Source: a virus (Duplodnaviria; Caudoviricetes). Taken from it: a DNA stretch of 64,000 nucleotides. Below the pieces are notes generated by a model. The model searched no databases. It was not told where the DNA came from and saw nothing but the letters and a program-made list of their open reading frames with translations. Numbering within the stretch: the stretch's first letter is position 1; the number at the start of each line of letters is the position of its first letter. The position numbers and the translations under genes are program-made. Location of the stretch: positions 5,878 through 69,877 of IMG/VR virus record IMGVR_UViG_3300033463_000099. One strand, given 5' to 3'. Shown here piece after piece: positions 1-64,000 of this stretch.

Positions 1-206
1 TTCGGACGGTGACGGGGCTCGGCGAGGAACGGTACGCGGACGCTCCGGACAAGACCAATCCGTTCACGCATCCGCAGGACGGATTGCAGTACGGCGTCCT
101 CGGCGCGACGAAGGGCGATCTGAGCGTTGCGCTCGACATGCCGGGGAGCGTTGCCGTCGGCGGGATAATGGGGCTTGCGGTCGGAGAGGACCTCGGCTGC
201 GTCTAG
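1..206 (+). CDS. terL: Terminase large subunit, C-terminal fragment (5' end lies outside the window)
   Basis: Frame is open to the window edge. PDKTNPFTHPQDGLQYG resembles the C-terminal PDKN..SH..DALQY motif of TerL nuclease domains. It lies directly upstream of the portal. Confidence 0.75.
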   Translation, partial: RTVTGLGEERYADAPDKTNPFTHPQDGLQYGVLGATKGDLSVALDMPGSVAVGGIMGLAVGEDLGCV

Positions 207-277
207 CGGCGCGAAAGATTCCGTTTTGCGATTTTGCCGCATTTGCAAGGGTTTCGGGGCGAAAATGTCCAGCGGCG

Positions 278-305
278 TTGACCGTTTTTGATGAGTTTGT
301 ACATT
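278..305 (+). promoter_or_regulatory. Sigma70-like promoter upstream of the portal
   Basis: TTGACC (278-283), 16-nt spacer, TACATT (300-305) in an AT-richer intergenic gap. Confidence 0.4.
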
Positions 306-312
306 ATGGGAC

Positions 313-2511
313 GTGAACGCGACAATAGCAGAGATTTTCGGGGCGGCGCTCGACAAGGCGGCCGCCGCCGAACCTGCGGCGGAGGCGCAAGCGCCTGCGG
401 CCGGCGAGGTCGTGGTGCCGAGGGAAAGCCGCATGACCGACGTTCCGACGACGGAGCCGATGACGCGTCTTGCCAACCGCGTGATGACGAACTGGCGCAC
501 GAACGTGGACCATCGGCGCGAATCGCGCGTTGACGAGCGCTTGAAGCGTTCGCTTCTCGCCCAGACCTGCACCTACACGCCCGAGCAGAAGGAGAAGCTC
601 CGCAAGGCGGGCATCGGGGAGGAAATCTACTCGCCGATAACGAACACGAAGGTGCGGGCGGCGAAGGCGCTAATGATGGACATCTTCCAGGCGAACGGCG
701 ACTATCCGTTCACGCTGAGCCCGACGTCCGACCCCGACCTTCCCCAGCAGATACTGGACGAGGTGGACGTGGAGCTGAACATGGACTTCCAGAAGCTGTA
801 CGGGATGCTGGCGGGGCGCGGCGTCCAGTCCATGTCGCCGCAGGGCATGGCGCTCCTGGAGCGGTACGCGAGGGACTTCCGCGCGCGGCGCTTCGACGAG
901 ATACAGCACCGGAAGGAGGAGATCGCGAACGTCCGCGCCAAGCGGATGGAGAAGCGCGTCAAGGACTTCTTCGACGAGGGCGGCTTTGTCGATGCGTTCC
1001 AGCAGTACGTGGACTACATCTGCACCTACGGCACGGGACTGATTCGCGGTCCGATACCGCGCGTGGTGCCCGTGAACGTGTGCAAGACGGTCAAGGGCGT
1101 TCCGAGGTACGTGCGCGAGCTTCGCACCGTGCCGACCTACGAGGCGGTGAACCCGTGCGACTGCTACCCCGCGCCGGCGGCCAAGGACATCGAGGACGGG
1201 CCGCTCTGCATCCGCGTGAGGTATTCGTCCGGCGAGCTGAGCCAGTACGTCACCAAGGCGGAGAGCAAGCGGAAGCTGAGCGACAAGGCGAACGGGTGGA
1301 TATGGCCGGTGGTGCGCTCGCTCCTGGACAGGTACCCCGACGGCGGCTGCAAGCTGGACTCCGACCCGATAGACATGCAGCGGCGCGAGGCCGAGAAGGA
1401 CGGGAGCGACAATCCGCGCGACTGCATCATGGAGGGCGTGCTGTGCTACGACTCCGTGCGCGGCTCGGAGCTGCGGGAACTCGGCATCACGCGCAACCGG
1501 AACGGCAAGCCGATCGACTTCGACACGTTCTACGACGTTGAGACGATCGTCATGGGCGGGTACGTGGTCTATTGCCGGATTCTGGACGACCGGCTCGGGC
1601 GCCCCGTGGTGAAGGGAGTCTTCTACGAGCTTCCGGGCTCATGGTGGGGCGAGAGCGTGGCGGACAAGCTGACGCTCGTACAGTCCGTGATGAACAACTC
1701 GGTCAAGGCGCTCATGCGGAACATGGCCGCCGCGTCCGGGCCGATGTACTACATAAACGACCTTTCGAGGCTTGTTGACAGGGATGGCACCGGGTTGCAG
1801 GTACGCCCGCACAAGGTGTGGGGGTTCCAAACATCCATGTCGGCAAGCCTCGGCATGTCTTCTGGCGCGCCGATGGGCGTGATGGACGTGCCGTCCAAGG
1901 CGTCGGAGCTGCTTTCCGTGTGGGAGCGGATGAAGACGCAGGCGGACGACGATTCGGGCATACCGGCCTACACCTACGGGCAGGCGTCCGGCAACTCCGG
2001 CGCGATGCGCACGGCGCAGGGGCTTGCGATCTTCACGGAGGCCGCTTCGCGCGGCATGAAGATGGTCATCGGCACGACCGACAGGCTGGTGACGCGCAAG
2101 CTCGTCAAGAAGACCGTGGACTACATCCTGCTCTACGACCCCGACTTCGACATCAAGGGGGATTGCGAGGTGGTGCCGTCCGGCGTCATGGGCAAGATAC
2201 TCCGCGCCCAGCAGGACCAGCAGCGCATCCAGTTCATACAGCTCATCCAGCGCGACCAGGACTTCAAGCAGCTTCTCGGGCCGAAGGGCTGGATGGCCCT
2301 TCTGCGTCCGTCCATCGCAGACCTCGCGCTCAACCCCGACGACATACTGCCCGGCGCGGAGCGCGTCAGGGAGCTTGAGCAGATTCAGCTTGTGCAGGCC
2401 ATGGCCGCCGCGCAGCAGGGGCTGGCGCAGAACGGCGGAGGCGGGCCGGCCGAGGAAGAGGCGCAGCCGGCGGCGCCCGGAAGCGTGGCCGAAAGGAGGA
2501 ACGCGGCGTGA
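313..2511 (+). CDS. Portal protein
   Basis: 732 aa between TerL and the scaffold/capsid genes. DDSGIPAYTYG...RTAQGLAIFTEAASRGMK matches podovirus-type portal motifs. Start uncertain (GTG 313 or a later ATG). Confidence 0.85.
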   Translation: MNATIAEIFGAALDKAAAAEPAAEAQAPAAGEVVVPRESRMTDVPTTEPMTRLANRVMTNWRTNVDHRRESRVDERLKRSLLAQTCTYTPEQKEKLRKAGIGEEIYSPITNTKVRAAKALMMDIFQANGDYPFTLSPTSDPDLPQQILDEVDVELNMDFQKLYGMLAGRGVQSMSPQGMALLERYARDFRARRFDEIQHRKEEIANVRAKRMEKRVKDFFDEGGFVDAFQQYVDYICTYGTGLIRGPIPRVVPVNVCKTVKGVPRYVRELRTVPTYEAVNPCDCYPAPAAKDIEDGPLCIRVRYSSGELSQYVTKAESKRKLSDKANGWIWPVVRSLLDRYPDGGCKLDSDPIDMQRREAEKDGSDNPRDCIMEGVLCYDSVRGSELRELGITRNRNGKPIDFDTFYDVETIVMGGYVVYCRILDDRLGRPVVKGVFYELPGSWWGESVADKLTLVQSVMNNSVKALMRNMAAASGPMYYINDLSRLVDRDGTGLQVRPHKVWGFQTSMSASLGMSSGAPMGVMDVPSKASELLSVWERMKTQADDDSGIPAYTYGQASGNSGAMRTAQGLAIFTEAASRGMKMVIGTTDRLVTRKLVKKTVDYILLYDPDFDIKGDCEVVPSGVMGKILRAQQDQQRIQFIQLIQRDQDFKQLLGPKGWMALLRPSIADLALNPDDILPGAERVRELEQIQLVQAMAAAQQGLAQNGGGGPAEEEAQPAAPGSVAERRNAA

Positions 2512-2807
2512 ACGGCGGAACGGCAGAGGTGGAGAAGGAGATCAGGGAGTGCATGACGGAGGTGTTCGACTCCCTGATCAAGGTTGACAAGGCGCATGAG
2601 TTCATCTACGCCATGCAGAAGCGCGCCGAGCTGACCACGCGCGCATACGCTTCCACGCCGGTCGAGAACCGCGACATGGCTATGGGTCAGATTTCGATTT
2701 GCTACGAACTGGCGGACGGAGCGAAGTCCGCTCTGGAGGCCGCGATCTCCGAAGCCAAGGAGAAAGAGGCCGCAAAGATTCGGAAGGAGGCCGCCGCCAC
2801 GCAGTAG
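2508..2807 (+). CDS. Hypothetical head-module protein
   Basis: 99 aa, GTGA overlap with the portal stop, phage-like codon usage. Confidence 0.7.
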   Translation: MNGGTAEVEKEIRECMTEVFDSLIKVDKAHEFIYAMQKRAELTTRAYASTPVENRDMAMGQISICYELADGAKSALEAAISEAKEKEAAKIRKEAAATQ

Positions 2808-2899
2808 CGAAGCACCGCCGACGGATTCCCCGGGTGGGGCTCTGGACGGCAACACCAACTCCCGGCTGGCACCGGGCTTGATGAGGAAAGACAACGAAA

Positions 2900-3727
2900 A
2901 TGAACACAGAGACAAAGGAAACGATGGAAGCGCTGGGCGTCAAGCCCGGTGCGAAGGTAGGTGGCGGTGGAGCCGGCAACGGCGAGATCGACTACAAGGC
3001 GGAGTGCGAGCGTCTCAAGCATGAGCTTGAGGTGACGCGCATCGAAGAGGGACGCGTCAGCAAGCTTGACGCCGAACTCAAGGCAAAGGAAGCTCGGATT
3101 GCCGAACTTGAGAAGGCCGCGGCCCTCGGCTCGCTGCCGGAAGAACTCAGGGAAGGCGTGCCCGACCAGATGAAGGAGGCGGCCATCCTTCTGTCCAAGG
3201 GCATCGTCGATAAGGCGGTGCAGCAGCAGAACGAGAGAATCGCCGAACTGGAGCGTCAGCAGCGCGAAGCGCAGGAGCAGAGTCAGCATCGCCAGCAGGA
3301 GATGGTTGACGCGTTCCTCGCCAAGCTCAACAGCGACTATCCGGCATTCATGAAGGGCATAAGGGCCGGCGGCGCGTTCAACGCCGCGTGGCTTGAGTAC
3401 CAGGAGAACAACGCCGAATCCATCAACGCTGCGGTGAACAGCTGCAACGTCAAGAAGATGGAGTACCACATCAAGACCTTCTGTGAGAAGTACGATGTCG
3501 ATCCTTCGGGAGGTCGGGACCCGAACGCCACGCCCGACCCCCGCGCACTCGGTGGCGGTGCCCCGAGGCAGGAACCGGGAACGAAGAAGATTTACACGCC
3601 CGAGGAATACCAGACCTTGACCGAAAAGGCAAGGCGGCTCCGCGACGAGTACCGCTTCGACGAGTACCGGAAGCTGTCGAGGGAACTTGACGAAGCCTGG
3701 ACGGAGGGCCGCGTGAAAAGCTCATAG
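2900..3727 (+). CDS. Capsid scaffolding protein
   Basis: Charged coiled-coil protein of 275 aa immediately before the MCP, ending in a typical ...EAWTEGRV tail; RBS present. Confidence 0.7.
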   Translation: MNTETKETMEALGVKPGAKVGGGGAGNGEIDYKAECERLKHELEVTRIEEGRVSKLDAELKAKEARIAELEKAAALGSLPEELREGVPDQMKEAAILLSKGIVDKAVQQQNERIAELERQQREAQEQSQHRQQEMVDAFLAKLNSDYPAFMKGIRAGGAFNAAWLEYQENNAESINAAVNSCNVKKMEYHIKTFCEKYDVDPSGGRDPNATPDPRALGGGAPRQEPGTKKIYTPEEYQTLTEKARRLRDEYRFDEYRKLSRELDEAWTEGRVKSS

Positions 3728-3775
3728 CGGTACATCGCCTCCGGGACGGGCGCAAAAAACGAAAGGAATCCAACA

Positions 3776-4798
3776 ATGGACCTCTACGGCGGAGCAGCGC
3801 GGAATTTCCCGTCCACGCAGCATATCCAATTCGCGGGAAAGTTCAAGGACAAGTGGTGGGACGCCTCCATCCTCCAGTTCATCACGAACCAGGACTGGAA
3901 AGGCACCTTCCACAAGAAGGGCACGGAGATTCGAGTCCCGATCCGTCCCACGGTGAACATCCATGACACGGTACCCGGCGGTGGCATCATCTACCAGAAG
4001 CCGAAGGGCCGCGACGAGATCTTCACCATCGGTCGCGAGTCGTACTGGGCTCTTGAGTTCCTCCCGGAGGACATCGAGTTCTCCGCGATCGACATCAAGA
4101 ACCCGCTCATCCAGGACGCCGCCAACCAGATGGCGGAATGGATTGAGATGAAGTTCGGCGCGGACATCATCAACAAGGTTCACCCGGACAACACGGGCAA
4201 CACGGCCGGCCGCCGCTCCCACGGCTACCAGCTGGGCGCCCCTGGCTCCACCGGCTCGTCCACGGCGACGCGTCCGAACGCGATCAAGCTGTTCAAGACG
4301 CAGGCGCAGTGCGACGCCGATTCCGGCACGACCTACAAGGAGGTCGGACCCGATTTCGTGTACCACTGCTTCTCCTGCATGAAGGAGCAGAAGGGCGCGA
4401 AGGGACGCGAGTTCTTCATGGTGATTCCCACCATCATGGCGGACCGCATCCAGTGCTCCGAGCTCAAGATGGCCGGCTGGATGAACGAGGCCAACTCGTC
4501 GCTCCGCAAGGACGTGTCGGCGATCGGCTCGTTCAACGGGAACGGGAACAACATCTACGTTGACGACACCATGCTGCCGATCTTCACGGAGAGCTACGGC
4601 ACGGGCACGGTGAACGTCTATCCGGTGCTGTTCGGCGCGAAGATCGCCACGACCTTTGCGCAGGAAGTCGTGTGGCGCGACTCGAACCTCAAGGACGTGA
4701 CGTCCTGGGACGAGTTCCACAGGTGCAAGACGGTGTACGACTGGATGCTTCGGTATCGCCAGTTCATCGGGTGCGCCTACGTGTACATGGCTGCGTAA
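3776..4798 (+). CDS. Major capsid protein (HK97 fold, P22/N4-coat-like)
   Basis: 340 aa. FAGKFKDKWWDASILQFITNQDWKGTFHKKGTEIRVPIRPTVNIHD resembles the ITNTDYEGEI..GDTV.I..P.I.I.DY coat motif. Strong codon bias, AAGGA RBS. Confidence 0.85.
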   Translation: MDLYGGAARNFPSTQHIQFAGKFKDKWWDASILQFITNQDWKGTFHKKGTEIRVPIRPTVNIHDTVPGGGIIYQKPKGRDEIFTIGRESYWALEFLPEDIEFSAIDIKNPLIQDAANQMAEWIEMKFGADIINKVHPDNTGNTAGRRSHGYQLGAPGSTGSSTATRPNAIKLFKTQAQCDADSGTTYKEVGPDFVYHCFSCMKEQKGAKGREFFMVIPTIMADRIQCSELKMAGWMNEANSSLRKDVSAIGSFNGNGNNIYVDDTMLPIFTESYGTGTVNVYPVLFGAKIATTFAQEVVWRDSNLKDVTSWDEFHRCKTVYDWMLRYRQFIGCAYVYMAA

Positions 4799-4807
4799 GT
4801 TCAAAGC

Positions 4808-4836
4808 GGCGCGGCGGCGCCCCCCGCCGTCGCGCC
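4808..4836. other. GC-rich 12-bp hairpin after the MCP stop (no U-tract)
   Basis: GGCGCGGCGGCG-ccccc-CGCCGTCGCGCC with one G-U pair. Confidence 0.55.
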
Positions 4837-4870
4837 CATTACGAGACAAAACAAGAAAGGTTAAACTACA

Positions 4871-5488
4871 ATGTCTGCACTTACAATCAACTCGACGGCC
4901 TCTTCCGGTCCAACCGGAGTCGCCGCCCCCGCTTACAGCGACCCTGGCGCGTCCATGCCGCTGGTCAAGCTCTGCCGAGAGATCGACTTCTCGAAGCAGT
5001 CCTTCGCGGAGAACAAGAACTACGCGTTCATGCCCATCCCGAAGGGTTTTCTCGTCACGTTCATCGCGCTCGACCAGCTTGAGCCGACGAACGCCGACGT
5101 GACGGTGACGTTCGCCACTAAGAACGACCCGACAACCGCCATCGGCGGCGACTTCGCCCTGAAGGACCTGTCCGGCGAGACGGCGCTTTGCCGCTCCGTC
5201 CAGCCTGCGACCAAGAGCGCGGCCTACGCTGCGTCCTCCAGCGCGGGTTCGCCCACCACGGCAATCGCCATCCCCGGCACGTACCTCGCGGGCGCCGACG
5301 ATACGCTGTGCATCAAGGTCCCCGACGACGTGACTGGCGATGCCATCAGCGCCGGCAAGATTCGCGTCGCGCTGCTCGGCTACATGGTGTTTGACGAGTC
5401 CGCCGAGTTCGGCAACGGCTCCGCGCCCATGCGCGTCGGCACGTCGTCCGGCCTGGACAACACGGCGAGCGCCGACTACGACGACTAA
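4871..5488 (+). CDS. Putative capsid decoration/cement protein
   Basis: 205 aa, beta-rich, directly after the MCP, highly biased codons. Function inferred from position. Confidence 0.55.
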   Translation: MSALTINSTASSGPTGVAAPAYSDPGASMPLVKLCREIDFSKQSFAENKNYAFMPIPKGFLVTFIALDQLEPTNADVTVTFATKNDPTTAIGGDFALKDLSGETALCRSVQPATKSAAYAASSSAGSPTTAIAIPGTYLAGADDTLCIKVPDDVTGDAISAGKIRVALLGYMVFDESAEFGNGSAPMRVGTSSGLDNTASADYDD

Positions 5489-5508
5489 GGCGTTGTAGGC
5501 GGAAACAC

Positions 5509-5538
5509 GGCTCCGCCGTCATTCGTGGCGGCGGAGTC
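5509..5538 (+). other. 13-bp hairpin with UUCG loop after the decoration gene
   Basis: GGCTCCGCCGTCA-TTCG-TGGCGGCGGAGTC; no U-tract. Confidence 0.6.
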
Positions 5539-5570
5539 GCAACCCCCAACAAAACGAAAAGGACAAGACT

Positions 5571-6128
5571 ATGCCAGCAAAGTACGCGATCAACCTCAAG
5601 GACGGAACCATCGTCTATCGCTCCAAGGCGACGGACGCCATGCCCGTTCTCTTCCGCTGGATTCCGGACGAAGTTGCGAAGGGAATCATGGAGAAGCGGA
5701 TAGACCCGAAGGATGTGACGAACATCATCATGAAGAAGGTCTTTTCGTCGGAGAACTTCGACCACAGCGAATACGAAGCCGAGATGAAAAAGCTCAACGT
5801 CGTGTTCAAGGAGGAGGAAGTCCCGGAACCGGAAGAGGTTGTGGACACCACCACCGACAACATCGCGGACAGCGTTTCGATGGAAGAGCTTGCAGGTGCC
5901 GGCGCAGCGCCAGCGCCCGCGCAGGCTTCCGAAGACACGCCGACGCCTCCCCCGCCCGCCGACACGCCTGCGCCTCGCGGCGCGAAGGGCAACGGCAAGC
6001 CTACGCAGCGGCGCAACGCCTCCGGCAAGACGAAAACCTCTACCGAGGAACCGCCTGCCGAGCAGGAACAGCCCGCCGACGAGCAGCAGGGTGGCGATGA
6101 AGGCCATGAGGACCTTGACGACCTGTAA
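5571..6128 (+). CDS. Hypothetical protein with an acidic/Pro-rich disordered C-terminus
   Basis: 185-aa ORF with AAGGA RBS inside the structural operon. Confidence 0.7.
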   Translation: MPAKYAINLKDGTIVYRSKATDAMPVLFRWIPDEVAKGIMEKRIDPKDVTNIIMKKVFSSENFDHSEYEAEMKKLNVVFKEEEVPEPEEVVDTTTDNIADSVSMEELAGAGAAPAPAQASEDTPTPPPPADTPAPRGAKGNGKPTQRRNASGKTKTSTEEPPAEQEQPADEQQGGDEGHEDLDDL

Positions 6129-6137
6129 GGTGCTGTG

Positions 6138-6785
6138 ATGGCGAATTCATTTGAGACAGAACGCGAAACGCCCGAGTACGCCTCGATAGCGGAACTCGCG
6201 TCCAATCTCGTCTATAGGCTTCCGGGGTGCGCGGACGAAATGGTGCGCCGCGCGCTCCGGGACGCCTACGGAGACTTCTGCCGTCTGGCGAACGCCCTTG
6301 TGACGGAGCGCGTCATGCGCCTCTCCGTGGGCGAAAGCATCTATCCGATAACGCCCTTGACGCCCGACTGCACCATTACGAGCATCAGCGCGGTGTGGCA
6401 CAAGAGCATGAAGCTGAAAGAGCGGTGCGACTACACCGTGATCGTCGGGATGCCGCCGAGCATAAAGCTTCGCCGCTCCTACATTCCCGATGACGCGGAA
6501 GAGGAAGCGGACTGCTTCATAAGGGTTGTCTGCATCGAGCAGCCGAAGTCCGGCAGCGAACGCGCCCCACGGTGGTTCCTCCAGAAGTACGGCGACGCGA
6601 TCTGCGCCGGTGCGCTCGTCAAGCTGTTCGGCATGACTGGCCGCGCGTGGTCCGACGTCCAGCAGATGCGGATGGAGCTAGTAAGGTGGGACAACGCCGT
6701 GTCCGGCACGCGGATGGCCGGCATGAGCGGTTCCGCGTTCGGGAACGGGAACATAGACGCCGTTGACACAAGCGAACTTCTGTGA
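6138..6785 (+). CDS. Head-tail adaptor/connector protein
   Basis: LPGCADEMVRRALRDAYGDFC resembles the PGCP...I..A.R.A..EFC motif of podovirus adaptor proteins. Confidence 0.6.
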   Translation: MANSFETERETPEYASIAELASNLVYRLPGCADEMVRRALRDAYGDFCRLANALVTERVMRLSVGESIYPITPLTPDCTITSISAVWHKSMKLKERCDYTVIVGMPPSIKLRRSYIPDDAEEEADCFIRVVCIEQPKSGSERAPRWFLQKYGDAICAGALVKLFGMTGRAWSDVQQMRMELVRWDNAVSGTRMAGMSGSAFGNGNIDAVDTSELL

Positions 6786-6793
6786 GGTGCGAC

Positions 6794-8923
6794 ATGACTG
6801 CGCTGAACATCACTCCGAAAATTAGCACGAAGGAAGCGCGGTTCAGGGGAACCGTCGCCGCCGGCGAGCGCGTTGCCGTCACGATATCGGGCGGCGCCGA
6901 CTGGTCGGACACGGGGCTGAAACTGCGCGTCATCAACCATCGCGGCAATACGCTGGCCGTGTTCCCCGCGCCAGGAACGGATGACGCATGGGTTGTTTCC
7001 GGCGAAGACCTCACCTGCTCGTTGAACCTCAACACGGTTCAGATGCTGGACGCCGTGCCGCCTCGCGCGATCATTCCGTTCAGATTCGTTCTGGCGAATG
7101 CCGACAGCGACACGCTCTACTTCAACGACGAATGCAGCGTTGTCCACTGGCCGCAGGAAGAGGGCGACGAGGTGCCTTACGACCTGAACGAATGGCCGGG
7201 GCTCATAGAAGAATGGACGGCGCAGCTGGCGTCGATGTCCGAAGACCTGGAGGCGCACAAGGCGGACACCGATACGCACGTCACCGAACAGGACCGCGCG
7301 TTGTGGAACGGCAAGGCCGACAACGCCGATCTTCTCGCGCTCGCCCACAGGGTCGATGCGCTTGCACCGCTTTCCAGCACGCTTGCTGGACAGACGATAA
7401 ACACCAACACGCAAAATGCCATGAGAAACGCACTACGAATCATCGGTGCCGCACTTGGCGCGACCATGCGCATTGCGGCGATCTGCTTCCTACTTCCCAG
7501 CTTCGGCGCGTCAGTCAGCCTGGCGCCGCTTGGCGACCTCGATCTTGACACGAACCCGATGGTCGTGACGAACGTGGACTTCTCGGGATTGGATGTGACG
7601 GAATCCGACCCGGAATTCAGCAGCTTCACCAACTCCGGCGGAATCATGTATGGGCCGCTCAAACTGTGGAACAGTCTTGGCGGCGGCTACGACATGTCCA
7701 CCGTCATATCGTCAAACGGCGTGTCCTTCTGGAAGTTCATGCCGGCTCCCGGCGGCGGCGGCGTATGGGCGAGTGGGAGTTTCGGATGGGCCGATCTCCT
7801 TACGAGCGAGAGCGACCCAACGGTGCCGTCATGGGCAAAGGCGTCGAGCAAGCCGTCATATAACGCTTCGGAAGTAGGTGCGCTCCCGTCTTCGACTACG
7901 CACGTCTCTGGCGATGTTCCCACTACGCGCAAGGTGAACAACAAGGCGTTGTCCGCCGACATCACGCTTTCCGCGTCCGACGTGAACGCCTATCCTTCCG
8001 AGGACGGAACAGCCCTTGAGAACATAGTGAACGCCTGGGAAGGATATTGGGGCGGCACAAACGTGGTGTTCGAGGTCACGAACTACTACAATTCCACAAG
8101 CGGCGAACTTCCCCGCCTGCGCATCCGAGAGTTCCGCGACGGCGGATGGACGAACGTATGGGACGAGGTGGACAAGTTCCGCGTGTGCGAAAGCAACCTT
8201 CTCGGCGCCGTGTCGAAGTCGAACGAGACGATGCGCACGGAGCTGAAACAGGAATTCGCGCCAAGGGCGTGGGGGGCGTACACCGACAAGGGAACCACAA
8301 ACGTTGTCGGAAACTCCGTCTGGATGACCGCTCCTGAAACCTACTTCGCTGGAGGCACGGAATATCAGCGCGTGGCCGTCGGCGCGGGCGCGATCTGCGT
8401 ACTCGTTGACAACGGCGCGGGAACCTACACGACAGGCGAGGCCGGCACGTTCAGATTCCAGGACGAGGGCGGCACAAACTTCTTTGGATTCGCCAAGAGC
8501 GATTCGTACACGATCGGATGCCGCACGGACGGTATCGTTGTGGACGGCACATTGGTGACGCTCCGCTACGACGTGATCATGGGTGGAACGGATGTTCCCG
8601 TGGTGTACTGGCGTGAAACTCTTTCCTCCGGCGATTGGACGCGGCTCAACAACGCCGACGGCACCGAGGCCGCAGGCGCACCGTACACCGTGACGTGGTA
8701 CACAAGCGGCGGCTCGTACTACGCGGCCATCAACTGCGGGTCGAACGCAAGCGGATTCTTCAAGGCCGAAACGAGCGTGGCGGGCGATGTGGTTTTTGAA
8801 ACCAACATGAAGCTGCGCATCGGCGGCGGCATCGAGTGCCTAAACACGTCAAGCGGCGTGATGGGCGTAATCAAGCCTACCTACAACGGGTCGGCAGTCA
8901 CATGGAGCTGGAGTGCAAGGTAA
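6794..8923 (+). CDS. Tail fibre-like protein
   Basis: Contains the fibre repeats WAKASSKPSYNASEVGALP and TTRKVNNKALSADITLSASDVNA; about 709 aa from ATG 6794. Confidence 0.65.
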   Translation: MTALNITPKISTKEARFRGTVAAGERVAVTISGGADWSDTGLKLRVINHRGNTLAVFPAPGTDDAWVVSGEDLTCSLNLNTVQMLDAVPPRAIIPFRFVLANADSDTLYFNDECSVVHWPQEEGDEVPYDLNEWPGLIEEWTAQLASMSEDLEAHKADTDTHVTEQDRALWNGKADNADLLALAHRVDALAPLSSTLAGQTINTNTQNAMRNALRIIGAALGATMRIAAICFLLPSFGASVSLAPLGDLDLDTNPMVVTNVDFSGLDVTESDPEFSSFTNSGGIMYGPLKLWNSLGGGYDMSTVISSNGVSFWKFMPAPGGGGVWASGSFGWADLLTSESDPTVPSWAKASSKPSYNASEVGALPSSTTHVSGDVPTTRKVNNKALSADITLSASDVNAYPSEDGTALENIVNAWEGYWGGTNVVFEVTNYYNSTSGELPRLRIREFRDGGWTNVWDEVDKFRVCESNLLGAVSKSNETMRTELKQEFAPRAWGAYTDKGTTNVVGNSVWMTAPETYFAGGTEYQRVAVGAGAICVLVDNGAGTYTTGEAGTFRFQDEGGTNFFGFAKSDSYTIGCRTDGIVVDGTLVTLRYDVIMGGTDVPVVYWRETLSSGDWTRLNNADGTEAAGAPYTVTWYTSGGSYYAAINCGSNASGFFKAETSVAGDVVFETNMKLRIGGGIECLNTSSGVMGVIKPTYNGSAVTWSWSAR

Positions 8924-9543
8924 TGATCGAGATCGTGGCAGATATCCAGCGTGTTCTCATGCTGGGGTGCCTCATTGGGCTGTCAGTCTGCCTGTTCGCG
9001 CTGGCGGTTGCGCGTGTGCTGCCTGGCGTGACGGACGCGGTGCGCCGTCTGTTCGGCTGCATGAGCAACTTCGGCAAGGTCGTGTGCGGCATCTGCATCC
9101 TTGGCGCCGTGATGTACGGCGGGAGCAAGGGCGTGAACGTGAGATGGGACGATGGCCTGCGGGACAACGGAACGCTGATCACGAACGACACGGTGCAGGT
9201 GCGGTGGACATATACCGGCATTCCTGGTGCGTCGTCCGTGTTCATCGACTACCGCGAAGCGGGCACGACGAACGAATGGATGAACCTCGGCGAATCTCTT
9301 GCGTCTGCTCTTTCGTGGGACGGCACGTTGGAGAACGCCACGAACTACGACTATTGGGTGTATTCGACCTACATTCCCCCGGTGCCGGTCTATACGAACG
9401 GCATCTGGCTCGGGCAGGCATACGAGACGAAGGCGCGTGTCGGGTCGAAATCCTTTCTCATCTTGAATGGCAAGGTACAGGAACACGGACGGACGATTGC
9501 GACGCCGGCCGCCAAACGCAAGGAGGAAGAAGACAATGAATGA
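8923..9543 (+). CDS. Membrane-anchored/secreted protein (two N-terminal hydrophobic segments ending in YGGSK, then a beta-rich domain)
   Basis: TAATG coupling to the fibre gene; hydrophobic N-terminus. Confidence 0.7.
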   Translation: MIEIVADIQRVLMLGCLIGLSVCLFALAVARVLPGVTDAVRRLFGCMSNFGKVVCGICILGAVMYGGSKGVNVRWDDGLRDNGTLITNDTVQVRWTYTGIPGASSVFIDYREAGTTNEWMNLGESLASALSWDGTLENATNYDYWVYSTYIPPVPVYTNGIWLGQAYETKARVGSKSFLILNGKVQEHGRTIATPAAKRKEEEDNE

Positions 9544-10204
9544 CTTTAAGCATCTGTTCGGCGGAATGTGCGGCGCGGTTGCGCTGCTGGCGCTCTACAT
9601 TCTCGCGTGGGGCGTGATTCAGCGTTGCCACGGCGCCACGATCAAGCAGGTTGCGCCTGATGGCGTGAACGAGATTACCATAGAAGTGGACGAAAACGGC
9701 TACGTGCAGAGCGAAAGAATGACATGCGTCCATGTCCCCGAACGGTATATCCCGCAGAGCGGCGAACGCGTCATCATCGGCGACTTCGAGTACATCATGG
9801 TGTCTGTGGGCGACTGGACGCGGTGGACAAACGCCGTCGCTCGGCTTGAAATGGTTGCCAAGCGCAGGTGGGACAAGGAACATGCGACCGTTGACGGGCG
9901 GCGCTTCTGGCATGGGAACGCGACCAACCGCGTAGTGTCCACCGAAGAAAAGACGGTGACATGGTTCTACCCCGACGGCTACGAGTACGTGGAAAACATG
10001 CCCAAGAGCACCAGGAGCGGTCCGCCGAAGAGGATTCAGAAACCGACGAAAGCCGCTGCCCCTCGTCCGCCAATGCCGCCGACGGCCATGCCCTCTCGTC
10101 TTCGGGCGAAACGTGAGGCCATCAAGTCGCAGCCGGCGGCAAAGCAGGTCAACGCCACTTTCGGTCCGGGCGGCAAGGTAATCAACGTGGAGGAATCGAA
10201 ATGA
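9536..10204 (+). CDS. Signal-peptide/TM-anchored hypothetical protein
   Basis: N-terminal hydrophobic helix (GAVALLALYILAWGV), basic Pro-rich C-terminus, GGAGG-type RBS. Confidence 0.7.
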   Translation: MNDFKHLFGGMCGAVALLALYILAWGVIQRCHGATIKQVAPDGVNEITIEVDENGYVQSERMTCVHVPERYIPQSGERVIIGDFEYIMVSVGDWTRWTNAVARLEMVAKRRWDKEHATVDGRRFWHGNATNRVVSTEEKTVTWFYPDGYEYVENMPKSTRSGPPKRIQKPTKAAAPRPPMPPTAMPSRLRAKREAIKSQPAAKQVNATFGPGGKVINVEESK

Positions 10205-10809
10205 AGTTGCGTACCGTATATTGTGCGCTAATCGCGTTGTGTACCGTTTCGGCGCTTTCGTTGGACGCAAAGGGCCTGCTGCCGAGCATGGTGTACCGCT
10301 TTGGTCTGACGAACGAGCAGATCGACAAGATTCTTGAAAAGCATCCGGACGCGCAGTTGAGAATCACCGCACAGGACTGGCGCGCCATGAAGTATCAGCT
10401 TCACCGATTCGACTGCATGACGAACTACGTCAACATCATCGGTTCAACCCAGGATTGCGAGCGGGTTCTACTGCAACTGCACGACAGGGGCGAGACGCTT
10501 GCATCGTCGAACGCCGTCCTTGGCAAGCTGGTGAGGAATCTTAGGGCGTCTGCGGACGCGTGGGAAGCGAGCGCGAACGAGTGGTATGCGTATTCCACGA
10601 ACGCGCTGGCGGTTGCGGAGGATGCGACAAACAGGCTTGCGGTGGTGACGGCCGACTATATGAGCGCATCGAACAGGGCGGCACGGGCGGAAGCCCGGAC
10701 AAACGCGTTGATCGCGTGGGCGGAAGAGCAGAGAGACAAGGCCATTCTCTCCACAACAAAGGCCATTTGGCAACAGTTCATCGACCGGCTGAAACAGGAG
10801 GACAACTGA
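10201..10809 (+). CDS. Signal-peptide coiled-coil protein (possible i-spanin-like)
   Basis: MKLRTVYCALIALCTVSALS signal followed by a long Ala-rich helix; spanin role is inference. Confidence 0.6.
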   Translation: MKLRTVYCALIALCTVSALSLDAKGLLPSMVYRFGLTNEQIDKILEKHPDAQLRITAQDWRAMKYQLHRFDCMTNYVNIIGSTQDCERVLLQLHDRGETLASSNAVLGKLVRNLRASADAWEASANEWYAYSTNALAVAEDATNRLAVVTADYMSASNRAARAEARTNALIAWAEEQRDKAILSTTKAIWQQFIDRLKQEDN

Positions 10810-11189
10810 TGAAAGAGTTTTGGAGCAATGTTAAATTCTTCGGGCGCTGCGCCGTGATCGTCGTTCGCGATTTGTGGAAGCGGGCGTTTCCGCTTGTCGC
10901 TCTTTGCGTCTGTTGCGGGTGTGTGAACCTGTACACGCGCTGGCCGACTACGAGCGAGCAGATAACAATGGTGTACCAATGTTCGCGAGAGGCGGCGGGG
11001 CTTTCCGTGCTTGTCGCGTTCCCGCAGGCCATGAGCGACGGGCCGAGCCGTGGCTTCATGTGGGAAAATATCTTCACAATTCCGCTTGGCTGCCTGTGCA
11101 TGTGCGACGCGGCGGTGGAGGCTTGTGTTGACACGGTGTGCCTGCCGGTGGATTGGCCGCTTGCGGCGTCAAGGAGGGGTGGGAAGTGA
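10809..11189 (+). CDS. YceK/YidQ-like lipoprotein 1
   Basis: Lipobox-like VCCG/C; C-terminal DAAVEACVDTVCLPVDW matches the D...S...DT..LP.D signature. Confidence 0.55.
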   Translation: MKEFWSNVKFFGRCAVIVVRDLWKRAFPLVALCVCCGCVNLYTRWPTTSEQITMVYQCSREAAGLSVLVAFPQAMSDGPSRGFMWENIFTIPLGCLCMCDAAVEACVDTVCLPVDWPLAASRRGGK

Positions 11190-11554
11190 AGTGGCTTGTC
11201 ACAATATCTGCGTTGACGTTTCTGTGCGGGTGCCTCTCGGTCGTCCGCATCCCGCTGTGCGATGAGAGAGTTTCCGACGAGGGCGAGGTCACGAACCGCG
11301 TATGGCATTCGTTCTGCGATGATGTGCCGGGAATGCGCGTTTACCCTACCGTCAAGATGCGTTGTCGTGTGACGGCGGAGTGGTTGAAGCCGATACCGCC
11401 GGACGCCAAGGGCAAGCGACTTCGGCAGATGAGGATGTTCAAGCATTGGGGCTGGATTCCCCTTGGCGTGGTATGGATGACTGCGCCGTTTGACGCTGCA
11501 ATAGACACGGTGTTTCTTCCATGGGACCTGTATTGCAGGAAGGAGGCGAAGTAG
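11186..11554 (+). CDS. YceK/YidQ-like lipoprotein 2
   Basis: Lipobox FLCG/C; C-terminal TAPFDAAIDTVFLPWDL; GTGA overlap. Confidence 0.6.
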   Translation: MKWLVTISALTFLCGCLSVVRIPLCDERVSDEGEVTNRVWHSFCDDVPGMRVYPTVKMRCRVTAEWLKPIPPDAKGKRLRQMRMFKHWGWIPLGVVWMTAPFDAAIDTVFLPWDLYCRKEAK

Positions 11555-11555
11555 G

Positions 11556-11888
11556 ATGTGCATGAAGAATTCAGAAGAAGGATGCGTTCTCTCCAACCAA
11601 CAGAAGGAGCTTACCATCCGCGTCGAGAAGCTTGAGAAGCAGATGGTCGAAATGCAGACAATCCAGAAGCAGACGCGGAGCGAGCTACAGCAGGGATTCT
11701 CTGATCTCAAGACGCAGATGGAGCACATCTACCAGGAACGCGCGGAGTGGTCGAAATGGATGCGCGAAAACCTGCCGAAGGTCGGCAAGTGGCTTGGCAA
11801 GTGGTCGCTGATTCTCATCGGTGTCGCAATCGGCGTGAACAACATTCCGTCAATAATCAAGATGTGGGCGTCGTTTGGCGTGAAGTAA
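11556..11888 (+). CDS. Putative holin-like protein (coiled coil plus C-terminal TM, XhlA-type architecture)
   Basis: Heptad-like N-terminus followed by WSLILIGVAIGV. Confidence 0.45.
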   Translation: MCMKNSEEGCVLSNQQKELTIRVEKLEKQMVEMQTIQKQTRSELQQGFSDLKTQMEHIYQERAEWSKWMRENLPKVGKWLGKWSLILIGVAIGVNNIPSIIKMWASFGVK

Positions 11889-11937
11889 GGATTTCCGGCG
11901 GCGTGGTGCCGACGGCAAAACAAGGAGTAAACACAAA

Positions 11938-12276
11938 ATGAAATGGAGCAATATCAAGGCGTTGTGGTCGCTCGTCACCGACGGGTGGTCCGGCCTAATG
12001 AAGTACGTTCTGGGGTTTGTCAATGCGGCACTCCAGAAGCTTGACGGCGACAGGCTGAAAAAGGCATCGCAGATTGCGGTCAACGTGGCTGCGGTTGTCT
12101 CTACTGCTGTCGGCGTATTCGTTGACGAGAAGTACCGCGAAGCGGCCAACAAGACGGTTGACGCCTTGAAGGACCTCGCGCTCGCAATCGAGGACGGCGA
12201 ACTCTCCAGCGCCGAGATGAACGCCAACATCGAGGCCATCAACGTGTGCATCGACGCGTGGAAGGCGGTGAAGTGA
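11938..12276 (+). CDS. Hypothetical amphipathic protein
   Basis: 112 aa with AAGGAG RBS. Confidence 0.7.
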   Translation: MKWSNIKALWSLVTDGWSGLMKYVLGFVNAALQKLDGDRLKKASQIAVNVAAVVSTAVGVFVDEKYREAANKTVDALKDLALAIEDGELSSAEMNANIEAINVCIDAWKAVK

Positions 12277-12836
12277 TGGCCAGGAAGCCCACCAAGGAAA
12301 AGGTCAAGGAGAAGGCCAAGGCCGTGAAGGAGCGTGTCAAGAGCAAGGCCAAGCGCCTCGCGTCTTTCATCCTCCTGTTCGGTTTCGTGGCCGCGCTTGC
12401 CGGGTGCCAGACGCCCGGACAGGCGAGCCGTGGCACCTCCAACAACGAGGGCGACGTTGAGCCGACCGTCAAGACCGAGATCGGTGAGCGGGCGCAGAGC
12501 AACACCGTTTCCGTAACGATCAAGATCACGCACGGTGACGGCGCCATCGCGTCCGCCGACTCTTCGGGCAGCACCGAAAGCCAGACGCAGACGCCGACGT
12601 TCGACATCAGCCCCAAGACCGACCTGCGCTACAACGATGCGCTTTCCGCAGCGTCAACCACAAGCAAGGGAATCCTTGAGACGTTGACGACCGCCGGAGC
12701 CAACAAGGTATTGTCGCTCATGGCAGACAAGACCACAGGCACCGTCGAGGTCGAGAAGAAGGACGGCAGCACGGCAACCGTCAAGTGCGAGAACGGGCAA
12801 TGCTCGCTCTGCACGGACGGCTCCTGCACCCCGTAG
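12276..12836 (+). CDS. Lipoprotein with Cys-rich C-terminus (possible o-spanin-like)
   Basis: Long basic n-region, FILLFGFVAALAG/C lipobox, ends CENGQCSLCTDGSCTP. Confidence 0.65.
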   Translation: MARKPTKEKVKEKAKAVKERVKSKAKRLASFILLFGFVAALAGCQTPGQASRGTSNNEGDVEPTVKTEIGERAQSNTVSVTIKITHGDGAIASADSSGSTESQTQTPTFDISPKTDLRYNDALSAASTTSKGILETLTTAGANKVLSLMADKTTGTVEVEKKDGSTATVKCENGQCSLCTDGSCTP

Positions 12837-12844
12837 CACAATTA

Positions 12845-12880
12845 GCCCCCCGCCGGTTATGCTTGGCGCTGGCGGGGGGC
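12845..12880. terminator. GC-rich hairpin closing the envelope-protein block (weak terminator or stabiliser)
   Basis: GCCCCCCGCC...GGCGGGGGGC 10-bp perfect stem; only a weak U-tract follows. Confidence 0.45.
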
Positions 12881-12903
12881 ATCTTCACACAGATGGAGGA
12901 ACC

Positions 12904-13245
12904 ATGACAACGGCAGACATCATAACGCGCGTGCGGCGGCTTGTCCAGGACACGGACAGCGGGAACTACCACTGGACGGACGCCCAGCTCAAGAAGGACA
13001 TCCAGATGGCGGTAAGGGCTCTCCACAAGGAGCGTCCAGAGACCCGTTATGTTGGTGACGATCTTCTTGACTACGTTCTGCTGCCGGTGGACAACGCGGC
13101 TACAATCGACATCGACCCGCGTTTTGAAGATTGCCTCGCCTACTACTCCGCGTACATGGCCTACTCCGACGATTGCACCGACCCCGTGAGCAAGCAGCTC
13201 GCGGACGATTTCCTAGCCAAGTTCAAGACATTCGCGCAGATGTAA
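12904..13245 (+). CDS. Tail adaptor protein (DUF6682/P22 gp4-like)
   Basis: MTTADIITRVRRLVQD...YHWTDAQL...A..L...RP matches the adaptor N-terminal pattern. Confidence 0.65.
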   Translation: MTTADIITRVRRLVQDTDSGNYHWTDAQLKKDIQMAVRALHKERPETRYVGDDLLDYVLLPVDNAATIDIDPRFEDCLAYYSAYMAYSDDCTDPVSKQLADDFLAKFKTFAQM

Positions 13246-13246
13246 G

Positions 13247-14707
13247 ATGGACGAAGAGACCTACAGCAACGCTGCACAGGCGTCCGCGAACCAGCGGCTT
13301 GGCGGGAAGGAGATACGCTTCCCGTACAGCGGCCAGTCCAGCGTCATCGCGGCAAGCCGTCTCGGGAACTCCTACACTCCGGCGGCGGTGAATGTCATAC
13401 TTCGCACCCCGCACAACCTCGGCAAGTGCGGCGGCACGCGTCCTGGGCTAAAGGCGTTTGTCGGTACAGCGCCGTCCTCCCCTGCCCCTAGCCGTTGGCT
13501 GTGGCCGAGCGGCGAGCCGATCAAGTGGCCGGGCGGCGACGATGTTCTTTTCTCCGAAATAGGGTCCAAGGTCGTTATGCCGGACGGCGGGGTTCTGTTC
13601 GACCAGCATGAGACCTTCACCGTCAGCGCGGCGAAGGGCGACATTCCTGTGTCGCTCACGGCCTGCGCGTGGTATCGAGCCCGCATGGTGGTGGCGAGCG
13701 GCACGATGTGGTACGCAAGCCGCGTCGGTGAAATGGACGATTTCGACTACGGCTGCGACTATGCCGACGTGTCGCGCGCGGTTGCCGGCAACGTGGCCCT
13801 TGCCGGACGCGAAGGCGAGACGATCACGGCTCTCGCCGCAATCGCGGATTCCGCGCTCTACATCGCAACAAAGCGTTCGCTCTGGCGCGTGAACGGCGAC
13901 CCCACGCAGTCCATGTCGGTGGTGAGCGAGCATACCGGAATCATAAGCCGCCATGCGTGGTGCTGGGACGGCGTGCGCTTCTGGTTCATGAGCGACAAGG
14001 GCCTGTATGCCGCCGTAGTTGGCGAGCCGATAGTCAACATGACGCCGCACCTGGAGGACGTGGTGCGCGGCTGGCGTGAGGCGACGCTCATTTTCGATTC
14101 CGAGCGGAACGGCATTCACATCTTCGGCACGGACGGCGCGGGAGCTGCGACCGACTGGTTCTACGACATCGCGAACAAGGCCATGTGGAAGATGCAGTAC
14201 ACAGGCACCAAGCGGCCGACGGCTGGCGGGCTTGCGATGCTCGGCGGCATGAACCGCGTCGTGTTCCTCTGCGCGGACGGCGTATGGCGCTATTGGGACG
14301 AGGGACAGGCGACCGACGACGGTACGGACATCATCAGCGCGCTCGTCATGGGGCCTGTGACGCACACGACGGGGAACACGGAAAACGGCTTCCTCGCGGA
14401 ACTGGACTTCGAGATGGACACAAGCCTCACGCCGTCAACGGGCGTCAGCGTTTCCGGGTGCATCGGGAACACGACGAACGCGGCGATGAAGGATGCCGTC
14501 TTGCTCGTCGGCTGGGTGGCCGGCGGCGCATCGGGCACGAGCTCCTACGCGAAGTTCACGTATGGCGTGGCTTCCGGGTGGCAGAAGGTGGTGCGTCCGC
14601 GAATCCGGTGCAACTCCTTCGCCGCCGTGGTGTGGAGCTTGCGCGGAAGATGGGCGATTTCAAGGATTACGGCAGTCCACCGTGGATGCGGGAGGATAAG
14701 GAGGTAG
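13247..14707 (+). CDS. Tail nozzle/DNA stabilisation protein (P22 gp10-like beta-propeller)
   Basis: 486 aa, WYASRVGE..DFDYG and propeller-like repeats, follows the adaptor. Confidence 0.6.
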   Translation: MDEETYSNAAQASANQRLGGKEIRFPYSGQSSVIAASRLGNSYTPAAVNVILRTPHNLGKCGGTRPGLKAFVGTAPSSPAPSRWLWPSGEPIKWPGGDDVLFSEIGSKVVMPDGGVLFDQHETFTVSAAKGDIPVSLTACAWYRARMVVASGTMWYASRVGEMDDFDYGCDYADVSRAVAGNVALAGREGETITALAAIADSALYIATKRSLWRVNGDPTQSMSVVSEHTGIISRHAWCWDGVRFWFMSDKGLYAAVVGEPIVNMTPHLEDVVRGWREATLIFDSERNGIHIFGTDGAGAATDWFYDIANKAMWKMQYTGTKRPTAGGLAMLGGMNRVVFLCADGVWRYWDEGQATDDGTDIISALVMGPVTHTTGNTENGFLAELDFEMDTSLTPSTGVSVSGCIGNTTNAAMKDAVLLVGWVAGGASGTSSYAKFTYGVASGWQKVVRPRIRCNSFAAVVWSLRGRWAISRITAVHRGCGRIRR

Positions 14708-14708
14708 T

Positions 14709-17168
14709 ATGGCAGACATGACGATAGACGATGCTACGCAGGACACGAACGTGACGGGCGTGGAGAAGCTTCCCGCGTCCGATGGCGGCGCGGCCAAGAG
14801 CGTGAGCGTTTCGCAGATAAAGGATTTCGTCCTTGCGCAGATCGCCGCTATGTCGGCGGCAAACGCGGTGTCGATGGACGACGATTCTGTGTACATCCTT
14901 CGCGGCGGCGTGTTGACGAGGGCAACGGCTTCCGTCCTTGCGGCTGCCATGTTCAACGAGGCGTTCGGCAGGGCGGCGGTTGCGGCGCCCAACGGCAACG
15001 AGGTGTTCACGGTCAAGGATTCGTCGGCGCGGAAGACTCTCACGCTCGGCGCGATCAAGACGTGGCTCCAGTCCAACATGACCGTCACGCCCGACCTCAC
15101 GCTCTCGACCGCAAGCGTGGCTGGGACGCTCGGCGACAGCGACCTTGCCCTTGTGGTGCAGGCCGCAGCCGGAAAGAAGGTCACGCTTGCGACATTGAAG
15201 GACTACGTTCTCGGCAAGCTCGCCTCGTTCATCGGGGCTGCGACGGCGGCGCAGACGGTATCGACGAGCGATGTTCTCTTTCTGGCGCAGGGCGGCAACG
15301 TCCGCAAGATCACGGTCGAACAGCTCATGGCGGCGGCGGGCGGCGGCGATGTGATTGCGCCATCCTCGCAGACGCCCGGAAACATCCCCGCATGGGACGA
15401 TACCGCGAAGAAGCTGACGAACGGCTACGGCGTGGCAAGTTCGATCTCCGGCTCTCCTTCCGCCACGAAGATACCCACGGAGGCGGCAGTCGCAACCGCG
15501 CTTTCCAACGTGGGCGATGTGAAGAAAAGCGGAGCGCCGACCGCCGGCAAGCTCGTTGCATGGGATAACGGAGGGAATGCCACGAACGGTCCATCTGTGG
15601 TCACTTCCGTTGGCTCGACCGGCGCGGACACGAACGTGCCGACCGAAAAGGCCGTGCGCGACGCGATAAACGAAGCGGCCGGCGTTGGTGCTCCTGTTTC
15701 CCATACCGAGGGCAAAATCCCGACATGGGGCGCAGGTGACGCGCTAACGGACGGCGTTTCACTCAAGACTTCGATATCTGATACGGTTGCGGGGGCGTCC
15801 GATGAGGCCGTCCTGACGGAAAAAGCAGTCCGTGAGGCTCTAAACGAGCGGCCTGCGCTTCCATCGTCGCATAGCGAAAATGCGATTCCGACATGGGGCA
15901 GCGGTCCAGAGCTGAAACCCGGATTGGATGTCGTACCGTCCTCAACAGGGATTGCCAGCTCCGACAACGCAAGCGATGAGAAGATTCCCACGGAGAAAGC
16001 CGTGCGTGAGGCGTTGCCGGTTCCAGCTACGACTTCCACAGCAGGTCTCATGTCCGCTGCGGACAAGGCGAAGCTTGACAACATGGTTGACACGACCGCC
16101 GTGCAGGAGGTTGGTGACGGTGGGCTTACGGATGCAGACCAGATCACGATACTGCAAGGCGGTTCCACTTGGAAGAAAGCGCTTATCACGCGTCTTTGGA
16201 CGTGGATTATGGGTAAGTTGCCCACGTTCAAGATTGATGATCTGGCCGAGGGAGAGGATAATACCGACCTTGACACAAACGCTTCCAGACACGGCCTCTG
16301 TCCGAAACTGCCGAGCAGCGACGCGACGGATAAGTTCCTGCGCGGCGACGGCACGTTTGCGACACCAACTGGCTCTACAGACTTCACGGGCGATACCGGC
16401 ACCGGCGGTGCGCACGGCCTTGTGCCAGCCCCTGCCAGCGGCGACGCTTCGGCCAACAAGTTCCTCAACGCGAACGGACAATGGACAGTTCCGCCGTCAG
16501 CGGCGGGCGTTGATATTCCTGGTGCGACGGCAATCGACGCTGCTGCCGGGGCGGATGCGCTCTACTGCTACGACGACAGCGAGGGTGCATACCGCAAGAT
16601 GACGCTTGCGCAGGTTGCGGCGCTTGTCATGGGTACGAAACGGTACGACAATATTTTCATCCCTGCGGCGGCGATGGTGCCGAGCGATACGAACGGCGCG
16701 ATTGCCGGAGCGATCTCCTTCACGAACGTGAAACGCGACACGATGGCTTTCTCGAACACCACCGAGCAGGGCGCGGAGTTCTCCGCTGTCATGCCGGAAG
16801 ATTGGGACAAGGGAACCGTCCGCGCGAAGCTCCTTTGGACGGCGCACGACGCAACGAAGGCCGAGGCTGGCGAGATGGTCGCATGGAAGATCGGCGCGAT
16901 CTCGACGCCGGACGAGGGAGCGATAACGACCGCGCCGACCAACTACGCCACTGTCACGGACAACCTCTCGCAGGTGAACGAGCTTCACCGCACAGGCGCG
17001 ACCGGCCAGCTCTCGATGGACGGCTTGAAGGGTGACGGAAACCTGGTGCACTTCGTCGTGAAGCGCAACGTGTCCGCCGAAACCACAAACCCGATGGACA
17101 CCGAAGCCCTGCTTCTCGGCGTCTGGATTCAGTACGGTCGCACGGCCGTCACGGAGGAATGGTCGTAA
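14709..17168 (+). CDS. Tail fibre/spike protein with internal repeats
   Basis: 819 aa, A/T/S/G-rich, four PTE(K/A)AV(R/A).A repeats, AGLMSAADKAKLD fibre motif, beta-sandwich-like C-terminus. Confidence 0.65.
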   Translation: MADMTIDDATQDTNVTGVEKLPASDGGAAKSVSVSQIKDFVLAQIAAMSAANAVSMDDDSVYILRGGVLTRATASVLAAAMFNEAFGRAAVAAPNGNEVFTVKDSSARKTLTLGAIKTWLQSNMTVTPDLTLSTASVAGTLGDSDLALVVQAAAGKKVTLATLKDYVLGKLASFIGAATAAQTVSTSDVLFLAQGGNVRKITVEQLMAAAGGGDVIAPSSQTPGNIPAWDDTAKKLTNGYGVASSISGSPSATKIPTEAAVATALSNVGDVKKSGAPTAGKLVAWDNGGNATNGPSVVTSVGSTGADTNVPTEKAVRDAINEAAGVGAPVSHTEGKIPTWGAGDALTDGVSLKTSISDTVAGASDEAVLTEKAVREALNERPALPSSHSENAIPTWGSGPELKPGLDVVPSSTGIASSDNASDEKIPTEKAVREALPVPATTSTAGLMSAADKAKLDNMVDTTAVQEVGDGGLTDADQITILQGGSTWKKALITRLWTWIMGKLPTFKIDDLAEGEDNTDLDTNASRHGLCPKLPSSDATDKFLRGDGTFATPTGSTDFTGDTGTGGAHGLVPAPASGDASANKFLNANGQWTVPPSAAGVDIPGATAIDAAAGADALYCYDDSEGAYRKMTLAQVAALVMGTKRYDNIFIPAAAMVPSDTNGAIAGAISFTNVKRDTMAFSNTTEQGAEFSAVMPEDWDKGTVRAKLLWTAHDATKAEAGEMVAWKIGAISTPDEGAITTAPTNYATVTDNLSQVNELHRTGATGQLSMDGLKGDGNLVHFVVKRNVSAETTNPMDTEALLLGVWIQYGRTAVTEEWS

Positions 17169-18268
17169 TGGTGATATTCCCGTCCATACGCCGCAAGTAC
17201 ATGGTGAACCGCATCCCGAAGGGTGCGACGGTCGCCATGTCTGACTGCGTGGTGGCGCTTGCGTCGGATTCGGTTGTGTACACCGGCTCCGCGCGCACCG
17301 TCGTAGTGACGGTGGCATGGCAGGGCGCTACGCTCGCCGTGAACACGGACTACACGCTTTCGTGGTCGAACAACACGAACGTGGGGCCTGCCACCGTCAC
17401 AGTGACTGGCATGGGCCAGTTCTCTGGTAGCGTCACAAAAACTTTCCATATTGTGCCAGGTACGGGTGGTACGTGGGGCGACATCGACCTTGCGAACGCC
17501 ACGCTTCTCTCGACCACGAGCAGCGCTGGCTCCGGCAGCGACCATCCGTTTTGCCTGCGCGGAGGATATGTGTTCTCGGCCACGTCTGGCGGAAACGTCC
17601 ACAGATATTCCTACACGCAGGGCGAATGGACATTCACAGACGACAACCTTTCGACTACATCAAATGGGTATGCAAGTGGTTTTTGCGTTTCCCGCGACGG
17701 ATGCCATTCGTACATGTACATCGGGTACAGTGGGTATTACACGATCTACATGTACGACCATACGACGGCGTGGGACCTGTCGAACGCGACCGATCACTAC
17801 TACAACCACGGAATCTGCACGCCGTACACCATACCGAGCAAGAGCGGATGGTCCGATCACGTACATGGCGTTGACATCAGCGAAGACGGCAGGACCATGA
17901 TAACGCTCAAATCGAGCGGTTATCTCCATTCGCACAAGCTCAACACACCATTCGACGTTTCGTCCGCCAGGTCAGACGAGATGGTGCTAAAGGACCTTGA
18001 CGTACTGGCTGGCGTAAACTATTTTCGCGGCATGCAGGTAGCACCGGACGGCAAGCGCATGGTGACAATATCGGGAGACGGCATCCTGCGCATGTGGAAC
18101 ATCGCAATACCATGGGACGTGTCCACCGTGACTGGTGTGGCGTCGAGTTTCGACACCGGCCTCGGTAGCCTTACATTCCAGGGCGTAGGCATTACAGACG
18201 ATTGCACGCATCTCTTGCTCAAGACGAGCGGCTCGCCGACAATCAAGGTTTACCAGCTTGTGGCGTAA
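17168..18268 (+). CDS. Putative receptor-binding protein: Ig-like module plus beta-propeller
   Basis: DYTLSWSNNTNVGPATVTVTGMGQFSGSVTKTFHI Ig-like repeat, then repeated S.DG...Y and (T/I)P(W/F)D(L/V)S(T/N/S) blade motifs. Confidence 0.55.
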   Translation: MVIFPSIRRKYMVNRIPKGATVAMSDCVVALASDSVVYTGSARTVVVTVAWQGATLAVNTDYTLSWSNNTNVGPATVTVTGMGQFSGSVTKTFHIVPGTGGTWGDIDLANATLLSTTSSAGSGSDHPFCLRGGYVFSATSGGNVHRYSYTQGEWTFTDDNLSTTSNGYASGFCVSRDGCHSYMYIGYSGYYTIYMYDHTTAWDLSNATDHYYNHGICTPYTIPSKSGWSDHVHGVDISEDGRTMITLKSSGYLHSHKLNTPFDVSSARSDEMVLKDLDVLAGVNYFRGMQVAPDGKRMVTISGDGILRMWNIAIPWDVSTVTGVASSFDTGLGSLTFQGVGITDDCTHLLLKTSGSPTIKVYQLVA

Positions 18269-18277
18269 GGAGGCAGT

Positions 18278-19525
18278 ATGACAATACAACCCATCAACCC
18301 GCTTGAATACATCACAGATCGCGACCCCATACCAGAAGAGGTGATGGACACGTCGTCCTGGTTCAAGACCGAGACGATGGAACTTGACGTTGGCGAGTAC
18401 ACGGGGCGTCCGCATGCCGCCGCTCTTTTCCATACGTCATTCATCATGCCGCTTCTTGCCGAGGGATGGTATATCGACGCGGTATTGGGTTGGGGGGAAA
18501 ACGGAGATTGGATTAGTACCGCTAACGCCCATGCCATGCAGTCTGGAAATTCAAGCAGCAGGTCAGACGCGTCTAGCTCGTCGAAAAGCGAAGCGTCGAG
18601 TTCGGCCAGGACAACTTCGCAAGTCATACCTACGCAAAGCGAGGTGTATTCCGGCTACAAGAACGTCAATCAAGGTGACACGTCCGGTTCAAGCAAGGGG
18701 TCGAACAGCGGCACATCAAAGGCGAGCGGCTCGGGTTCTACAAGCGGAACCAGCTCAACTACCACGACGCAGGACGGCGGGCCGTGGTGGTACGCATACA
18801 CGAAACTGCGGCTGAAACGCCGGAAGATGCAAAGCGAGCTCGTCCTAAAGGACATGATTTCGTCCTTTACCAAGGCGTACAACGAGGGACGGCAGATCAA
18901 CGACGAGCGGTACGACGAGCTTGTTGCGCTCTACGCGCTCATGCTCCAGCGCACCGAAAACGAGGCGAATGCGTTTGGCGGACTCTCTACCGAGGACTTC
19001 AAGCCGCTTGCGGACGCGATAATCGCCGCTTGCAAGGATGCGATGGAGAAGTACGCCGCGTCCGCAGACAACATCCCGGAAGACTGGATGCAGAGCCGCA
19101 TCGACGAGATCAACCGGAAGTTCGACGCGCTTCTTGCGCAGGCCAAGAACGACATGGTGAGCAAGGGAACCTACAATTCCACCGTCTGGCCGACAACGGC
19201 AAGCGGCATCGAGCGCGACCGCCAGAACGCGTTGAGCAACTTGAAGGACGACATGGTGACTTTGAAGGTTGACGTGTACGGCAAGATCGCCGCCATGAAA
19301 GCCGACATCGGCCACAAACTCCTTGACTGCGAAATCCGCATCATCGAGGCGCAGCAGAAGATGTTGCTTGGCCCTACGGAGATTCGCAACACCGTCTTCA
19401 AGTGGATGCTGGACTTCATGGAGCGTCGCGAAGACGATTACCCCGGTCTGGAACAGCTTGCCACGATTGCAAGTCAGCTTGGCTACGCGGAAGGAGGTGC
19501 GGCGGGCGCTGGCACCGTCGCGTAA
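18278..19525 (+). CDS. Putative internal virion protein with a Ser/Thr/Gly-rich segment
   Basis: 415 aa, AGGAGG RBS, helical C-terminus; position before the ejection-type genes. Confidence 0.6.
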   Translation: MTIQPINPLEYITDRDPIPEEVMDTSSWFKTETMELDVGEYTGRPHAAALFHTSFIMPLLAEGWYIDAVLGWGENGDWISTANAHAMQSGNSSSRSDASSSSKSEASSSARTTSQVIPTQSEVYSGYKNVNQGDTSGSSKGSNSGTSKASGSGSTSGTSSTTTTQDGGPWWYAYTKLRLKRRKMQSELVLKDMISSFTKAYNEGRQINDERYDELVALYALMLQRTENEANAFGGLSTEDFKPLADAIIAACKDAMEKYAASADNIPEDWMQSRIDEINRKFDALLAQAKNDMVSKGTYNSTVWPTTASGIERDRQNALSNLKDDMVTLKVDVYGKIAAMKADIGHKLLDCEIRIIEAQQKMLLGPTEIRNTVFKWMLDFMERREDDYPGLEQLATIASQLGYAEGGAAGAGTVA

Positions 19526-19528
19526 AGC

Positions 19529-20281
19529 ATGGGCATCGGCGTGTCATATACGGGCTACGACGGACGCCAGAAGCATTTTGAGGCGGCGGACGGTGCGGAC
19601 GCGAAGCGTCTTCTGTCCGACATCATGCCGGACACTAAGCGTCACACGGGCGACGCGTTGCGCGAGGCAATGAGCCGCTTGCCCGGAATGCAGCCAAAGA
19701 CCGGCGGCAAGATGGGTCCGAAGGTCATGACGGGCGGAAGCGTTGTGGAGGCGCGTGATGGAAGCCTGTGTCTGCGAGGCGAGGAAAACACGCCACTTGT
19801 CGAGGGCGTGAGGATGTTCTCGTCCGTTAACGGCCAGAAGGGTTTTCACTCCATAGAAGAGATCGACCCGAAGACCGGAGGCGCCGTGTGCGGTCCGATG
19901 TTCGGCACCGACAGCGTGGACGAGGACACCAACGAGACAACTGGCGGCGAGGCTGTGCGCATCCCGTTTGTGTCGCGCAACTACCTGGAGCACCAGAAGG
20001 TCGGGTCGCAGGTCACGGTGTATGAGTTTATTCGCGAAATGCTGTTCACCGCGAACGGCAGGTTCATCGGTTGCACCAAGGAACGTCGCCGCATCGTCGG
20101 CTCGTTCATTGCCGGCAGCGAAGGAGGCGAATCGAGCGGCGGCAAGTATTGCGTGAGGCCCGTGTTTGGCGGCGGCGGCCTTTCCGCGTTGCAGTTTGGC
20201 ACGGAGAGCCAGCTTGACAGCGGTTCGCCGGCAAGCGTAGTGAACACAACCACATGTCCGAATGCTGGAGGGTCGTCGTAA
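19529..20281 (+). CDS. Hypothetical virion-module protein
   Basis: 250 aa, coupled to its neighbours. Confidence 0.65.
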   Translation: MGIGVSYTGYDGRQKHFEAADGADAKRLLSDIMPDTKRHTGDALREAMSRLPGMQPKTGGKMGPKVMTGGSVVEARDGSLCLRGEENTPLVEGVRMFSSVNGQKGFHSIEEIDPKTGGAVCGPMFGTDSVDEDTNETTGGEAVRIPFVSRNYLEHQKVGSQVTVYEFIREMLFTANGRFIGCTKERRRIVGSFIAGSEGGESSGGKYCVRPVFGGGGLSALQFGTESQLDSGSPASVVNTTTCPNAGGSS

Positions 20282-21162
20282 TGGCAGACGCTAAGACAGA
20301 AATTGTGGTTCACAACGGGAACATTGTTGTGATGAACGGAAACATCATCATGGGTCCGTGCGACCCCTCCGTCTATTATGTCCGCCTCATGGTGGGCAAC
20401 GAGCTGATGGACGACTGGTGGTGGCGCGTGGGCCGCGAGAAACCGACGCGGTGGACTGGCCAGCCTGGTATAATGAATTCGTTTTACTATCCGTATTTCA
20501 GCGGGTTTGCGCCAAAGGACGTACGAGACGCGGAATCTGGCGGTCTAGGATGGAGCTATAGCGAGAAAAACACAGACGAGACACCGCTGGGCGTTGCACT
20601 GTCAGTTTCCACGGCAGGGTACGGATGGTACTTCCCGGATATCGCGCTTCACAGGGACTACATATTTTTGTGGAAATGGGTGGAGCCTGGCGTGTCATCC
20701 GCGCACAAGTTCAATACGCGCCCGGAGAACGGAAGCGGGTTCGAGGGCATGCTTTATCCCGGAGAGTATATTCTCGTGTTCACGCTGAATCAGCAATACC
20801 ACCGGCACACCGAATATGTTGCGTCCGATACGATTCCGGGAACCAATCCACCGTCAAACAGCATCGTGACGGACAGTAATGTGATGGGCGGATGCTACGC
20901 ACTCTACAAGTTCATCATATCAGAGGCTGGCAAGGACGAGGAAGGAGTCGGAGGGTCTCGATACAAGATAGACATACCAGGCTTCGGGAACTGGAGCCAG
21001 GAAAGCGGAGCGAAAGCGCAGGGAATCCCGCAGCGCGGAGGCGTATCTGACGATGTGGTCACAAATGATCTTGACCTTGATGGACTTCATCTTGAAGTCG
21101 TGAAGGTTAGCAAGGACAAGGACGGCAATACCGTCGAGGAGGTCGTATGGCAATCAGAGTAA
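20281..21162 (+). CDS. Hypothetical aromatic-rich protein of atypical composition
   Basis: 293 aa from the TAATG-coupled ATG 20281; visibly lower GC at third codon positions. Confidence 0.6.
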   Translation: MADAKTEIVVHNGNIVVMNGNIIMGPCDPSVYYVRLMVGNELMDDWWWRVGREKPTRWTGQPGIMNSFYYPYFSGFAPKDVRDAESGGLGWSYSEKNTDETPLGVALSVSTAGYGWYFPDIALHRDYIFLWKWVEPGVSSAHKFNTRPENGSGFEGMLYPGEYILVFTLNQQYHRHTEYVASDTIPGTNPPSNSIVTDSNVMGGCYALYKFIISEAGKDEEGVGGSRYKIDIPGFGNWSQESGAKAQGIPQRGGVSDDVVTNDLDLDGLHLEVVKVSKDKDGNTVEEVVWQSE

Positions 21163-22229
21163 AACACGAAGGAAACGTGACAAGCCGCATCACTGCGGCG
21201 ACGGCTGGCGGACGCGGCAAGCGTGCGGCGGATGAAGGAAAGACGTGGATGCAGGTTGCCGCCCAGCAAGACATTTACGGCAGTAGGCAGTTGCAAGGCG
21301 CACACGCAAGCCCTACGGCACCCGGACATGCCACGGCACCGCTTACAAGCGCGCCGACTGGCTCCGCGCCCGGAATCCTTCACGCTCCGTCCAACGGCGT
21401 TGGCGGCGGCGGAGGTGGCGGAGGACGCGCACTGTCGGGAGGGAATGGCGGCGGCGATTCGTCCGACGAATGGAAGATCACGGGCCGCATGAAGTCTTTT
21501 CGCCCTGACGATGAAAGCGAATGGGACCCGTGGCACGGCTACTGGTATCGCAAGTGGCTTCCGGGCGAGAAGGAAGCGGAGGCGCAGCAGCGCGTAGGCG
21601 ACGTGAAGAATTCCCAGCTTGCGGAGATTCTTGGCCTCAAGCATTCGTTCGAGAGGGACAGCGCGGAACAGCAGGCGCTTTTGAACCAGGAGGGCAAGGT
21701 CAACGACGCCAAGATGAAGACGCCGCCTGCGGGCAAAGTCCCCGCCTTGCAGACGCCTTTCCCGACTGCGCCCGGCGGACCTACGCCGCCGAACGCGCCT
21801 ACGCCGCCCGTTGGAACCGGAAAGGTCACGATCACGCCTGCCGGCCAGAGTTCCGATCTGCAAAAGCAGATTGCCACCGTCCTTACCTCGGTGAGCAAGC
21901 CCGGTTCCTCGCCCGAGCCCGAGGCAAAGCCGACGGCGGAACAGCCCGACGGCGGACAAGACCAGCTCGCCAACCTTGCGGACGCGATCGCGCAGCAGAG
22001 CGGCGGACAGGCGCCGAAAGGCCCGGACGACATCATGAGCATCTACGCAAACGGCGGCTCGGTGTTCGGCGAGAGGCCGAAGGAGGGCGAAAACGCCAGT
22101 CCCGCGTGGAGTCCGTTCGCGCTGCCGAACATGGACGCGGCCGCCGGCGGGAGCGACGCGTTTGCGGCAAACGAATATTCAAACTATCTCGGCGGCATGT
22201 TCGGGATGTTTTTCAACAACAGGAGGTGA
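21147..22229 (+). CDS. Putative ejection (internal virion) protein, Gly/Pro-rich
   Basis: 360-aa low-complexity protein just upstream of the giant gene. Confidence 0.55.
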   Translation: MAIRVKHEGNVTSRITAATAGGRGKRAADEGKTWMQVAAQQDIYGSRQLQGAHASPTAPGHATAPLTSAPTGSAPGILHAPSNGVGGGGGGGGRALSGGNGGGDSSDEWKITGRMKSFRPDDESEWDPWHGYWYRKWLPGEKEAEAQQRVGDVKNSQLAEILGLKHSFERDSAEQQALLNQEGKVNDAKMKTPPAGKVPALQTPFPTAPGGPTPPNAPTPPVGTGKVTITPAGQSSDLQKQIATVLTSVSKPGSSPEPEAKPTAEQPDGGQDQLANLADAIAQQSGGQAPKGPDDIMSIYANGGSVFGERPKEGENASPAWSPFALPNMDAAAGGSDAFAANEYSNYLGGMFGMFFNNRR

Positions 22230-22232
22230 AGT

Positions 22233-23285
22233 ATGGCTGGAGAAAAGACAGACACCGGGAAGGTGCGCACGAACGAAGAGCTGCGCGCCGGAATCGACGA
22301 GGGCGTATCTGACGTGCGCAACTCATGGGCGGACGCGCTCCAGAGCCAGCAGCGCGAACGCAACGCGCAGAACGGGGTTTCGACCTACGGCCAGATGAAG
22401 GAGCTTGTCGGGCGACAGGAGCTTGCCGAACTCCAGAACGGGCAGAGGGCGCAAGACGCAATCGCGTCCGCTCTCGCCATCGCTATGGCGCCCGAGAACA
22501 AGGGCCGGCTTCCAAGCGTGGTGACGGACTACCTCAACCGCCAATTCGGATTCGACGGAAAGACAATGGGCATCATGGACGGCGGAATCGACCCTGAGAC
22601 GGGGGATTTCGGTTTCGTGTTCGGCGAGCGCGACAACGCGGGGAACACGCAGTTGCGCAAGCAGATGATTCCGTCGCAGATTCAGCTTGGCCTCATGGAG
22701 GGCTACCCGTCGCTGTTCAGCGAGGACCAGGTAAGTGCGCACCGCCAGAAGATTCTTGATTCCGGCAAGTTCTCGTCCGCCGAGCTTGACGCCTATTCCA
22801 ACGTGGCGCGTCTCACGCGCGACCGGCTTGCGTCCCGCATCGCCGCCTTGACTCCCAAGGACACGAAGATGGAGATCGAGCAGTTGCGCGAACGCGGACG
22901 GAACGAACGGGCCGCGCTTGCGGAGGACGGACGCAACAGCCGCGAGGCGATGAAGGAAGAGGGGCGCAACCGCAGGGCGGAGCTTGCCGCCGGCGGCAAG
23001 AGCGGCGACCCGCAGAAGTCCGTAAAGGCCATGAAGGACATGCTGGAACTCGCCCGCACGTCCGGCATGTCCGCCGACGATCTCGCCGCGCTTGAATCGT
23101 GGACGCAGACGCGCATCAAGGGGCTTTCCACGGAGTCGGGCGGCGGAACGTCCGGCGGTGGTGGAGCGCCAAAGAAAGTTTCGTACAATGATCTCAAGCC
23201 CGGACAGACGTTCGCGGCGATGGGGAAGGACGGAAAGCGTCACACTTTCCGCAAGACCGAAAACGGACATGAGCGAATCGACTAA
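22233..23285 (+). CDS. Putative ejection (internal virion) protein
   Basis: 350 aa, helical, with E.GRN.R repeats near the C-terminus. Confidence 0.55.
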   Translation: MAGEKTDTGKVRTNEELRAGIDEGVSDVRNSWADALQSQQRERNAQNGVSTYGQMKELVGRQELAELQNGQRAQDAIASALAIAMAPENKGRLPSVVTDYLNRQFGFDGKTMGIMDGGIDPETGDFGFVFGERDNAGNTQLRKQMIPSQIQLGLMEGYPSLFSEDQVSAHRQKILDSGKFSSAELDAYSNVARLTRDRLASRIAALTPKDTKMEIEQLRERGRNERAALAEDGRNSREAMKEEGRNRRAELAAGGKSGDPQKSVKAMKDMLELARTSGMSADDLAALESWTQTRIKGLSTESGGGTSGGGGAPKKVSYNDLKPGQTFAAMGKDGKRHTFRKTENGHERID

Positions 23286-23300
23286 AAGGAGATAGAGACA

Positions 23301-26300
23301 ATGGCAAGTTCTTTGTGGGGCCCTGGGCTGACAGAGGATGAGAACGAGACGGGGAAGCTTGCGGCCAAGGCGATGACGGCTGCGGCGGCCACCGATGCGC
23401 TCGACCATCCCGAACTTTCGACGGCGAGCGAGGAAGGCAAGCCGAAAGACACAGGCGCGGACGAGATAGCCGACCTTGACGCAGGCGTGAAGCTGACGGA
23501 CGGCGGCGAAGTTCCCGTGATCGACGATATCCCGGAGGTGGAGATACCGGAAGACGCCGAAGAAGAGAAGATGGGCGTAGGCGAACACGCCAAGAAGACC
23601 ATCGAATCGGAACTTGGCAAGAAGCCGTCCGAACTGTTCCAATGGTCGCCCGGAGCGAAGAAGCTCATGTCCGCGCTCGGCATCGACGAGGACACGGCAT
23701 CCGCCGTCCTTGAGCATACGACCGACCCCGCGCGGCAGATTCAGCAGATACAGGCGTTCGGCGAGGAAAAGAACCTTGAACGCCTGCGCACGGGCGATTT
23801 CGACGACAAGGACATGGACGAGATCGCGCAGAACGCGGGACTTCGCGGCGACCTTGAGGAAATCAACCGCATCACATCTTCGAGCATGGACCCGATCAAC
23901 GAGAAGCGCAAGTTTCTCGCCATGACCGCCGAAGACGAGCTGACGAAGCGGACGAAGATAAAGCAGGAGGCGGCGGCAGACCTGGAGCGCAAGCCGCAGA
24001 CCACTTGGGGGAAGATCGCAAGCGGAACGCTTGAGAACTCCGGCTACGTGGCGGCGTTCATGTACGGCTCTTCGATCGCGGGCGGGCTCGGCATCGGCAT
24101 GACGGCTGCGGAGGGCTCGGGCGCTCTCGCGAAGATAGGCGTCGGCGCGGTGAACACCATGATAGGCTCGGCTCCGGCGTCCGCCGTCGGCGCGGGTGCG
24201 CGGTATCAGCGATTGAGCAAGAAGGACTACCAGCTCGACGCGGAAGGACAGTTGCAGGCCATCGACAACAACTACGGCGAACTGCGCTCGATGGTGCAGG
24301 GCGGCGTCGGCGGTTTCGTTGAGAACACGGTCGTTGAAGGTCTGACGGACACGGCGATAGAACTTGGCTGTCTCGGCCTCTCCAAGATTCCGGGAGCGCA
24401 GGCGTTCATCGTGAAGCCGTTGCAGCGTATCGGCAACGCGGCGGTGCGGAAGCTCATGGGCAACAAGGCCGGACGAGCCATGTTGCAGATCGGCAAGGCG
24501 TACAACGGCATATCGCAGTTCACGCACTTCCATTCGCAGCCGGTCGAAATGCTGGAAGAGGACTTGCAGCCGATATTCGACGAGGTGTTTGGCCTCGACA
24601 AGAAGCGCGGCGAGTACAAGGGATTCGGCGCGGAGGCGAAGGACTACTGGAACAAGACGCTTACGCTCGCGAACCAGGCGGATATTTTCTACGGACTTGT
24701 CGGCACATGCCTGTTGCAGGCTGGCGTCGGCGGCGCCGGCGCGAAGTGGGCGCGGAGCAACCAGGGCGGAACCACGGCCAAGGAAGCGATGTCCGTTCTG
24801 ACGGACTACGCCAACGTGCCGAAGGAGAAGCTTGCGACGCTATCCGATGAAGAGAAGATCGCGCTTTGCGACCTCTACCGCACGATGAGCGCGAACCCCG
24901 ACAAGATGGTTGAATTCGCGGAGCAGATCGGCGCGAAGTCCGGCGCGATCATGGAAGACGTGGTGAACCGCGCGGGCGCAAGGATGAACCGCAAGATGGA
25001 AGCGGCGGGGATGAGTCCGTCCACATTCAACATCCCGATGAAGGAGGTTGACGGAAAGCTCGTCCCGGACTTCCAGTTCACGGTAGGCACGGACATGACG
25101 ACCGGAAAGACCGTGCAGGGGCGCATGGTGACGGACGCGGAGTCCGGCGTCATCATCAGAGACAACGGAAGCGGCGTAGGCACGGAACGAGCATTTACGG
25201 TGATCGACCCCAACACCAAGCAGGAAGTCGATGTTCCGAACCTCATGCTGGCGCGGAAGACGGCCTCGCTGTTCAAGAACACGGCGGCGATGACGCAGGC
25301 GGAGCGCGCGGCCAAGACGGAATACATCCACAACGTGTGGCAGCAGAAGTACGGCAACACGAACGTTGAGCTTTACGACACCGTGGACGAGGCCATAGCC
25401 GCGTCCGCGAAGCACGGCGTTGACGTGACGGCGCAGGCGGGATTCACGCCCGACCGTCCAGCGTGGCACCTGAAAGACGGCACGGTGGTTTTCGTCCGCG
25501 ACAACATCAATTCGCCCTACGAGGTGGACACGCTCTTCCAGCATGAGATCATCGGCCACAACGAAGAGGCCATGCAGGACGAGTTCATGGCGAACCTGGA
25601 TTCCAAGGAAATCCGCAAGGCGCAAGAGACGCTCGGGCTGACGGACGAGCAGATGGCCGACCCCGTTGTGCAGCGGGAGGTGTTCGCGAACGTGATACAG
25701 TCTCGGCGGCACAATCCGTCCATCATGCAGAGGCTAAAGCACTTCATCAACGAGAAGCGCAGGGCGGCGGGCGACAAGACGGGAATATCCGACGCCGACC
25801 TTGAGGTTCTCGCCCAGAAGTGGGAACAGGCCGCGATGGGCGACGCCGGCAACATGAAGATCGGCGATTCGCTGGAGCGTGGCGGCATGGAGTTCCGCGA
25901 CGCGGACGGCAAGGTTGTCGGCATCGAGGACGCCGACATCGAACTGCTTGACGAAGAACAACAGGAGGTAAACGATGAGACAGGGACTGGAACCGATGAA
26001 GCACCAGCGCAACCCGAACAGGGAACGCAGCGACCGGCAGAACCGGAAGTTGCGGGAACAGAAGAAGGCGGAGCGCAGGGCGAAGAAGCGGGCGAGGTGG
26101 TGAAGAAGCCCGTGCCGGAGCGCACCGTGATCGAGAAGATGACGGAGGAAGCCCCGGTTCAGGAGCTGGACACCGCAGAAGTGTTCAACGACGATTCGCG
26201 CATCCCCAACTTCAAGGAGGGCGCGAACCCCGAGACAGGCGAGGTCGAACCGCTCCAGGGCGAGCCCTACGACCTCGTTTCAAACCCGATAGTCGTCATG

Positions 26301-29300
26301 GAGTTCAAGGACGGCAAGAAGGTCGTGGTCACGGGGCGGCACCGTCTCGCGCTCTACAAGAGGGCTGGGCGGGAGAAGATCGCCGCGCGCGTCATCCGCG
26401 AAGAGGACGGCTGGACCGTCAAGGACGCGAAGATGATAGACGCGATAGGCAACATCATCGACGAGAAAGGAAGCGTGAAGGATTATGTCAAATACTACGA
26501 AGACGCAAGACCGTCAAGGGAAGCGGCGGAAGCCGGCGGATTCCTCGCACGGCCAAAGGGAAAACTCGCATTCGGAATTTACGAAGGCGCTACGGAGGAT
26601 ACTCGGTCGGCCATTGACTTCGAAGGAAGCGGCGCCGATGGAATGATCTCCGTCGAACAGGCGGGAATCATCGCGGAGGCCGCGCCGAGGAACGGACACC
26701 CCCGCAACGCGGCGTTGCAGCGCATCTTGGTGAAAAAGGCTCTGGACGGACTGCGCGGCAAGAAGCTCGGCATTCTCGCCCGTTCGCTGGCCGAAGATGT
26801 CAAGAAACAGAAGGAACCTGCATCCGCCGGCGGCGAAATGCAGCTTGACCTGTTTTCCTCGCCCGAAGACCAGGCGCTTCTTGCGATGGAGGACAAGAGG
26901 GCGGACTACCGTATAAAGAGGGCGCAGGTGTATGGACGCATCGCGGAGGATTTGCGCATAGCGATGTCCAAGGGTGGTAGGCTAGACATAAATGACGAAT
27001 ACGCCCGTGAGTTGGGTATCACCGATCCGAAGGACAAAAAGCAGCTTGCGGCGGCGCGTGACAAGGCGGTTGAGCGCGAGAACTATTGGGAGAATGCCGT
27101 CCGGCTGGACGATGCGGACAAGGCGGCGATGGACGCGGAGATCGGCGCGTCCTCCAAGAAGGCCGAAGAGAAGACCACGGCGATTGCCGACCGCCTAAAG
27201 GCCATCAGAGAGGGCAAGCCGAAGCCTACGCCTAAAACGCCGAAAAACGCCACTGTGAGCGCTCCGGCGGAAAAGCCTACAACGACACCCCCGAAAGCCA
27301 CGGAAACGGCACAGGGCGGGGAATCTGCGGAATCCGCCACTTCTACGAGCAATCCTAGACAGAAACAGGTGGATGCAATCTCTTCCGTGTTGGGAATCCC
27401 GATAAAAGTCATCGGCAAGGATGGCAAGGTAGAGGCGGATTCAACGGCTGCGGCAGAAGCGGCAATATCCGGCAAGAAGCCCAAAACTGAAACGCGTACC
27501 ACGAAAAAGACGGTCGTGTTGAAGGACGCGAAACGTGCGGAGAAGGCAAAGGGGCAGGCTGACGATCTCATGAGCCTGTTCGCAACGCCAGAACTTGACG
27601 CGCGGCAGAAGCAGACGGCGCTTTCGGGCAAGACCTCACGCAACCAGAATCCGTCCGGGAACGAGTTTGCCAAGAAGTGGGGCATCTTCCGTCCGAACAC
27701 GCGGAATGTGGACATCGGCGCTGGGGCGTTCGACAAGGCTACGGAGTTTCTTGCCGAGCAGGGCGTTGAGAACATACCGTTCGACCCCGTGAACCGCGAT
27801 TCAGAGACGAACCGCCGAGCGGTCGAAAGCGTCCGGGCGAAGCCGGCGGACACCGCCACCGTCCACAACGTGCTGAACGTGATCGACAACGACGCCGTTA
27901 TGGAGGGCATCGTAAACCAGGCGGCGAGGGCGATCAAGCCGAAAGGGACGGCGATATTCACCATCTACGAGGGCGACAAGTCCGGCAACGGCAGGGCGAC
28001 GCGTGACGGCTACCAGCGCAACGCGCGGGCGGCATCCTACGTTCCGTCGCTCAAAAAGTATTTCGGGCAGGTGGAAACGCACGGGAATGTCATACTTGCC
28101 CGTCAGCCGAAGGACGTTGGCCCTGCGTTCTGGGCGTTCGATTCCACCTTTGACGTGGGGGCTTACTTCGCCTCGCCGCAATTCGACCCCGAGAAGTTCC
28201 AGCAGCGCGTGGGCGCGATGGCGAAACTCGTCACGACGCTCAACGAAGAGGGCTACAATGATTTCAAGTCACTCGCGGCCTACCTTGGCGAGAACTTCCC
28301 GCAAGAGAAGTTCAACGCGGCAAAGCCTTATCTGCGCGGCGTCTGGAACGCCTTGGCCGAGCAGATGAACCTTGAAGAAGTTTCAAAGAAGGATGCGGAT
28401 GCTATTTACTCCGACATCGAAAAGTCGTATAATACACCCACAAGCGAGGAAACCGACAATGAAAGCGGATTGGAACAGCCTGGGCGGACTGATGACGGAC
28501 AGCATCCGGCATCTGATGGAAAATCGCCCGAAGGAGGCCGTAGCACTGCTCAAGGCGAAGGAACTGGCGAAAACAGTTCTGAAGCGGGCGAAGACGGCCA
28601 TGGAACAGCTGTACATGACGGCGGAGACGGAAGCCGACAGGGACACCCTGTGGAGCGACCTGAAGTACCAGTCGGGGCTTTACCCGCCGGAGGAACCGAA
28701 AACGTCGGAAACGGCGCATCGGGAAGCTCAACAGTGGCTTCAAATGATGGGCGGGACGCCCAAGCTGGTGGACGCGGCGCTCAAGGAAGCGAATCTGGGG
28801 TACAACTGGGAGCCGGACTTCCCGCAGACGTGGGAACAGGAGGAAGCGGAACAGTAGCCGCGCCCGTCCGCGAAGCGCTCCAGAAGGAAGCGCCGAACGC
28901 GGTCAAGAACGAGAACTACATCATCACGGACGCCGACGAACGCGCGATCGAGAACGGCGCCGTCCGCGACAAGGTACGCCAGAACGTTGACGCAATCCGC
29001 ATCGTCCGCAAGCTGGCCGAGGACGGCCGAGACGCAACGCCGGAAGAGAAGTCGAAGCTTGCCCGGTATGTCGGCTGGGGCGGCCTCAAGCCGATATTCA
29101 ACAACGCCTACCGCAACGCCTACGAGCGCGAGCAGTCCGAAGGGACGTTGCCGCCGCAGACGTGGGCGGCAATCCGCAAGACGCCGCTCGGCGAAGAGGG
29201 CTACGACCTCTACAAGCAACTGCGCGAACTTCTCTCCAACGACGAAATGCAGTCTGCGGAGCAGTCCACCCTAAACGCGTTCTTCACGCCGATACGCCTC

Positions 29301-32300
29301 TGCCGCGCAATCCACAGGGCTCTTGCCGCCGCAGGGCTGAAAGGCGGGCGGTTCCTGGAAACGTCCGCCGGCATCGGCAACCTCATCGGCACGGGCGAAT
29401 ACACGAACCCGCGCTGGACGGCGGTTGAGATCGACAAGGTTTCCGGCCAGATACTGAAAGCGCTCTACCCCAAGGCGCATGTGCAGATTTCCGGCTTCGA
29501 GGACGTGCTCATCCCCGACAACTTCATGGATGCCGTCGTGTCGAACGTGCCTTTCGGGACTTCCTACCCGTTCGACCCGAACTACAAGAAGTACGGTTTC
29601 GTGATTCACGACTTCTTCTTTGCCAAGGCCATCGACAAGCTGCACCCCGGCGGCGTGGCGGCGCTCATCACCGACCCCGGAACGCTCGACAAGAAGGACA
29701 AGAAGCTCATCCGCTACCTGTCCGAGAACGGCGGCAAGATCGTAGGCGCGGTGCGTCTGCCAAACGGCTTCTTCACCAAGAACGCCGGCACGGACGTTGC
29801 AACCGACGTGGTGTTCATCCAGAAGGTTGACGGCAAGGCCGACAACAGCGCGTTCATGCGCACGGAAGAGGTGAGGGGTTGCCCCGTGTCCGGGTGGTTC
29901 CTCGACCATCCCGAACTGTGCCTTGGAGAAATGCAGGTCGGTACGAGCCAGTACGGGCCGAAGATGCAGTACAGGGCGAAGCGCGTTTCCGACGCGGACA
30001 TGGAAGCGGCCATATCCAAGGCGGCGGAGGGGCTTGAATTCAAGACCGTGGGCGAACTCGAACAGCCTGCGCCGACGGTGCTTCCGGGCTTCCACAACGG
30101 ATTGCAGAACGGCAACGTCGGCGTTGTGTACCACGAAGGCAAGCACCGCATCGTCCGCCAGATCAACGGCGAGTTGCAGGAAGTTCCGGCAACGGAGATT
30201 CCCGCGCTGACGAAGCCGCTCCTAAAGAGGCTCGTCACGCCGGACAAGATCGTACAGGGCATCGAAAACCTGCGCAACGCGTTCCGTGCGCTTGTGGACG
30301 GCCAGCTTGCCGACTGCTCGGACGAGGAACTCAAGAAGCTACAGGACGACCTGAACCGCGAGTATTCCACCTTCACGTCGAGGTACGGCGCTCTCCACAC
30401 GCCGCTCATGGAGAAGTTCATCGGCCTGGACTACGCCGCCGCTCCGCTCCTTCTCGGCATGGAGATCGACGAGAAGATCAACGACGGCGTGGACGCCAAG
30501 GGCAAGCCGCGCATACGGCACGTCTATTCCAAGGCAGACATCTTCACCAAGCGGACGATCTTCGCCAAGCCTAGAGCGACCAAGGCCGACAGCGTTCTTG
30601 ACGGACTGCGAATCTCCCTCAACGAGACCGGCACCGTCAACACGGCGCGAATCGCGGAGCTGACCGGCAAGCCGGAAGAGGACGTGCGCAAGGAACTCAT
30701 CGAGTCCGGGCGCGTTTTCGTGAACCCCGAGACGAGCGGCGTAGAGACGCGCGACGAATACCTTTCCGGCTCCGTACGCAGGAAGCTCAAGGCGGCAAAG
30801 GCCGCTGCGGAGATCGACTCGTCCTTCAAGGTGAACGTGGAAGCGCTGGAGAAGGTGCAGCCGGAGGACGTTGCGGCGACCGACATTTCCTACCAGCTCG
30901 GCCAGAACTGGATTCCGATAGACACCTACGAGCAGTTTTTCCGCGAAGTGGTGTTCCAGGGGACATCGCCGCGCCTGCGCGTCTCGTTCGACACGCGGCG
31001 CCACCTGTGGGAAATCGACTCCAGGCACCAGGGCACGACGGAGTACGACGAGGAATCCGGACTTGCGATCGAGGATTTGCTTGAGCGCACGATGAACGGG
31101 AAATCCGTTGTCGTGAAGACCTTCGGGCCGGACGGCGAGGCTATCGTAGATCAGGCCGCCACGACCGCAACGAAGATCGTGCAGGAGAAGATCGCCCGTT
31201 CCTTCCAGTCGTGGATGACGGACGACATCGACCGCGCAAACCGCATCGAGCGCATCTACAACGACACGATGAACGACAACGTGATGCGCGACTTCGACGT
31301 GGACATACTGGAGTTCTACGGGCTGTCGAAGGAATGGGCCGACCGCGTGGGCACGAAGGGCCGCGAATACCAGAAGCGGTGCATCGCTCGCGGCACGTTC
31401 GGCGGCAACCTGCTGATCGCGCATTGCGTGGGCGCCGGCAAGACCTTTGAAATGGCGTCCATCTGCATGCAGCTCCGCCGTCTGGGGATTGCCCGCAAGC
31501 CGCTCTTCGCGGTCCCAAACCACATGCTTGCGCAGTGGAACCGCGAATTCCACGAAGCCTATCCGGGCGCGAAGGTGCTTGTGGCCACCAAGAAGGACTT
31601 GGAGAAGAGCAACCGCAGGGCGTTCCTCGCCCGCGCAGCGAATGGCGATTGGGATTGCATCATCGTGGCCCATTCGTCCTTCTCCCGCATCGCCATGTCG
31701 CCCGAACACCAGGCCGAGTACATCGAGGCGGAGATTGCCGACCTCCAAGACCTGCTCCACCAGGTGCAGAGCCAGAAGGAGCAGAACAAGATCAAGAAGC
31801 AGATTCAGTCCCGCAAGGACAAGCTGCGCGCGCTTCTCGACCCTTCGCACAAGGACGACAGCATCAAGTTCGAGGAATTGGGCTGCGACTACCTCTTCAT
31901 CGACGAGGCGCACAACTTCAAGGGGCTTGACATCCACACGCACATGTCGAACGTTCCGGGCGTGACCGGCTCCGTGTCGCAGAGGGCGCAGGACCTTGAA
32001 ATGAAGTGCCGCTACATCGCGAAGATGCACGGCGGCGACAAGGGCGTAGTGTTCGCCACGGGCACGCCGATATCCAACTCCGTGAGCGAAATGTACGTCA
32101 TGATGCGCTATCTCGCCCCGTCCAAGATGGATGAAATGGGCGTGCGCGGATTCGACGATTGGGCGCGCCAGTTCGGACAGGTGGTGAACGAGTGGAGCCC
32201 GAATCCGTCCGGCGTCGGCTTCCGCGAAAAGGCGCGGTTCTCGCAGTTTGAGAACGTGCCGGAAATGAAAAAGTTTTTCCGCTCGTTCGCAGACATCGTT

Positions 32301-35300
32301 CTGGACTCGGAGTTGCAGATCAAGCGTCCGAAGATGATTGGCGGCAAGCCGATACAGCACATCATCAAGCCGTCTGCCGCGCAGGTGGCATACGTCCAGG
32401 CGCTGAACCGGCGCATGGAGCTGATGCAGACATCGAAGGTTGACCCGCGCGTAGATAACATGCTGAAAGTCACGACCGAAGGGCGGCTTCTCGCCATCGA
32501 CCCCATGCTCATCGGCGTGAAGGATGACAGCCACACACGGGCGAACACCTGTGCAGACGAGGTGAAGCGCATCTACGACCAGTCCACGGGCAAGACCGTG
32601 ACGGGGCGGAATGGCCAGCAGATGCAGATCAACGGAACGCAGCTCATCTTCTGTGATTCTGGCGTGCCGAAGAAAAAGCAGTTCAAGCAGCTCGTCAGGA
32701 CGGCGGACGGCAACTATGAGATCGCAAGCGGCAAGGTCATACTCCGCGTTTACAAGCCAGACGCGGACGGCAACCGCTTCTACGAGATTCTACGCGGCGA
32801 TACCGGCGAGCGGATTTGGGTCCCGCACGGCTCAAAGGGCGTGACAGACCATTCGGCGGACGGCGTGGAGGATTTGGCGTCGGTTTACACTGCGCTTGAA
32901 AACATGCAGAACGCCCTTGCTGGTTTGAAAAATCCAGAAACGGCGCAGGCCCGTTCAATAGCGCGTGACATGAAGAGCTGGAGAATGGCCCCGAAGCCGA
33001 AGGGAATGCCCGTTGACATCAACGCATGGATAGACGAGAACGCCGGCCGCATAGGGTACGACCCGCGTCTTACGAATCCGTATGCCATGCGGCAGGCGGA
33101 ACTTGACGAGACGGAGGAAGCGGAGGCGGATGACGATCGCGACATGTCCGAAGAGGCGAACGGCGACGCTGAGGTTGACGACATGCTGCGCGGCAAGTTC
33201 AACATGTACGCCGAGCTGCGGAACCAGCTCATACGGCGCGGAATCCCCAAGGAAGAGATAGCCTTTATCCACGACGCCGAGACGATGAGCCAGAAACAGG
33301 CGCTCTTCGACCGGGTGAAGCGCGGCGAAATCCGCATCCTCATCGGCAACACGGCGAAGATGGGCGAGGGAACGAACGTCCAAGACCTGCTCGTTGCGAT
33401 ACACCACCTCGACATTCCGTGGAAGCCCGCGTGGATGACGCAGCGTGACGGACGCGGAATCCGCTCCGGCAACCTCAACGACGAGATCGGCATCCACACC
33501 TACATCACCGAGGGAACCTTTGACGTGTATTCGTGGGACACGGTGGGCCGCAAGGCAAAGTTCATCGAGAACGCCATGAACAGCCGCATGGACCAGCGCG
33601 TAATCGAGGACGTGGACACCACCGTAATGTCCCTGGAAGAGGGCAAGGCGGCGGCGGCCGGCGACCCTCGCATACTGGAGCGCGTCAAGCTCATCAAGGC
33701 CATAGAGAAAGCGCAGATGGAGTTTGAGACGCAGGTAAAGGCGTCCGACCGCGCGGCGATGCGCGTGCGCGTGGCCGAAAGAGACCTCATGGAAGCGAGC
33801 AAGCGCGTCTCGTCCGAGCGGGAGGCCATCGAGAAGTACACCAAGGCGAAGGGCGACAAGCCTTTCACATGGACGACCATCGAGGAAAACCCGCGCGAGC
33901 TCACCGAGAACGAAGCGATCACGCACTACATCCAGGAGCGGCTTGGATTCTTCGCGGCGAAGGGTTCCGACGCTGGAATGGTCGGCCAGCTCTTCGGGTT
34001 CGACGTGCGCTACGAGCGCGGCACCGGCACGGACCGCAGCGCGTACATGACGATAAAGGAACTCGGCATCAAGTTCCCCGTCACCGTGTTCCAGGGCGTA
34101 GGCGCGGCGTTTCCGCCGTCAGACCTCTCCAAGTTCAAGTCAGAGATCACGCGCGCCACCGGAGCAAAGGCGCTGGAGTTCCTCGACAGGTACGTTGACG
34201 ACTTCCAGAAGCGGCTTGCCATCGCGCAGAAGGCCGCAGAGAACGCGGCGGGATTCGACCGAGAGACGGCGAGCAGGGGCATCGGGGAAATGAACGTCAA
34301 CCTTGCGCGGCTGAACGACGCGCTTGGCATCAACGATACGAACGTCCGCAAAATGGCCGATGCGTTCCTCAAGGTGCAGGGATTGCCGCCGATCACGCCG
34401 GAGAAGAACGAGGGCGGGGCCGTGGCGGTCCCCGAACAGGAGGCCGCCATGTCCAGCTACGTCATGGACAACCTTTCCGACATCGCGGACGAGGCGGGCG
34501 TCTCGCTGAACGTTTACGACGTTTCCGTTGACATGTCGGAAGAGGACAGCATGAAGGTGTCCATCACGACGGACGAGGAAAGCGACAACGACGCCGCCAA
34601 GGTCCTCGGCATCATCGAGGACAGGATACTCGAATACGCCGACGCCGCCACGATCTCGGGAATGACGGTGGACTGGCTCGCTTCCGACCAGAAGAAGCGG
34701 GTGAACCTTCTCATCCAGAAGCTGCCCGGAATCACGGACATGCTGAAAGCCATGACTTCCATAAACGTGGAGGCCAAGGAAACCACGAACGCGATCGAGG
34801 ACAACTCCGGCGCGGAATTCGCAACCCCGGAACTCGACCCGACGGCAAAGCGGCTCGGCATCACAAAGCGCGACCTCGAACAGCAGGCGCGCCACCTCGG
34901 GCGTGTGCCGTGGCGTCCTCGCAAGAAGACGTGGGCGGAGGTGTATCAGCGTTCGGAAGCGGCGCTCAACCAGACGGACTTCATCGAGGAACTTGTGGAG
35001 GACGCGGCGAAGTACGCCCGTCCGCTGTCTGCGGAACACACGATTGCCGTAGGCCAGCACCTTCTGATGCTCGGCAAGCAGTACGAAGAGATACGCACCC
35101 TGCGTCTCGACGCGGAGTATTCGCTTGTGGAAGCGCAGCGGGAGGGGGCGAGCACGGACGATCTCGCCGCAATCGAAGAGCAGATAAAGGAGGTCAAGAA
35201 GGCGGAAGCCGCGATCTCCAAGCGGTATGCTACGGCATACAGGGCGATGCGCATGAGCAAGGCGGAGCAGGGCCGTGGCCTCGCCGCGAACAAGGCGCAG

Positions 35301-38264
35301 TTCTCGGAGGAATTCGACTTCCTCGGCATGAAGGAAGCCCGCCAGTCCGCTCTTGGGCGCGATCTGACGCCGGAGGAACTACGCCAGCTTCACGACATCT
35401 GCGACCGCGCGAGAGACCTTGACGAAAGCGCACGCTCCGAACTGTGGGCCGCCGTAAACGCGCAGGCGGAACGGACGATCAAGGACCTGTTCATGAAGGA
35501 TTCCGTCAAGCGGTCGGGCGAATCGCGGCGGAAGAAGCTCGTTGACTACCGCAAGAAGTATCTCGACGCGATGGCGCATCTGAAAGTCTATCGTGACACG
35601 GTGGGCGGCTCGCTCATCGGAATCACCGGCGACGAGTACGGCACCTGGAACAAGCCGCTGTTCGACATACTCCTTTGGCACCGCTTCCAGAATCCCGACA
35701 TAACGGCGGCGCAAGCCCTTCAAGCCGTCACGGAGGACGTGAACACCTACATCGCGGCGGACGATACGACCGTGGCGCGGATTCTCACGGGATTCGAGCG
35801 CAGCTGGGACATCAACCGCCACGACGAGGTGCTAAAGGGCGGGCGCGACCTGCGTTCGCAGATTCTTACGCAGTTGCAGATCGACAGCCTGCTCAACAAG
35901 CGGATGCCCGGAAAGACGGGGCCGATTCCCGGCGAACCTTCGCAGGAGCTTCGCGACATCCGCCACACGCGCGATGTCCTCAAGAACGAGCTGGAGGAAG
36001 AGACTAACGACCCGCGCAAGCTCCAGGGCCGCATGAAGCGGTGGATGAAGTGGTACGACAACCGCATCAACGACCTGCGGCGCGAGATCGCCGCCGGCGA
36101 ACGCCTGCCGCAGACGCGGCGCACGCTCCAGTGGACGGAGGAAATGAAGCAGAAGCGCGCCGAGTACGAGGAACTTGTGGCCGAGCGCGACCGCGTATGC
36201 GGCAAGAGCGGACTTTCCGAGGAAGAGCGGATAAAGCGGTACGAGGCCACCCTTGAACGGACGCTTCGCCGCGCGGTGGACCGTCTGCAAGCGGCGCGGA
36301 ACGACGATTTCCGCAAGGCGGAACGCGCCACGCCCGTGACGAGCGAGTACATCGAGGCGTTGAAACAGGCGATTGCCGACACGAACGCGGAATGGCGCCA
36401 GGAGAAGCGCGACCGTCTCATGTTCGGGCGCACGCAGGCCGAGATCAACCGTCTCAACGAGAACCGCATGAAGACGCGCGAGCGGCGCATAGCCTACTGG
36501 CAGGCGCTGACGGCACCGACCGCCGACCGCTCCGTTGTGAAGAAGCCGCAGATTCCCATGTCCGCCGAACAGCAGGCGCGGTACGACGAACTCGGCCAGC
36601 AGATGAAGAAGCTTCGCCGTCAGGTCATGGACATGCGGGCGCACGACGAACTCATGAAGAAGCCGTGGGCAATCCGGAACGGAATAGAATACTTCCGCTT
36701 CGTGAACGGCCTTACGCGCGGGTTCCTCGCCACCGCCGACCATTCTGCGGTCCTGCGGCAGATGGCGCAACTGTCCATCGGGCATCCCGTCCTTGCCGCG
36801 CGCGTGTTCAAGAACACCATCGGGACGGCGTTCTCGGACGAAAAGGCGCTTGCGATAAACGCCGAACTCATGTCCGACCCGAGAATCAAGGAGGCCGTGG
36901 ACAAGGGCTGGCTGAACTGGCGGAACATCGAGGCGGAGGGGAACTCCGGCGACGTGGAAATGTTCTCGTCCATCCATTCGGCTGCGATCACCGTAGGACG
37001 CAACGCGGACGGTACGGAAAAGCGGTTTGCGCTGGACGACATAAAGGGTGTCGGCTCAATCCTTCGCGGCTCCGAGCGCATCTACGCCACCTACATCAAC
37101 GCGCTGTCGGCGGAGATATACCTTGCGCTCACGAACGCGGACGGCTTCACGGCTCGCCTCATGTTCGGCCAGAACGGTCTTACGGACTACACCAAGAAGG
37201 AGATCGCGGCCAGAATCAACATGGCGAACGGCTCCGCGCAGCTGGATGACGGCAAGAAGAAGCAGCTGATGAACTCGCTCACCGGAATCTTCTGGGCGCC
37301 GAAACTCGCCCTGTCCAGGTTGCAGCTCGCAACCGGATGGGACATGATACATCCTCTGCTCGACGGCTCTGTGGACATAAAGACGCGCCTGCGGACGGCA
37401 GGGTTCAACGCCATGGAACACGCGCGGGCGAAACTTGCGATGGTCGCGCTCGGCACGCTCATGCTCATGCTGGCCGGCGACGATGACGACAAGGAGAAGA
37501 TGCGCCGCGCGTCTTGGTTCAACAAGTTCTTGCAGGTGATAAAGCCGCGCGTCGGCAACACCACGCTTGACTTCTCCGGCGGCGAGGTCGGTTGGTATCA
37601 GCTCATGGCGAAGTGGGCAACGCTCCAGAAGGAAACCGGCACGGGCAAGACGCAGTATCTGGCGGCCAAGGCCGGACACAAGCAGTCCTTCGGCGCCGAC
37701 ATCATGAACGAGACGTTCCGTTTCGCGCAGGGCAAGTTCAATCCGCTGCTCTCCAACGCGATTGCGCTGTGGACGGGCAAGGATTACGTCGGCCAGCCGT
37801 TCGGCATAGGCGAAATGGCGATCAACACGTTCGTGCCGCTCGGCGCGGCTGACACGGCCAAGGCGTTCGCGGAGAATGGGCTTGGGCGCGGTCTGCTCCT
37901 GGCTCCGTTCATCACGTTCGGCGCGGGCGGCAACACCTACCCGCTGAAACGGTACGAGATCGCGGCCAACCAGTTCACGGAGGCGGCAAAGGCATACGAC
38001 ACCGTGCGGGACGATCGCGAACTTGACGCGGACGAAAAGACAAAGTACATCGAGGAACTTGAACAGGACTTCCCGGAGCTGGCGCAGCGCGGCCGCATCG
38101 AAGGGAAGATTCAGACGGTCAAGTATTTCGAGTCGCAGATCAGGAAGTTGCAGAAGGCCGGCGCGTCCGTTCCTCCGTCTCTCTCGGACGGCTTGGAACG
38201 TGCGAAAACCGAAGCTCTGGACCTCATCCGCGAGGCTCGCAAGCCTGTCGATAAAGGTAGATAA
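23301..38264 (+). CDS. Giant polyvalent DarB-like virion protein (metallopeptidase motif, ParB-like, two MTases, SNF2 helicase, LPD38-like C-terminus)
   Basis: 4,987 aa. HEIIGH at 25542-25559; TGRHR ParB-like motif at 26331-26345; DIGAG...NVLNV MTase at about 27600-28166; ETSAGIG...NVPF adenine MTase (NVPF 29544-29555); AHCVGAGKT at about 31419 and DEAH at 31902-31913; P...L.TGKDYVGQP LPD38-like tail. Confidence 0.85.
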   Translation: MASSLWGPGLTEDENETGKLAAKAMTAAAATDALDHPELSTASEEGKPKDTGADEIADLDAGVKLTDGGEVPVIDDIPEVEIPEDAEEEKMGVGEHAKKTIESELGKKPSELFQWSPGAKKLMSALGIDEDTASAVLEHTTDPARQIQQIQAFGEEKNLERLRTGDFDDKDMDEIAQNAGLRGDLEEINRITSSSMDPINEKRKFLAMTAEDELTKRTKIKQEAAADLERKPQTTWGKIASGTLENSGYVAAFMYGSSIAGGLGIGMTAAEGSGALAKIGVGAVNTMIGSAPASAVGAGARYQRLSKKDYQLDAEGQLQAIDNNYGELRSMVQGGVGGFVENTVVEGLTDTAIELGCLGLSKIPGAQAFIVKPLQRIGNAAVRKLMGNKAGRAMLQIGKAYNGISQFTHFHSQPVEMLEEDLQPIFDEVFGLDKKRGEYKGFGAEAKDYWNKTLTLANQADIFYGLVGTCLLQAGVGGAGAKWARSNQGGTTAKEAMSVLTDYANVPKEKLATLSDEEKIALCDLYRTMSANPDKMVEFAEQIGAKSGAIMEDVVNRAGARMNRKMEAAGMSPSTFNIPMKEVDGKLVPDFQFTVGTDMTTGKTVQGRMVTDAESGVIIRDNGSGVGTERAFTVIDPNTKQEVDVPNLMLARKTASLFKNTAAMTQAERAAKTEYIHNVWQQKYGNTNVELYDTVDEAIAASAKHGVDVTAQAGFTPDRPAWHLKDGTVVFVRDNINSPYEVDTLFQHEIIGHNEEAMQDEFMANLDSKEIRKAQETLGLTDEQMADPVVQREVFANVIQSRRHNPSIMQRLKHFINEKRRAAGDKTGISDADLEVLAQKWEQAAMGDAGNMKIGDSLERGGMEFRDADGKVVGIEDADIELLDEEQQEVNDETGTGTDEAPAQPEQGTQRPAEPEVAGTEEGGAQGEEAGEVVKKPVPERTVIEKMTEEAPVQELDTAEVFNDDSRIPNFKEGANPETGEVEPLQGEPYDLVSNPIVVMEFKDGKKVVVTGRHRLALYKRAGREKIAARVIREEDGWTVKDAKMIDAIGNIIDEKGSVKDYVKYYEDARPSREAAEAGGFLARPKGKLAFGIYEGATEDTRSAIDFEGSGADGMISVEQAGIIAEAAPRNGHPRNAALQRILVKKALDGLRGKKLGILARSLAEDVKKQKEPASAGGEMQLDLFSSPEDQALLAMEDKRADYRIKRAQVYGRIAEDLRIAMSKGGRLDINDEYARELGITDPKDKKQLAAARDKAVERENYWENAVRLDDADKAAMDAEIGASSKKAEEKTTAIADRLKAIREGKPKPTPKTPKNATVSAPAEKPTTTPPKATETAQGGESAESATSTSNPRQKQVDAISSVLGIPIKVIGKDGKVEADSTAAAEAAISGKKPKTETRTTKKTVVLKDAKRAEKAKGQADDLMSLFATPELDARQKQTALSGKTSRNQNPSGNEFAKKWGIFRPNTRNVDIGAGAFDKATEFLAEQGVENIPFDPVNRDSETNRRAVESVRAKPADTATVHNVLNVIDNDAVMEGIVNQAARAIKPKGTAIFTIYEGDKSGNGRATRDGYQRNARAASYVPSLKKYFGQVETHGNVILARQPKDVGPAFWAFDSTFDVGAYFASPQFDPEKFQQRVGAMAKLVTTLNEEGYNDFKSLAAYLGENFPQEKFNAAKPYLRGVWNALAEQMNLEEVSKKDADAIYSDIEKSYNTPTSEETDNESGLEQPGRTDDGQHPASDGKSPEGGRSTAQGEGTGENSSEAGEDGHGTAVHDGGDGSRQGHPVERPEVPVGALPAGGTENVGNGASGSSTVASNDGRDAQAGGRGAQGSESGVQLGAGLPADVGTGGSGTVAAPVREALQKEAPNAVKNENYIITDADERAIENGAVRDKVRQNVDAIRIVRKLAEDGRDATPEEKSKLARYVGWGGLKPIFNNAYRNAYEREQSEGTLPPQTWAAIRKTPLGEEGYDLYKQLRELLSNDEMQSAEQSTLNAFFTPIRLCRAIHRALAAAGLKGGRFLETSAGIGNLIGTGEYTNPRWTAVEIDKVSGQILKALYPKAHVQISGFEDVLIPDNFMDAVVSNVPFGTSYPFDPNYKKYGFVIHDFFFAKAIDKLHPGGVAALITDPGTLDKKDKKLIRYLSENGGKIVGAVRLPNGFFTKNAGTDVATDVVFIQKVDGKADNSAFMRTEEVRGCPVSGWFLDHPELCLGEMQVGTSQYGPKMQYRAKRVSDADMEAAISKAAEGLEFKTVGELEQPAPTVLPGFHNGLQNGNVGVVYHEGKHRIVRQINGELQEVPATEIPALTKPLLKRLVTPDKIVQGIENLRNAFRALVDGQLADCSDEELKKLQDDLNREYSTFTSRYGALHTPLMEKFIGLDYAAAPLLLGMEIDEKINDGVDAKGKPRIRHVYSKADIFTKRTIFAKPRATKADSVLDGLRISLNETGTVNTARIAELTGKPEEDVRKELIESGRVFVNPETSGVETRDEYLSGSVRRKLKAAKAAAEIDSSFKVNVEALEKVQPEDVAATDISYQLGQNWIPIDTYEQFFREVVFQGTSPRLRVSFDTRRHLWEIDSRHQGTTEYDEESGLAIEDLLERTMNGKSVVVKTFGPDGEAIVDQAATTATKIVQEKIARSFQSWMTDDIDRANRIERIYNDTMNDNVMRDFDVDILEFYGLSKEWADRVGTKGREYQKRCIARGTFGGNLLIAHCVGAGKTFEMASICMQLRRLGIARKPLFAVPNHMLAQWNREFHEAYPGAKVLVATKKDLEKSNRRAFLARAANGDWDCIIVAHSSFSRIAMSPEHQAEYIEAEIADLQDLLHQVQSQKEQNKIKKQIQSRKDKLRALLDPSHKDDSIKFEELGCDYLFIDEAHNFKGLDIHTHMSNVPGVTGSVSQRAQDLEMKCRYIAKMHGGDKGVVFATGTPISNSVSEMYVMMRYLAPSKMDEMGVRGFDDWARQFGQVVNEWSPNPSGVGFREKARFSQFENVPEMKKFFRSFADIVLDSELQIKRPKMIGGKPIQHIIKPSAAQVAYVQALNRRMELMQTSKVDPRVDNMLKVTTEGRLLAIDPMLIGVKDDSHTRANTCADEVKRIYDQSTGKTVTGRNGQQMQINGTQLIFCDSGVPKKKQFKQLVRTADGNYEIASGKVILRVYKPDADGNRFYEILRGDTGERIWVPHGSKGVTDHSADGVEDLASVYTALENMQNALAGLKNPETAQARSIARDMKSWRMAPKPKGMPVDINAWIDENAGRIGYDPRLTNPYAMRQAELDETEEAEADDDRDMSEEANGDAEVDDMLRGKFNMYAELRNQLIRRGIPKEEIAFIHDAETMSQKQALFDRVKRGEIRILIGNTAKMGEGTNVQDLLVAIHHLDIPWKPAWMTQRDGRGIRSGNLNDEIGIHTYITEGTFDVYSWDTVGRKAKFIENAMNSRMDQRVIEDVDTTVMSLEEGKAAAAGDPRILERVKLIKAIEKAQMEFETQVKASDRAAMRVRVAERDLMEASKRVSSEREAIEKYTKAKGDKPFTWTTIEENPRELTENEAITHYIQERLGFFAAKGSDAGMVGQLFGFDVRYERGTGTDRSAYMTIKELGIKFPVTVFQGVGAAFPPSDLSKFKSEITRATGAKALEFLDRYVDDFQKRLAIAQKAAENAAGFDRETASRGIGEMNVNLARLNDALGINDTNVRKMADAFLKVQGLPPITPEKNEGGAVAVPEQEAAMSSYVMDNLSDIADEAGVSLNVYDVSVDMSEEDSMKVSITTDEESDNDAAKVLGIIEDRILEYADAATISGMTVDWLASDQKKRVNLLIQKLPGITDMLKAMTSINVEAKETTNAIEDNSGAEFATPELDPTAKRLGITKRDLEQQARHLGRVPWRPRKKTWAEVYQRSEAALNQTDFIEELVEDAAKYARPLSAEHTIAVGQHLLMLGKQYEEIRTLRLDAEYSLVEAQREGASTDDLAAIEEQIKEVKKAEAAISKRYATAYRAMRMSKAEQGRGLAANKAQFSEEFDFLGMKEARQSALGRDLTPEELRQLHDICDRARDLDESARSELWAAVNAQAERTIKDLFMKDSVKRSGESRRKKLVDYRKKYLDAMAHLKVYRDTVGGSLIGITGDEYGTWNKPLFDILLWHRFQNPDITAAQALQAVTEDVNTYIAADDTTVARILTGFERSWDINRHDEVLKGGRDLRSQILTQLQIDSLLNKRMPGKTGPIPGEPSQELRDIRHTRDVLKNELEEETNDPRKLQGRMKRWMKWYDNRINDLRREIAAGERLPQTRRTLQWTEEMKQKRAEYEELVAERDRVCGKSGLSEEERIKRYEATLERTLRRAVDRLQAARNDDFRKAERATPVTSEYIEALKQAIADTNAEWRQEKRDRLMFGRTQAEINRLNENRMKTRERRIAYWQALTAPTADRSVVKKPQIPMSAEQQARYDELGQQMKKLRRQVMDMRAHDELMKKPWAIRNGIEYFRFVNGLTRGFLATADHSAVLRQMAQLSIGHPVLAARVFKNTIGTAFSDEKALAINAELMSDPRIKEAVDKGWLNWRNIEAEGNSGDVEMFSSIHSAAITVGRNADGTEKRFALDDIKGVGSILRGSERIYATYINALSAEIYLALTNADGFTARLMFGQNGLTDYTKKEIAARINMANGSAQLDDGKKKQLMNSLTGIFWAPKLALSRLQLATGWDMIHPLLDGSVDIKTRLRTAGFNAMEHARAKLAMVALGTLMLMLAGDDDDKEKMRRASWFNKFLQVIKPRVGNTTLDFSGGEVGWYQLMAKWATLQKETGTGKTQYLAAKAGHKQSFGADIMNETFRFAQGKFNPLLSNAIALWTGKDYVGQPFGIGEMAINTFVPLGAADTAKAFAENGLGRGLLLAPFITFGAGGNTYPLKRYEIAANQFTEAAKAYDTVRDDRELDADEKTKYIEELEQDFPELAQRGRIEGKIQTVKYFESQIRKLQKAGASVPPSLSDGLERAKTEALDLIREARKPVDKGR

Positions 38265-38265
38265 A

Positions 38266-38401
38266 CTGACTGCCTTTCCGCAAGATTGCCGCATAGAATA
38301 TGGCTCGGTTCTGTCATATTTCTATGCGGTTTTGACATACTGTTATTAAACTACCCCTGTCTGACTGCCTGTTATATGTCAAATAAACAGGCTAAAACCG
38401 C
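38266..38401. other. Candidate attP region
   Basis: AT-rich gap upstream of int. Direct repeat CTGACTGCCT at 38266 and 38361; imperfect inverted repeat GCCTGTTAT-atgtcaa-ATAAACAGGC (38367-38392) around a 7-nt spacer; IR TTTGACATA/TATGTCAAA. Confidence 0.4.
38289..38334 (+). terminator. Intrinsic terminator of the late operon
   Basis: CCGCATAGAA-TATG...CATA-T-TTCTATGCGG hairpin followed by TTTT. Confidence 0.5.
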
Positions 38402-38427
38402 ACAAATAGTATCACATATAGCCGATA

Positions 38428-38456
38428 TTGATTCTGTAATTGTTATTTGGTATAAT
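38428..38456 (+). promoter_or_regulatory. int promoter P1 (extended -10)
   Basis: TTGATT-N17-TATAAT preceded by TGG; the palindrome TGGTAT-A-ATACCA (38448-38460) overlaps the -10. Confidence 0.65.
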
Positions 38457-38479
38457 ACCATGCAACAGCAATTTTCGTG

Positions 38480-38508
38480 TTGAAGTGAGAAAAGCCTTAT
38501 GATATAAT
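38480..38508 (+). promoter_or_regulatory. int promoter P2 (extended -10)
   Basis: TTGAAG-N17-TATAAT with TGa in front of the -10. Confidence 0.65.
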
Positions 38509-38598
38509 GCTCTGCGCTTACACAAGGTAGGTTGCGAGACTATGACAATTTTTCGTTGTCGCATTGTTTTCGCATAACAGATTGTAAAGGACAGAGCA

Positions 38599-39819
38599 AT
38601 GAGTTATCTACAGAAGAAGGAAGTCGAGGCGACAATCAAGCGCCGCGAGCATACCGTCAAGGGCAAGGTGTACGTCACCTTTGAGGCGTATTTCGGCACA
38701 GACCCTTTCAGCAAGAAGCCTGTGCGGATGTCGCGCGGGACGGAAGAGGAACTGAAAAAGGCGATCAAGGATTTCTTCCTTCGCCACCAGTCCGGCGGCG
38801 ATGCGGCCGTGCGCCTGACTGCGGTTCAAGCCCTGGATGCGAAAAACGCCCTTGACGAGCTTACGGCGGCGGGAGAGGACATTTCCCTTACCGAAGCCGT
38901 CCGCGCGTATCTGGGCGGTTCTGTGCGCATATCCGGCAACGCCAGCGGGATAACGATAGGCGACGCGTGGCAAGAGTTCTACAACGGCAAGCCCGACGGC
39001 GACGACAAGCGCAAGCACAGGTATTCTTCCGGGAAGTTCGTGCAGGAGTACGGCGCCGACCGGAAACTTGCGCTCGTCACGGCCAAGGAGGTGGCGGACT
39101 ACCTTGAGGCCAACTACGGCGCGCTCAAGCCAAAGACCTACAACTCGCACCTGTTGAGCATCAAGACCTTCTTCAACTGGTGCGCCAAGGGCAAGCAGAA
39201 GTACATACCGTTCAGCCCGATAAAGGAAGTCGAATTCAAGCCGGAGCCGTGGGAGGAACCGGAATACATGAAGCCGGCCGACGTGGAACAACTGTTCCGG
39301 CTGCTGGAGTCGGTGAAGGACAAGCACCCCGAATATCTCGCGCAGGCGATCGTAGGATTCTTCTGCGGCACACGCGCCGTCGAGATACGCCGCATGGCCA
39401 TGATCGAGGGCGCGGCCAAGATTCACCTGGACGACGAGACAATCCGGATTGCGATGGGCAAGGGATTCCAGCGGGGCAAGATGCCGCGCTCGTTCCAGAT
39501 AGAGCCGACGGCGATGGCGTGGATTAAATCGTTCGACTTCATGGACGCCTTGAAGAAGGTCAACAAGAAGACGATCGGGAAAATCTACAAGCTCGCCCGG
39601 AAGCACAAGATACCCGTGTTCCAGAACTGCGTAAGGCACACGTTCATCACCTACCATGTCGCGGCCTACGGCGACCCCGCCAAGACGCAAGCGATGGTCG
39701 GCACGTCCGCGCGGTATCGCGCCATGAACTACTGCGGCTTGGCGAGCAAGGCGGACGGCGAAGCCTACTTCAAGATTTGGCCGTCGTGCTTCACGGTCGA
39801 AGAAAAGGCCGCGTCGTAA
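38599..39819 (+). CDS. int: Tyrosine integrase
   Basis: 406 aa; GFFCGTRAVEI (catalytic Arg), NCVRHTF (HxxR box with N), terminal ..MNY Tyr; N-terminal arm-binding and SAM-like regions. Confidence 0.85.
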   Translation: MSYLQKKEVEATIKRREHTVKGKVYVTFEAYFGTDPFSKKPVRMSRGTEEELKKAIKDFFLRHQSGGDAAVRLTAVQALDAKNALDELTAAGEDISLTEAVRAYLGGSVRISGNASGITIGDAWQEFYNGKPDGDDKRKHRYSSGKFVQEYGADRKLALVTAKEVADYLEANYGALKPKTYNSHLLSIKTFFNWCAKGKQKYIPFSPIKEVEFKPEPWEEPEYMKPADVEQLFRLLESVKDKHPEYLAQAIVGFFCGTRAVEIRRMAMIEGAAKIHLDDETIRIAMGKGFQRGKMPRSFQIEPTAMAWIKSFDFMDALKKVNKKTIGKIYKLARKHKIPVFQNCVRHTFITYHVAAYGDPAKTQAMVGTSARYRAMNYCGLASKADGEAYFKIWPSCFTVEEKAAS

Positions 39820-39860
39820 AGGCGCGGCAGGTGGACTAATTCTGGACTTCACGGATTAAA

Positions 39861-40622
39861 TTAGTCCAGCAGCTTCTTTATGGCGGCGTCCCTCTTCTTG
39901 TAGAAGTTGGACGCTTTCAGCATTTGCCGTCTCGCCGCCTCAACGCGCCTCAACTCATGGTAGATTTCCGGGCGCGTGAACTTCGGGTCAACCATCAGCG
40001 TGTGGGTGGATGTGATCACTCTCTTCAACTGCGACACCACCCGCTGCGTATTGTCGCCCCATTCCCGCACCTGGTAGTTTATGGCTATCTTGAAGGACAT
40101 CGCGTCCCGATAGACGAAGAAGTCAGGAACGTCAAACGGCGAATCGAACTCTTCCAAGTCCTCAAACCATATAAGGCGGACATTCTTCAACCTCGTATAG
40201 TAGAGATAGGGGTCGGTCATTCGACGCAGGGAAAGCATGCTCTCGATGTAGATGGAGTTGCCGGTCTTTGTGCTGACGAACGCCAACTTTGGCGAATGCT
40301 GTATCTCCCATTCGTAAGGGCGCGGCGAGATTGTCCTAATCCATTGTTGGATTCCGAATCTCAAACAATAGTCGCAATGCCGTGGTGTGGCGGCGACTGC
40401 GAGAACATTGCCGTCACCGTGCAGAGTGTGGAGAATTGAGGCCACGGAGAGGACAGACGAGCGGCCAGCGCAACGCGAGCCCGTCACCATCGTAAGGGAC
40501 GGCGATTTGCCGAGAAGGATTTTCCGCAGAATGGTAAGTTGCTTTGCGGTGAGGCGTCTTTCAAGCGGAATGTCGGTGTTGGACGACAGCGAGGTGTAAT
40601 CTTTGAGGGTTGGTTTTTTCAT
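39861..40622 (-). CDS. Degenerate terminase-large-subunit ATPase domain (SPP1/PBSX type), no nuclease domain
   Basis: GSRCAGRSS (Walker A-like, K to R), WEIQHSPKL...TGNSIY, IWFEDLEEF (Walker B-like, EE to ED). Colinear with the recalled SPP1/PBSX TerL N-domain; stops at 253 aa. Confidence 0.65.
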   Translation of the reverse strand: MKKPTLKDYTSLSSNTDIPLERRLTAKQLTILRKILLGKSPSLTMVTGSRCAGRSSVLSVASILHTLHGDGNVLAVAATPRHCDYCLRFGIQQWIRTISPRPYEWEIQHSPKLAFVSTKTGNSIYIESMLSLRRMTDPYLYYTRLKNVRLIWFEDLEEFDSPFDVPDFFVYRDAMSFKIAINYQVREWGDNTQRVVSQLKRVITSTHTLMVDPKFTRPEIYHELRRVEAARRQMLKASNFYKKRDAAIKKLLD

Positions 40623-40627
40623 GTGGC

Positions 40628-41065
40628 TTACTGCCTTTCTCCTTTGGTGAGTTTTTCAATGGTGCGTCTGACGGCTGGCATTCCGCCCTTGAGATAGATC
40701 GCGCCGAGACTTTCGGCAACGCAAGCGAGAAGCGGACTCTTCATCCGCAGTAAGAGCTTCATCAATTCGTAGTGGTGTTGCTTCGCTTGCGGCGATTCGT
40801 GCTGCTCAAGGAATTTCGACACGGCGATCAAGGTATCTGCCGCACCGTCAATCACCGCTTCGACGATCTCCGATGCGTGTAGTCCTTCCCACGCCTTGTA
40901 TTCCGCCACCATGAGCTGTTCGCCAAGGGCAACAACATCGTCGGCGTTGCATATCGTGGTCGTGCCCAACGGATTTTGGTAGCCAATGGGCTTGTCGGGG
41001 TCGAAGTCGATAACCTCTATGGGCTTGAATCGTGCGATCGTGACGGGGAATCTGTGGTTGCTCAT
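40628..41065 (-). CDS. Hypothetical protein
   Basis: 145 aa, ATGA-coupled, part of the leftward operon. Confidence 0.65.
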   Translation of the reverse strand: MSNHRFPVTIARFKPIEVIDFDPDKPIGYQNPLGTTTICNADDVVALGEQLMVAEYKAWEGLHASEIVEAVIDGAADTLIAVSKFLEQHESPQAKQHHYELMKLLLRMKSPLLACVAESLGAIYLKGGMPAVRRTIEKLTKGERQ

Positions 41066-41313
41066 GGGCGTTGCCTCCGGGCGCGGTTGAATTTGAAGGA
41101 CTTGAAGGGCTTGTAGTATTTCTTCCGGGCAAGGACATCGTGGCGCATGGACGCCTCGCGGATTCCCGGACGTTGAATCACGAACGGCGGCGGCTCGTAG
41201 ATCGGGAAGTCAGGCGGGGCAGTTATCGCGGTGAGGTAGTATTCACGCGCGTTCAACGCTTCGTCTTCGCTGTCCATGTCGCAGGTCATGGTAGGGTAAT
41301 TTTCTTCGTGCAT
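41062..41313 (-). CDS. Hypothetical protein (MHEENY...)
   Basis: 83 aa from ATG 41313 with AGGA RBS. Confidence 0.55.
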   Translation of the reverse strand: MHEENYPTMTCDMDSEDEALNAREYYLTAITAPPDFPIYEPPPFVIQRPGIREASMRHDVLARKKYYKPFKSFKFNRARRQRP

Positions 41314-41320
41314 TGTTTTC

Positions 41321-41569
41321 CTAAAGTAGCAGCGGTTGTTTGTATGGTGACGGCTTCGGCGCGTCTGGCGGCACGAACGGCTCCTTTGAGAAGAATGGGC
41401 AATAGCCGTGCGAATTGACGTAGAAGCTGTGGCGGAGGCAATAGTACCGCTCGTATGAGAACTCCTTGCGGTCGCGAATCGCGCCACAGTTCTTGCAGAT
41501 GAGCGGATTCTCCTGGGGCGGCCTGTAGCCTGCGCGAATCCGTGCTTCTATGACTTCGGGCGTAATCAT
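41321..41569 (-). CDS. Small Cys-rich (CxxC...C...C) protein
   Basis: MITPEV...CKNCG...YC...GYCP; ATGA overlap. Confidence 0.6.
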   Translation of the reverse strand: MITPEVIEARIRAGYRPPQENPLICKNCGAIRDRKEFSYERYYCLRHSFYVNSHGYCPFFSKEPFVPPDAPKPSPYKQPLLL

Positions 41570-41778
41570 TCCTCTTCTTCCTCTATCGGAATGGGCTTCG
41601 GCTCGCGTTTCTTCCAGCCGAACTTCTTGCGGTTGTACTCGGCTGAATTCTCGCTGTTCATGATCTTGCGTCCGTATTCGCAGGACGGCGCATCCGGCGG
41701 ACGCATGGTTGCAAGGTGTACGCACCATCCGCGCTCGAACTTCGGGCAGACGGCGCACGGTCTAGGCTTTCTAGGCAT
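41566..41778 (-). CDS. Small Cys-rich protein
   Basis: CAVCP...WC...SCEYG; 70 aa. Confidence 0.6.
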   Translation of the reverse strand: MPRKPRPCAVCPKFERGWCVHLATMRPPDAPSCEYGRKIMNSENSAEYNRKKFGWKKREPKPIPIEEEEE

Positions 41779-42094
41779 TGTCTTCTCCTTCCTCGATCAC
41801 GATAAGGTCATGCTGGAGCGCAACGAGCAGTTCACGCTTCGCGCCCTTCGACTTGTTCCAGCCTTTGAGAAGGTAGATCGCGTCGAGGTGGGGAATGACT
41901 GCGCGCTCGCATTCCATGACGGCATCAAGAAGCTTTCCTTCGGGGTTGCCGCCAAACACAAAATTGAAGTCTGTCGGGTTTACGACAAGCCATCCTTCTT
42001 TGTAGAGTTTCTTTTCTGCGGCGTCGAACGCGTCGAAGTTGTTGTTGGGCAGTCCGGCCATCTGTCCGGCGATGTAGATTGTTTTGCGGTTCAT
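41771..42094 (-). CDS. DUF4406 family protein (nucleoside deoxyribosyltransferase-like fold)
   Basis: IYIAGQMAG...NF.AF..A...L...G..V.NP and DAIYLLKGWNKSKGAKRE are family signatures. Confidence 0.8.
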   Translation of the reverse strand: MNRKTIYIAGQMAGLPNNNFDAFDAAEKKLYKEGWLVVNPTDFNFVFGGNPEGKLLDAVMECERAVIPHLDAIYLLKGWNKSKGAKRELLVALQHDLIVIEEGEDNA

Positions 42095-42102
42095 CGTCTC
42101 TC

Positions 42103-42396
42103 CTATGGTGCGAGTGTCAATGCCATCGGAAGCACGCCATTCGCATCCGCTGGCGGCTCCGTCTCGGTCGGGTGGCTGAATCCAGGCGCATCGACGCGCC
42201 CGGAGATTTTCGACAGGCAATCAAGGCGTTCTGCCGTAATCCATTCCTCCTTCAACTCACCCTCCGTCACCCATTCAAGCAGATATTCGATCTGCCCAGA
42301 CGCGCGGATTGTGATGGCGGTGCATACCGTCTTCCACTTGGGGTCAGAGAAGAGCAGAACGATGTCGCCTATCGAGATCTTGGTTTCGATTTTCAT
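42103..42396 (-). CDS. Hypothetical small beta-barrel-like protein
   Basis: MKIETKISIGDIVLL...; 97 aa. Confidence 0.6.
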   Translation of the reverse strand: MKIETKISIGDIVLLFSDPKWKTVCTAITIRASGQIEYLLEWVTEGELKEEWITAERLDCLSKISGRVDAPGFSHPTETEPPADANGVLPMALTLAP

Positions 42397-42590
42397 TTGC
42401 CAAGCGCTTTCACGATGAGAGCGAGTATGACTATGATGAACACCAGGATGAAGATTATCGAACTAATCCACATGGGCGAAAGCACCCACCACCAGGACCA
42501 GTCGATCTTGTCGATGAGCTTCAAGACGATAAAAGTGATTTGCAGCAGTCCGAAAAACGAAATGCCGCCGTAGTTGGTATTGTTCTGCAT
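42393..42590 (-). CDS. Small two-TM membrane protein (common phage family, ...LKL...IDWSWWWVLSP.W)
   Basis: GGISFFGLLQITFIVLKLIDKIDWSWWWVLSPMW motif. Confidence 0.75.
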   Translation of the reverse strand: MQNNTNYGGISFFGLLQITFIVLKLIDKIDWSWWWVLSPMWISSIIFILVFIIVILALIVKALGK

Positions 42591-42610
42591 TGTCTGTTCC
42601 TTTCAGAAAT

Positions 42611-42649
42611 GCGCCCTGCCGCCATGCTAGGACCACGACGGCAGGGCGC
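42611..42649 (-). terminator. Hairpin downstream of the basic peptide gene
   Basis: 11-bp perfect IR GCGCCCTGCCG/CGGCAGGGCGC, followed on the minus strand by ATTTCT. Confidence 0.45.
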
Positions 42650-42654
42650 GGGGT

Positions 42655-42741
42655 TCACTTCTTGCACTTGCCCTTGCACTTGGCGGCGGGCTTCTTGGCA
42701 ACCGGCTTGGCGGCGGCCTTCTTCACGGTCTTCTTGGCCAT
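42655..42741 (-). CDS. 28-aa Lys/Ala-rich histone-like peptide MAKKTVKKAAAKPVAKKPAAKCKGKCKK (missed by the ORF track)
   Basis: Read directly from the sequence; AAAGGAG RBS upstream of the ATG; all Lys codons are AAG. Confidence 0.7.
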   Translation of the reverse strand: MAKKTVKKAAAKPVAKKPAAKCKGKCKK

Positions 42742-42789
42742 GATCTTACTCCTTTGTTCATCCGGTGCACCATGCAGCCGGAAATTGTT

Positions 42790-43158
42790 TCAGCTGTACG
42801 CCAGCAGAACGTCCCAAAGATCGTCGATGGCGTCAATGTGCGCATCGAGCAGACGGAACTTGCCTGTGTTGAAGAGGCGTTTCAGCGCATCGGCGTAGTC
42901 CGCATCCTTGCCGGGGCCATTGAGACCGAGCGACACATGGACGATGGTGTTCTGGACGGGCTTGCCGTCGGCCTTGCCCTTCGTCTTGATGACCTTGTAA
43001 ACGTGCATGTTGTCCAGTTTGGACGAAAGCGCGTTCACAACCTTCTTCGCGTCCTTGGCCGCTGCGGACTTCTTGGATTCGACGGCTTCGCTGATGTCGT
43101 CGAACCGCATGATGAGATACCCGGCGGAACCAAAGACAGGCATGGACTTCTTCTTCAT
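42790..43158 (-). CDS. Hypothetical protein
   Basis: 122 aa, strong codon bias, GAAAGG RBS. Confidence 0.7.
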   Translation of the reverse strand: MKKKSMPVFGSAGYLIMRFDDISEAVESKKSAAAKDAKKVVNALSSKLDNMHVYKVIKTKGKADGKPVQNTIVHVSLGLNGPGKDADYADALKRLFNTGKFRLLDAHIDAIDDLWDVLLAYS

Positions 43159-43200
43159 TGACTTACCTTTCTCTTTGTGAGTTGGAATGACGGAAACGGA

Positions 43201-43686
43201 CTACTCGACGATTTCCCAATCCTCGCACAGCATGTCGGTCTGCGAGGCAAGCCAGCCGGTCAAGACTTCGCCTGTGGCCGTCTTCATGCGGATGGAGCCG
43301 GTGAACGTCACCGTGCCGCCATTCGCCTCGCTGATGGCTTTCAGATGCGGGTCGGTGATGTTCGGGCAGTTCGTGATCGTGCTTCCGGGCATAACCCAGA
43401 TGTACATGCCCTTGCCGTTCCAGCCCTTGCGAGCAACCTTCTTGCCCTGCTTCATGGCTTCGATGGCCTGCCCGAAGGTCATGCCGTCAATGGGGCGACC
43501 GGCGGCCTCGAACTGCGCCTTGGGGCACCAGCTCTCGTAGCCGTCGGGATAGACCACATGATAGCCCTCGTCGAAGGGGTTCTCGTTCGCAGGCATTTCC
43601 CAGCCGCGATAGTTGTTGTACTCGCCGCGCGTCATGGGCGTAGCCTTGGCAACGTGGCAACGGATGTATTGTTTGTATTCTAGCAT
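43201..43686 (-). CDS. DUF2829 / Tad2-like anti-defence sponge with an N-terminal extra domain
   Basis: MTFGQAIEAMKQGKKVARKGWNGKGMYI...GW.ASQTDMLCEDWEIV is the DUF2829 signature; N-terminal GY.V.YPDGY.SW.PK..FE domain. Confidence 0.8.
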   Translation of the reverse strand: MLEYKQYIRCHVAKATPMTRGEYNNYRGWEMPANENPFDEGYHVVYPDGYESWCPKAQFEAAGRPIDGMTFGQAIEAMKQGKKVARKGWNGKGMYIWVMPGSTITNCPNITDPHLKAISEANGGTVTFTGSIRMKTATGEVLTGWLASQTDMLCEDWEIVE

Positions 43687-43732
43687 TGTTTTACCTTTCT
43701 TGTTGTCCCGCCCACACCATGCGGACGGAAAT

Positions 43733-45217
43733 TCATTTTTCAAATGTCGATTTCACCATAGCCTTTGCCGTCTGGACAGGGACGGAGTTTCCGATCTGCT
43801 TCACCTGTTCCGCACGGTTGCCCATGAGGACGAAATCCTCCGGGAACGAATGCGCCGCCGCCAGCTCCGACGGCTTCAACATCCTTATGCGGACATCGAG
43901 CAGGCGCCCGTCCTCCAGCAGCGCAAAGCAACCCTGCATGTTGTCGTATGTCGTGATCGTCTGCATCGGCTCCCTGTCGCTGTGGATGTGGCCGCTGTCG
44001 TGTCCTCCTGGACGGCTCATGTCTAGGATTACCGCATCGACCTTGCGGATAGCCCCAGCGGTGGAAATCGTCGGCATCGGTTGAGTGTCCGGGCGAAGTT
44101 CCGCGCCTCCCTGCTGTCCGAGGACAAAGGTATTTATGACGCTGAAACGGTCGTGCGAGGTTTGCGTACCGAGCGGCCTCTTTAGGTCTGTCGGCTTGCC
44201 GCCGTTGCAATGGTCTATGATGATAGGCTGGCAAAGCGCGTGGTGATTCGTGTGCGCCACGATGGACGATATAGGCCGTTCAATGCTCTCCGCGAAGCAT
44301 CCGCGATTCGCGCGGACGAGGAACGGGCGGCAAAGAAGATGGTGGCCGCCTCCCGAAACCACGGTGGAAAGCGGGGAATCTACCGATTCAGCCGTTCCGT
44401 TCCTGTTCAGCTTGACGATAAACGGCTTCAAGTCGATGTTGCAATACTTCTGCAATCCGACGATCACGCGGCGCATGGTGTTTTCCGCCAGCGGCGTCTT
44501 GCGGTCGAAGATGCTCTTGCCGATGTCCGTGTAGTCCAGGCATTCAGAGACGGTGCGCCACGGTTTCAGCTTGCGGTTCCAAAGGTCTTGCTCGGGGTGT
44601 TCCGCGTGGGTGGGCTCCGGCCAGCGAATGCGTCCGCATCCGCGCTTGACTGCTTTTAGGAAAAACCGCTTGCGCGTCGTGGCGTCGCCATAATCGGCGC
44701 AGTTCACCACGCGCCAGTCAACGATGTAGTCACGCGCGCGCAATCCGTCAACCCAATTCAAGAAACACTTGCCCCTAAGCCGCTTTATGGGCTTCTGGGT
44801 TTCGGGGTCGAGCGGTCCCCATTGCATGAACTCGGGGACGTTCTCGATGATGATGTGGCGAATTTTCCGCGTGCGGTCAATCCATTCGTGGACGTGGTTA
44901 GGCTGCATCCGCAGTTGGTCGGAAAGCGGACGGTCGCCCTTCGCCCTGGAGAAGTGCGTACAGGACGGTGACATCCATAGCAAGTCGATTTCGCCGTCCG
45001 GCACAAGCTTCTCCGGGTTGGCGATCGACATGTCCATGCAGTAGGCTTTAATGTTTGGGTTGTTGTACGAGATAGTGTTGATTGCCGGCATCCAATGGTT
45101 GATGGCAATTTCCTCGTATGGGATTCCAAGCTCGGTGAAAGCCTCATGGATTCCCATTGTGGCGCCGCCGGCTCCGCAGAATCCGTCAACAACCTTCTTC
45201 ACTCGCTGACGTGCCAT
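43733..45217 (-). CDS. DNA cytosine-5 methyltransferase (phage type)
   Basis: DGFCGAGG (motif I), SPSCTHFS (catalytic PC-like), ENVPEF, RKRFF, QIGNSVP (motif X). Confidence 0.9.
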   Translation of the reverse strand: MARQRVKKVVDGFCGAGGATMGIHEAFTELGIPYEEIAINHWMPAINTISYNNPNIKAYCMDMSIANPEKLVPDGEIDLLWMSPSCTHFSRAKGDRPLSDQLRMQPNHVHEWIDRTRKIRHIIIENVPEFMQWGPLDPETQKPIKRLRGKCFLNWVDGLRARDYIVDWRVVNCADYGDATTRKRFFLKAVKRGCGRIRWPEPTHAEHPEQDLWNRKLKPWRTVSECLDYTDIGKSIFDRKTPLAENTMRRVIVGLQKYCNIDLKPFIVKLNRNGTAESVDSPLSTVVSGGGHHLLCRPFLVRANRGCFAESIERPISSIVAHTNHHALCQPIIIDHCNGGKPTDLKRPLGTQTSHDRFSVINTFVLGQQGGAELRPDTQPMPTISTAGAIRKVDAVILDMSRPGGHDSGHIHSDREPMQTITTYDNMQGCFALLEDGRLLDVRIRMLKPSELAAAHSFPEDFVLMGNRAEQVKQIGNSVPVQTAKAMVKSTFEK

Positions 45218-45347
45218 CTGACACTTCACCTTTCTCGTCTTCGCCGTTCATCTTGCGTAGCTCGTCCCGAATCTCCTTGAGCAGATTGTATTGGTCAATC
45301 ATGCCCAAGAAGATCAAGATGGAAACAAAAGCAACGAGGCCAGTCAT
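45186..45347 (-). CDS. Small single-TM protein (53 aa; missed by the ORF track)
   Basis: MTGLVAFVSILIFLGMIDQYNLL...; GAGG RBS. Confidence 0.5.
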   Translation of the reverse strand: MTGLVAFVSILIFLGMIDQYNLLKEIRDELRKMNGEDEKGEVSDGTSASEEGC

Positions 45348-45841
45348 TTACAACCTCTCGCCTTGGCAAGCAGCCATTCGCCAAACGGCATCTTCACGGT
45401 GCCGTCATCGTTGTGGCCGTCTGGTGAACCTGTCCAGTCGAACCATGCGGTATGCAGCATCTTGTAATCGCCGCCGAACATGTCGCAATTCCGCGCGGGC
45501 GCGGCGAGGGCGCGCCTTGCCTTCTCAACAGCGGATATGGTTTTGTTGATTAGTCCGCCGTCAAAGATGTCGGCCTCTACCAATTCACACAAAAGGCGTT
45601 TCAGTCCTCCTATGTTGATGCTATTTAACGCCACCAACGCCTCGCGCATTTTGGCCATGTTGCCCAACATGTCGGAATTTCCGACATCTTTGATCTTGTT
45701 GACGGCTTCCTCCCAGGAATCCGCCTCGATGAAGCTGACGGGATGCTCATGGCGTCCGCCAAAACTATCGTAAGTCACGGCAACGCTTCCATGAAGGATG
45801 CGGACCGGCTTACCCTCTTTCATGACATATCCGAACTTCAT
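45344..45841 (-). CDS. Hypothetical protein
   Basis: C-terminal ...FGEWL.A motif common in phage early genes; GAGG RBS. Confidence 0.6.
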   Translation of the reverse strand: MKFGYVMKEGKPVRILHGSVAVTYDSFGGRHEHPVSFIEADSWEEAVNKIKDVGNSDMLGNMAKMREALVALNSINIGGLKRLLCELVEADIFDGGLINKTISAVEKARRALAAPARNCDMFGGDYKMLHTAWFDWTGSPDGHNDDGTVKMPFGEWLLAKARGCK

Positions 45842-45842
45842 T

Positions 45843-46409
45843 TTACACCTCTTCCTCGTCAACACGCGCGGCGTACCAGTCGGCGGTATGGGTTGCTATG
45901 ATTTGCCGGCCGTGCCAATGTACTGCGCTGTCAAGCTCGTTGTCCGTGTACTCCCCCCTGTCAACACCGTACTTGCCCATGTGGAAGGTGATCGCCACGA
46001 TCTCGTCACGGACAAGCTGAATGCCAAGTTCTGCCGCGATTGCGGCGGAGCAAGCACCGTGTCCGGGATAGACAGGCTGGATGTACTCCCACTTCGGCTT
46101 GCCGTCCACATCTTCCTTGAACTTGTAGCAACGGCACTTCACCAAGTCATGCAGCATGCCGACAAGGTACGGCGATTCGCTACGCGGCCACTTCACGCCA
46201 AGCGCGTCCGTCAGCGTGACAAGCCTTTGCGTCACATTGACACTGTGCTCCATAAGGCCGCCGTACCCCGCAAGGTGGTGTCCCATGCTCGCCGGTTGTC
46301 CGAAGTAGCCGATCTCGTCAAGCTTCATTTCCATGAAACTGTCGATACCTGCCCGTTCAAGCAAGACTTCGGCCATGCCTTTGACAGTCAAATGACACTC
46401 TCCCATCAC
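45843..46409 (-). CDS. HD-domain phosphohydrolase
   Basis: HHLAGYGGLMEHS...LHDLVK...FHMG...HTAD HD-domain pattern. Confidence 0.8.
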   Translation of the reverse strand: MMGECHLTVKGMAEVLLERAGIDSFMEMKLDEIGYFGQPASMGHHLAGYGGLMEHSVNVTQRLVTLTDALGVKWPRSESPYLVGMLHDLVKCRCYKFKEDVDGKPKWEYIQPVYPGHGACSAAIAAELGIQLVRDEIVAITFHMGKYGVDRGEYTDNELDSAVHWHGRQIIATHTADWYAARVDEEEV

Positions 46410-46588
46410 ACACCGCCTTTCTTCTTGTTCCTGTTCAACAGTTCATTGGCGTTGGCAAGCCAGTTGTCGCAAGATTCGATGATCTTGTCAACGGTCTTTC
46501 CTTCGCAGTTATTCTTCATGACTTCGCGGAGGGTCGCAACCATCGGCTGCGCCCGGAACACTAGTTCAATGGCTTTCATTGTTTTCAC
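46406..46588 (-). CDS. Hypothetical protein
   Basis: 60 aa, coupled by overlap. Confidence 0.5.
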   Translation of the reverse strand: MKTMKAIELVFRAQPMVATLREVMKNNCEGKTVDKIIESCDNWLANANELLNRNKKKGGV

Positions 46589-46838
46589 CCTCGTTGTCGC
46601 AGACTGAAACTACGTCACGGCAGATGTTCACGAACGGCTTGATCGCGTTGCGGTACTTCTCCAGCTTGGCTTCGGCCTCTGTTCTGGCCGTCTTCTCGCT
46701 TTCAAGTTTCTTCGTCAACGCAACTACGCATTCGTTCTTGCAGACGAATCCCCACACAGCGGGGTCGCACGTCGCGTCTTTGCAGGCGCTTTCGCCGTGC
46801 TCGTCCTTCTTTATGCAAACGCAGACTTCCTTTGGCAT
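46566..46838 (-). CDS. Small Cys-rich hypothetical protein
   Basis: 90 aa with GAGG RBS. Confidence 0.55.
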   Translation of the reverse strand: MPKEVCVCIKKDEHGESACKDATCDPAVWGFVCKNECVVALTKKLESEKTARTEAEAKLEKYRNAIKPFVNICRDVVSVCDNEGENNESH

Positions 46839-46840
46839 GG

Positions 46841-47239
46841 CTATTTCCTCTGTTCTTCGATCGCACGGACAAGCCGCTCGCTGAAATTATGCTGGTTTTC
46901 GTAGGTGAACAGGTTGTTCGTAAGCGTCTGGGCAAGCGTCTCTACGATGATGTCCTTCGCGTGTTCTGCGATGGCGGCAAACACGATTTCCTTGAACTGC
47001 TTGAAATCGTCCTCCGTGAGAGATTGGCTAATGGCGTTTTTCGCCCATTGCCGAAGTTCAAGATCGGCGTAGATTCCGCGCTTCTCAAACAGAATCAGCT
47101 TTGAAAGCTCGCTGTCCTTGAACGCCTCGCACAGCGATTGCTTTGCGATATTCTTCACCGTCACGTCGTCAAGGGCGTTGATGCCGTCATTGACGAGCTT
47201 GCTCATCTGCGTATCGTCGATGTTGATTGTGATGTTCAT
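46841..47239 (-). CDS. Hypothetical protein
   Basis: MNITINIDD...; AAGG RBS. Confidence 0.6.
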   Translation of the reverse strand: MNITINIDDTQMSKLVNDGINALDDVTVKNIAKQSLCEAFKDSELSKLILFEKRGIYADLELRQWAKNAISQSLTEDDFKQFKEIVFAAIAEHAKDIIVETLAQTLTNNLFTYENQHNFSERLVRAIEEQRK

Positions 47240-47240
47240 T

Positions 47241-47999
47241 TTAACCTTCTTTCGTTGCCCAAGGCACCTGACGGATTCGCAGGTGTTCGGGGAATTTCGT
47301 AATGTCGCGTTCGCATTTGCCGTCGATGTCCAACTGCTTGACGAACACGGGGATGTTTCGCGCACGGCATTGATCTACAATGCTCTCTATCCACTCCAGT
47401 TTGCACGGACGGCGGTGCGGTCCGCTCTCGCAACCTGTGGCAACCCAGCAAAACGGCATGTCCTCCGGCGCGATGTAGCGCAAGCCGAGGTCGATAGGCC
47501 CAAGCAGGGGTTCAGCCGAAAGCCAGCCATTCACGCCCGGCTTGGCTTCCGCCCGCCATGTGTCGAACCGGCGGTTGTACCACTCCTGGTTTTCGGCGGT
47601 GAAGCCAAAATAGGCGTGGTCCATGAGCGTGTACTCGCGCAGGGCTTTGCACATCCTATGCACGCGCTTGGTGCAAAAGAGGTATGTCGCATCGTTCGGC
47701 TGCGGGGAGCCATGCCGTGATTTGAAGTGCCAGAGCTTCGAGAAATACGACCATATCTGCGGAAGTGGCATCCACTCGCCGAAGATGTCTGTCGCATTGC
47801 CCACGAACACAACGCCCTTGGTGGGCGGTTGCTGCTTATTCGTGGGCATGGGGTCGAAACTCTTGTGGAAGCGTGAAGTGAACAGCTCACGGGCATAGCA
47901 GTTGTCGCACGCGGGGGAACAATGCTGGCATCCGATCACGGGATTCCAGGGCTTGTCCCAATACTGCGCACGCGGCCATTGAATGAGATCGCTTTTCAT
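47241..47999 (-). CDS. Phage Gp37/Gp68 (DUF5131) radical-SAM-like protein
   Basis: WNPVIGCQHCSPACDNCYA, SAEPLLGPID, GCESG..RRP, PVFVKQ. Confidence 0.85.
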   Translation of the reverse strand: MKSDLIQWPRAQYWDKPWNPVIGCQHCSPACDNCYARELFTSRFHKSFDPMPTNKQQPPTKGVVFVGNATDIFGEWMPLPQIWSYFSKLWHFKSRHGSPQPNDATYLFCTKRVHRMCKALREYTLMDHAYFGFTAENQEWYNRRFDTWRAEAKPGVNGWLSAEPLLGPIDLGLRYIAPEDMPFCWVATGCESGPHRRPCKLEWIESIVDQCRARNIPVFVKQLDIDGKCERDITKFPEHLRIRQVPWATKEG

Positions 48000-48187
48000 T
48001 TGTTTGCAATCCATTGGGGTAGTGAGATTTCAAGTGAAAAGAAGTCGTTGAACGAATTGGGGTCTGGGCGACCCCTTACGTTCACAACAGCAAGGTCATA
48101 GCGTCCGTCGTACTGCTCACAGAAGCCACGAATGGCCTCTGTGAGCTTGTCGGCTTTGCATGGCAACTGTATTTGCAGTTGTGGCAT
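47996..48187 (-). CDS. Hypothetical protein
   Basis: 63 aa, coupled. Confidence 0.5.
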   Translation of the reverse strand: MPQLQIQLPCKADKLTEAIRGFCEQYDGRYDLAVVNVRGRPDPNSFNDFFSLEISLPQWIANK

Positions 48188-48195
48188 TCGACACC

Positions 48196-49620
48196 TTACT
48201 TTCCGCGAAGGATTAGCTTGCGCTCTTCTGGGCCGATCTGGTCGTTCGCCGCCTCGAACGTGCGAAGCGTCGTTGCGGGCGAATCCTCATCACCGATGAT
48301 GGTGTCAACCAACACGTCAACGTACTTCTTGCGCGTGATCTCGCGCCCGAACCATACGGCGTTCGCCATAGCCCGGAGTCCGGCATCGACCATCTGGAAG
48401 TTGACGCTGTTCAGCAGGCCGTAGGCGTTGGCGATGGCGAACACGTAGGCGGCAAAGATGCGGTCGTCCGCAACGTCAAGGCGGCTCTCGATGTACTCGC
48501 GAAGGTATTCTTCCTCCCATTCCTTGACGGACTTCATCGCGTCCTTCAACGCCTTTTCGCGCTCCTTGTCGGTGGTGTTGACGGTCTTCTTCTCCGTCTC
48601 GGGCTCGGTCGGGTCCTTGGTGGCGAAGCGGACGGCCTGCGCTCCGGTGTAGTCACGGTAAACACAGGCGACGCGGTGCGTTTCGTCCGGCCTAGTCAAA
48701 GCATCCTCTGGGCAAGAAAAGTAGTCCTTCACTTTCACGACCTTAATGCCGTCGGCCTCCAGCTTCTTCACTTCGCGGCTCTCCATTTCGGACCGCTTGA
48801 GGTTGTAGCAGCGGGGGTCAAGGCACTTGCCGAACTTCGCGCCGTCGAGATCGTCCCACAGCGTCGGGGTGCAAGCAGTGTTGTGCGGGCAGACGGCGCA
48901 CTTCTTGCGGTCGAACTTCGCCGTCTCAAGGTCAGTGACGCGGCTCTCGAATTCACGCGCCACGTCATGCCAGGACAGGCGGACGGTGGTATCGTAGGTG
49001 CGGCGCACGGCGTCGAACGCGTCACGCTGGATTTCCTGCGTGTAGCGGGACGCCTTTTCCAGAAGGTCGGTGGTGGCGGTGATCGTGCCTTCCTCCACGG
49101 CCTCGCGCCATTCGGGGGCAAGGTCGATGAGCTTGGCGCGGCGGTAAACCCAAGATTCGGGCATGCCGATCTCGGCGGCGATTTCCTCCATCGTCATCTT
49201 GTCCTCGTCGCGCAGGGTCTGAATCGTCTTGGCCACATAGAGCGGCTCGGCGTCCTTGCGTTTCAAGTTCTCGATAAGGGTGAGCTGGCGCGCCACTGCC
49301 TCGGTGCACTTGAACAGCTCGCAGGGCACTTCCTTCAATCCGGCTGCGCGGCACGCCACCAGACGGCGGTTTCCGGCCACGACGATGTAGTGGAGATCGT
49401 CGCCGTCGCTCGCCCAATCCCAGACAACGGCGATGCGCTGGATTAGGCCCTTGGACTTGATCGTAGGAATCAGGTCGGCCACGGATTCCTCCGTGATCTC
49501 GCCGCGCGGGTTCCACGGTGCCAGGCTGAGCCTGTCAATCGGGAGCGTGACCGGCTCGCGCTCGATCTGCTTCAACTTTGCCGGCTTCTTGGCCGGCGGG
49601 TTCTTCTGTGTCTTTTTCAT
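48196..49620 (-). CDS. ParB/Spo0J-like protein with a Cys cluster
   Basis: NPR...GLIQRIAV...VVAGNRRLVAC...ENLKRKD ParB N-domain, HTH, then CAVCPHNTAC...C...C. Confidence 0.85.
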   Translation of the reverse strand: MKKTQKNPPAKKPAKLKQIEREPVTLPIDRLSLAPWNPRGEITEESVADLIPTIKSKGLIQRIAVVWDWASDGDDLHYIVVAGNRRLVACRAAGLKEVPCELFKCTEAVARQLTLIENLKRKDAEPLYVAKTIQTLRDEDKMTMEEIAAEIGMPESWVYRRAKLIDLAPEWREAVEEGTITATTDLLEKASRYTQEIQRDAFDAVRRTYDTTVRLSWHDVAREFESRVTDLETAKFDRKKCAVCPHNTACTPTLWDDLDGAKFGKCLDPRCYNLKRSEMESREVKKLEADGIKVVKVKDYFSCPEDALTRPDETHRVACVYRDYTGAQAVRFATKDPTEPETEKKTVNTTDKEREKALKDAMKSVKEWEEEYLREYIESRLDVADDRIFAAYVFAIANAYGLLNSVNFQMVDAGLRAMANAVWFGREITRKKYVDVLVDTIIGDEDSPATTLRTFEAANDQIGPEERKLILRGK

Positions 49621-49633
49621 GGTGTGTTTCCTT

Positions 49634-49978
49634 TTATTGTTTCTTGGGGAAAGAGCGGATTGGGTTTCCAAGTGGCTGGGTGCCCTCTATCACGTCAATC
49701 ATGCGCAGGACAACGGCGGCGCTGTCGTACAGCTCTTCGATGGCGGCATCCTTGTCACCGTTCGCAAGAGCGTCCACGAATTCGCACAGCTCGCATCTAA
49801 GCACTTCTTCAAGTGCGCTCGCGTTGCCGTGTTCCGTGGCAGTCTTAAGAGCGTTCCGGGCAACGCGAAGTTGTCCGCCTGTCTCGCTCGGCGTGTTCCA
49901 ATGCGTAAGACAATCGCAGAATATCGGATGCTTCGCTTTGGCGTGTTCGTAGTGTTCCTGTAGTCTTTCGATGTTCAT
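49634..49978 (-). CDS. MazG-like (all-alpha NTP pyrophosphatase-like) protein
   Basis: CELCEFVDA...AIEELYDSAAVVLRMI matches the E..E...E..D pattern. Confidence 0.5.
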   Translation of the reverse strand: MNIERLQEHYEHAKAKHPIFCDCLTHWNTPSETGGQLRVARNALKTATEHGNASALEEVLRCELCEFVDALANGDKDAAIEELYDSAAVVLRMIDVIEGTQPLGNPIRSFPKKQ

Positions 49979-50172
49979 TCGTAGTCCTCGTCGGTTAGCG
50001 GTTTCTCTGTCCAATGGGGGCATGGCTTGTAGCCTCGCTGCGGATACCAGTCGGCGTGTCGCGTCTTGCAATCGCCGATCTGCAATCCGCTGATCTGGCA
50101 TGGCGGCTGCTCGTAGTGTGCGCACGTCTTGCAGGACTGCACCTGTCCACGGCTGTAGCGGTCATTCCTCAT
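49975..50172 (-). CDS. Small Cys-rich protein
   Basis: CKTCAHY...C...C...CPHW. Confidence 0.55.
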   Translation of the reverse strand: MRNDRYSRGQVQSCKTCAHYEQPPCQISGLQIGDCKTRHADWYPQRGYKPCPHWTEKPLTDEDYE

Positions 50173-50317
50173 CTTCTCCTTCCTTGAAGAACTCGCCGAA
50201 CTCAAGCCGGAAGCTCTTTGCGATGCGGATTACGATGAAGGGCGTCAAGAGTCCGATGTAGAACATGATGATGCCCGTGAACACGATGAGCATTATGGCG
50301 AGGCCCAAGTCCATCAT
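50162..50317 (-). CDS. Small single-TM protein (51 aa; missed by the ORF track)
   Basis: MMDLGLAIMLIVFTGIIMFYIGLLTPFIVIRIAK...; ATGA overlap. Confidence 0.55.
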   Translation of the reverse strand: MMDLGLAIMLIVFTGIIMFYIGLLTPFIVIRIAKSFRLEFGEFFKEGEDEE

Positions 50318-50544
50318 GCACGACCTTTCATGCGGCGGCGCTCAAGGCCGAACGCGGCGGACACCACACCGTTGGCGAAGGACAGGGCGGCGAACCGCTC
50401 GGTCTTGCCGTACTCTTCAAAGATGCTCTTTGACTTCTGTTCCACAACGCGGCCATCGACATAGACGACGACCTCCGCAATGTGTTCGCAGTTTGCCCTG
50501 CGGCGAAAGAACGCCGCGATACGCTTTATCCAGTTTGTTTTCAT
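50314..50544 (-). CDS. Hypothetical protein
   Basis: 76 aa with GGAG RBS. Confidence 0.55.
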   Translation of the reverse strand: MKTNWIKRIAAFFRRRANCEHIAEVVVYVDGRVVEQKSKSIFEEYGKTERFAALSFANGVVSAAFGLERRRMKGRA

Positions 50545-50546
50545 TG

Positions 50547-50975
50547 TTAGTTTTCTCCGTTTTCGGGTAGTTCAGTAATGGAAATCAGAATGCCGTGCTT
50601 CTCGTCCTCGTCGTGCCATATCTTCGACACGACTTCACGGCAGACGAGCGCATCGTCACGCCAGTAGCCGCAAGCCGTCATCACGTCCTTCAACATCTTC
50701 TGTAGGTTGTCGGTGTCGGGCTTGGTGGTCTTGAATACGCCCTTGACGCCCTTCGGACGGCGGAAGGACCACTCGGCGCACAGCATGATCGGGCAATCCC
50801 ACGGCTCGGGCGGACGGAACTTGGCGAGCTTCACCGTCAGAAGCGCACGGGCGTTTTTCAGCTCCGGCGGGTCGTAGTAGAACGGCTTGCCTTTCACCAC
50901 GCGCACCTTCTTCTCCTGGTGCGTGACGGTCGGTGGCTGCGGCTCGATGTTCAAGAAGAATGCAAGGCGCTTCAC
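50547..50975 (-). CDS. rusA: RusA-family Holliday junction resolvase
   Basis: TKPDTDNLQKMLKDVMT..GYWRDDALV; GTG start overlapping the primase stop. Confidence 0.85.
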   Translation of the reverse strand: MKRLAFFLNIEPQPPTVTHQEKKVRVVKGKPFYYDPPELKNARALLTVKLAKFRPPEPWDCPIMLCAEWSFRRPKGVKGVFKTTKPDTDNLQKMLKDVMTACGYWRDDALVCREVVSKIWHDEDEKHGILISITELPENGEN

Positions 50976-53176
50976 TTGTCTTCTCCCTTCACGGTGAGGA
51001 TTACGCCGTGCTTCACCGTCCATCCCAACTTCTTGCACCACCGCAAAATCGTGCGGTCTGATGTCTTCGTGAGATTCGTAGCCTTGTCGAGCGTCCATGT
51101 CACGTTCGGGTCGAAAAGCACCTGCTGGCGGAAGGTCTCAAACTTCGTCATCTTCTTCTCGGCCTTGACTTTCCCGCCACGGCCACGGCGCGTATAGGTC
51201 TCGTCACCCTCGGGGGAGCAATCCTCCAGAAGTCCGTCATCGTCCATGACGTGCGTCGGGAACTTGAACCAGACATTCTGCTCCTTCAATGCCGGGAACT
51301 CGCGGAGCGTGAATGACGCTCGCCAGCCTGTGAGGTGTTCCAGTTCCGTGCGGATGGCTGCGCGTGCGGCGCGGATGTGCGACATGGCATCTTCATCGAA
51401 TCCGGATTTTGCGACGGCGGCGATGAATCGGTCTGCCACAAGCTGATCGTCCTCACCGATGGCGTCAAGGAAATTGTTGTCGTAGGCGTACTGTTGGGCG
51501 GTCTCTCGTATGGCGTCACATTCGGCGTTGTTGCTGAACACCTTACGCGCCGTCTCTGATTCAAGTGGCAACAGGTCAATGAGCGCGTCGGGGTCACGTG
51601 CGAAAACGCCGGAGCCGGATGCGCGGTCCATCGAACGCTTGCCGCCTTGTGCGCCTTTACTGTGGTGGTGGCAGAAGACAAGCGTTGCGTTGCAGTCACG
51701 GGCGATGCGGTCCAGGTGGCGGCAGAACTCCGACATTTCGGCTGCGCTGTTCTCGTCGCCTGTCAGAACCTTGTACGCAGGGTCTAGGATGATGAGCGAA
51801 TATCCACCGGCGGCGGCACAGCGGCGGATAAGACGCGGTGAAAGCTTGTCGAGCGGCATTGTCCGGCCGCGCAGATGCCAGAAGGAAAGCATGTCTGAAT
51901 GGGACGGCTTCACGCCAAGCGCACGGTACACGTCGAAGAAGCGGTTGATACACGAATTGCGGTCAACCTCAAAGTTGCAGTAGAGGACACGACCGGGGCG
52001 GCAACTGTGGCCAAGCCATGATGAACCTTCGGCAACCGCAATCGCAAGTTCGATGAGCAGATAGGACTTGCCAGCCTTGGACGGACCGGCTATGCACATC
52101 TTATGGCCGACGCGCAAGATACCCTCGATCTGCTCCGGCGCCAGCGGGGGGCGCTCCTTGAAGTCGCAGAGGGTTTCAAAGTCGGGTAGATCGTCGTTCT
52201 GGTCGCGAATCCAGTCTTCCCATTCCTCCCACGACTGCTTGCCGCAGGTGCGGTCGATGATGAATTGCTTTTTGCCGTTGCGCATGAGCCCCGGCATACG
52301 CGAATAGCGGGACGGATTGCGGTTCTGCCTATCGACAGGCAAGCCGTTCTTGGCGCAGACTTCAAACAGGAAGTCCACGCGCTTGTGGTACTCGTCGATG
52401 TCGGACGCGAACACCTTGACGATGGCATGGGCTGATTTGCCGCCGCTGTGGACGATGCAGGCGCACGGCAGTTCGAGCTTGTGGTAGATCGCCACTTGCT
52501 TTTCGATCTCCATGCCGTCGGATTCAACGAGCGCATAGCGGAAGTCCGAAACGTTCACGTCCTTCACGCCCTTGCCGTCGAGGGGGTTGATTCGGATGTA
52601 CCCGCCGGATTCCTCGTTTGGCGTTCCGATGGCATCATCCAGCTTGCCTTTCTTCAACGCCTTTAGAATCTCGGCCACGGAACGGTCGTACACGCCACGC
52701 GAAGGAATGAAGTGATCGTCCTTCTTGAACGGGTTGACGCAATACCCGATGATGTCCTCGGGCGAGAAGAGGATATTGAGGTAGTCCGTCAGCTCCTTGC
52801 ACTGGTTCCACTTGGCCGGTTCCTCAACTACCTCGTCCTCAAGCCATTCGGGATTCACGATCTTGAGGTCTTCGGCAAGGTCTGAATCCCAGGACAGCGC
52901 GGTGGCGGATTGCGGCGTGAACGCAACATGCTCTTCCCAACGGAGCGGCGAACGCTGGCCGAAGGAAATGGCTTCCGCCCATTTGCGCTTGGCTTCCGCC
53001 TTTTTGATCGCCATCGAGACGGCGAGCGCACCAAGTGAATCGCATTCGTCTTGCGTCAATGCGCGTGAGGCGAGGTAGCCACCTGCGCGGCGGCCGATGT
53101 CGCGTAGGCATTTGTGCATCTGTCCCTGCACCATACCTTCGCGGATGTTGGTCTCGACTGATTCGTAGCAAGTCAT
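50972..53176 (-). CDS. Primase-helicase (RepB/AEP-like primase plus AAA_25 RecA-type helicase)
   Basis: YALVESD...VHSGGKSAHAIVKV primase region; AGPSKAGKS Walker A, IILDP, HHHSKG, SGSG.F.RDPD. Confidence 0.85.
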   Translation of the reverse strand: MTCYESVETNIREGMVQGQMHKCLRDIGRRAGGYLASRALTQDECDSLGALAVSMAIKKAEAKRKWAEAISFGQRSPLRWEEHVAFTPQSATALSWDSDLAEDLKIVNPEWLEDEVVEEPAKWNQCKELTDYLNILFSPEDIIGYCVNPFKKDDHFIPSRGVYDRSVAEILKALKKGKLDDAIGTPNEESGGYIRINPLDGKGVKDVNVSDFRYALVESDGMEIEKQVAIYHKLELPCACIVHSGGKSAHAIVKVFASDIDEYHKRVDFLFEVCAKNGLPVDRQNRNPSRYSRMPGLMRNGKKQFIIDRTCGKQSWEEWEDWIRDQNDDLPDFETLCDFKERPPLAPEQIEGILRVGHKMCIAGPSKAGKSYLLIELAIAVAEGSSWLGHSCRPGRVLYCNFEVDRNSCINRFFDVYRALGVKPSHSDMLSFWHLRGRTMPLDKLSPRLIRRCAAAGGYSLIILDPAYKVLTGDENSAAEMSEFCRHLDRIARDCNATLVFCHHHSKGAQGGKRSMDRASGSGVFARDPDALIDLLPLESETARKVFSNNAECDAIRETAQQYAYDNNFLDAIGEDDQLVADRFIAAVAKSGFDEDAMSHIRAARAAIRTELEHLTGWRASFTLREFPALKEQNVWFKFPTHVMDDDGLLEDCSPEGDETYTRRGRGGKVKAEKKMTKFETFRQQVLFDPNVTWTLDKATNLTKTSDRTILRWCKKLGWTVKHGVILTVKGEDK

Positions 53177-54768
53177 GGCGTGTAGGTTTTTGGATCGACC
53201 CCTGCCGGAATGCGCCAACTGCAAACCCTGATTCTCTGCACCATCTTCAAGGCTTGTGCTTTGGTCCACTTCGCAACGTTGCGGAAGCCCATTCTTTCAA
53301 GGAATCGAATTTGTTTGGGGGTAGAAAGCCCTGCGGCACGGCGAGCGTCGTGCTGCTTTATCAGAAGTTCCGCCTCTCCGAAGGTAGCCGGTGCGCCAAA
53401 GCCCAACTTCTCCAACTGGTCAAGCTGCTGCATGGTCGGGTTCTGGGCGTCGCGGTCCGTCATTGGCTGGTAGTTGGTGAGGTTCACGTCCTGCACGGAG
53501 TATGCGTACTGGAGCGGGTCAACCAGTCCGGCCTTGCGGCGGCGCATCGCCTCCAGCCGTTCGGCAAGAGCTTGTTCGCGCTTCTTCACGGTCTCGGATT
53601 CGGCGTCGGCAAGGGCTTCGGCGGAAATCTCCATGTCCTCCGTCCCTGCCTTTGATTCCTGCTTGGCCGTGATCTGGGCGGCAACTTCGTCATCGTCCGT
53701 CAAGAGGCAAGCGGGGCGGCACAGGTCGTGCGTCTGCGTCATCCACAGGAAGTCGAGAAGTAGAAGGTTATTCTTTCCGTCACAGAGGCGCGTTCCTCTT
53801 CCAACCATCTGGACAAACAGCGCACGAACTTTCGTTGCTCTGAGAACAACAATGCAATCACAAGACGGCTCATCATATCCTTCCGTAAGGAGCATAGAAT
53901 TGAGAAGCACACATCCTTTCGGCGCACGGGAAAACCAATCCAACGTCTCTCGCCTGTCATCGGATTCCCCGTTGACTTCCTTAACAGCGTGAAATCCCTG
54001 TTCTGCAAAGATCGCAAGAATCTTTTTTGAAGTGGCGATAAGCGGAGTGAAGACAATCGTTTTTCTCTCACGGCAACGCTCCATTATTTCATGGCAAATC
54101 TGATGCAGGTACGGTTCAAGGGCTGAACCTAGTCCGGCGGCTTGGTAGTCGCCTCCCTGCTTGGCGACGCCCGACAGGTCGATTTGGAGCGGCACGGTCT
54201 GCGCTCTAATCGGGCAGAGGTAGCCGTCCTGTATCGCCTGGACAATTGAGTATTCAAAGGCAATCTTCTCGAACACCTCTCCGAGGGAACGGAGATCGCC
54301 ACGGTCGGGGGTGGCGGTCACGCCGAGCAGACGCGCGTCCGGGAAATGGTTGATCACGGCGGTGTAGGTGTCGGTCAATGCGTGATGGCACTCGTCGATC
54401 ACGATCAGCGAGAAATCATCTGGCGCGAAACGCGCAAGGCGAGCGGGGGACTTCATCGACTGGACGGAGCCGACGACCACGGTGTACGGCGGCTCGTCAT
54501 AGCTCACGTCGGAAGTCTCTTCGGCCTTTTCAAGCCCTGCCACGATTCCCGTTGCGGTGCGGAGCTTGTCGATGGCCTGCTGGAGCAGTTCGCCACGGTG
54601 GGCGAGAATCAGCACACGTCCGCCACGCTTCACCTCTCGCGCGGCGAGGTGCGAGAAGATGATGGTCTTCCCGCACCCCGTCGCAAGGACGATCAAGGTG
54701 GAGCGGACTTCCTCAAAAGCCCGTTCGACTTCCTTGACCGCCTGTTGCTGGTAGGGGCGAAGCGTCAT
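53173..54768 (-). CDS. Superfamily II DEAD/DEAH helicase
   Basis: LRPYQ, LATGCGKT, DECHH, TATP, QMVGRGTR. Confidence 0.9.
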   Translation of the reverse strand: MTLRPYQQQAVKEVERAFEEVRSTLIVLATGCGKTIIFSHLAAREVKRGGRVLILAHRGELLQQAIDKLRTATGIVAGLEKAEETSDVSYDEPPYTVVVGSVQSMKSPARLARFAPDDFSLIVIDECHHALTDTYTAVINHFPDARLLGVTATPDRGDLRSLGEVFEKIAFEYSIVQAIQDGYLCPIRAQTVPLQIDLSGVAKQGGDYQAAGLGSALEPYLHQICHEIMERCRERKTIVFTPLIATSKKILAIFAEQGFHAVKEVNGESDDRRETLDWFSRAPKGCVLLNSMLLTEGYDEPSCDCIVVLRATKVRALFVQMVGRGTRLCDGKNNLLLLDFLWMTQTHDLCRPACLLTDDDEVAAQITAKQESKAGTEDMEISAEALADAESETVKKREQALAERLEAMRRRKAGLVDPLQYAYSVQDVNLTNYQPMTDRDAQNPTMQQLDQLEKLGFGAPATFGEAELLIKQHDARRAAGLSTPKQIRFLERMGFRNVAKWTKAQALKMVQRIRVCSWRIPAGVDPKTYTP

Positions 54769-55247
54769 TCGTAATCGTCCTCGTCGCCGCCGGAGGCTTC
54801 CGCTTCCGCAGCAGGGTCGAGCCAACGCTTGACGGTGTTGACGGTCTTCGTCTCGCCGTTCTGGGTGTACTTGCGCGTACCGAGGCGGCAACGCCCGGAC
54901 GCACCTTCCACCTTGTCCCAAGGCATCTTCTTCGTGCCATCGCCGTGCTTGCGCAGGCCAAGGCATGTGAAGAACGCGAACAGCTGCCACTTGTTCCCCG
55001 CGTGGAGGAAAAGCGATTCCTTCACATAGGCGGCATTCCCTTCATCGTCCTTGATGAGAAGGGAAATCTTCGCCACGGGGCAAGACTGGATTTTCGCGTC
55101 CGGCTTCGCGGTGTAGAAGTCCTTTTCAAACTTCTTGATCGTGAAGTCGTATTCACCTTCGGGAAGGAGAACGAAATCGTTTTCCTTCTGCTGTTCGACG
55201 GCCTCGGTTTCGTCGAGCTCGTCGTCCCATGTCATTTTCTCTGCCAT
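54765..55247 (-). CDS. Putative single-stranded DNA-binding protein (DUF669-like)
   Basis: LLPEGEYDFTI...OB-fold-like with an acidic tail; between the AAA and helicase genes. Confidence 0.65.
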   Translation of the reverse strand: MAEKMTWDDELDETEAVEQQKENDFVLLPEGEYDFTIKKFEKDFYTAKPDAKIQSCPVAKISLLIKDDEGNAAYVKESLFLHAGNKWQLFAFFTCLGLRKHGDGTKKMPWDKVEGASGRCRLGTRKYTQNGETKTVNTVKRWLDPAAEAEASGGDEDDYE

Positions 55248-55266
55248 TTTGTTTTTCCTTTCTGGT

Positions 55267-56388
55267 TTACTGTTTCAAGACCTTGGCGATCTTGTCCATG
55301 CCCTTCAAGAGCCACTCCACGAAACCGTCCGCCCACTCGTCGATGGATGAAGCCTCGCCGTAGCGGTCGGTGTGCTTGGGGTTGTACTTGTTGAACATGG
55401 CTTCCTCGGTGAGGTCGTATGCCTTGATCGCGGCGCGGAGCTTGGCGATGATAGGCCGCTCGTCTGCCGCCTCCGGCTGTTCCTCCACCGTCTCTTCGAC
55501 AGGCGCGGGCTTCGGCTTCGCGACGGCTTTCTTCGGCGCGGGCTTCGGCTCTTCCTTCGCCGCTTCGACTTTCGGCGCAGGCTTGGGCGTGTGCTTCGGC
55601 CGTTCTGCGTTCTTGTCGGTGGACGCGGCGAGGATTCCCTCGATGTTCTTCTGGAACACGTCAAGCGTCATCTTCTTCTTCATCGGGGAGCCGTCCGGCA
55701 TCACGACGAAATTGCGGCACTTGCCGTCCCATGTGGAACTGTGCTCGGTGTAGATCATCCGGGTTTCATCCACGGCGAGCGTCAACTTGCTGCGCTCCTT
55801 GCCCTTTGTCTCTGTGAGAACATCGTAGATGCCCGTCACGTAGAGGTCGGTGGCCTCAAGCACGGTGGCGGCGCACTTGGGCGGCATTCTCATGGCCCAA
55901 CGGTTCCAAGTCTTGCCGGAGGTTTTCTCCACGAAAGTCTTGTTGCCGTCGATGTGGACGGACACGAAAACGTCAATCCCGCATTCGCGCGCGATGTCGG
56001 TCTTGAGGACTTCCCAAATCTTCTCCCACTCGGGCTTAAAGATGTTCCAGCACTTGCCGTAGTCGAACTCTTCCATGTTCGCCCACTTCTGGCGTTCGCA
56101 GAGGTCGGCGGCAAGTAGAGAAACGAGCTTGTCGGCGGTGTCGATGCAGAGCGTCTTGAGATCGTCGGGGCCCTTGCCGCTCTTGATCTCCTGCAACACC
56201 AGGAGCAGACCGGCCACGGTTCCGTCGAACTCGATGCACGGGACATCCAAGCCAAAACTGCCCTCGTCCACGTCCAAGAAGTAAGCGCCAGGAAGTTTCG
56301 CCATCGTAGTGGACTTGCCGAATCCCTCCACGGCGGCGATGGCGGCAACGATGCCGCGCGGCTTCTTTGATTCGCGGCGGATAATCAT
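55267..56388 (-). CDS. AAA_24 (Sak4-like) recombination ATPase
   Basis: AVEGFGKST, LDVDEG, IDTADKL, ..DYGK.W motifs. Confidence 0.8.
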   Translation of the reverse strand: MIIRRESKKPRGIVAAIAAVEGFGKSTTMAKLPGAYFLDVDEGSFGLDVPCIEFDGTVAGLLLVLQEIKSGKGPDDLKTLCIDTADKLVSLLAADLCERQKWANMEEFDYGKCWNIFKPEWEKIWEVLKTDIARECGIDVFVSVHIDGNKTFVEKTSGKTWNRWAMRMPPKCAATVLEATDLYVTGIYDVLTETKGKERSKLTLAVDETRMIYTEHSSTWDGKCRNFVVMPDGSPMKKKMTLDVFQKNIEGILAASTDKNAERPKHTPKPAPKVEAAKEEPKPAPKKAVAKPKPAPVEETVEEQPEAADERPIIAKLRAAIKAYDLTEEAMFNKYNPKHTDRYGEASSIDEWADGFVEWLLKGMDKIAKVLKQ

Positions 56389-56942
56389 GGCAACACCTCC
56401 GCAGCACCTTTCAGAATCACGTCGGCGATCTCATCGTCAGGGCGAGGGGTGAAAACATCCGGCATGCACTCTGCAACGCGCTTTTCAACCTCCTTCCGGC
56501 GCTCGCGCACCTGAAGACCGATATACGCATCCTTGAAGACACCATCCGGCCACGGACAAACCTTCAACTTCGCGTCACGGTCAATCCCCAAGCCGATGCC
56601 ATGAGGTTCAATGGTGATCTTGTAGGTGAGGAATCCGTCTTTTGCGAATGCAATGCACTCTCTGAGGATTGCGCATCTGAACGGAACTAAGACTTCTCCA
56701 ATGCAGATCACATGTCCCTGCAACACAGCCTTCACGCCATCGTCGCCCATGTTCTCGCCGATGAAGTGAGACAGCTTGCGGCACGATTCCTGTTTGTCGG
56801 CAAGAAACGCCATTTCGGTCAAGCGTTTCTGCTGTTCCTCCGAGACATGGCAGCACTTGTGAGAGAAGGGCGCCTTTTCATCGGGGGTTTTCGCCTCTGC
56901 GGGCTTGCCGGAGAGGATTTCAATCATCTTTTCTTTTGTCAT
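56385..56942 (-). CDS. Hypothetical protein
   Basis: 185 aa with GAAAGG RBS. Confidence 0.6.
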   Translation of the reverse strand: MTKEKMIEILSGKPAEAKTPDEKAPFSHKCCHVSEEQQKRLTEMAFLADKQESCRKLSHFIGENMGDDGVKAVLQGHVICIGEVLVPFRCAILRECIAFAKDGFLTYKITIEPHGIGLGIDRDAKLKVCPWPDGVFKDAYIGLQVRERRKEVEKRVAECMPDVFTPRPDDEIADVILKGAAEVLP

Positions 56943-56963
56943 TGTTTTTCCTTTCTTGGGGTA

Positions 56964-58265
56964 TCACTCGTAATCGTCATCGCCCAATTCCTTGGGCTCG
57001 GGCTTGGGCTCGGGCTTGGGCTTCGCAACCTTCTTGGGCATGGGTATCTTGACCTTCTCGCCTGCCGCTTCGCCGTCCTCGATGATAAGGGCGCACTCTT
57101 CGCCAGTCGAAACGCGCGTTGCGATGCACTGCAAGCCGTTCTCAACAAGCCACTCGTCGAATTCGTGGAGCGTGTCAAGGTCCAACTGCTCCAACTTGTC
57201 GAGCAGGACAAACTTGCAGTTGGGGTTGAGGCGAGACGCGATGGCGCAACCGACAATCATCTGCTGCGCACCAGACATGCAATCCCAAGCCTTGCCGTCG
57301 AGCATCAACACGCCATTCTCCACGGACAGGCCGGGATATGGCAAGTCTGCGCCGTCGAGCAACGCAAGCCGCTTTGCGCGGACTTCCTCAATCTCCGTGG
57401 TGAGCGTGTCGTACTGGTCTTGCAGATCGTCTGCCTCTTCCTCGCGCTGACGCTTGGCGGCATTCTCGTTGATCTTGCGGTTCGTTTCCTCGAAGTCGGC
57501 AATCTGCGCTTCCAGTTCGGAAGTGTCCTCAAGATCGACATCGGCGGCTTCGGCCTTGGCTATGTTCGCCTCAAGGCGTTTGACGGCCTCGGTAATCTCC
57601 TTCAACTGCGCCTTGTAGGTGGCCAGATGCCGCTTGTTGGCTTCGAGATCGTCAAGAAGCTTCTGCTTCACGCCGTTCCGGGCTAGGATTTCCTGTTGCT
57701 GTTCGATCAGTTCCTTGACGGATACAGGCTCGTCCGGCACATCGTCGTGATACGGCATGTCTGCGGCGGCTTTCTTCTTCTGCTCGGCCATGCGTCCGAC
57801 GGTGGTACGCATGTCGTACTTGGCCTTTTCCTCGCGCTCAAGTTTCGCAAGGGCTTCACCGATTCCCAGAATCTGCAAGAGGATGTCGGCTTTCTCCTTG
57901 TCCTTCGCGTTGAGGAACTTCGGCAGGTCGATGGCCAACTTGCTGATGATGGTGTCAAGGATTGCCTGTCCGTGCTTCTTGCCGTCCTTGTCCGTGACAA
58001 CAAGATTCGCGTTCTTGCCCTTGCGCTCGATCACCAAGCCGTCATCCGTCTCGATGTGGATGCAGGTCTCGGCAACCGCACCCTCGCGCCGGAGGTTCGA
58101 TGGCTTGTACTTCTCGCCGCCCAAGGCGTAAGCGATTCCATCCAGAACGCTCGTTTTGCCTTGCGCATTCTTGCCTCCGATTATCGTCAAACCTTCAAGC
58201 GAAGGTTCGAGGCGAATCGCACGGATTCGCTTTACATTCTCCATCTGTAGAGAAGTTATGTGCAT
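56964..58265 (-). CDS. SMC/Rad50-like coiled-coil ATPase (AAA_23)
   Basis: GGKNAQGKTS Walker A, long coiled coil, MSGAQQ signature, VLLDKLEQ Walker B. Confidence 0.85.
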   Translation of the reverse strand: MHITSLQMENVKRIRAIRLEPSLEGLTIIGGKNAQGKTSVLDGIAYALGGEKYKPSNLRREGAVAETCIHIETDDGLVIERKGKNANLVVTDKDGKKHGQAILDTIISKLAIDLPKFLNAKDKEKADILLQILGIGEALAKLEREEKAKYDMRTTVGRMAEQKKKAAADMPYHDDVPDEPVSVKELIEQQQEILARNGVKQKLLDDLEANKRHLATYKAQLKEITEAVKRLEANIAKAEAADVDLEDTSELEAQIADFEETNRKINENAAKRQREEEADDLQDQYDTLTTEIEEVRAKRLALLDGADLPYPGLSVENGVLMLDGKAWDCMSGAQQMIVGCAIASRLNPNCKFVLLDKLEQLDLDTLHEFDEWLVENGLQCIATRVSTGEECALIIEDGEAAGEKVKIPMPKKVAKPKPEPKPEPKELGDDDYE

Positions 58266-58912
58266 TGTTTTGTTCCTTTGGTTTGTTGTTTCACGGACAA
58301 CGCCTTTTCGGGCGTCCATCCGAGTTGAGTGATTCTGGCGCGTATCGTCGAGCGGTCTATGCCAACTTCACGCGCCCAGCAAGCGAGCGGCAAGGTCTTT
58401 CCAAACGCAGTAATCATGAAACAGTTGCGCCTGTTCAACATCTGCGCTCGCATCGAAATCCAACGGCAGTTCGCAGGGCAATAGTTCCCGTTGCCGTCAA
58501 CCCTGTCAATGGTAAGCGAATCATTGTAGCCGCTTGCGATTGCCCACTTCATGAACACTTCAAAACTGTTCGCCCAATCGTCGCAAACCTTTATTCCACG
58601 GCCACCGTAATACTCGTATTGTGATGCGTTCGGATTCTCGCACCGCTGTTTCATATTCTTCCAAGTTGCATAAAGCCTTGATCTGCTCGCACCATGCTTC
58701 TTCATGTGTCCCTTCTCAAGACAGCCACAAGACTTGACACGGCCTTTGCGAAGCCTGTAGTTTATGACGATGCACGACTTTCCACAATCGCACTTCACGA
58801 ATGATGCGGAGTGAAGTATGCCGTTAACGCCCATGCGGACAGGCGGTGCCTTGCCGACAACAACAAGATTCCCAAAGCGTGTGCCAACAGGTATGTCTTT
58901 CCTTGGCATCAT
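58256..58912 (-). CDS. Free-standing HNH homing endonuclease-like protein
   Basis: CDCG...SCGC, HG, W..MK.RC.NP...Y..YGGRGI.VC..W, TIDRVDGNGNY.P.NCRW; lower GC than its neighbours. Confidence 0.8.
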   Translation of the reverse strand: MMPRKDIPVGTRFGNLVVVGKAPPVRMGVNGILHSASFVKCDCGKSCIVINYRLRKGRVKSCGCLEKGHMKKHGASRSRLYATWKNMKQRCENPNASQYEYYGGRGIKVCDDWANSFEVFMKWAIASGYNDSLTIDRVDGNGNYCPANCRWISMRAQMLNRRNCFMITAFGKTLPLACWAREVGIDRSTIRARITQLGWTPEKALSVKQQTKGTKQCT

Positions 58913-59334
58913 TTCTTTTCGCCTCTCACATAGTAGGCCGCTTCCCTATTCCCATAGGCGTTGCGAACGGTTGTTTTCCAGATCATGCCTTTGTAAACCA
59001 TTCGGTTAAGCGTCCACCACTTCACATTTCTGCTGCGCGTCGTGCGGAGGATGATGTCACGCGCACGGAGCGGCTTCCCCGCCTTGCGGAGTATGCCGAC
59101 GATCTCACGATAGCGAGCCTTGAGAGAAAACGGGTCTCTGGGCTTGTCGATAAGGTTGCGGTGGCGCATTCCCATTTGCTCTTTGCGTTGCAGTAGGTTC
59201 TTGGCCGTCTGGATTTTGCAGTTGGGGCAGTTGTACCGACGCATACAGCCGTTGCAGTTGTTGGTGAGATCGCGCATGTAGGCCACGCAATCCCTTTCCC
59301 AATTGGCTTGTTCGACTGTCGAGCCACCCATCAT
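58909..59334 (-). CDS. Zn-finger plus winged-HTH-like protein
   Basis: CNGC...CPNC followed by EIVGILRKAGKPLRARDI. Confidence 0.55.
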   Translation of the reverse strand: MMGGSTVEQANWERDCVAYMRDLTNNCNGCMRRYNCPNCKIQTAKNLLQRKEQMGMRHRNLIDKPRDPFSLKARYREIVGILRKAGKPLRARDIILRTTRSRNVKWWTLNRMVYKGMIWKTTVRNAYGNREAAYYVRGEKK

Positions 59335-59687
59335 GAACAGCGTTCCACCTTTGAGTTGTTGGCGAGCCACGCAACGAAAAGCGCGTGTGGGTATCTGATG
59401 GTGTGGCCGTTCAAGCGGAAGTGCGGCGGCACATTCTTCGTCCGGCGTGTCCAGGCACGGATTTTGTTCTCGGGCAAGCCTGTGTATTCTGACAATTCAT
59501 CTGGCCGCATGATGTCGGTCGGGATGAAAGCGAACGGAGCAGGGATGCCACGGCGCGAACGATTCAAGATGCGCAAAACCTCGTCTGACGAGATAAGCCC
59601 CGAACGGCTAGACCCGACAATCCTGTAGGATTGCCGTACTTCAAGCCGCAAGCGGTCGCAGATGAGATTTCTGCGCAGGAAGTTCAT
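59331..59687 (-). CDS. HTH protein (excisionase/AlpA-like C-domain)
   Basis: MRPDELSEYTGL....IRAW......PPHFRL....IRY.....VAWL. Confidence 0.65.
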   Translation of the reverse strand: MNFLRRNLICDRLRLEVRQSYRIVGSSRSGLISSDEVLRILNRSRRGIPAPFAFIPTDIMRPDELSEYTGLPENKIRAWTRRTKNVPPHFRLNGHTIRYPHALFVAWLANNSKVERCS

Positions 59688-59881
59688 TCGAGCGTCTTTC
59701 CTTCGTTGACAGCCTGTGCCGCCTTGAGCGTGTGGAACTTTGCGAAGGATGCGGAGCTACGCATGTTCTTCTCTGCGGCGGCCTTGAGCGTGGCCGCTTC
59801 CTCATCGTTGCAGAAGAACTGCACGGCGATCTTCACCGGCTCCGTCGGCTGGTCAGCCGTCTCTGTCGCTTTTCCTGTCAT
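59684..59881 (-). CDS. Ribbon-helix-helix regulator in the Cro position
   Basis: Beta-strand IAVQFFC followed by the helices DEEAATLKAAAEK and SASFAKFHTLKAA; first gene of the leftward operon. Confidence 0.5.
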   Translation of the reverse strand: MTGKATETADQPTEPVKIAVQFFCNDEEAATLKAAAEKNMRSSASFAKFHTLKAAQAVNEGKTLE

Positions 59882-59930
59882 TTCGTCAAACCTCGTTTTT
59901 ACTTTTTGTTATGAATTCTTGGTAAACCGG

Positions 59931-59959
59931 TGGCACTTGCCATTTAATTATGATAAAAT
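59931..59959 (+). promoter_or_regulatory. Rightward (repressor) promoter, extended -10
   Basis: TGGCAC-N17-TAAAAT with TGa in front. Confidence 0.45.
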
Positions 59960-59987
59960 ACCTCTGGTTTGCCTTTGAACGGCACAC

Positions 59988-60016
59988 AGTTTATCACACT
60001 CTGTTATGAAGGTCAA
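59988..60016 (-). promoter_or_regulatory. Leftward (lytic early) promoter
   Basis: Minus strand TTGACC-N17-TAAACT with TGa extended -10. Confidence 0.55.
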
Positions 60017-60023
60017 TAACAAA

Positions 60024-60371
60024 ATGACAAAAAAACAAAAAAGTTTAACGAGGTTCGCGGAACGCATCCGCGAATTGCGCGGAACACGCAGCCAAGTTGA
60101 GATGGCGTCGCTCGTCGGCGGCATCACGCAAGCGGCTTGGGCGCAATGGGAGTTAGACCTCCGTCAGCCTAAACTAGATGTCCTGTTCCTCATCTGCCAA
60201 CGGCTCGGCTGTTCGGCAGACTGGTTGCTCGGCCTAGAGAACGGACCCCGCCCTGCGCAACAGTCGATAGCAGACCAGTTGAGCAGTCTCAAGGGCGAGT
60301 TGGGCAAGACTGCGCGGAGCATGGAAACGATCATGGCGCAGATCAACGCATTGGAGCGGCGCAAGTCGTGA
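60024..60371 (+). CDS. cI: XRE-family HTH repressor (CI-like, no peptidase domain)
   Basis: FAERIRELRG.RSQVEMASLVGGITQAAWAQWE...QP.LD.L..IC..LG.S.DWLLGL; divergent from the early operon. Start is 60024 or 60006. Confidence 0.8.
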   Translation: MTKKQKSLTRFAERIRELRGTRSQVEMASLVGGITQAAWAQWELDLRQPKLDVLFLICQRLGCSADWLLGLENGPRPAQQSIADQLSSLKGELGKTARSMETIMAQINALERRKS

Positions 60372-60592
60372 AGCGGATAATCTCGTTCGGGAACATCGCC
60401 GCCGCATTGTATGCGCTTGCGGCTTGGCGTGTGTCTGGCGCAAGGGGTATCGCTTGCGCTCTGGTCGTGCTGTGCGTAATCGCTACGGCGCGAATGAAAG
60501 AGGGAAGTGTCGGAAGGAACGCCGCATTCTGGCTTGACATGCTGTATGCCGCAATACTGTCCCTTCCGTTCGCCATGCTGTTGGCGAAATGA
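60368..60592 (+). CDS. Small multi-TM membrane protein co-transcribed with the repressor
   Basis: GTGA overlap with the cI stop; about three hydrophobic segments in 74 aa. Confidence 0.65.
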   Translation: MKRIISFGNIAAALYALAAWRVSGARGIACALVVLCVIATARMKEGSVGRNAAFWLDMLYAAILSLPFAMLLAK

Positions 60593-60619
60593 AAACGCCG
60601 CCGGATTTCTCCGACGGCG
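60592..60619 (-). terminator. Intrinsic terminator between convergent genes
   Basis: Minus-strand CGCCGTCGGA-GAAA-TCCGGCGGCG followed by TTTT. Confidence 0.6.
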
Positions 60620-60625
60620 CACCGA

Positions 60626-60913
60626 TCAATCGACCCAGCCTTGCGGCTTCAGTTCGGGATGGTTCTTCAACAGCGAACACGCAAGCCTGTGTATCGCCTC
60701 GGAGATCGTTATGCTCTTGTCGAACGCATACTTGCGGAACACTTGGTAGTCCGGCTCGCGCACGGTGAGCGAGCGCGTGGGCACGGCCTTGAGTTCCGGG
60801 CTGTTCCTCGACCCCACGGGACGGCCTCCGTTGTTGTGCTTGCGGCTCTTCGCCGCCCTGCTTCTCGCCGCCGACAGCTCGGCGGCATTCTTCGTCTTTC
60901 TGACGTATGCCAT
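60626..60913 (-). CDS. AT-hook-like plus ribbon-helix-helix DNA-binding protein
   Basis: GGRPVGSRN, then the strand TRSLTV and two helices; GAAAGGAAG RBS. Confidence 0.55.
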   Translation of the reverse strand: MAYVRKTKNAAELSAARSRAAKSRKHNNGGRPVGSRNSPELKAVPTRSLTVREPDYQVFRKYAFDKSITISEAIHRLACSLLKNHPELKPQGWVD

Positions 60914-60935
60914 TTGGCTTCCTTTCTGTGTGTTG

Positions 60936-60970
60936 AAAAAAGTGCGGCTTGGATTATACCAAACCGCACT
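60936..60970 (-). terminator. Intrinsic terminator whose loop is TATAAT
   Basis: Minus strand AGTGCGGTTTGG-TATAAT-CCAAGCCGCACT followed by a U-tract. Confidence 0.65.
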
Positions 60971-60991
60971 ACTGAATAACAGCAATTTATT

Positions 60992-61450
60992 TCAAGCCTT
61001 TTCGCCCTGCGCCTTGATGCGATGGTCGGACACGCGCCCGAAATCGTCCACCACGGCGATGTCGAACGGCGTGGATGCCGTGAGCGGCTCGCCCAACATG
61101 GTGGACAGCGCGTGATACGCCGCCCATGTTATGTGCGGCTCGCGCACCTTGTCCGTAGGACGCATCACGACGACGCTACGCTTGCGCTGTCCGTCCGCAG
61201 AATAGATTTCCGCCTGTATGATTCCAACGCCGTAGATGGCGTTTCTGATGGCTTCCTTGCGCCTGTCCAGTTCCTTCGCCGTCTCGACGAGTTCACGCGC
61301 AAGCGCAGGGAATTCGGGGCGCACAGGCGTGGGGATTCCGTTCTCCACAGCCGTGCGCCTGTAGGCGTTGTAGAAGTTCTGCGCGGACATTACCCTGTGG
61401 TACGATTCCCGCACAAGTTCCAACAGCGTTTCGGTAGTCTGCAAGTCCAT
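60992..61450 (-). CDS. Hypothetical protein
   Basis: 152 aa with GAGG RBS. Confidence 0.65.
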   Translation of the reverse strand: MDLQTTETLLELVRESYHRVMSAQNFYNAYRRTAVENGIPTPVRPEFPALARELVETAKELDRRKEAIRNAIYGVGIIQAEIYSADGQRKRSVVVMRPTDKVREPHITWAAYHALSTMLGEPLTASTPFDIAVVDDFGRVSDHRIKAQGEKA

Positions 61451-61453
61451 GCC

Positions 61454-61603
61454 TCAAGCCTCCCATGCCTTCCAGTAGATCGTGCTCATATTGCACTGTC
61501 TTCCGGCGAGGCGGAAACGGATGTTGGCAATGGCCTTTTTCGCGCTGACTGCCCATGTCTCGAAAAGTCCGAGGTGGGTTTCGACTATCCATTTCTTCTT
61601 CAT
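61454..61603 (-). CDS. Small hypothetical protein (49 aa)
   Basis: MKKKWIVETHLG...; GAAAGGA RBS. Confidence 0.55.
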   Translation of the reverse strand: MKKKWIVETHLGLFETWAVSAKKAIANIRFRLAGRQCNMSTIYWKAWEA

Positions 61604-61620
61604 GGCGTTGTTCCTTTCGA

Positions 61621-62788
61621 TTAGGCGGCGAGCCGCAGGCGGACAGCCTCCGCAACCTGTCTTGCAACTTCCCACGCCATCTTGTCGGCGTCCTTGTTGC
61701 ACACGCCACGACATTCGACGAGTTTCAGCGTCTTGAGGCTGATGCGAATGTCAACGCATGGCTTGCCGCCTTTGTGGAGGAATATGCAGATGTCGTCCTT
61801 GCCTTGGCGTGATGCGTAATGCTTGCCTATGCAGTTGTGCATGGCGGCTCCCTCGTCGAGCATGTCCGCGCTCGTCTTCGGGACTATGACCTCGTAGGCG
61901 CCGAATTCCGTGCATACATCCTTCAGGCGGTTGTACAGATCGCGGATTGCGGCATCATACTTGCGCTTGTATTCGTTGCGCTCCTTCCTCGCCCTGCGAC
62001 GTTCCGCCTCGATTGCGCGAATCATGCGGCGCTCTTCCGCCTCGCGCCTGTCACGCCTGACCTGTTCCGCGCAAACGGGGTCGGTCTTCGCATACATGCG
62101 CTTTGCGGTGTACGGACTCCAGTTCTTCGCTTCCTCGATGTGACGAGCAAGGAACTTGCCGAAGCGAGGATTGCGCTCCAGAAACCCGCACAGGTCGGGC
62201 GTGAGAAGCCGGAATAGTCCGGCCTTCGACAGCAGTTCGACCTTTGGTGTGATTCTGTAGAGCGCGATATAGTCCGCAACACACAGTCCGCAAGCGGGAT
62301 CGTAAGCCCAATACTTGTATTTCGTATCGTCCCAGCCGTTCAGGATAACGTCGGGCTTGGGCAACAGCCGTTCGCAAAAGCCGTTTTCCTCGGCGCGAAT
62401 CACCTTTACCCTGTACCACTTGTTTTGCTCTTGGCCTTGGATGCGCTGGACACGCGCATAGTCTGCCGTCGGGCCTCCGTTTTCGTGGAAGTCATAGACA
62501 AGATGCGGATGCACCATGTTGCTCCAAGACATATACTCGAATGTGTCGCGTATCGAATAGGTTTCCGAGTCCGTGCGCATCCGATAGACACATTTCATCA
62601 TCAGTTTGCGCCCCTTGCGTCTGGAGTTTCCGGCAATCCACGCTTCAAAGACGGCCTCGCCGTTCTTGAGCGGCTTTATGAATCCATAGAGCCTTATGGA
62701 CTTCTGCCGCCCGAGCCCGATGTGCGGATATGGCGTAGCGTCGCACCCGTGGTCTGATTCGTACCGCCTGATAAGTTCCTTGGCATTC
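61621..62788 (-). CDS. PcfJ-domain protein
   Basis: C-terminal IVPKTSADMLDEGAAMHNCIG..Y...C.F.....V.I...L..L...RG..N PcfJ motif. Start at about ATG 62790 (MNAKEL) is approximate. Confidence 0.75.
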
Positions 62789-62803
62789 ATGGTTCGCACC
62801 TTC

Positions 62804-63391
62804 CTAGAGGTTGAAAAACAACTGTTGCGTTCCGACGGCATCGGCGATCTTCTTCGCCTTGCGCTTCGCTTCGGCTTTGGCGGCTTTTGCGGCGGCCTTC
62901 GCCGTGGCTACAACCTTCTTCGCGACGGATTTCGTCTCGGCCTTCGTGTCGGTCTTCTGCGTCGGTTTCTTCGGTGTGTGCGAGGTTTCCGGCTCGACTG
63001 TCCCCTCGGGAAATTCGCGCAGATACCTTTCCGCAATCGCAACGACAACATCAGCGTTGCCGCAACATCCGCCGTTCACTTTTCCGTGTTCGGCAATGTA
63101 GGCGTTCTTCATCACGGAAACGACATAGTTCCATGCGCCGTGAATGGTCTTGCCTTCTGCAAGGGCCTTTTCAAGCGTCTCGCTGTGCTTCTCGCGCAAG
63201 AGCATTTCCAACATCCGCTCTTCCATCGACGGAGAAACGGGCTTGCCCTGCTTCTTGCGCGGTGCGGTCTCTGGTGTAGCCTCTGGTGTGGCCTCTGGTG
63301 CGGCTTCCGGTGCGGCTTCCGGCGTGGTCTGCGGCGCTTCCGCTTCCGGCGTAGCCGTCTCGATTACTTCATTCTCGGTTGTCTCGTTCAT
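62804..63391 (-). CDS. PcfK-like (AcrIIA9-family-like) protein
   Basis: GKTIHGAWNYV...KN.......V...A..Y..E and a terminal QQLFF motif, directly upstream of pcfJ. Confidence 0.55.
   Translation of the reverse strand: MNETTENEVIETATPEAEAPQTTPEAAPEAAPEATPEATPETAPRKKQGKPVSPSMEERMLEMLLREKHSETLEKALAEGKTIHGAWNYVVSVMKNAYIAEHGKVNGGCCGNADVVVAIAERYLREFPEGTVEPETSHTPKKPTQKTDTKAETKSVAKKVVATAKAAAKAAKAEAKRKAKKIADAVGTQQLFFNL
63270..63329. repeat. 12-bp tandem repeat x5 encoding PE(A/T)(A/T)
   Basis: tctggtgtagcc / tctggtgtggcc / tctggtgcggct / tccggtgcggct / tccggcgtggtc. Confidence 0.75.
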
Positions 63392-63394
63392 GGT

Positions 63395-63556
63395 TCATTC
63401 TCCTTTCAGTGCATTGTTTACGTACCACCGCCAAGCGGCGATGGCTTTTTCACGGTCGCAACCGTAGAAAAGTTTTCCGTGATACGGCGTGAAAATCCAA
63501 TATCCGCCGTCGATCTCGGCAAGAAGCTGTCCGGCTTTGCATTTTAGCAGCTGCAT
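63395..63556 (-). CDS. Small hypothetical protein (53 aa; missed by the ORF track)
   Basis: MQLLKCKAGQLLAEIDGGYWIFTPYHG...; AGGAGG RBS. Confidence 0.55.
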   Translation of the reverse strand: MQLLKCKAGQLLAEIDGGYWIFTPYHGKLFYGCDREKAIAAWRWYVNNALKGE

Positions 63557-63565
63557 GATTTCCTC

Positions 63566-63769
63566 CTAGAGCATCTTGCGAAAGTTGTCCATCGCTTCGA
63601 CGGCGTTGGAGTATGTGCCGAACAACTGTTCGTATGCTCCTACGCCTCGCTGATAGGTGTTCAGCCGATAGATTACGGCGTTGGTGTCCGTGTCGATCTC
63701 GGCGGTAAGCATGGCGTTGTCCCATCCGCAAATGCGCGAGACTTCGATTATGAGTTTCTTCCTGTCCAT
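63566..63769 (-). CDS. Hypothetical protein
   Basis: 67 aa with GGAGAG RBS. Confidence 0.55.
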   Translation of the reverse strand: MDRKKLIIEVSRICGWDNAMLTAEIDTDTNAVIYRLNTYQRGVGAYEQLFGTYSNAVEAMDNFRKML

Positions 63770-63772
63770 TGT

Positions 63773-63991
63773 TCACTCTCCTGTGTTGATTCCATAGCGC
63801 GTGAGAAGGTCGCGCAGTTGTTCCGGCATGTATCTCTTGCTTCCGAGTAGCATGACAATATCGTCATAGCCGTCGGCAGTCTCATCGGAAAACGCATCGG
63901 CGCATTCCATGTCGAACGAATTGGCGAAAGCCTCGCTCGTCTCTGCCGTCTTGATAATGTCGTAGATTCGGAGCGTAGTGTCCCCATACAA
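63773..63991 (-). CDS. Hypothetical protein
   Basis: 72 aa near the window edge; start uncertain. Confidence 0.45.
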   Translation of the reverse strand: MYGDTTLRIYDIIKTAETSEAFANSFDMECADAFSDETADGYDDIVMLLGSKRYMPEQLRDLLTRYGINTGE

Positions 63992-64000
63992 CGGCGGATG

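Follow-up and report, generated by a model that had tools for sequence, protein, structure and literature searches.

A rare stand-alone homologue of the terminase ATPase domain, with two catalytic residues replaced, in the integrase-proximal accessory region of a phage genome

Terminase ATPase domains are a main pattern by which the Avs1-3 and Upx sensors detect tailed phages. Avs2 and Avs3 read this domain, Avs2 even with a bridging ATP. The isolated terminase ATPase domain suffices to activate Avs2 and Upx (PMC13601566, PMC11564622), and phage proteins that resemble it have been described. T4 vs.8 (NP_049732) is homologous to the T4 terminase ATPase domain and is toxic together with EcAvs2 (Evans et al. 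2026, PMC13601566); moreover, it has been modelled in the terminase pocket of EcAvs2 (PMC13601566). Ksap1 and Ksap2 are small phage proteins with a terminase-like core that trigger KpAvs2 (PMC11564622), and both are predicted occupants of the Avs2 terminase pocket. What these look-alikes do for the phage was an open question for the authors, who suggest that they are possibly anti-defence proteins (PMC13601566).

Here, we analysed a stretch of 64,000 nt (henceforth, the window), which corresponds to bases 5878-69877 of a virus record of 69,877 bp. An initial annotation of the window had pointed to an intact reading frame of 253 aa, here referred to as ORF253, with three terminase-like motifs in order followed by a helix. 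All of these elements are present (Table 1): the reading frame is intact from its ATG start codon to its TAA stop codon, residues 105-125 read WEIQHSPKL...TGNSIY, and residues 151-159 read IWFEDLEEF. The purine-rich, Shine-Dalgarno-like stretch AAGGAGAAAGG lies upstream of the ATG, in line with the ribosome-binding site that had been proposed for the gene.

Table 1. Positions of ORF253, of elements within it and of the genes discussed in the text (numbered by window position unless stated otherwise)
Feature	Coordinates	Strand	Description
ORF253	39861..40622	-	253 aa + stop; stand-alone homologue of a Terminase_3-type TerL ATPase domain
Walker A/P-loop	40458..40481	-	GSRCAGRS, residues 48-55; Arg54 where Lys is canonical
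Walker B strand	40158..40175	-	LIWFED, residues 150-155; E154-D155 where TerL has E-E
C-terminal basic helix	39864..39971	-	Residues 218-253; stands where TerL runs into the nuclease domain
Inverted repeat	39827..39873	.	15-nt arms (39827-39841, 39859-39873), 17-nt loop; across the ORF253 stop codon, between ORF253 and int
Tyrosine integrase (int)	38599-39819	+	phrog_1, E 2.6e-16; convergent with ORF253
ORF145	40628-41065	-	145 aa; precedes ORF253, its stop codon 5 nt before the ORF253 ATG
Phage's own terL	Record 4515-6083; last 206 nt = window 1-206		522 aa; Walker A GPVGSGKS; directly before the portal gene

The plus-strand half of the genome encodes the portal protein (phrog_332), tail proteins and a polyvalent protein of 4,987 aa that contains methyltransferase and SNF2-helicase modules. 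The other half, on the minus strand, has SbcC-like, Sak4-like, helicase, primase and ParB-like genes and continues through genes for a C5 DNA methyltransferase, a Tad2-like protein (PF11195, E 2.6e-25), a DUF4406/nucleoside-deoxyribosyltransferase-like protein (DUF4406, E 2.8e-19) and several small ORFs to ORF253, which is the last gene. The primase has near relatives in metagenome-assembled genomes (MAGs) of Kiritimatiellia and Lentisphaeraceae, and the matching sequencing runs are DNA runs, mostly of bovine-gut or gut metagenomes. We presume that the source is a temperate phage of cattle-gut bacteria with Kiritimatiellia/Lentisphaerae as hosts. Three MAGs with related prophage genes, all of them incomplete, gave no match to Terminase_3.

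Searched on its own, ORF253 has no terminase match in Pfam, PHROGs or NCBIfam, in which the only match was to AAA_16 at E 0.081, and no defence match in PADLOC. Similarly, PDB sequences searched with a profile of six family sequences returned noise only (E about 1). The homology of ORF253 to terminases rests on four independent routes, i.e. transitive sequence similarity, profile comparison, profile search and structure. An exhaustive phmmer search of 1.84 billion representatives gave only six relatives of ORF253. One of the six, P0010 (265 aa), which matches ORF253 at E 5e-11 and likewise has the motifs GSRCSGRS and LED, matches Pfam Terminase_3 at E 3e-9 with 37.1 bits (curated cut-off 23.2). 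In the profile comparison (hhalign), the alignment of an 11-sequence family profile with SPP1 G2P spans 157 columns (Prob 89.9, E 1.7e-6) and places GSRCAGRS on GGRGSAKS and WFEDLEEF on WIEELAEF; the W-x-x-x-x-SP...GNSI strand of the family profile is in register with its counterpart in SPP1 G2P, as is Walker B of ORF253 with MWIEEL. When 5.8 billion proteins were searched with the family profile, further short relatives were retrieved and then full-length TerLs of 413-426 aa, which carry Terminase_3 as well as Terminase_3C (E 6.5e-4 to 3.3e-3).

The AlphaFold2 model of ORF253 is a single alpha/beta domain of the ASCE type (pLDDT 88, pTM 0.85), and Foldseek searches with this model against PDB and BFVD (predicted viral structures) returned mostly large terminases; solved TerL ATPase domains have this fold too. 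Moreover, the best language-model neighbours of ORF253 are clusters of Terminase_6N/Terminase_3 N-domains. In the structure comparison, the NAT10 helicase module scored 16.0 and generic DEAD-box domains about 14; an SF2 helicase or a NAT10-TmcA helicase module was rejected because two RecA-like domains or an acetyltransferase fusion are absent in ORF253. In total, we conclude that ORF253 is genuinely homologous to the ATPase domain with which SPP1/PBSX-type TerLs (Pfam Terminase_3, PF04466) begin at their N-terminus, the very likeness from which the initial annotation had started.

ORF253 shares with SPP1 G2P-type TerLs the ASCE fold, the G-x-R-x-x-G P-loop, the W..SP...GN.I element and the W-x-E-acidic element, all in the same order and register. 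By contrast, it differs from Terminase_3 TerLs in being without Terminase_3C, in having Arg in place of the Walker A Lys and Asp in place of the catalytic Glu, and in being encoded in the early accessory region about 40 kb from terS, terL and portal. Moreover, its N-terminal extension (MK..T.K.Y..L) is family-specific, and its conserved basic C-terminal helix is new. The nuclease domain (Terminase_3C) is absent, with ORF253 ending at residue 253 and the TerL nuclease columns empty in the alignment. A search for longer or fused forms of ORF253 (465-2000 aa) found none, an observation to which we give little weight.

The phage's own TerL carries a PDK..TH..DGLQY motif at its end, matches phrog_2 at E 5e-14 and, across 91% of its length, shares 34% identity with annotated large terminases; comparison of its sequence with that of ORF253 detects no similarity. 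Thus, the own TerL is complete and, as far as sequence comparison reaches, unrelated to ORF253, and its earlier assignment to a different family stands. We conclude that ORF253 descends from another terminase lineage than the phage's own TerL. The two genes are about 40 kb apart, and ORF253 lies outside the packaging module (terS, portal). The possibility that ORF145 and ORF253 form a split TerL was rejected, because the phage has a complete TerL already and no family match was obtained for ORF145; the ORF145 product is predicted to be mainly helical, at low confidence (fold pLDDT 51).

Alignment of ORF253 to SPP1 G2P and to three full-length TerLs (P0017-19) places Arg54 at the position of the Walker A Lys and Asp155 at that of the catalytic Glu, and confirms both substitutions and the missing nuclease domain as they were initially annotated. 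The relatives fall into three groups. Terminase_3 enzymes have a GGRGSTKS Walker A and a W[YF]EE Walker B and run on via TY..VP..WLG..F..EA...Y.HEYLGE into the nuclease domain. A short subfamily (P0011 and P0014-16; 252-264 aa) keeps the Lys in GGRGSLKS, has AED with Glu replaced by Asp, and ends right after the YLGE segment, i.e. at the junction between ATPase and nuclease domains. Finally, the ORF253 subfamily, with nine full-length members, has G[SP]R..GR[ST] with Lys replaced by Arg, has E-D, and has another helix in place of the C-terminal part. In a maximum-likelihood tree, the full TerLs (K/EE), the short K/ED proteins and the short R/ED proteins lie apart on fully supported branches; this tree is unrooted and cannot by itself give the order of events. 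However, the common truncation point, the E-D pair and the N-terminal extension point to a stand-alone form that arose once and acquired the Lys-to-Arg change afterwards.

Within the family alignment, TerLs included, G48, R50 and S55 are invariant, and Arg54 is retained via the synonymous codons CGC, CGA and CGT. E154 and D155 are invariant in 11/11 rows of the alignment (alignment A2), and four further members also have ED. Because no positions of the family are better conserved than the glycines of the P-loop, its Arg50 and the acidic pair, we suggest that the nucleotide pocket may still be used. In T4 gp17 and further ASCE ATPases, Walker A Lys-to-Arg and catalytic Glu-to-Asp substitutions keep the fold and usually nucleotide binding, and abolish turnover. 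Mutagenesis of T4 gp17 in the Rao laboratory reportedly found that K166 and E256 tolerate no substitution, even a conservative one. Judged by the identity of these residues, ORF253 would have lost ATP hydrolysis.

Fifteen homologues of ORF253, counted as clusters at 90% identity, were found among 5.8 billion sequences, with identities of 20-98%; the full-length homologues are all 249-265 aa long and without frameshifts. P0001, i.e. ORF253, and P0010 had no tblastn match among 50,697 GenBank phages, and pattern scans turned up no relatives in IMG/VR or in GTDB genomes. We conclude that the family is new and very rare, with 15 homologues and none in the GenBank phages or the IMG/VR and GTDB representatives searched. 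In the 184-aa cluster P0009, the P-loop region is missing, and this cluster may represent a copy that is decayed or chimeric.

ORF253 is under purifying selection, with a dN/dS of 0.22-0.35 (pairwise Nei-Gojobori; five homologues of 54-98% identity, dS 0.39-1.48). The initial annotation had set in advance that its terminase reading should be judged by profile and structure searches and by this ratio; the searches returned terminases, and the ratio is well away from 1. The P-loop and the C-terminal helix are the most constrained parts of the protein. Residues 218-252 are predicted to form one long helix, in which EAARRQMLKASNFYKK is invariant among members of 54-98% identity, and residues 221-240 have the lowest non-synonymous divergence in the gene (pN 0.068 vs pS 0.42). 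Because synonymous divergence in this part amounts to 0.42, the constraint acts on the protein, and an overlapping DNA or RNA element as its cause was rejected on the same ground. We infer that the basic helix is a newly acquired interaction surface.

ORF253 and int are convergent, with the two stop codons 41 bp apart, and ORF253 lies far from the packaging genes, as described initially. The region 39800-39880 folds as RNA at -22.7 kcal/mol (z -2.55), and the inverted repeat between the two genes probably ends transcription in both directions. On its own strand, ORF253 has no sigma-70-like promoter nearby. Given this and the gap of 5 nt to ORF145, we consider ORF253 to be the last cistron of a long leftward operon and not a self-contained moron; the moron-like position attributed to it by the initial annotation is therefore not upheld. 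An excisionase, as the place beside int might suggest, was rejected, since the P-loop fold lends this no support.

The same surroundings recur in relatives. On a 31-kb contig, on which the protein is 71% identical, a Tad2-like gene, a DUF4406 gene and small ORFs are followed by ORF252, a 143-aa gene, a radical-SAM gene and a convergent int. On a 61-kb contig (L006), the homologue is 31% identical by BLASTP and 34% by phmmer, and overlaps the stop of an N6/N4 methyltransferase gene upstream and the start of a Dam-like methyltransferase gene downstream; a convergent int and a giant protein follow. Thus, the int-proximal accessory neighbourhood of anti-restriction and anti-defence genes is conserved while the immediate neighbours vary: the flanking genes are methyltransferases in L006, ORF145 and radical SAM in two other relatives (L001, L009), and int directly in the window. 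Three close relatives have ORF145 next to the gene, one of them on the opposite side, and it is absent elsewhere. It was rejected as an obligatory partner because it is adjacent in these three only and shows no relationship to the 141-aa gene that lies downstream in L012. The co-fold of ORF253 and ORF145 scored 0.00, which speaks neither for binding nor against it, and the ORF145 model alone, with a pLDDT of 51, is unusable.

Compared with the described look-alikes, ORF253 is similar to T4 vs.8 in consisting of a single terminase-ATPase-like domain of roughly 220-250 aa whose gene lies at a distance from a complete terL, in an early or accessory region, and is restricted to one phage lineage. 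By contrast, vs.8 is of T4-type terminase origin with intact GGRQSGKS and IIDE motifs, whereas ORF253 has GSRCAGRS and WFED. The family alignment A2 matched vs.8 with Prob 12.7 (hhalign), and the 37 matching columns all lie around the P-loop; because the likeness is at the level of the P-loop only, we conclude that the ORF253 family and vs.8 arose independently. Ksap1 and Ksap2 are likewise lineage-restricted phage proteins with a terminase-ATPase-like beta-sheet core. ATPases of the phi29 gp16 type also have no nuclease; however, phi29 gp16 is the sole and active packaging motor of its phage, whereas ORF253 comes in addition to a complete TerL and has crippling substitutions.

Because ORF253 has no nuclease domain, lies outside the packaging module, has its key residues replaced and occurs together with a complete TerL, a function in packaging or cutting DNA is excluded. 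We propose that ORF253 still binds nucleotide and would hydrolyse it poorly or not at all; with hydrolysis poor or absent, it would work by binding rather than by packaging or cutting DNA. ORF253 would then behave like a TerL ATPase domain that is locked in an ATP-bound-like conformation and mimics the terminase ATPase domain towards something that normally recognises one, while the C-terminal helix would add a new contact or blocking surface and could prevent receptor tetramerisation. That ORF253 is a mimic acting by binding a partner is the reading that we favour, tentatively and with somewhat less than an even chance.

On account of the gene neighbourhood, the most likely target of such a mimic is a host sensor of terminases, of the Avs1-3 or Upx type, although in absolute terms a host immune sensor as the target is still unlikely. 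ORF253 lies among counter-defence genes (Tad2-like, DUF4406, methyltransferase), and the stand-alone look-alikes of other phages, which bind the Avs2 terminase pocket (PMC13601566), may be taken as a precedent. In its most specific form, in which ORF253 is made early, sits as a hydrolysis-dead mimic in the terminase pocket of an Avs1-3 or Upx sensor and prevents receptor assembly by its helix, thus being a natural inhibitor, the proposal is distinctly unlikely. Since terminase ATPase domains alone, vs.8 and Ksap1/2 all activate, an early TerL look-alike more naturally triggers sensors than blocks them. By analogy, the simplest decoy version is somewhat weakened, in that every look-alike tested so far activates and none inhibits.

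Alternatively, the mimic could be directed at the packaging partners of rival SPP1-type phages or satellites, which we place between unlikely and distinctly unlikely. Subunits with Lys-to-Arg and Glu-to-Asp substitutions are classic ring poisons, and ORF253 should not poison the phage's own motor because it stems from a foreign terminase lineage. However, expression from the prophage, as needed for superinfection exclusion, is unsupported, because a promoter of its own was not found.

A rather unlikely explanation, albeit one with an appreciable chance, is that ORF253 is a repurposed P-loop switch, i.e. a nucleotide-dependent DNA-binding or adaptor module in an early function unrelated to terminase recognition, for example alongside the DNA-modification enzymes encoded nearby or in DNA transactions close to int. 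In their ATP state, TerL ATPase domains hold on to DNA, which together with the nucleotide site as the most conserved part of the protein, the basic nature of the new C-terminal helix and the overlap of the L006 homologue with two flanking methyltransferase genes speaks for such a switch. On the other hand, the flanking genes differ between relatives, so that no constant enzymatic partner is seen, and no DNA-binding domain was detected in ORF253 in Pfam, PHROGs or NCBIfam.

It is improbable that ORF253 is a still-active ATPase with an unusual Arg/Asp catalytic set, acting as a small motor or helicase-like enzyme. The P-loop, its arginine and the acidic pair are strictly conserved, as they would be in a functional active site too, and the sister subfamily keeps the Lys; however, both substitutions are classic hydrolysis-abolishing changes in ASCE ATPases including TerL, all members have E-D as a fixed pair, and the protein has a single RecA-like domain without a second domain or a nuclease. 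Finally, a functionless remnant of a foreign terL gained by recombination, as the different TerL lineage and the loss of the P-loop region in cluster P0009 might suggest, is very improbable and largely refuted by the dN/dS of 0.22-0.35 at dS up to 1.5, the uniform length of 249-265 aa without frameshifts in all full-length homologues across 20-98% identity, the conservation of N-terminus, active-site motifs and C-terminal helix, and the conserved position in a phage whose homologue is only 31% identical. The remaining probability falls to explanations other than those named here.

Judging from its sequence, ORF253 is a catalytically disabled variant, independent in origin, of a protein type that earlier work noticed without explaining it. 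The family provides an independent and traceable series from the full TerL via a truncated E-D form to one that also has K-to-R, and can serve as a test object for whether such look-alikes act as decoys for immunity, as weapons against the packaging of rival phages or in another way. If ORF253 were a mimic that inhibits a host sensor, immunity would be blocked by mimicry of its own trigger, which would also suggest a role for vs.8-like proteins. If it were neither decoy nor weapon, ORF253 would still be a viral enzyme domain that has been turned into a pseudo-enzyme under selection.

ORF253, the stand-alone terminase ATPase-domain homologue, has a sister subfamily (P0011 and P0014-P0016) whose proteins, 252-264 aa long, likewise consist of a Terminase_3 N-domain alone. 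In these proteins, the Walker A lysine is retained (GGRGSLKS) while the E-D change is already present, and the C-terminal end falls exactly at the ATPase/nuclease junction (..YLGEEPKKPAKV..). Their contigs, which are short, have no further gene in common with the window phage. A metagenome cluster, P0009 (184 aa), lies near the family member P0007; however, its ~45 N-terminal residues are unrelated and the entire P-loop region is absent. Decay or recombination may account for this variant, as may a chimeric assembly.

The 145-aa ORF adjoining ORF253 had no match in family searches, and its fold prediction gave a pLDDT of 51, too low to be of use. In the contig L009, this ORF (98% identical) is upstream of the ORF253 homologue as in the window, while in L001 it (62% identical) is directly downstream. 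Thus, adjacency to ORF253 is kept but the order is flipped. Beside more distant ORF253 homologues, the 145-aa ORF is absent.

Features of the window and of related contigs
Feature	Location	Strand	Match or position
Tad2-like protein	window 43201-43743	-	PF11195, E 2.6e-25; phrog_872
DUF4406/nucleoside 2-deoxyribosyltransferase-like protein	window 41771-42220	-	E 2.8e-19
C5 DNA methyltransferase, 498 aa	window 43733-45229	-	phrog_116, E 2.9e-64
145-aa ORF	window 40628-41065	-	directly upstream of ORF253
4,987-aa single ORF	window 23301-38264	+	final gene of structural block
Overlapping ORF pair (229 aa; 189 aa)	L004:3453-4530 (virus record)		just upstream of terL
P0011 (sister-subfamily member)	L008:204-995		

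The two overlapping ORFs before terL, the phage's own large terminase gene, occupy the expected place of the small terminase; neither has a match in Pfam or PHROG. The 4,987-aa ORF, in which Pfam identifies Methyltransf_23 at about residues 1463-1575 and ResIII/SNF2/Helicase_C at about residues 2687-3390, encodes a DarB-like polyvalent protein that is probably injected. LPD38 is present in its homologue in the 61-kb contig L006.

Probable counter-defence genes cluster where the early operon ends near int, namely those for the Tad2-like protein, the DUF4406/nucleoside 2-deoxyribosyltransferase-like protein and the C5 DNA methyltransferase. At the same site, relatives have additional genes, either for a radical-SAM protein (phrog_9298) or for methyltransferases of the N6/N4 and Dam-like types. 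A Tad2-like gene is also present in the relative L014; an ORF253 homologue was not found in the portion of L014 examined.

The primase (window 50972-53269) has 74-86% identity to sequences in Kiritimatiellia/Lentisphaeraceae MAGs (L013-L015) and the window DNA occurs in bovine-gut metagenome runs. Therefore, the host is likely a PVC-group gut bacterium.
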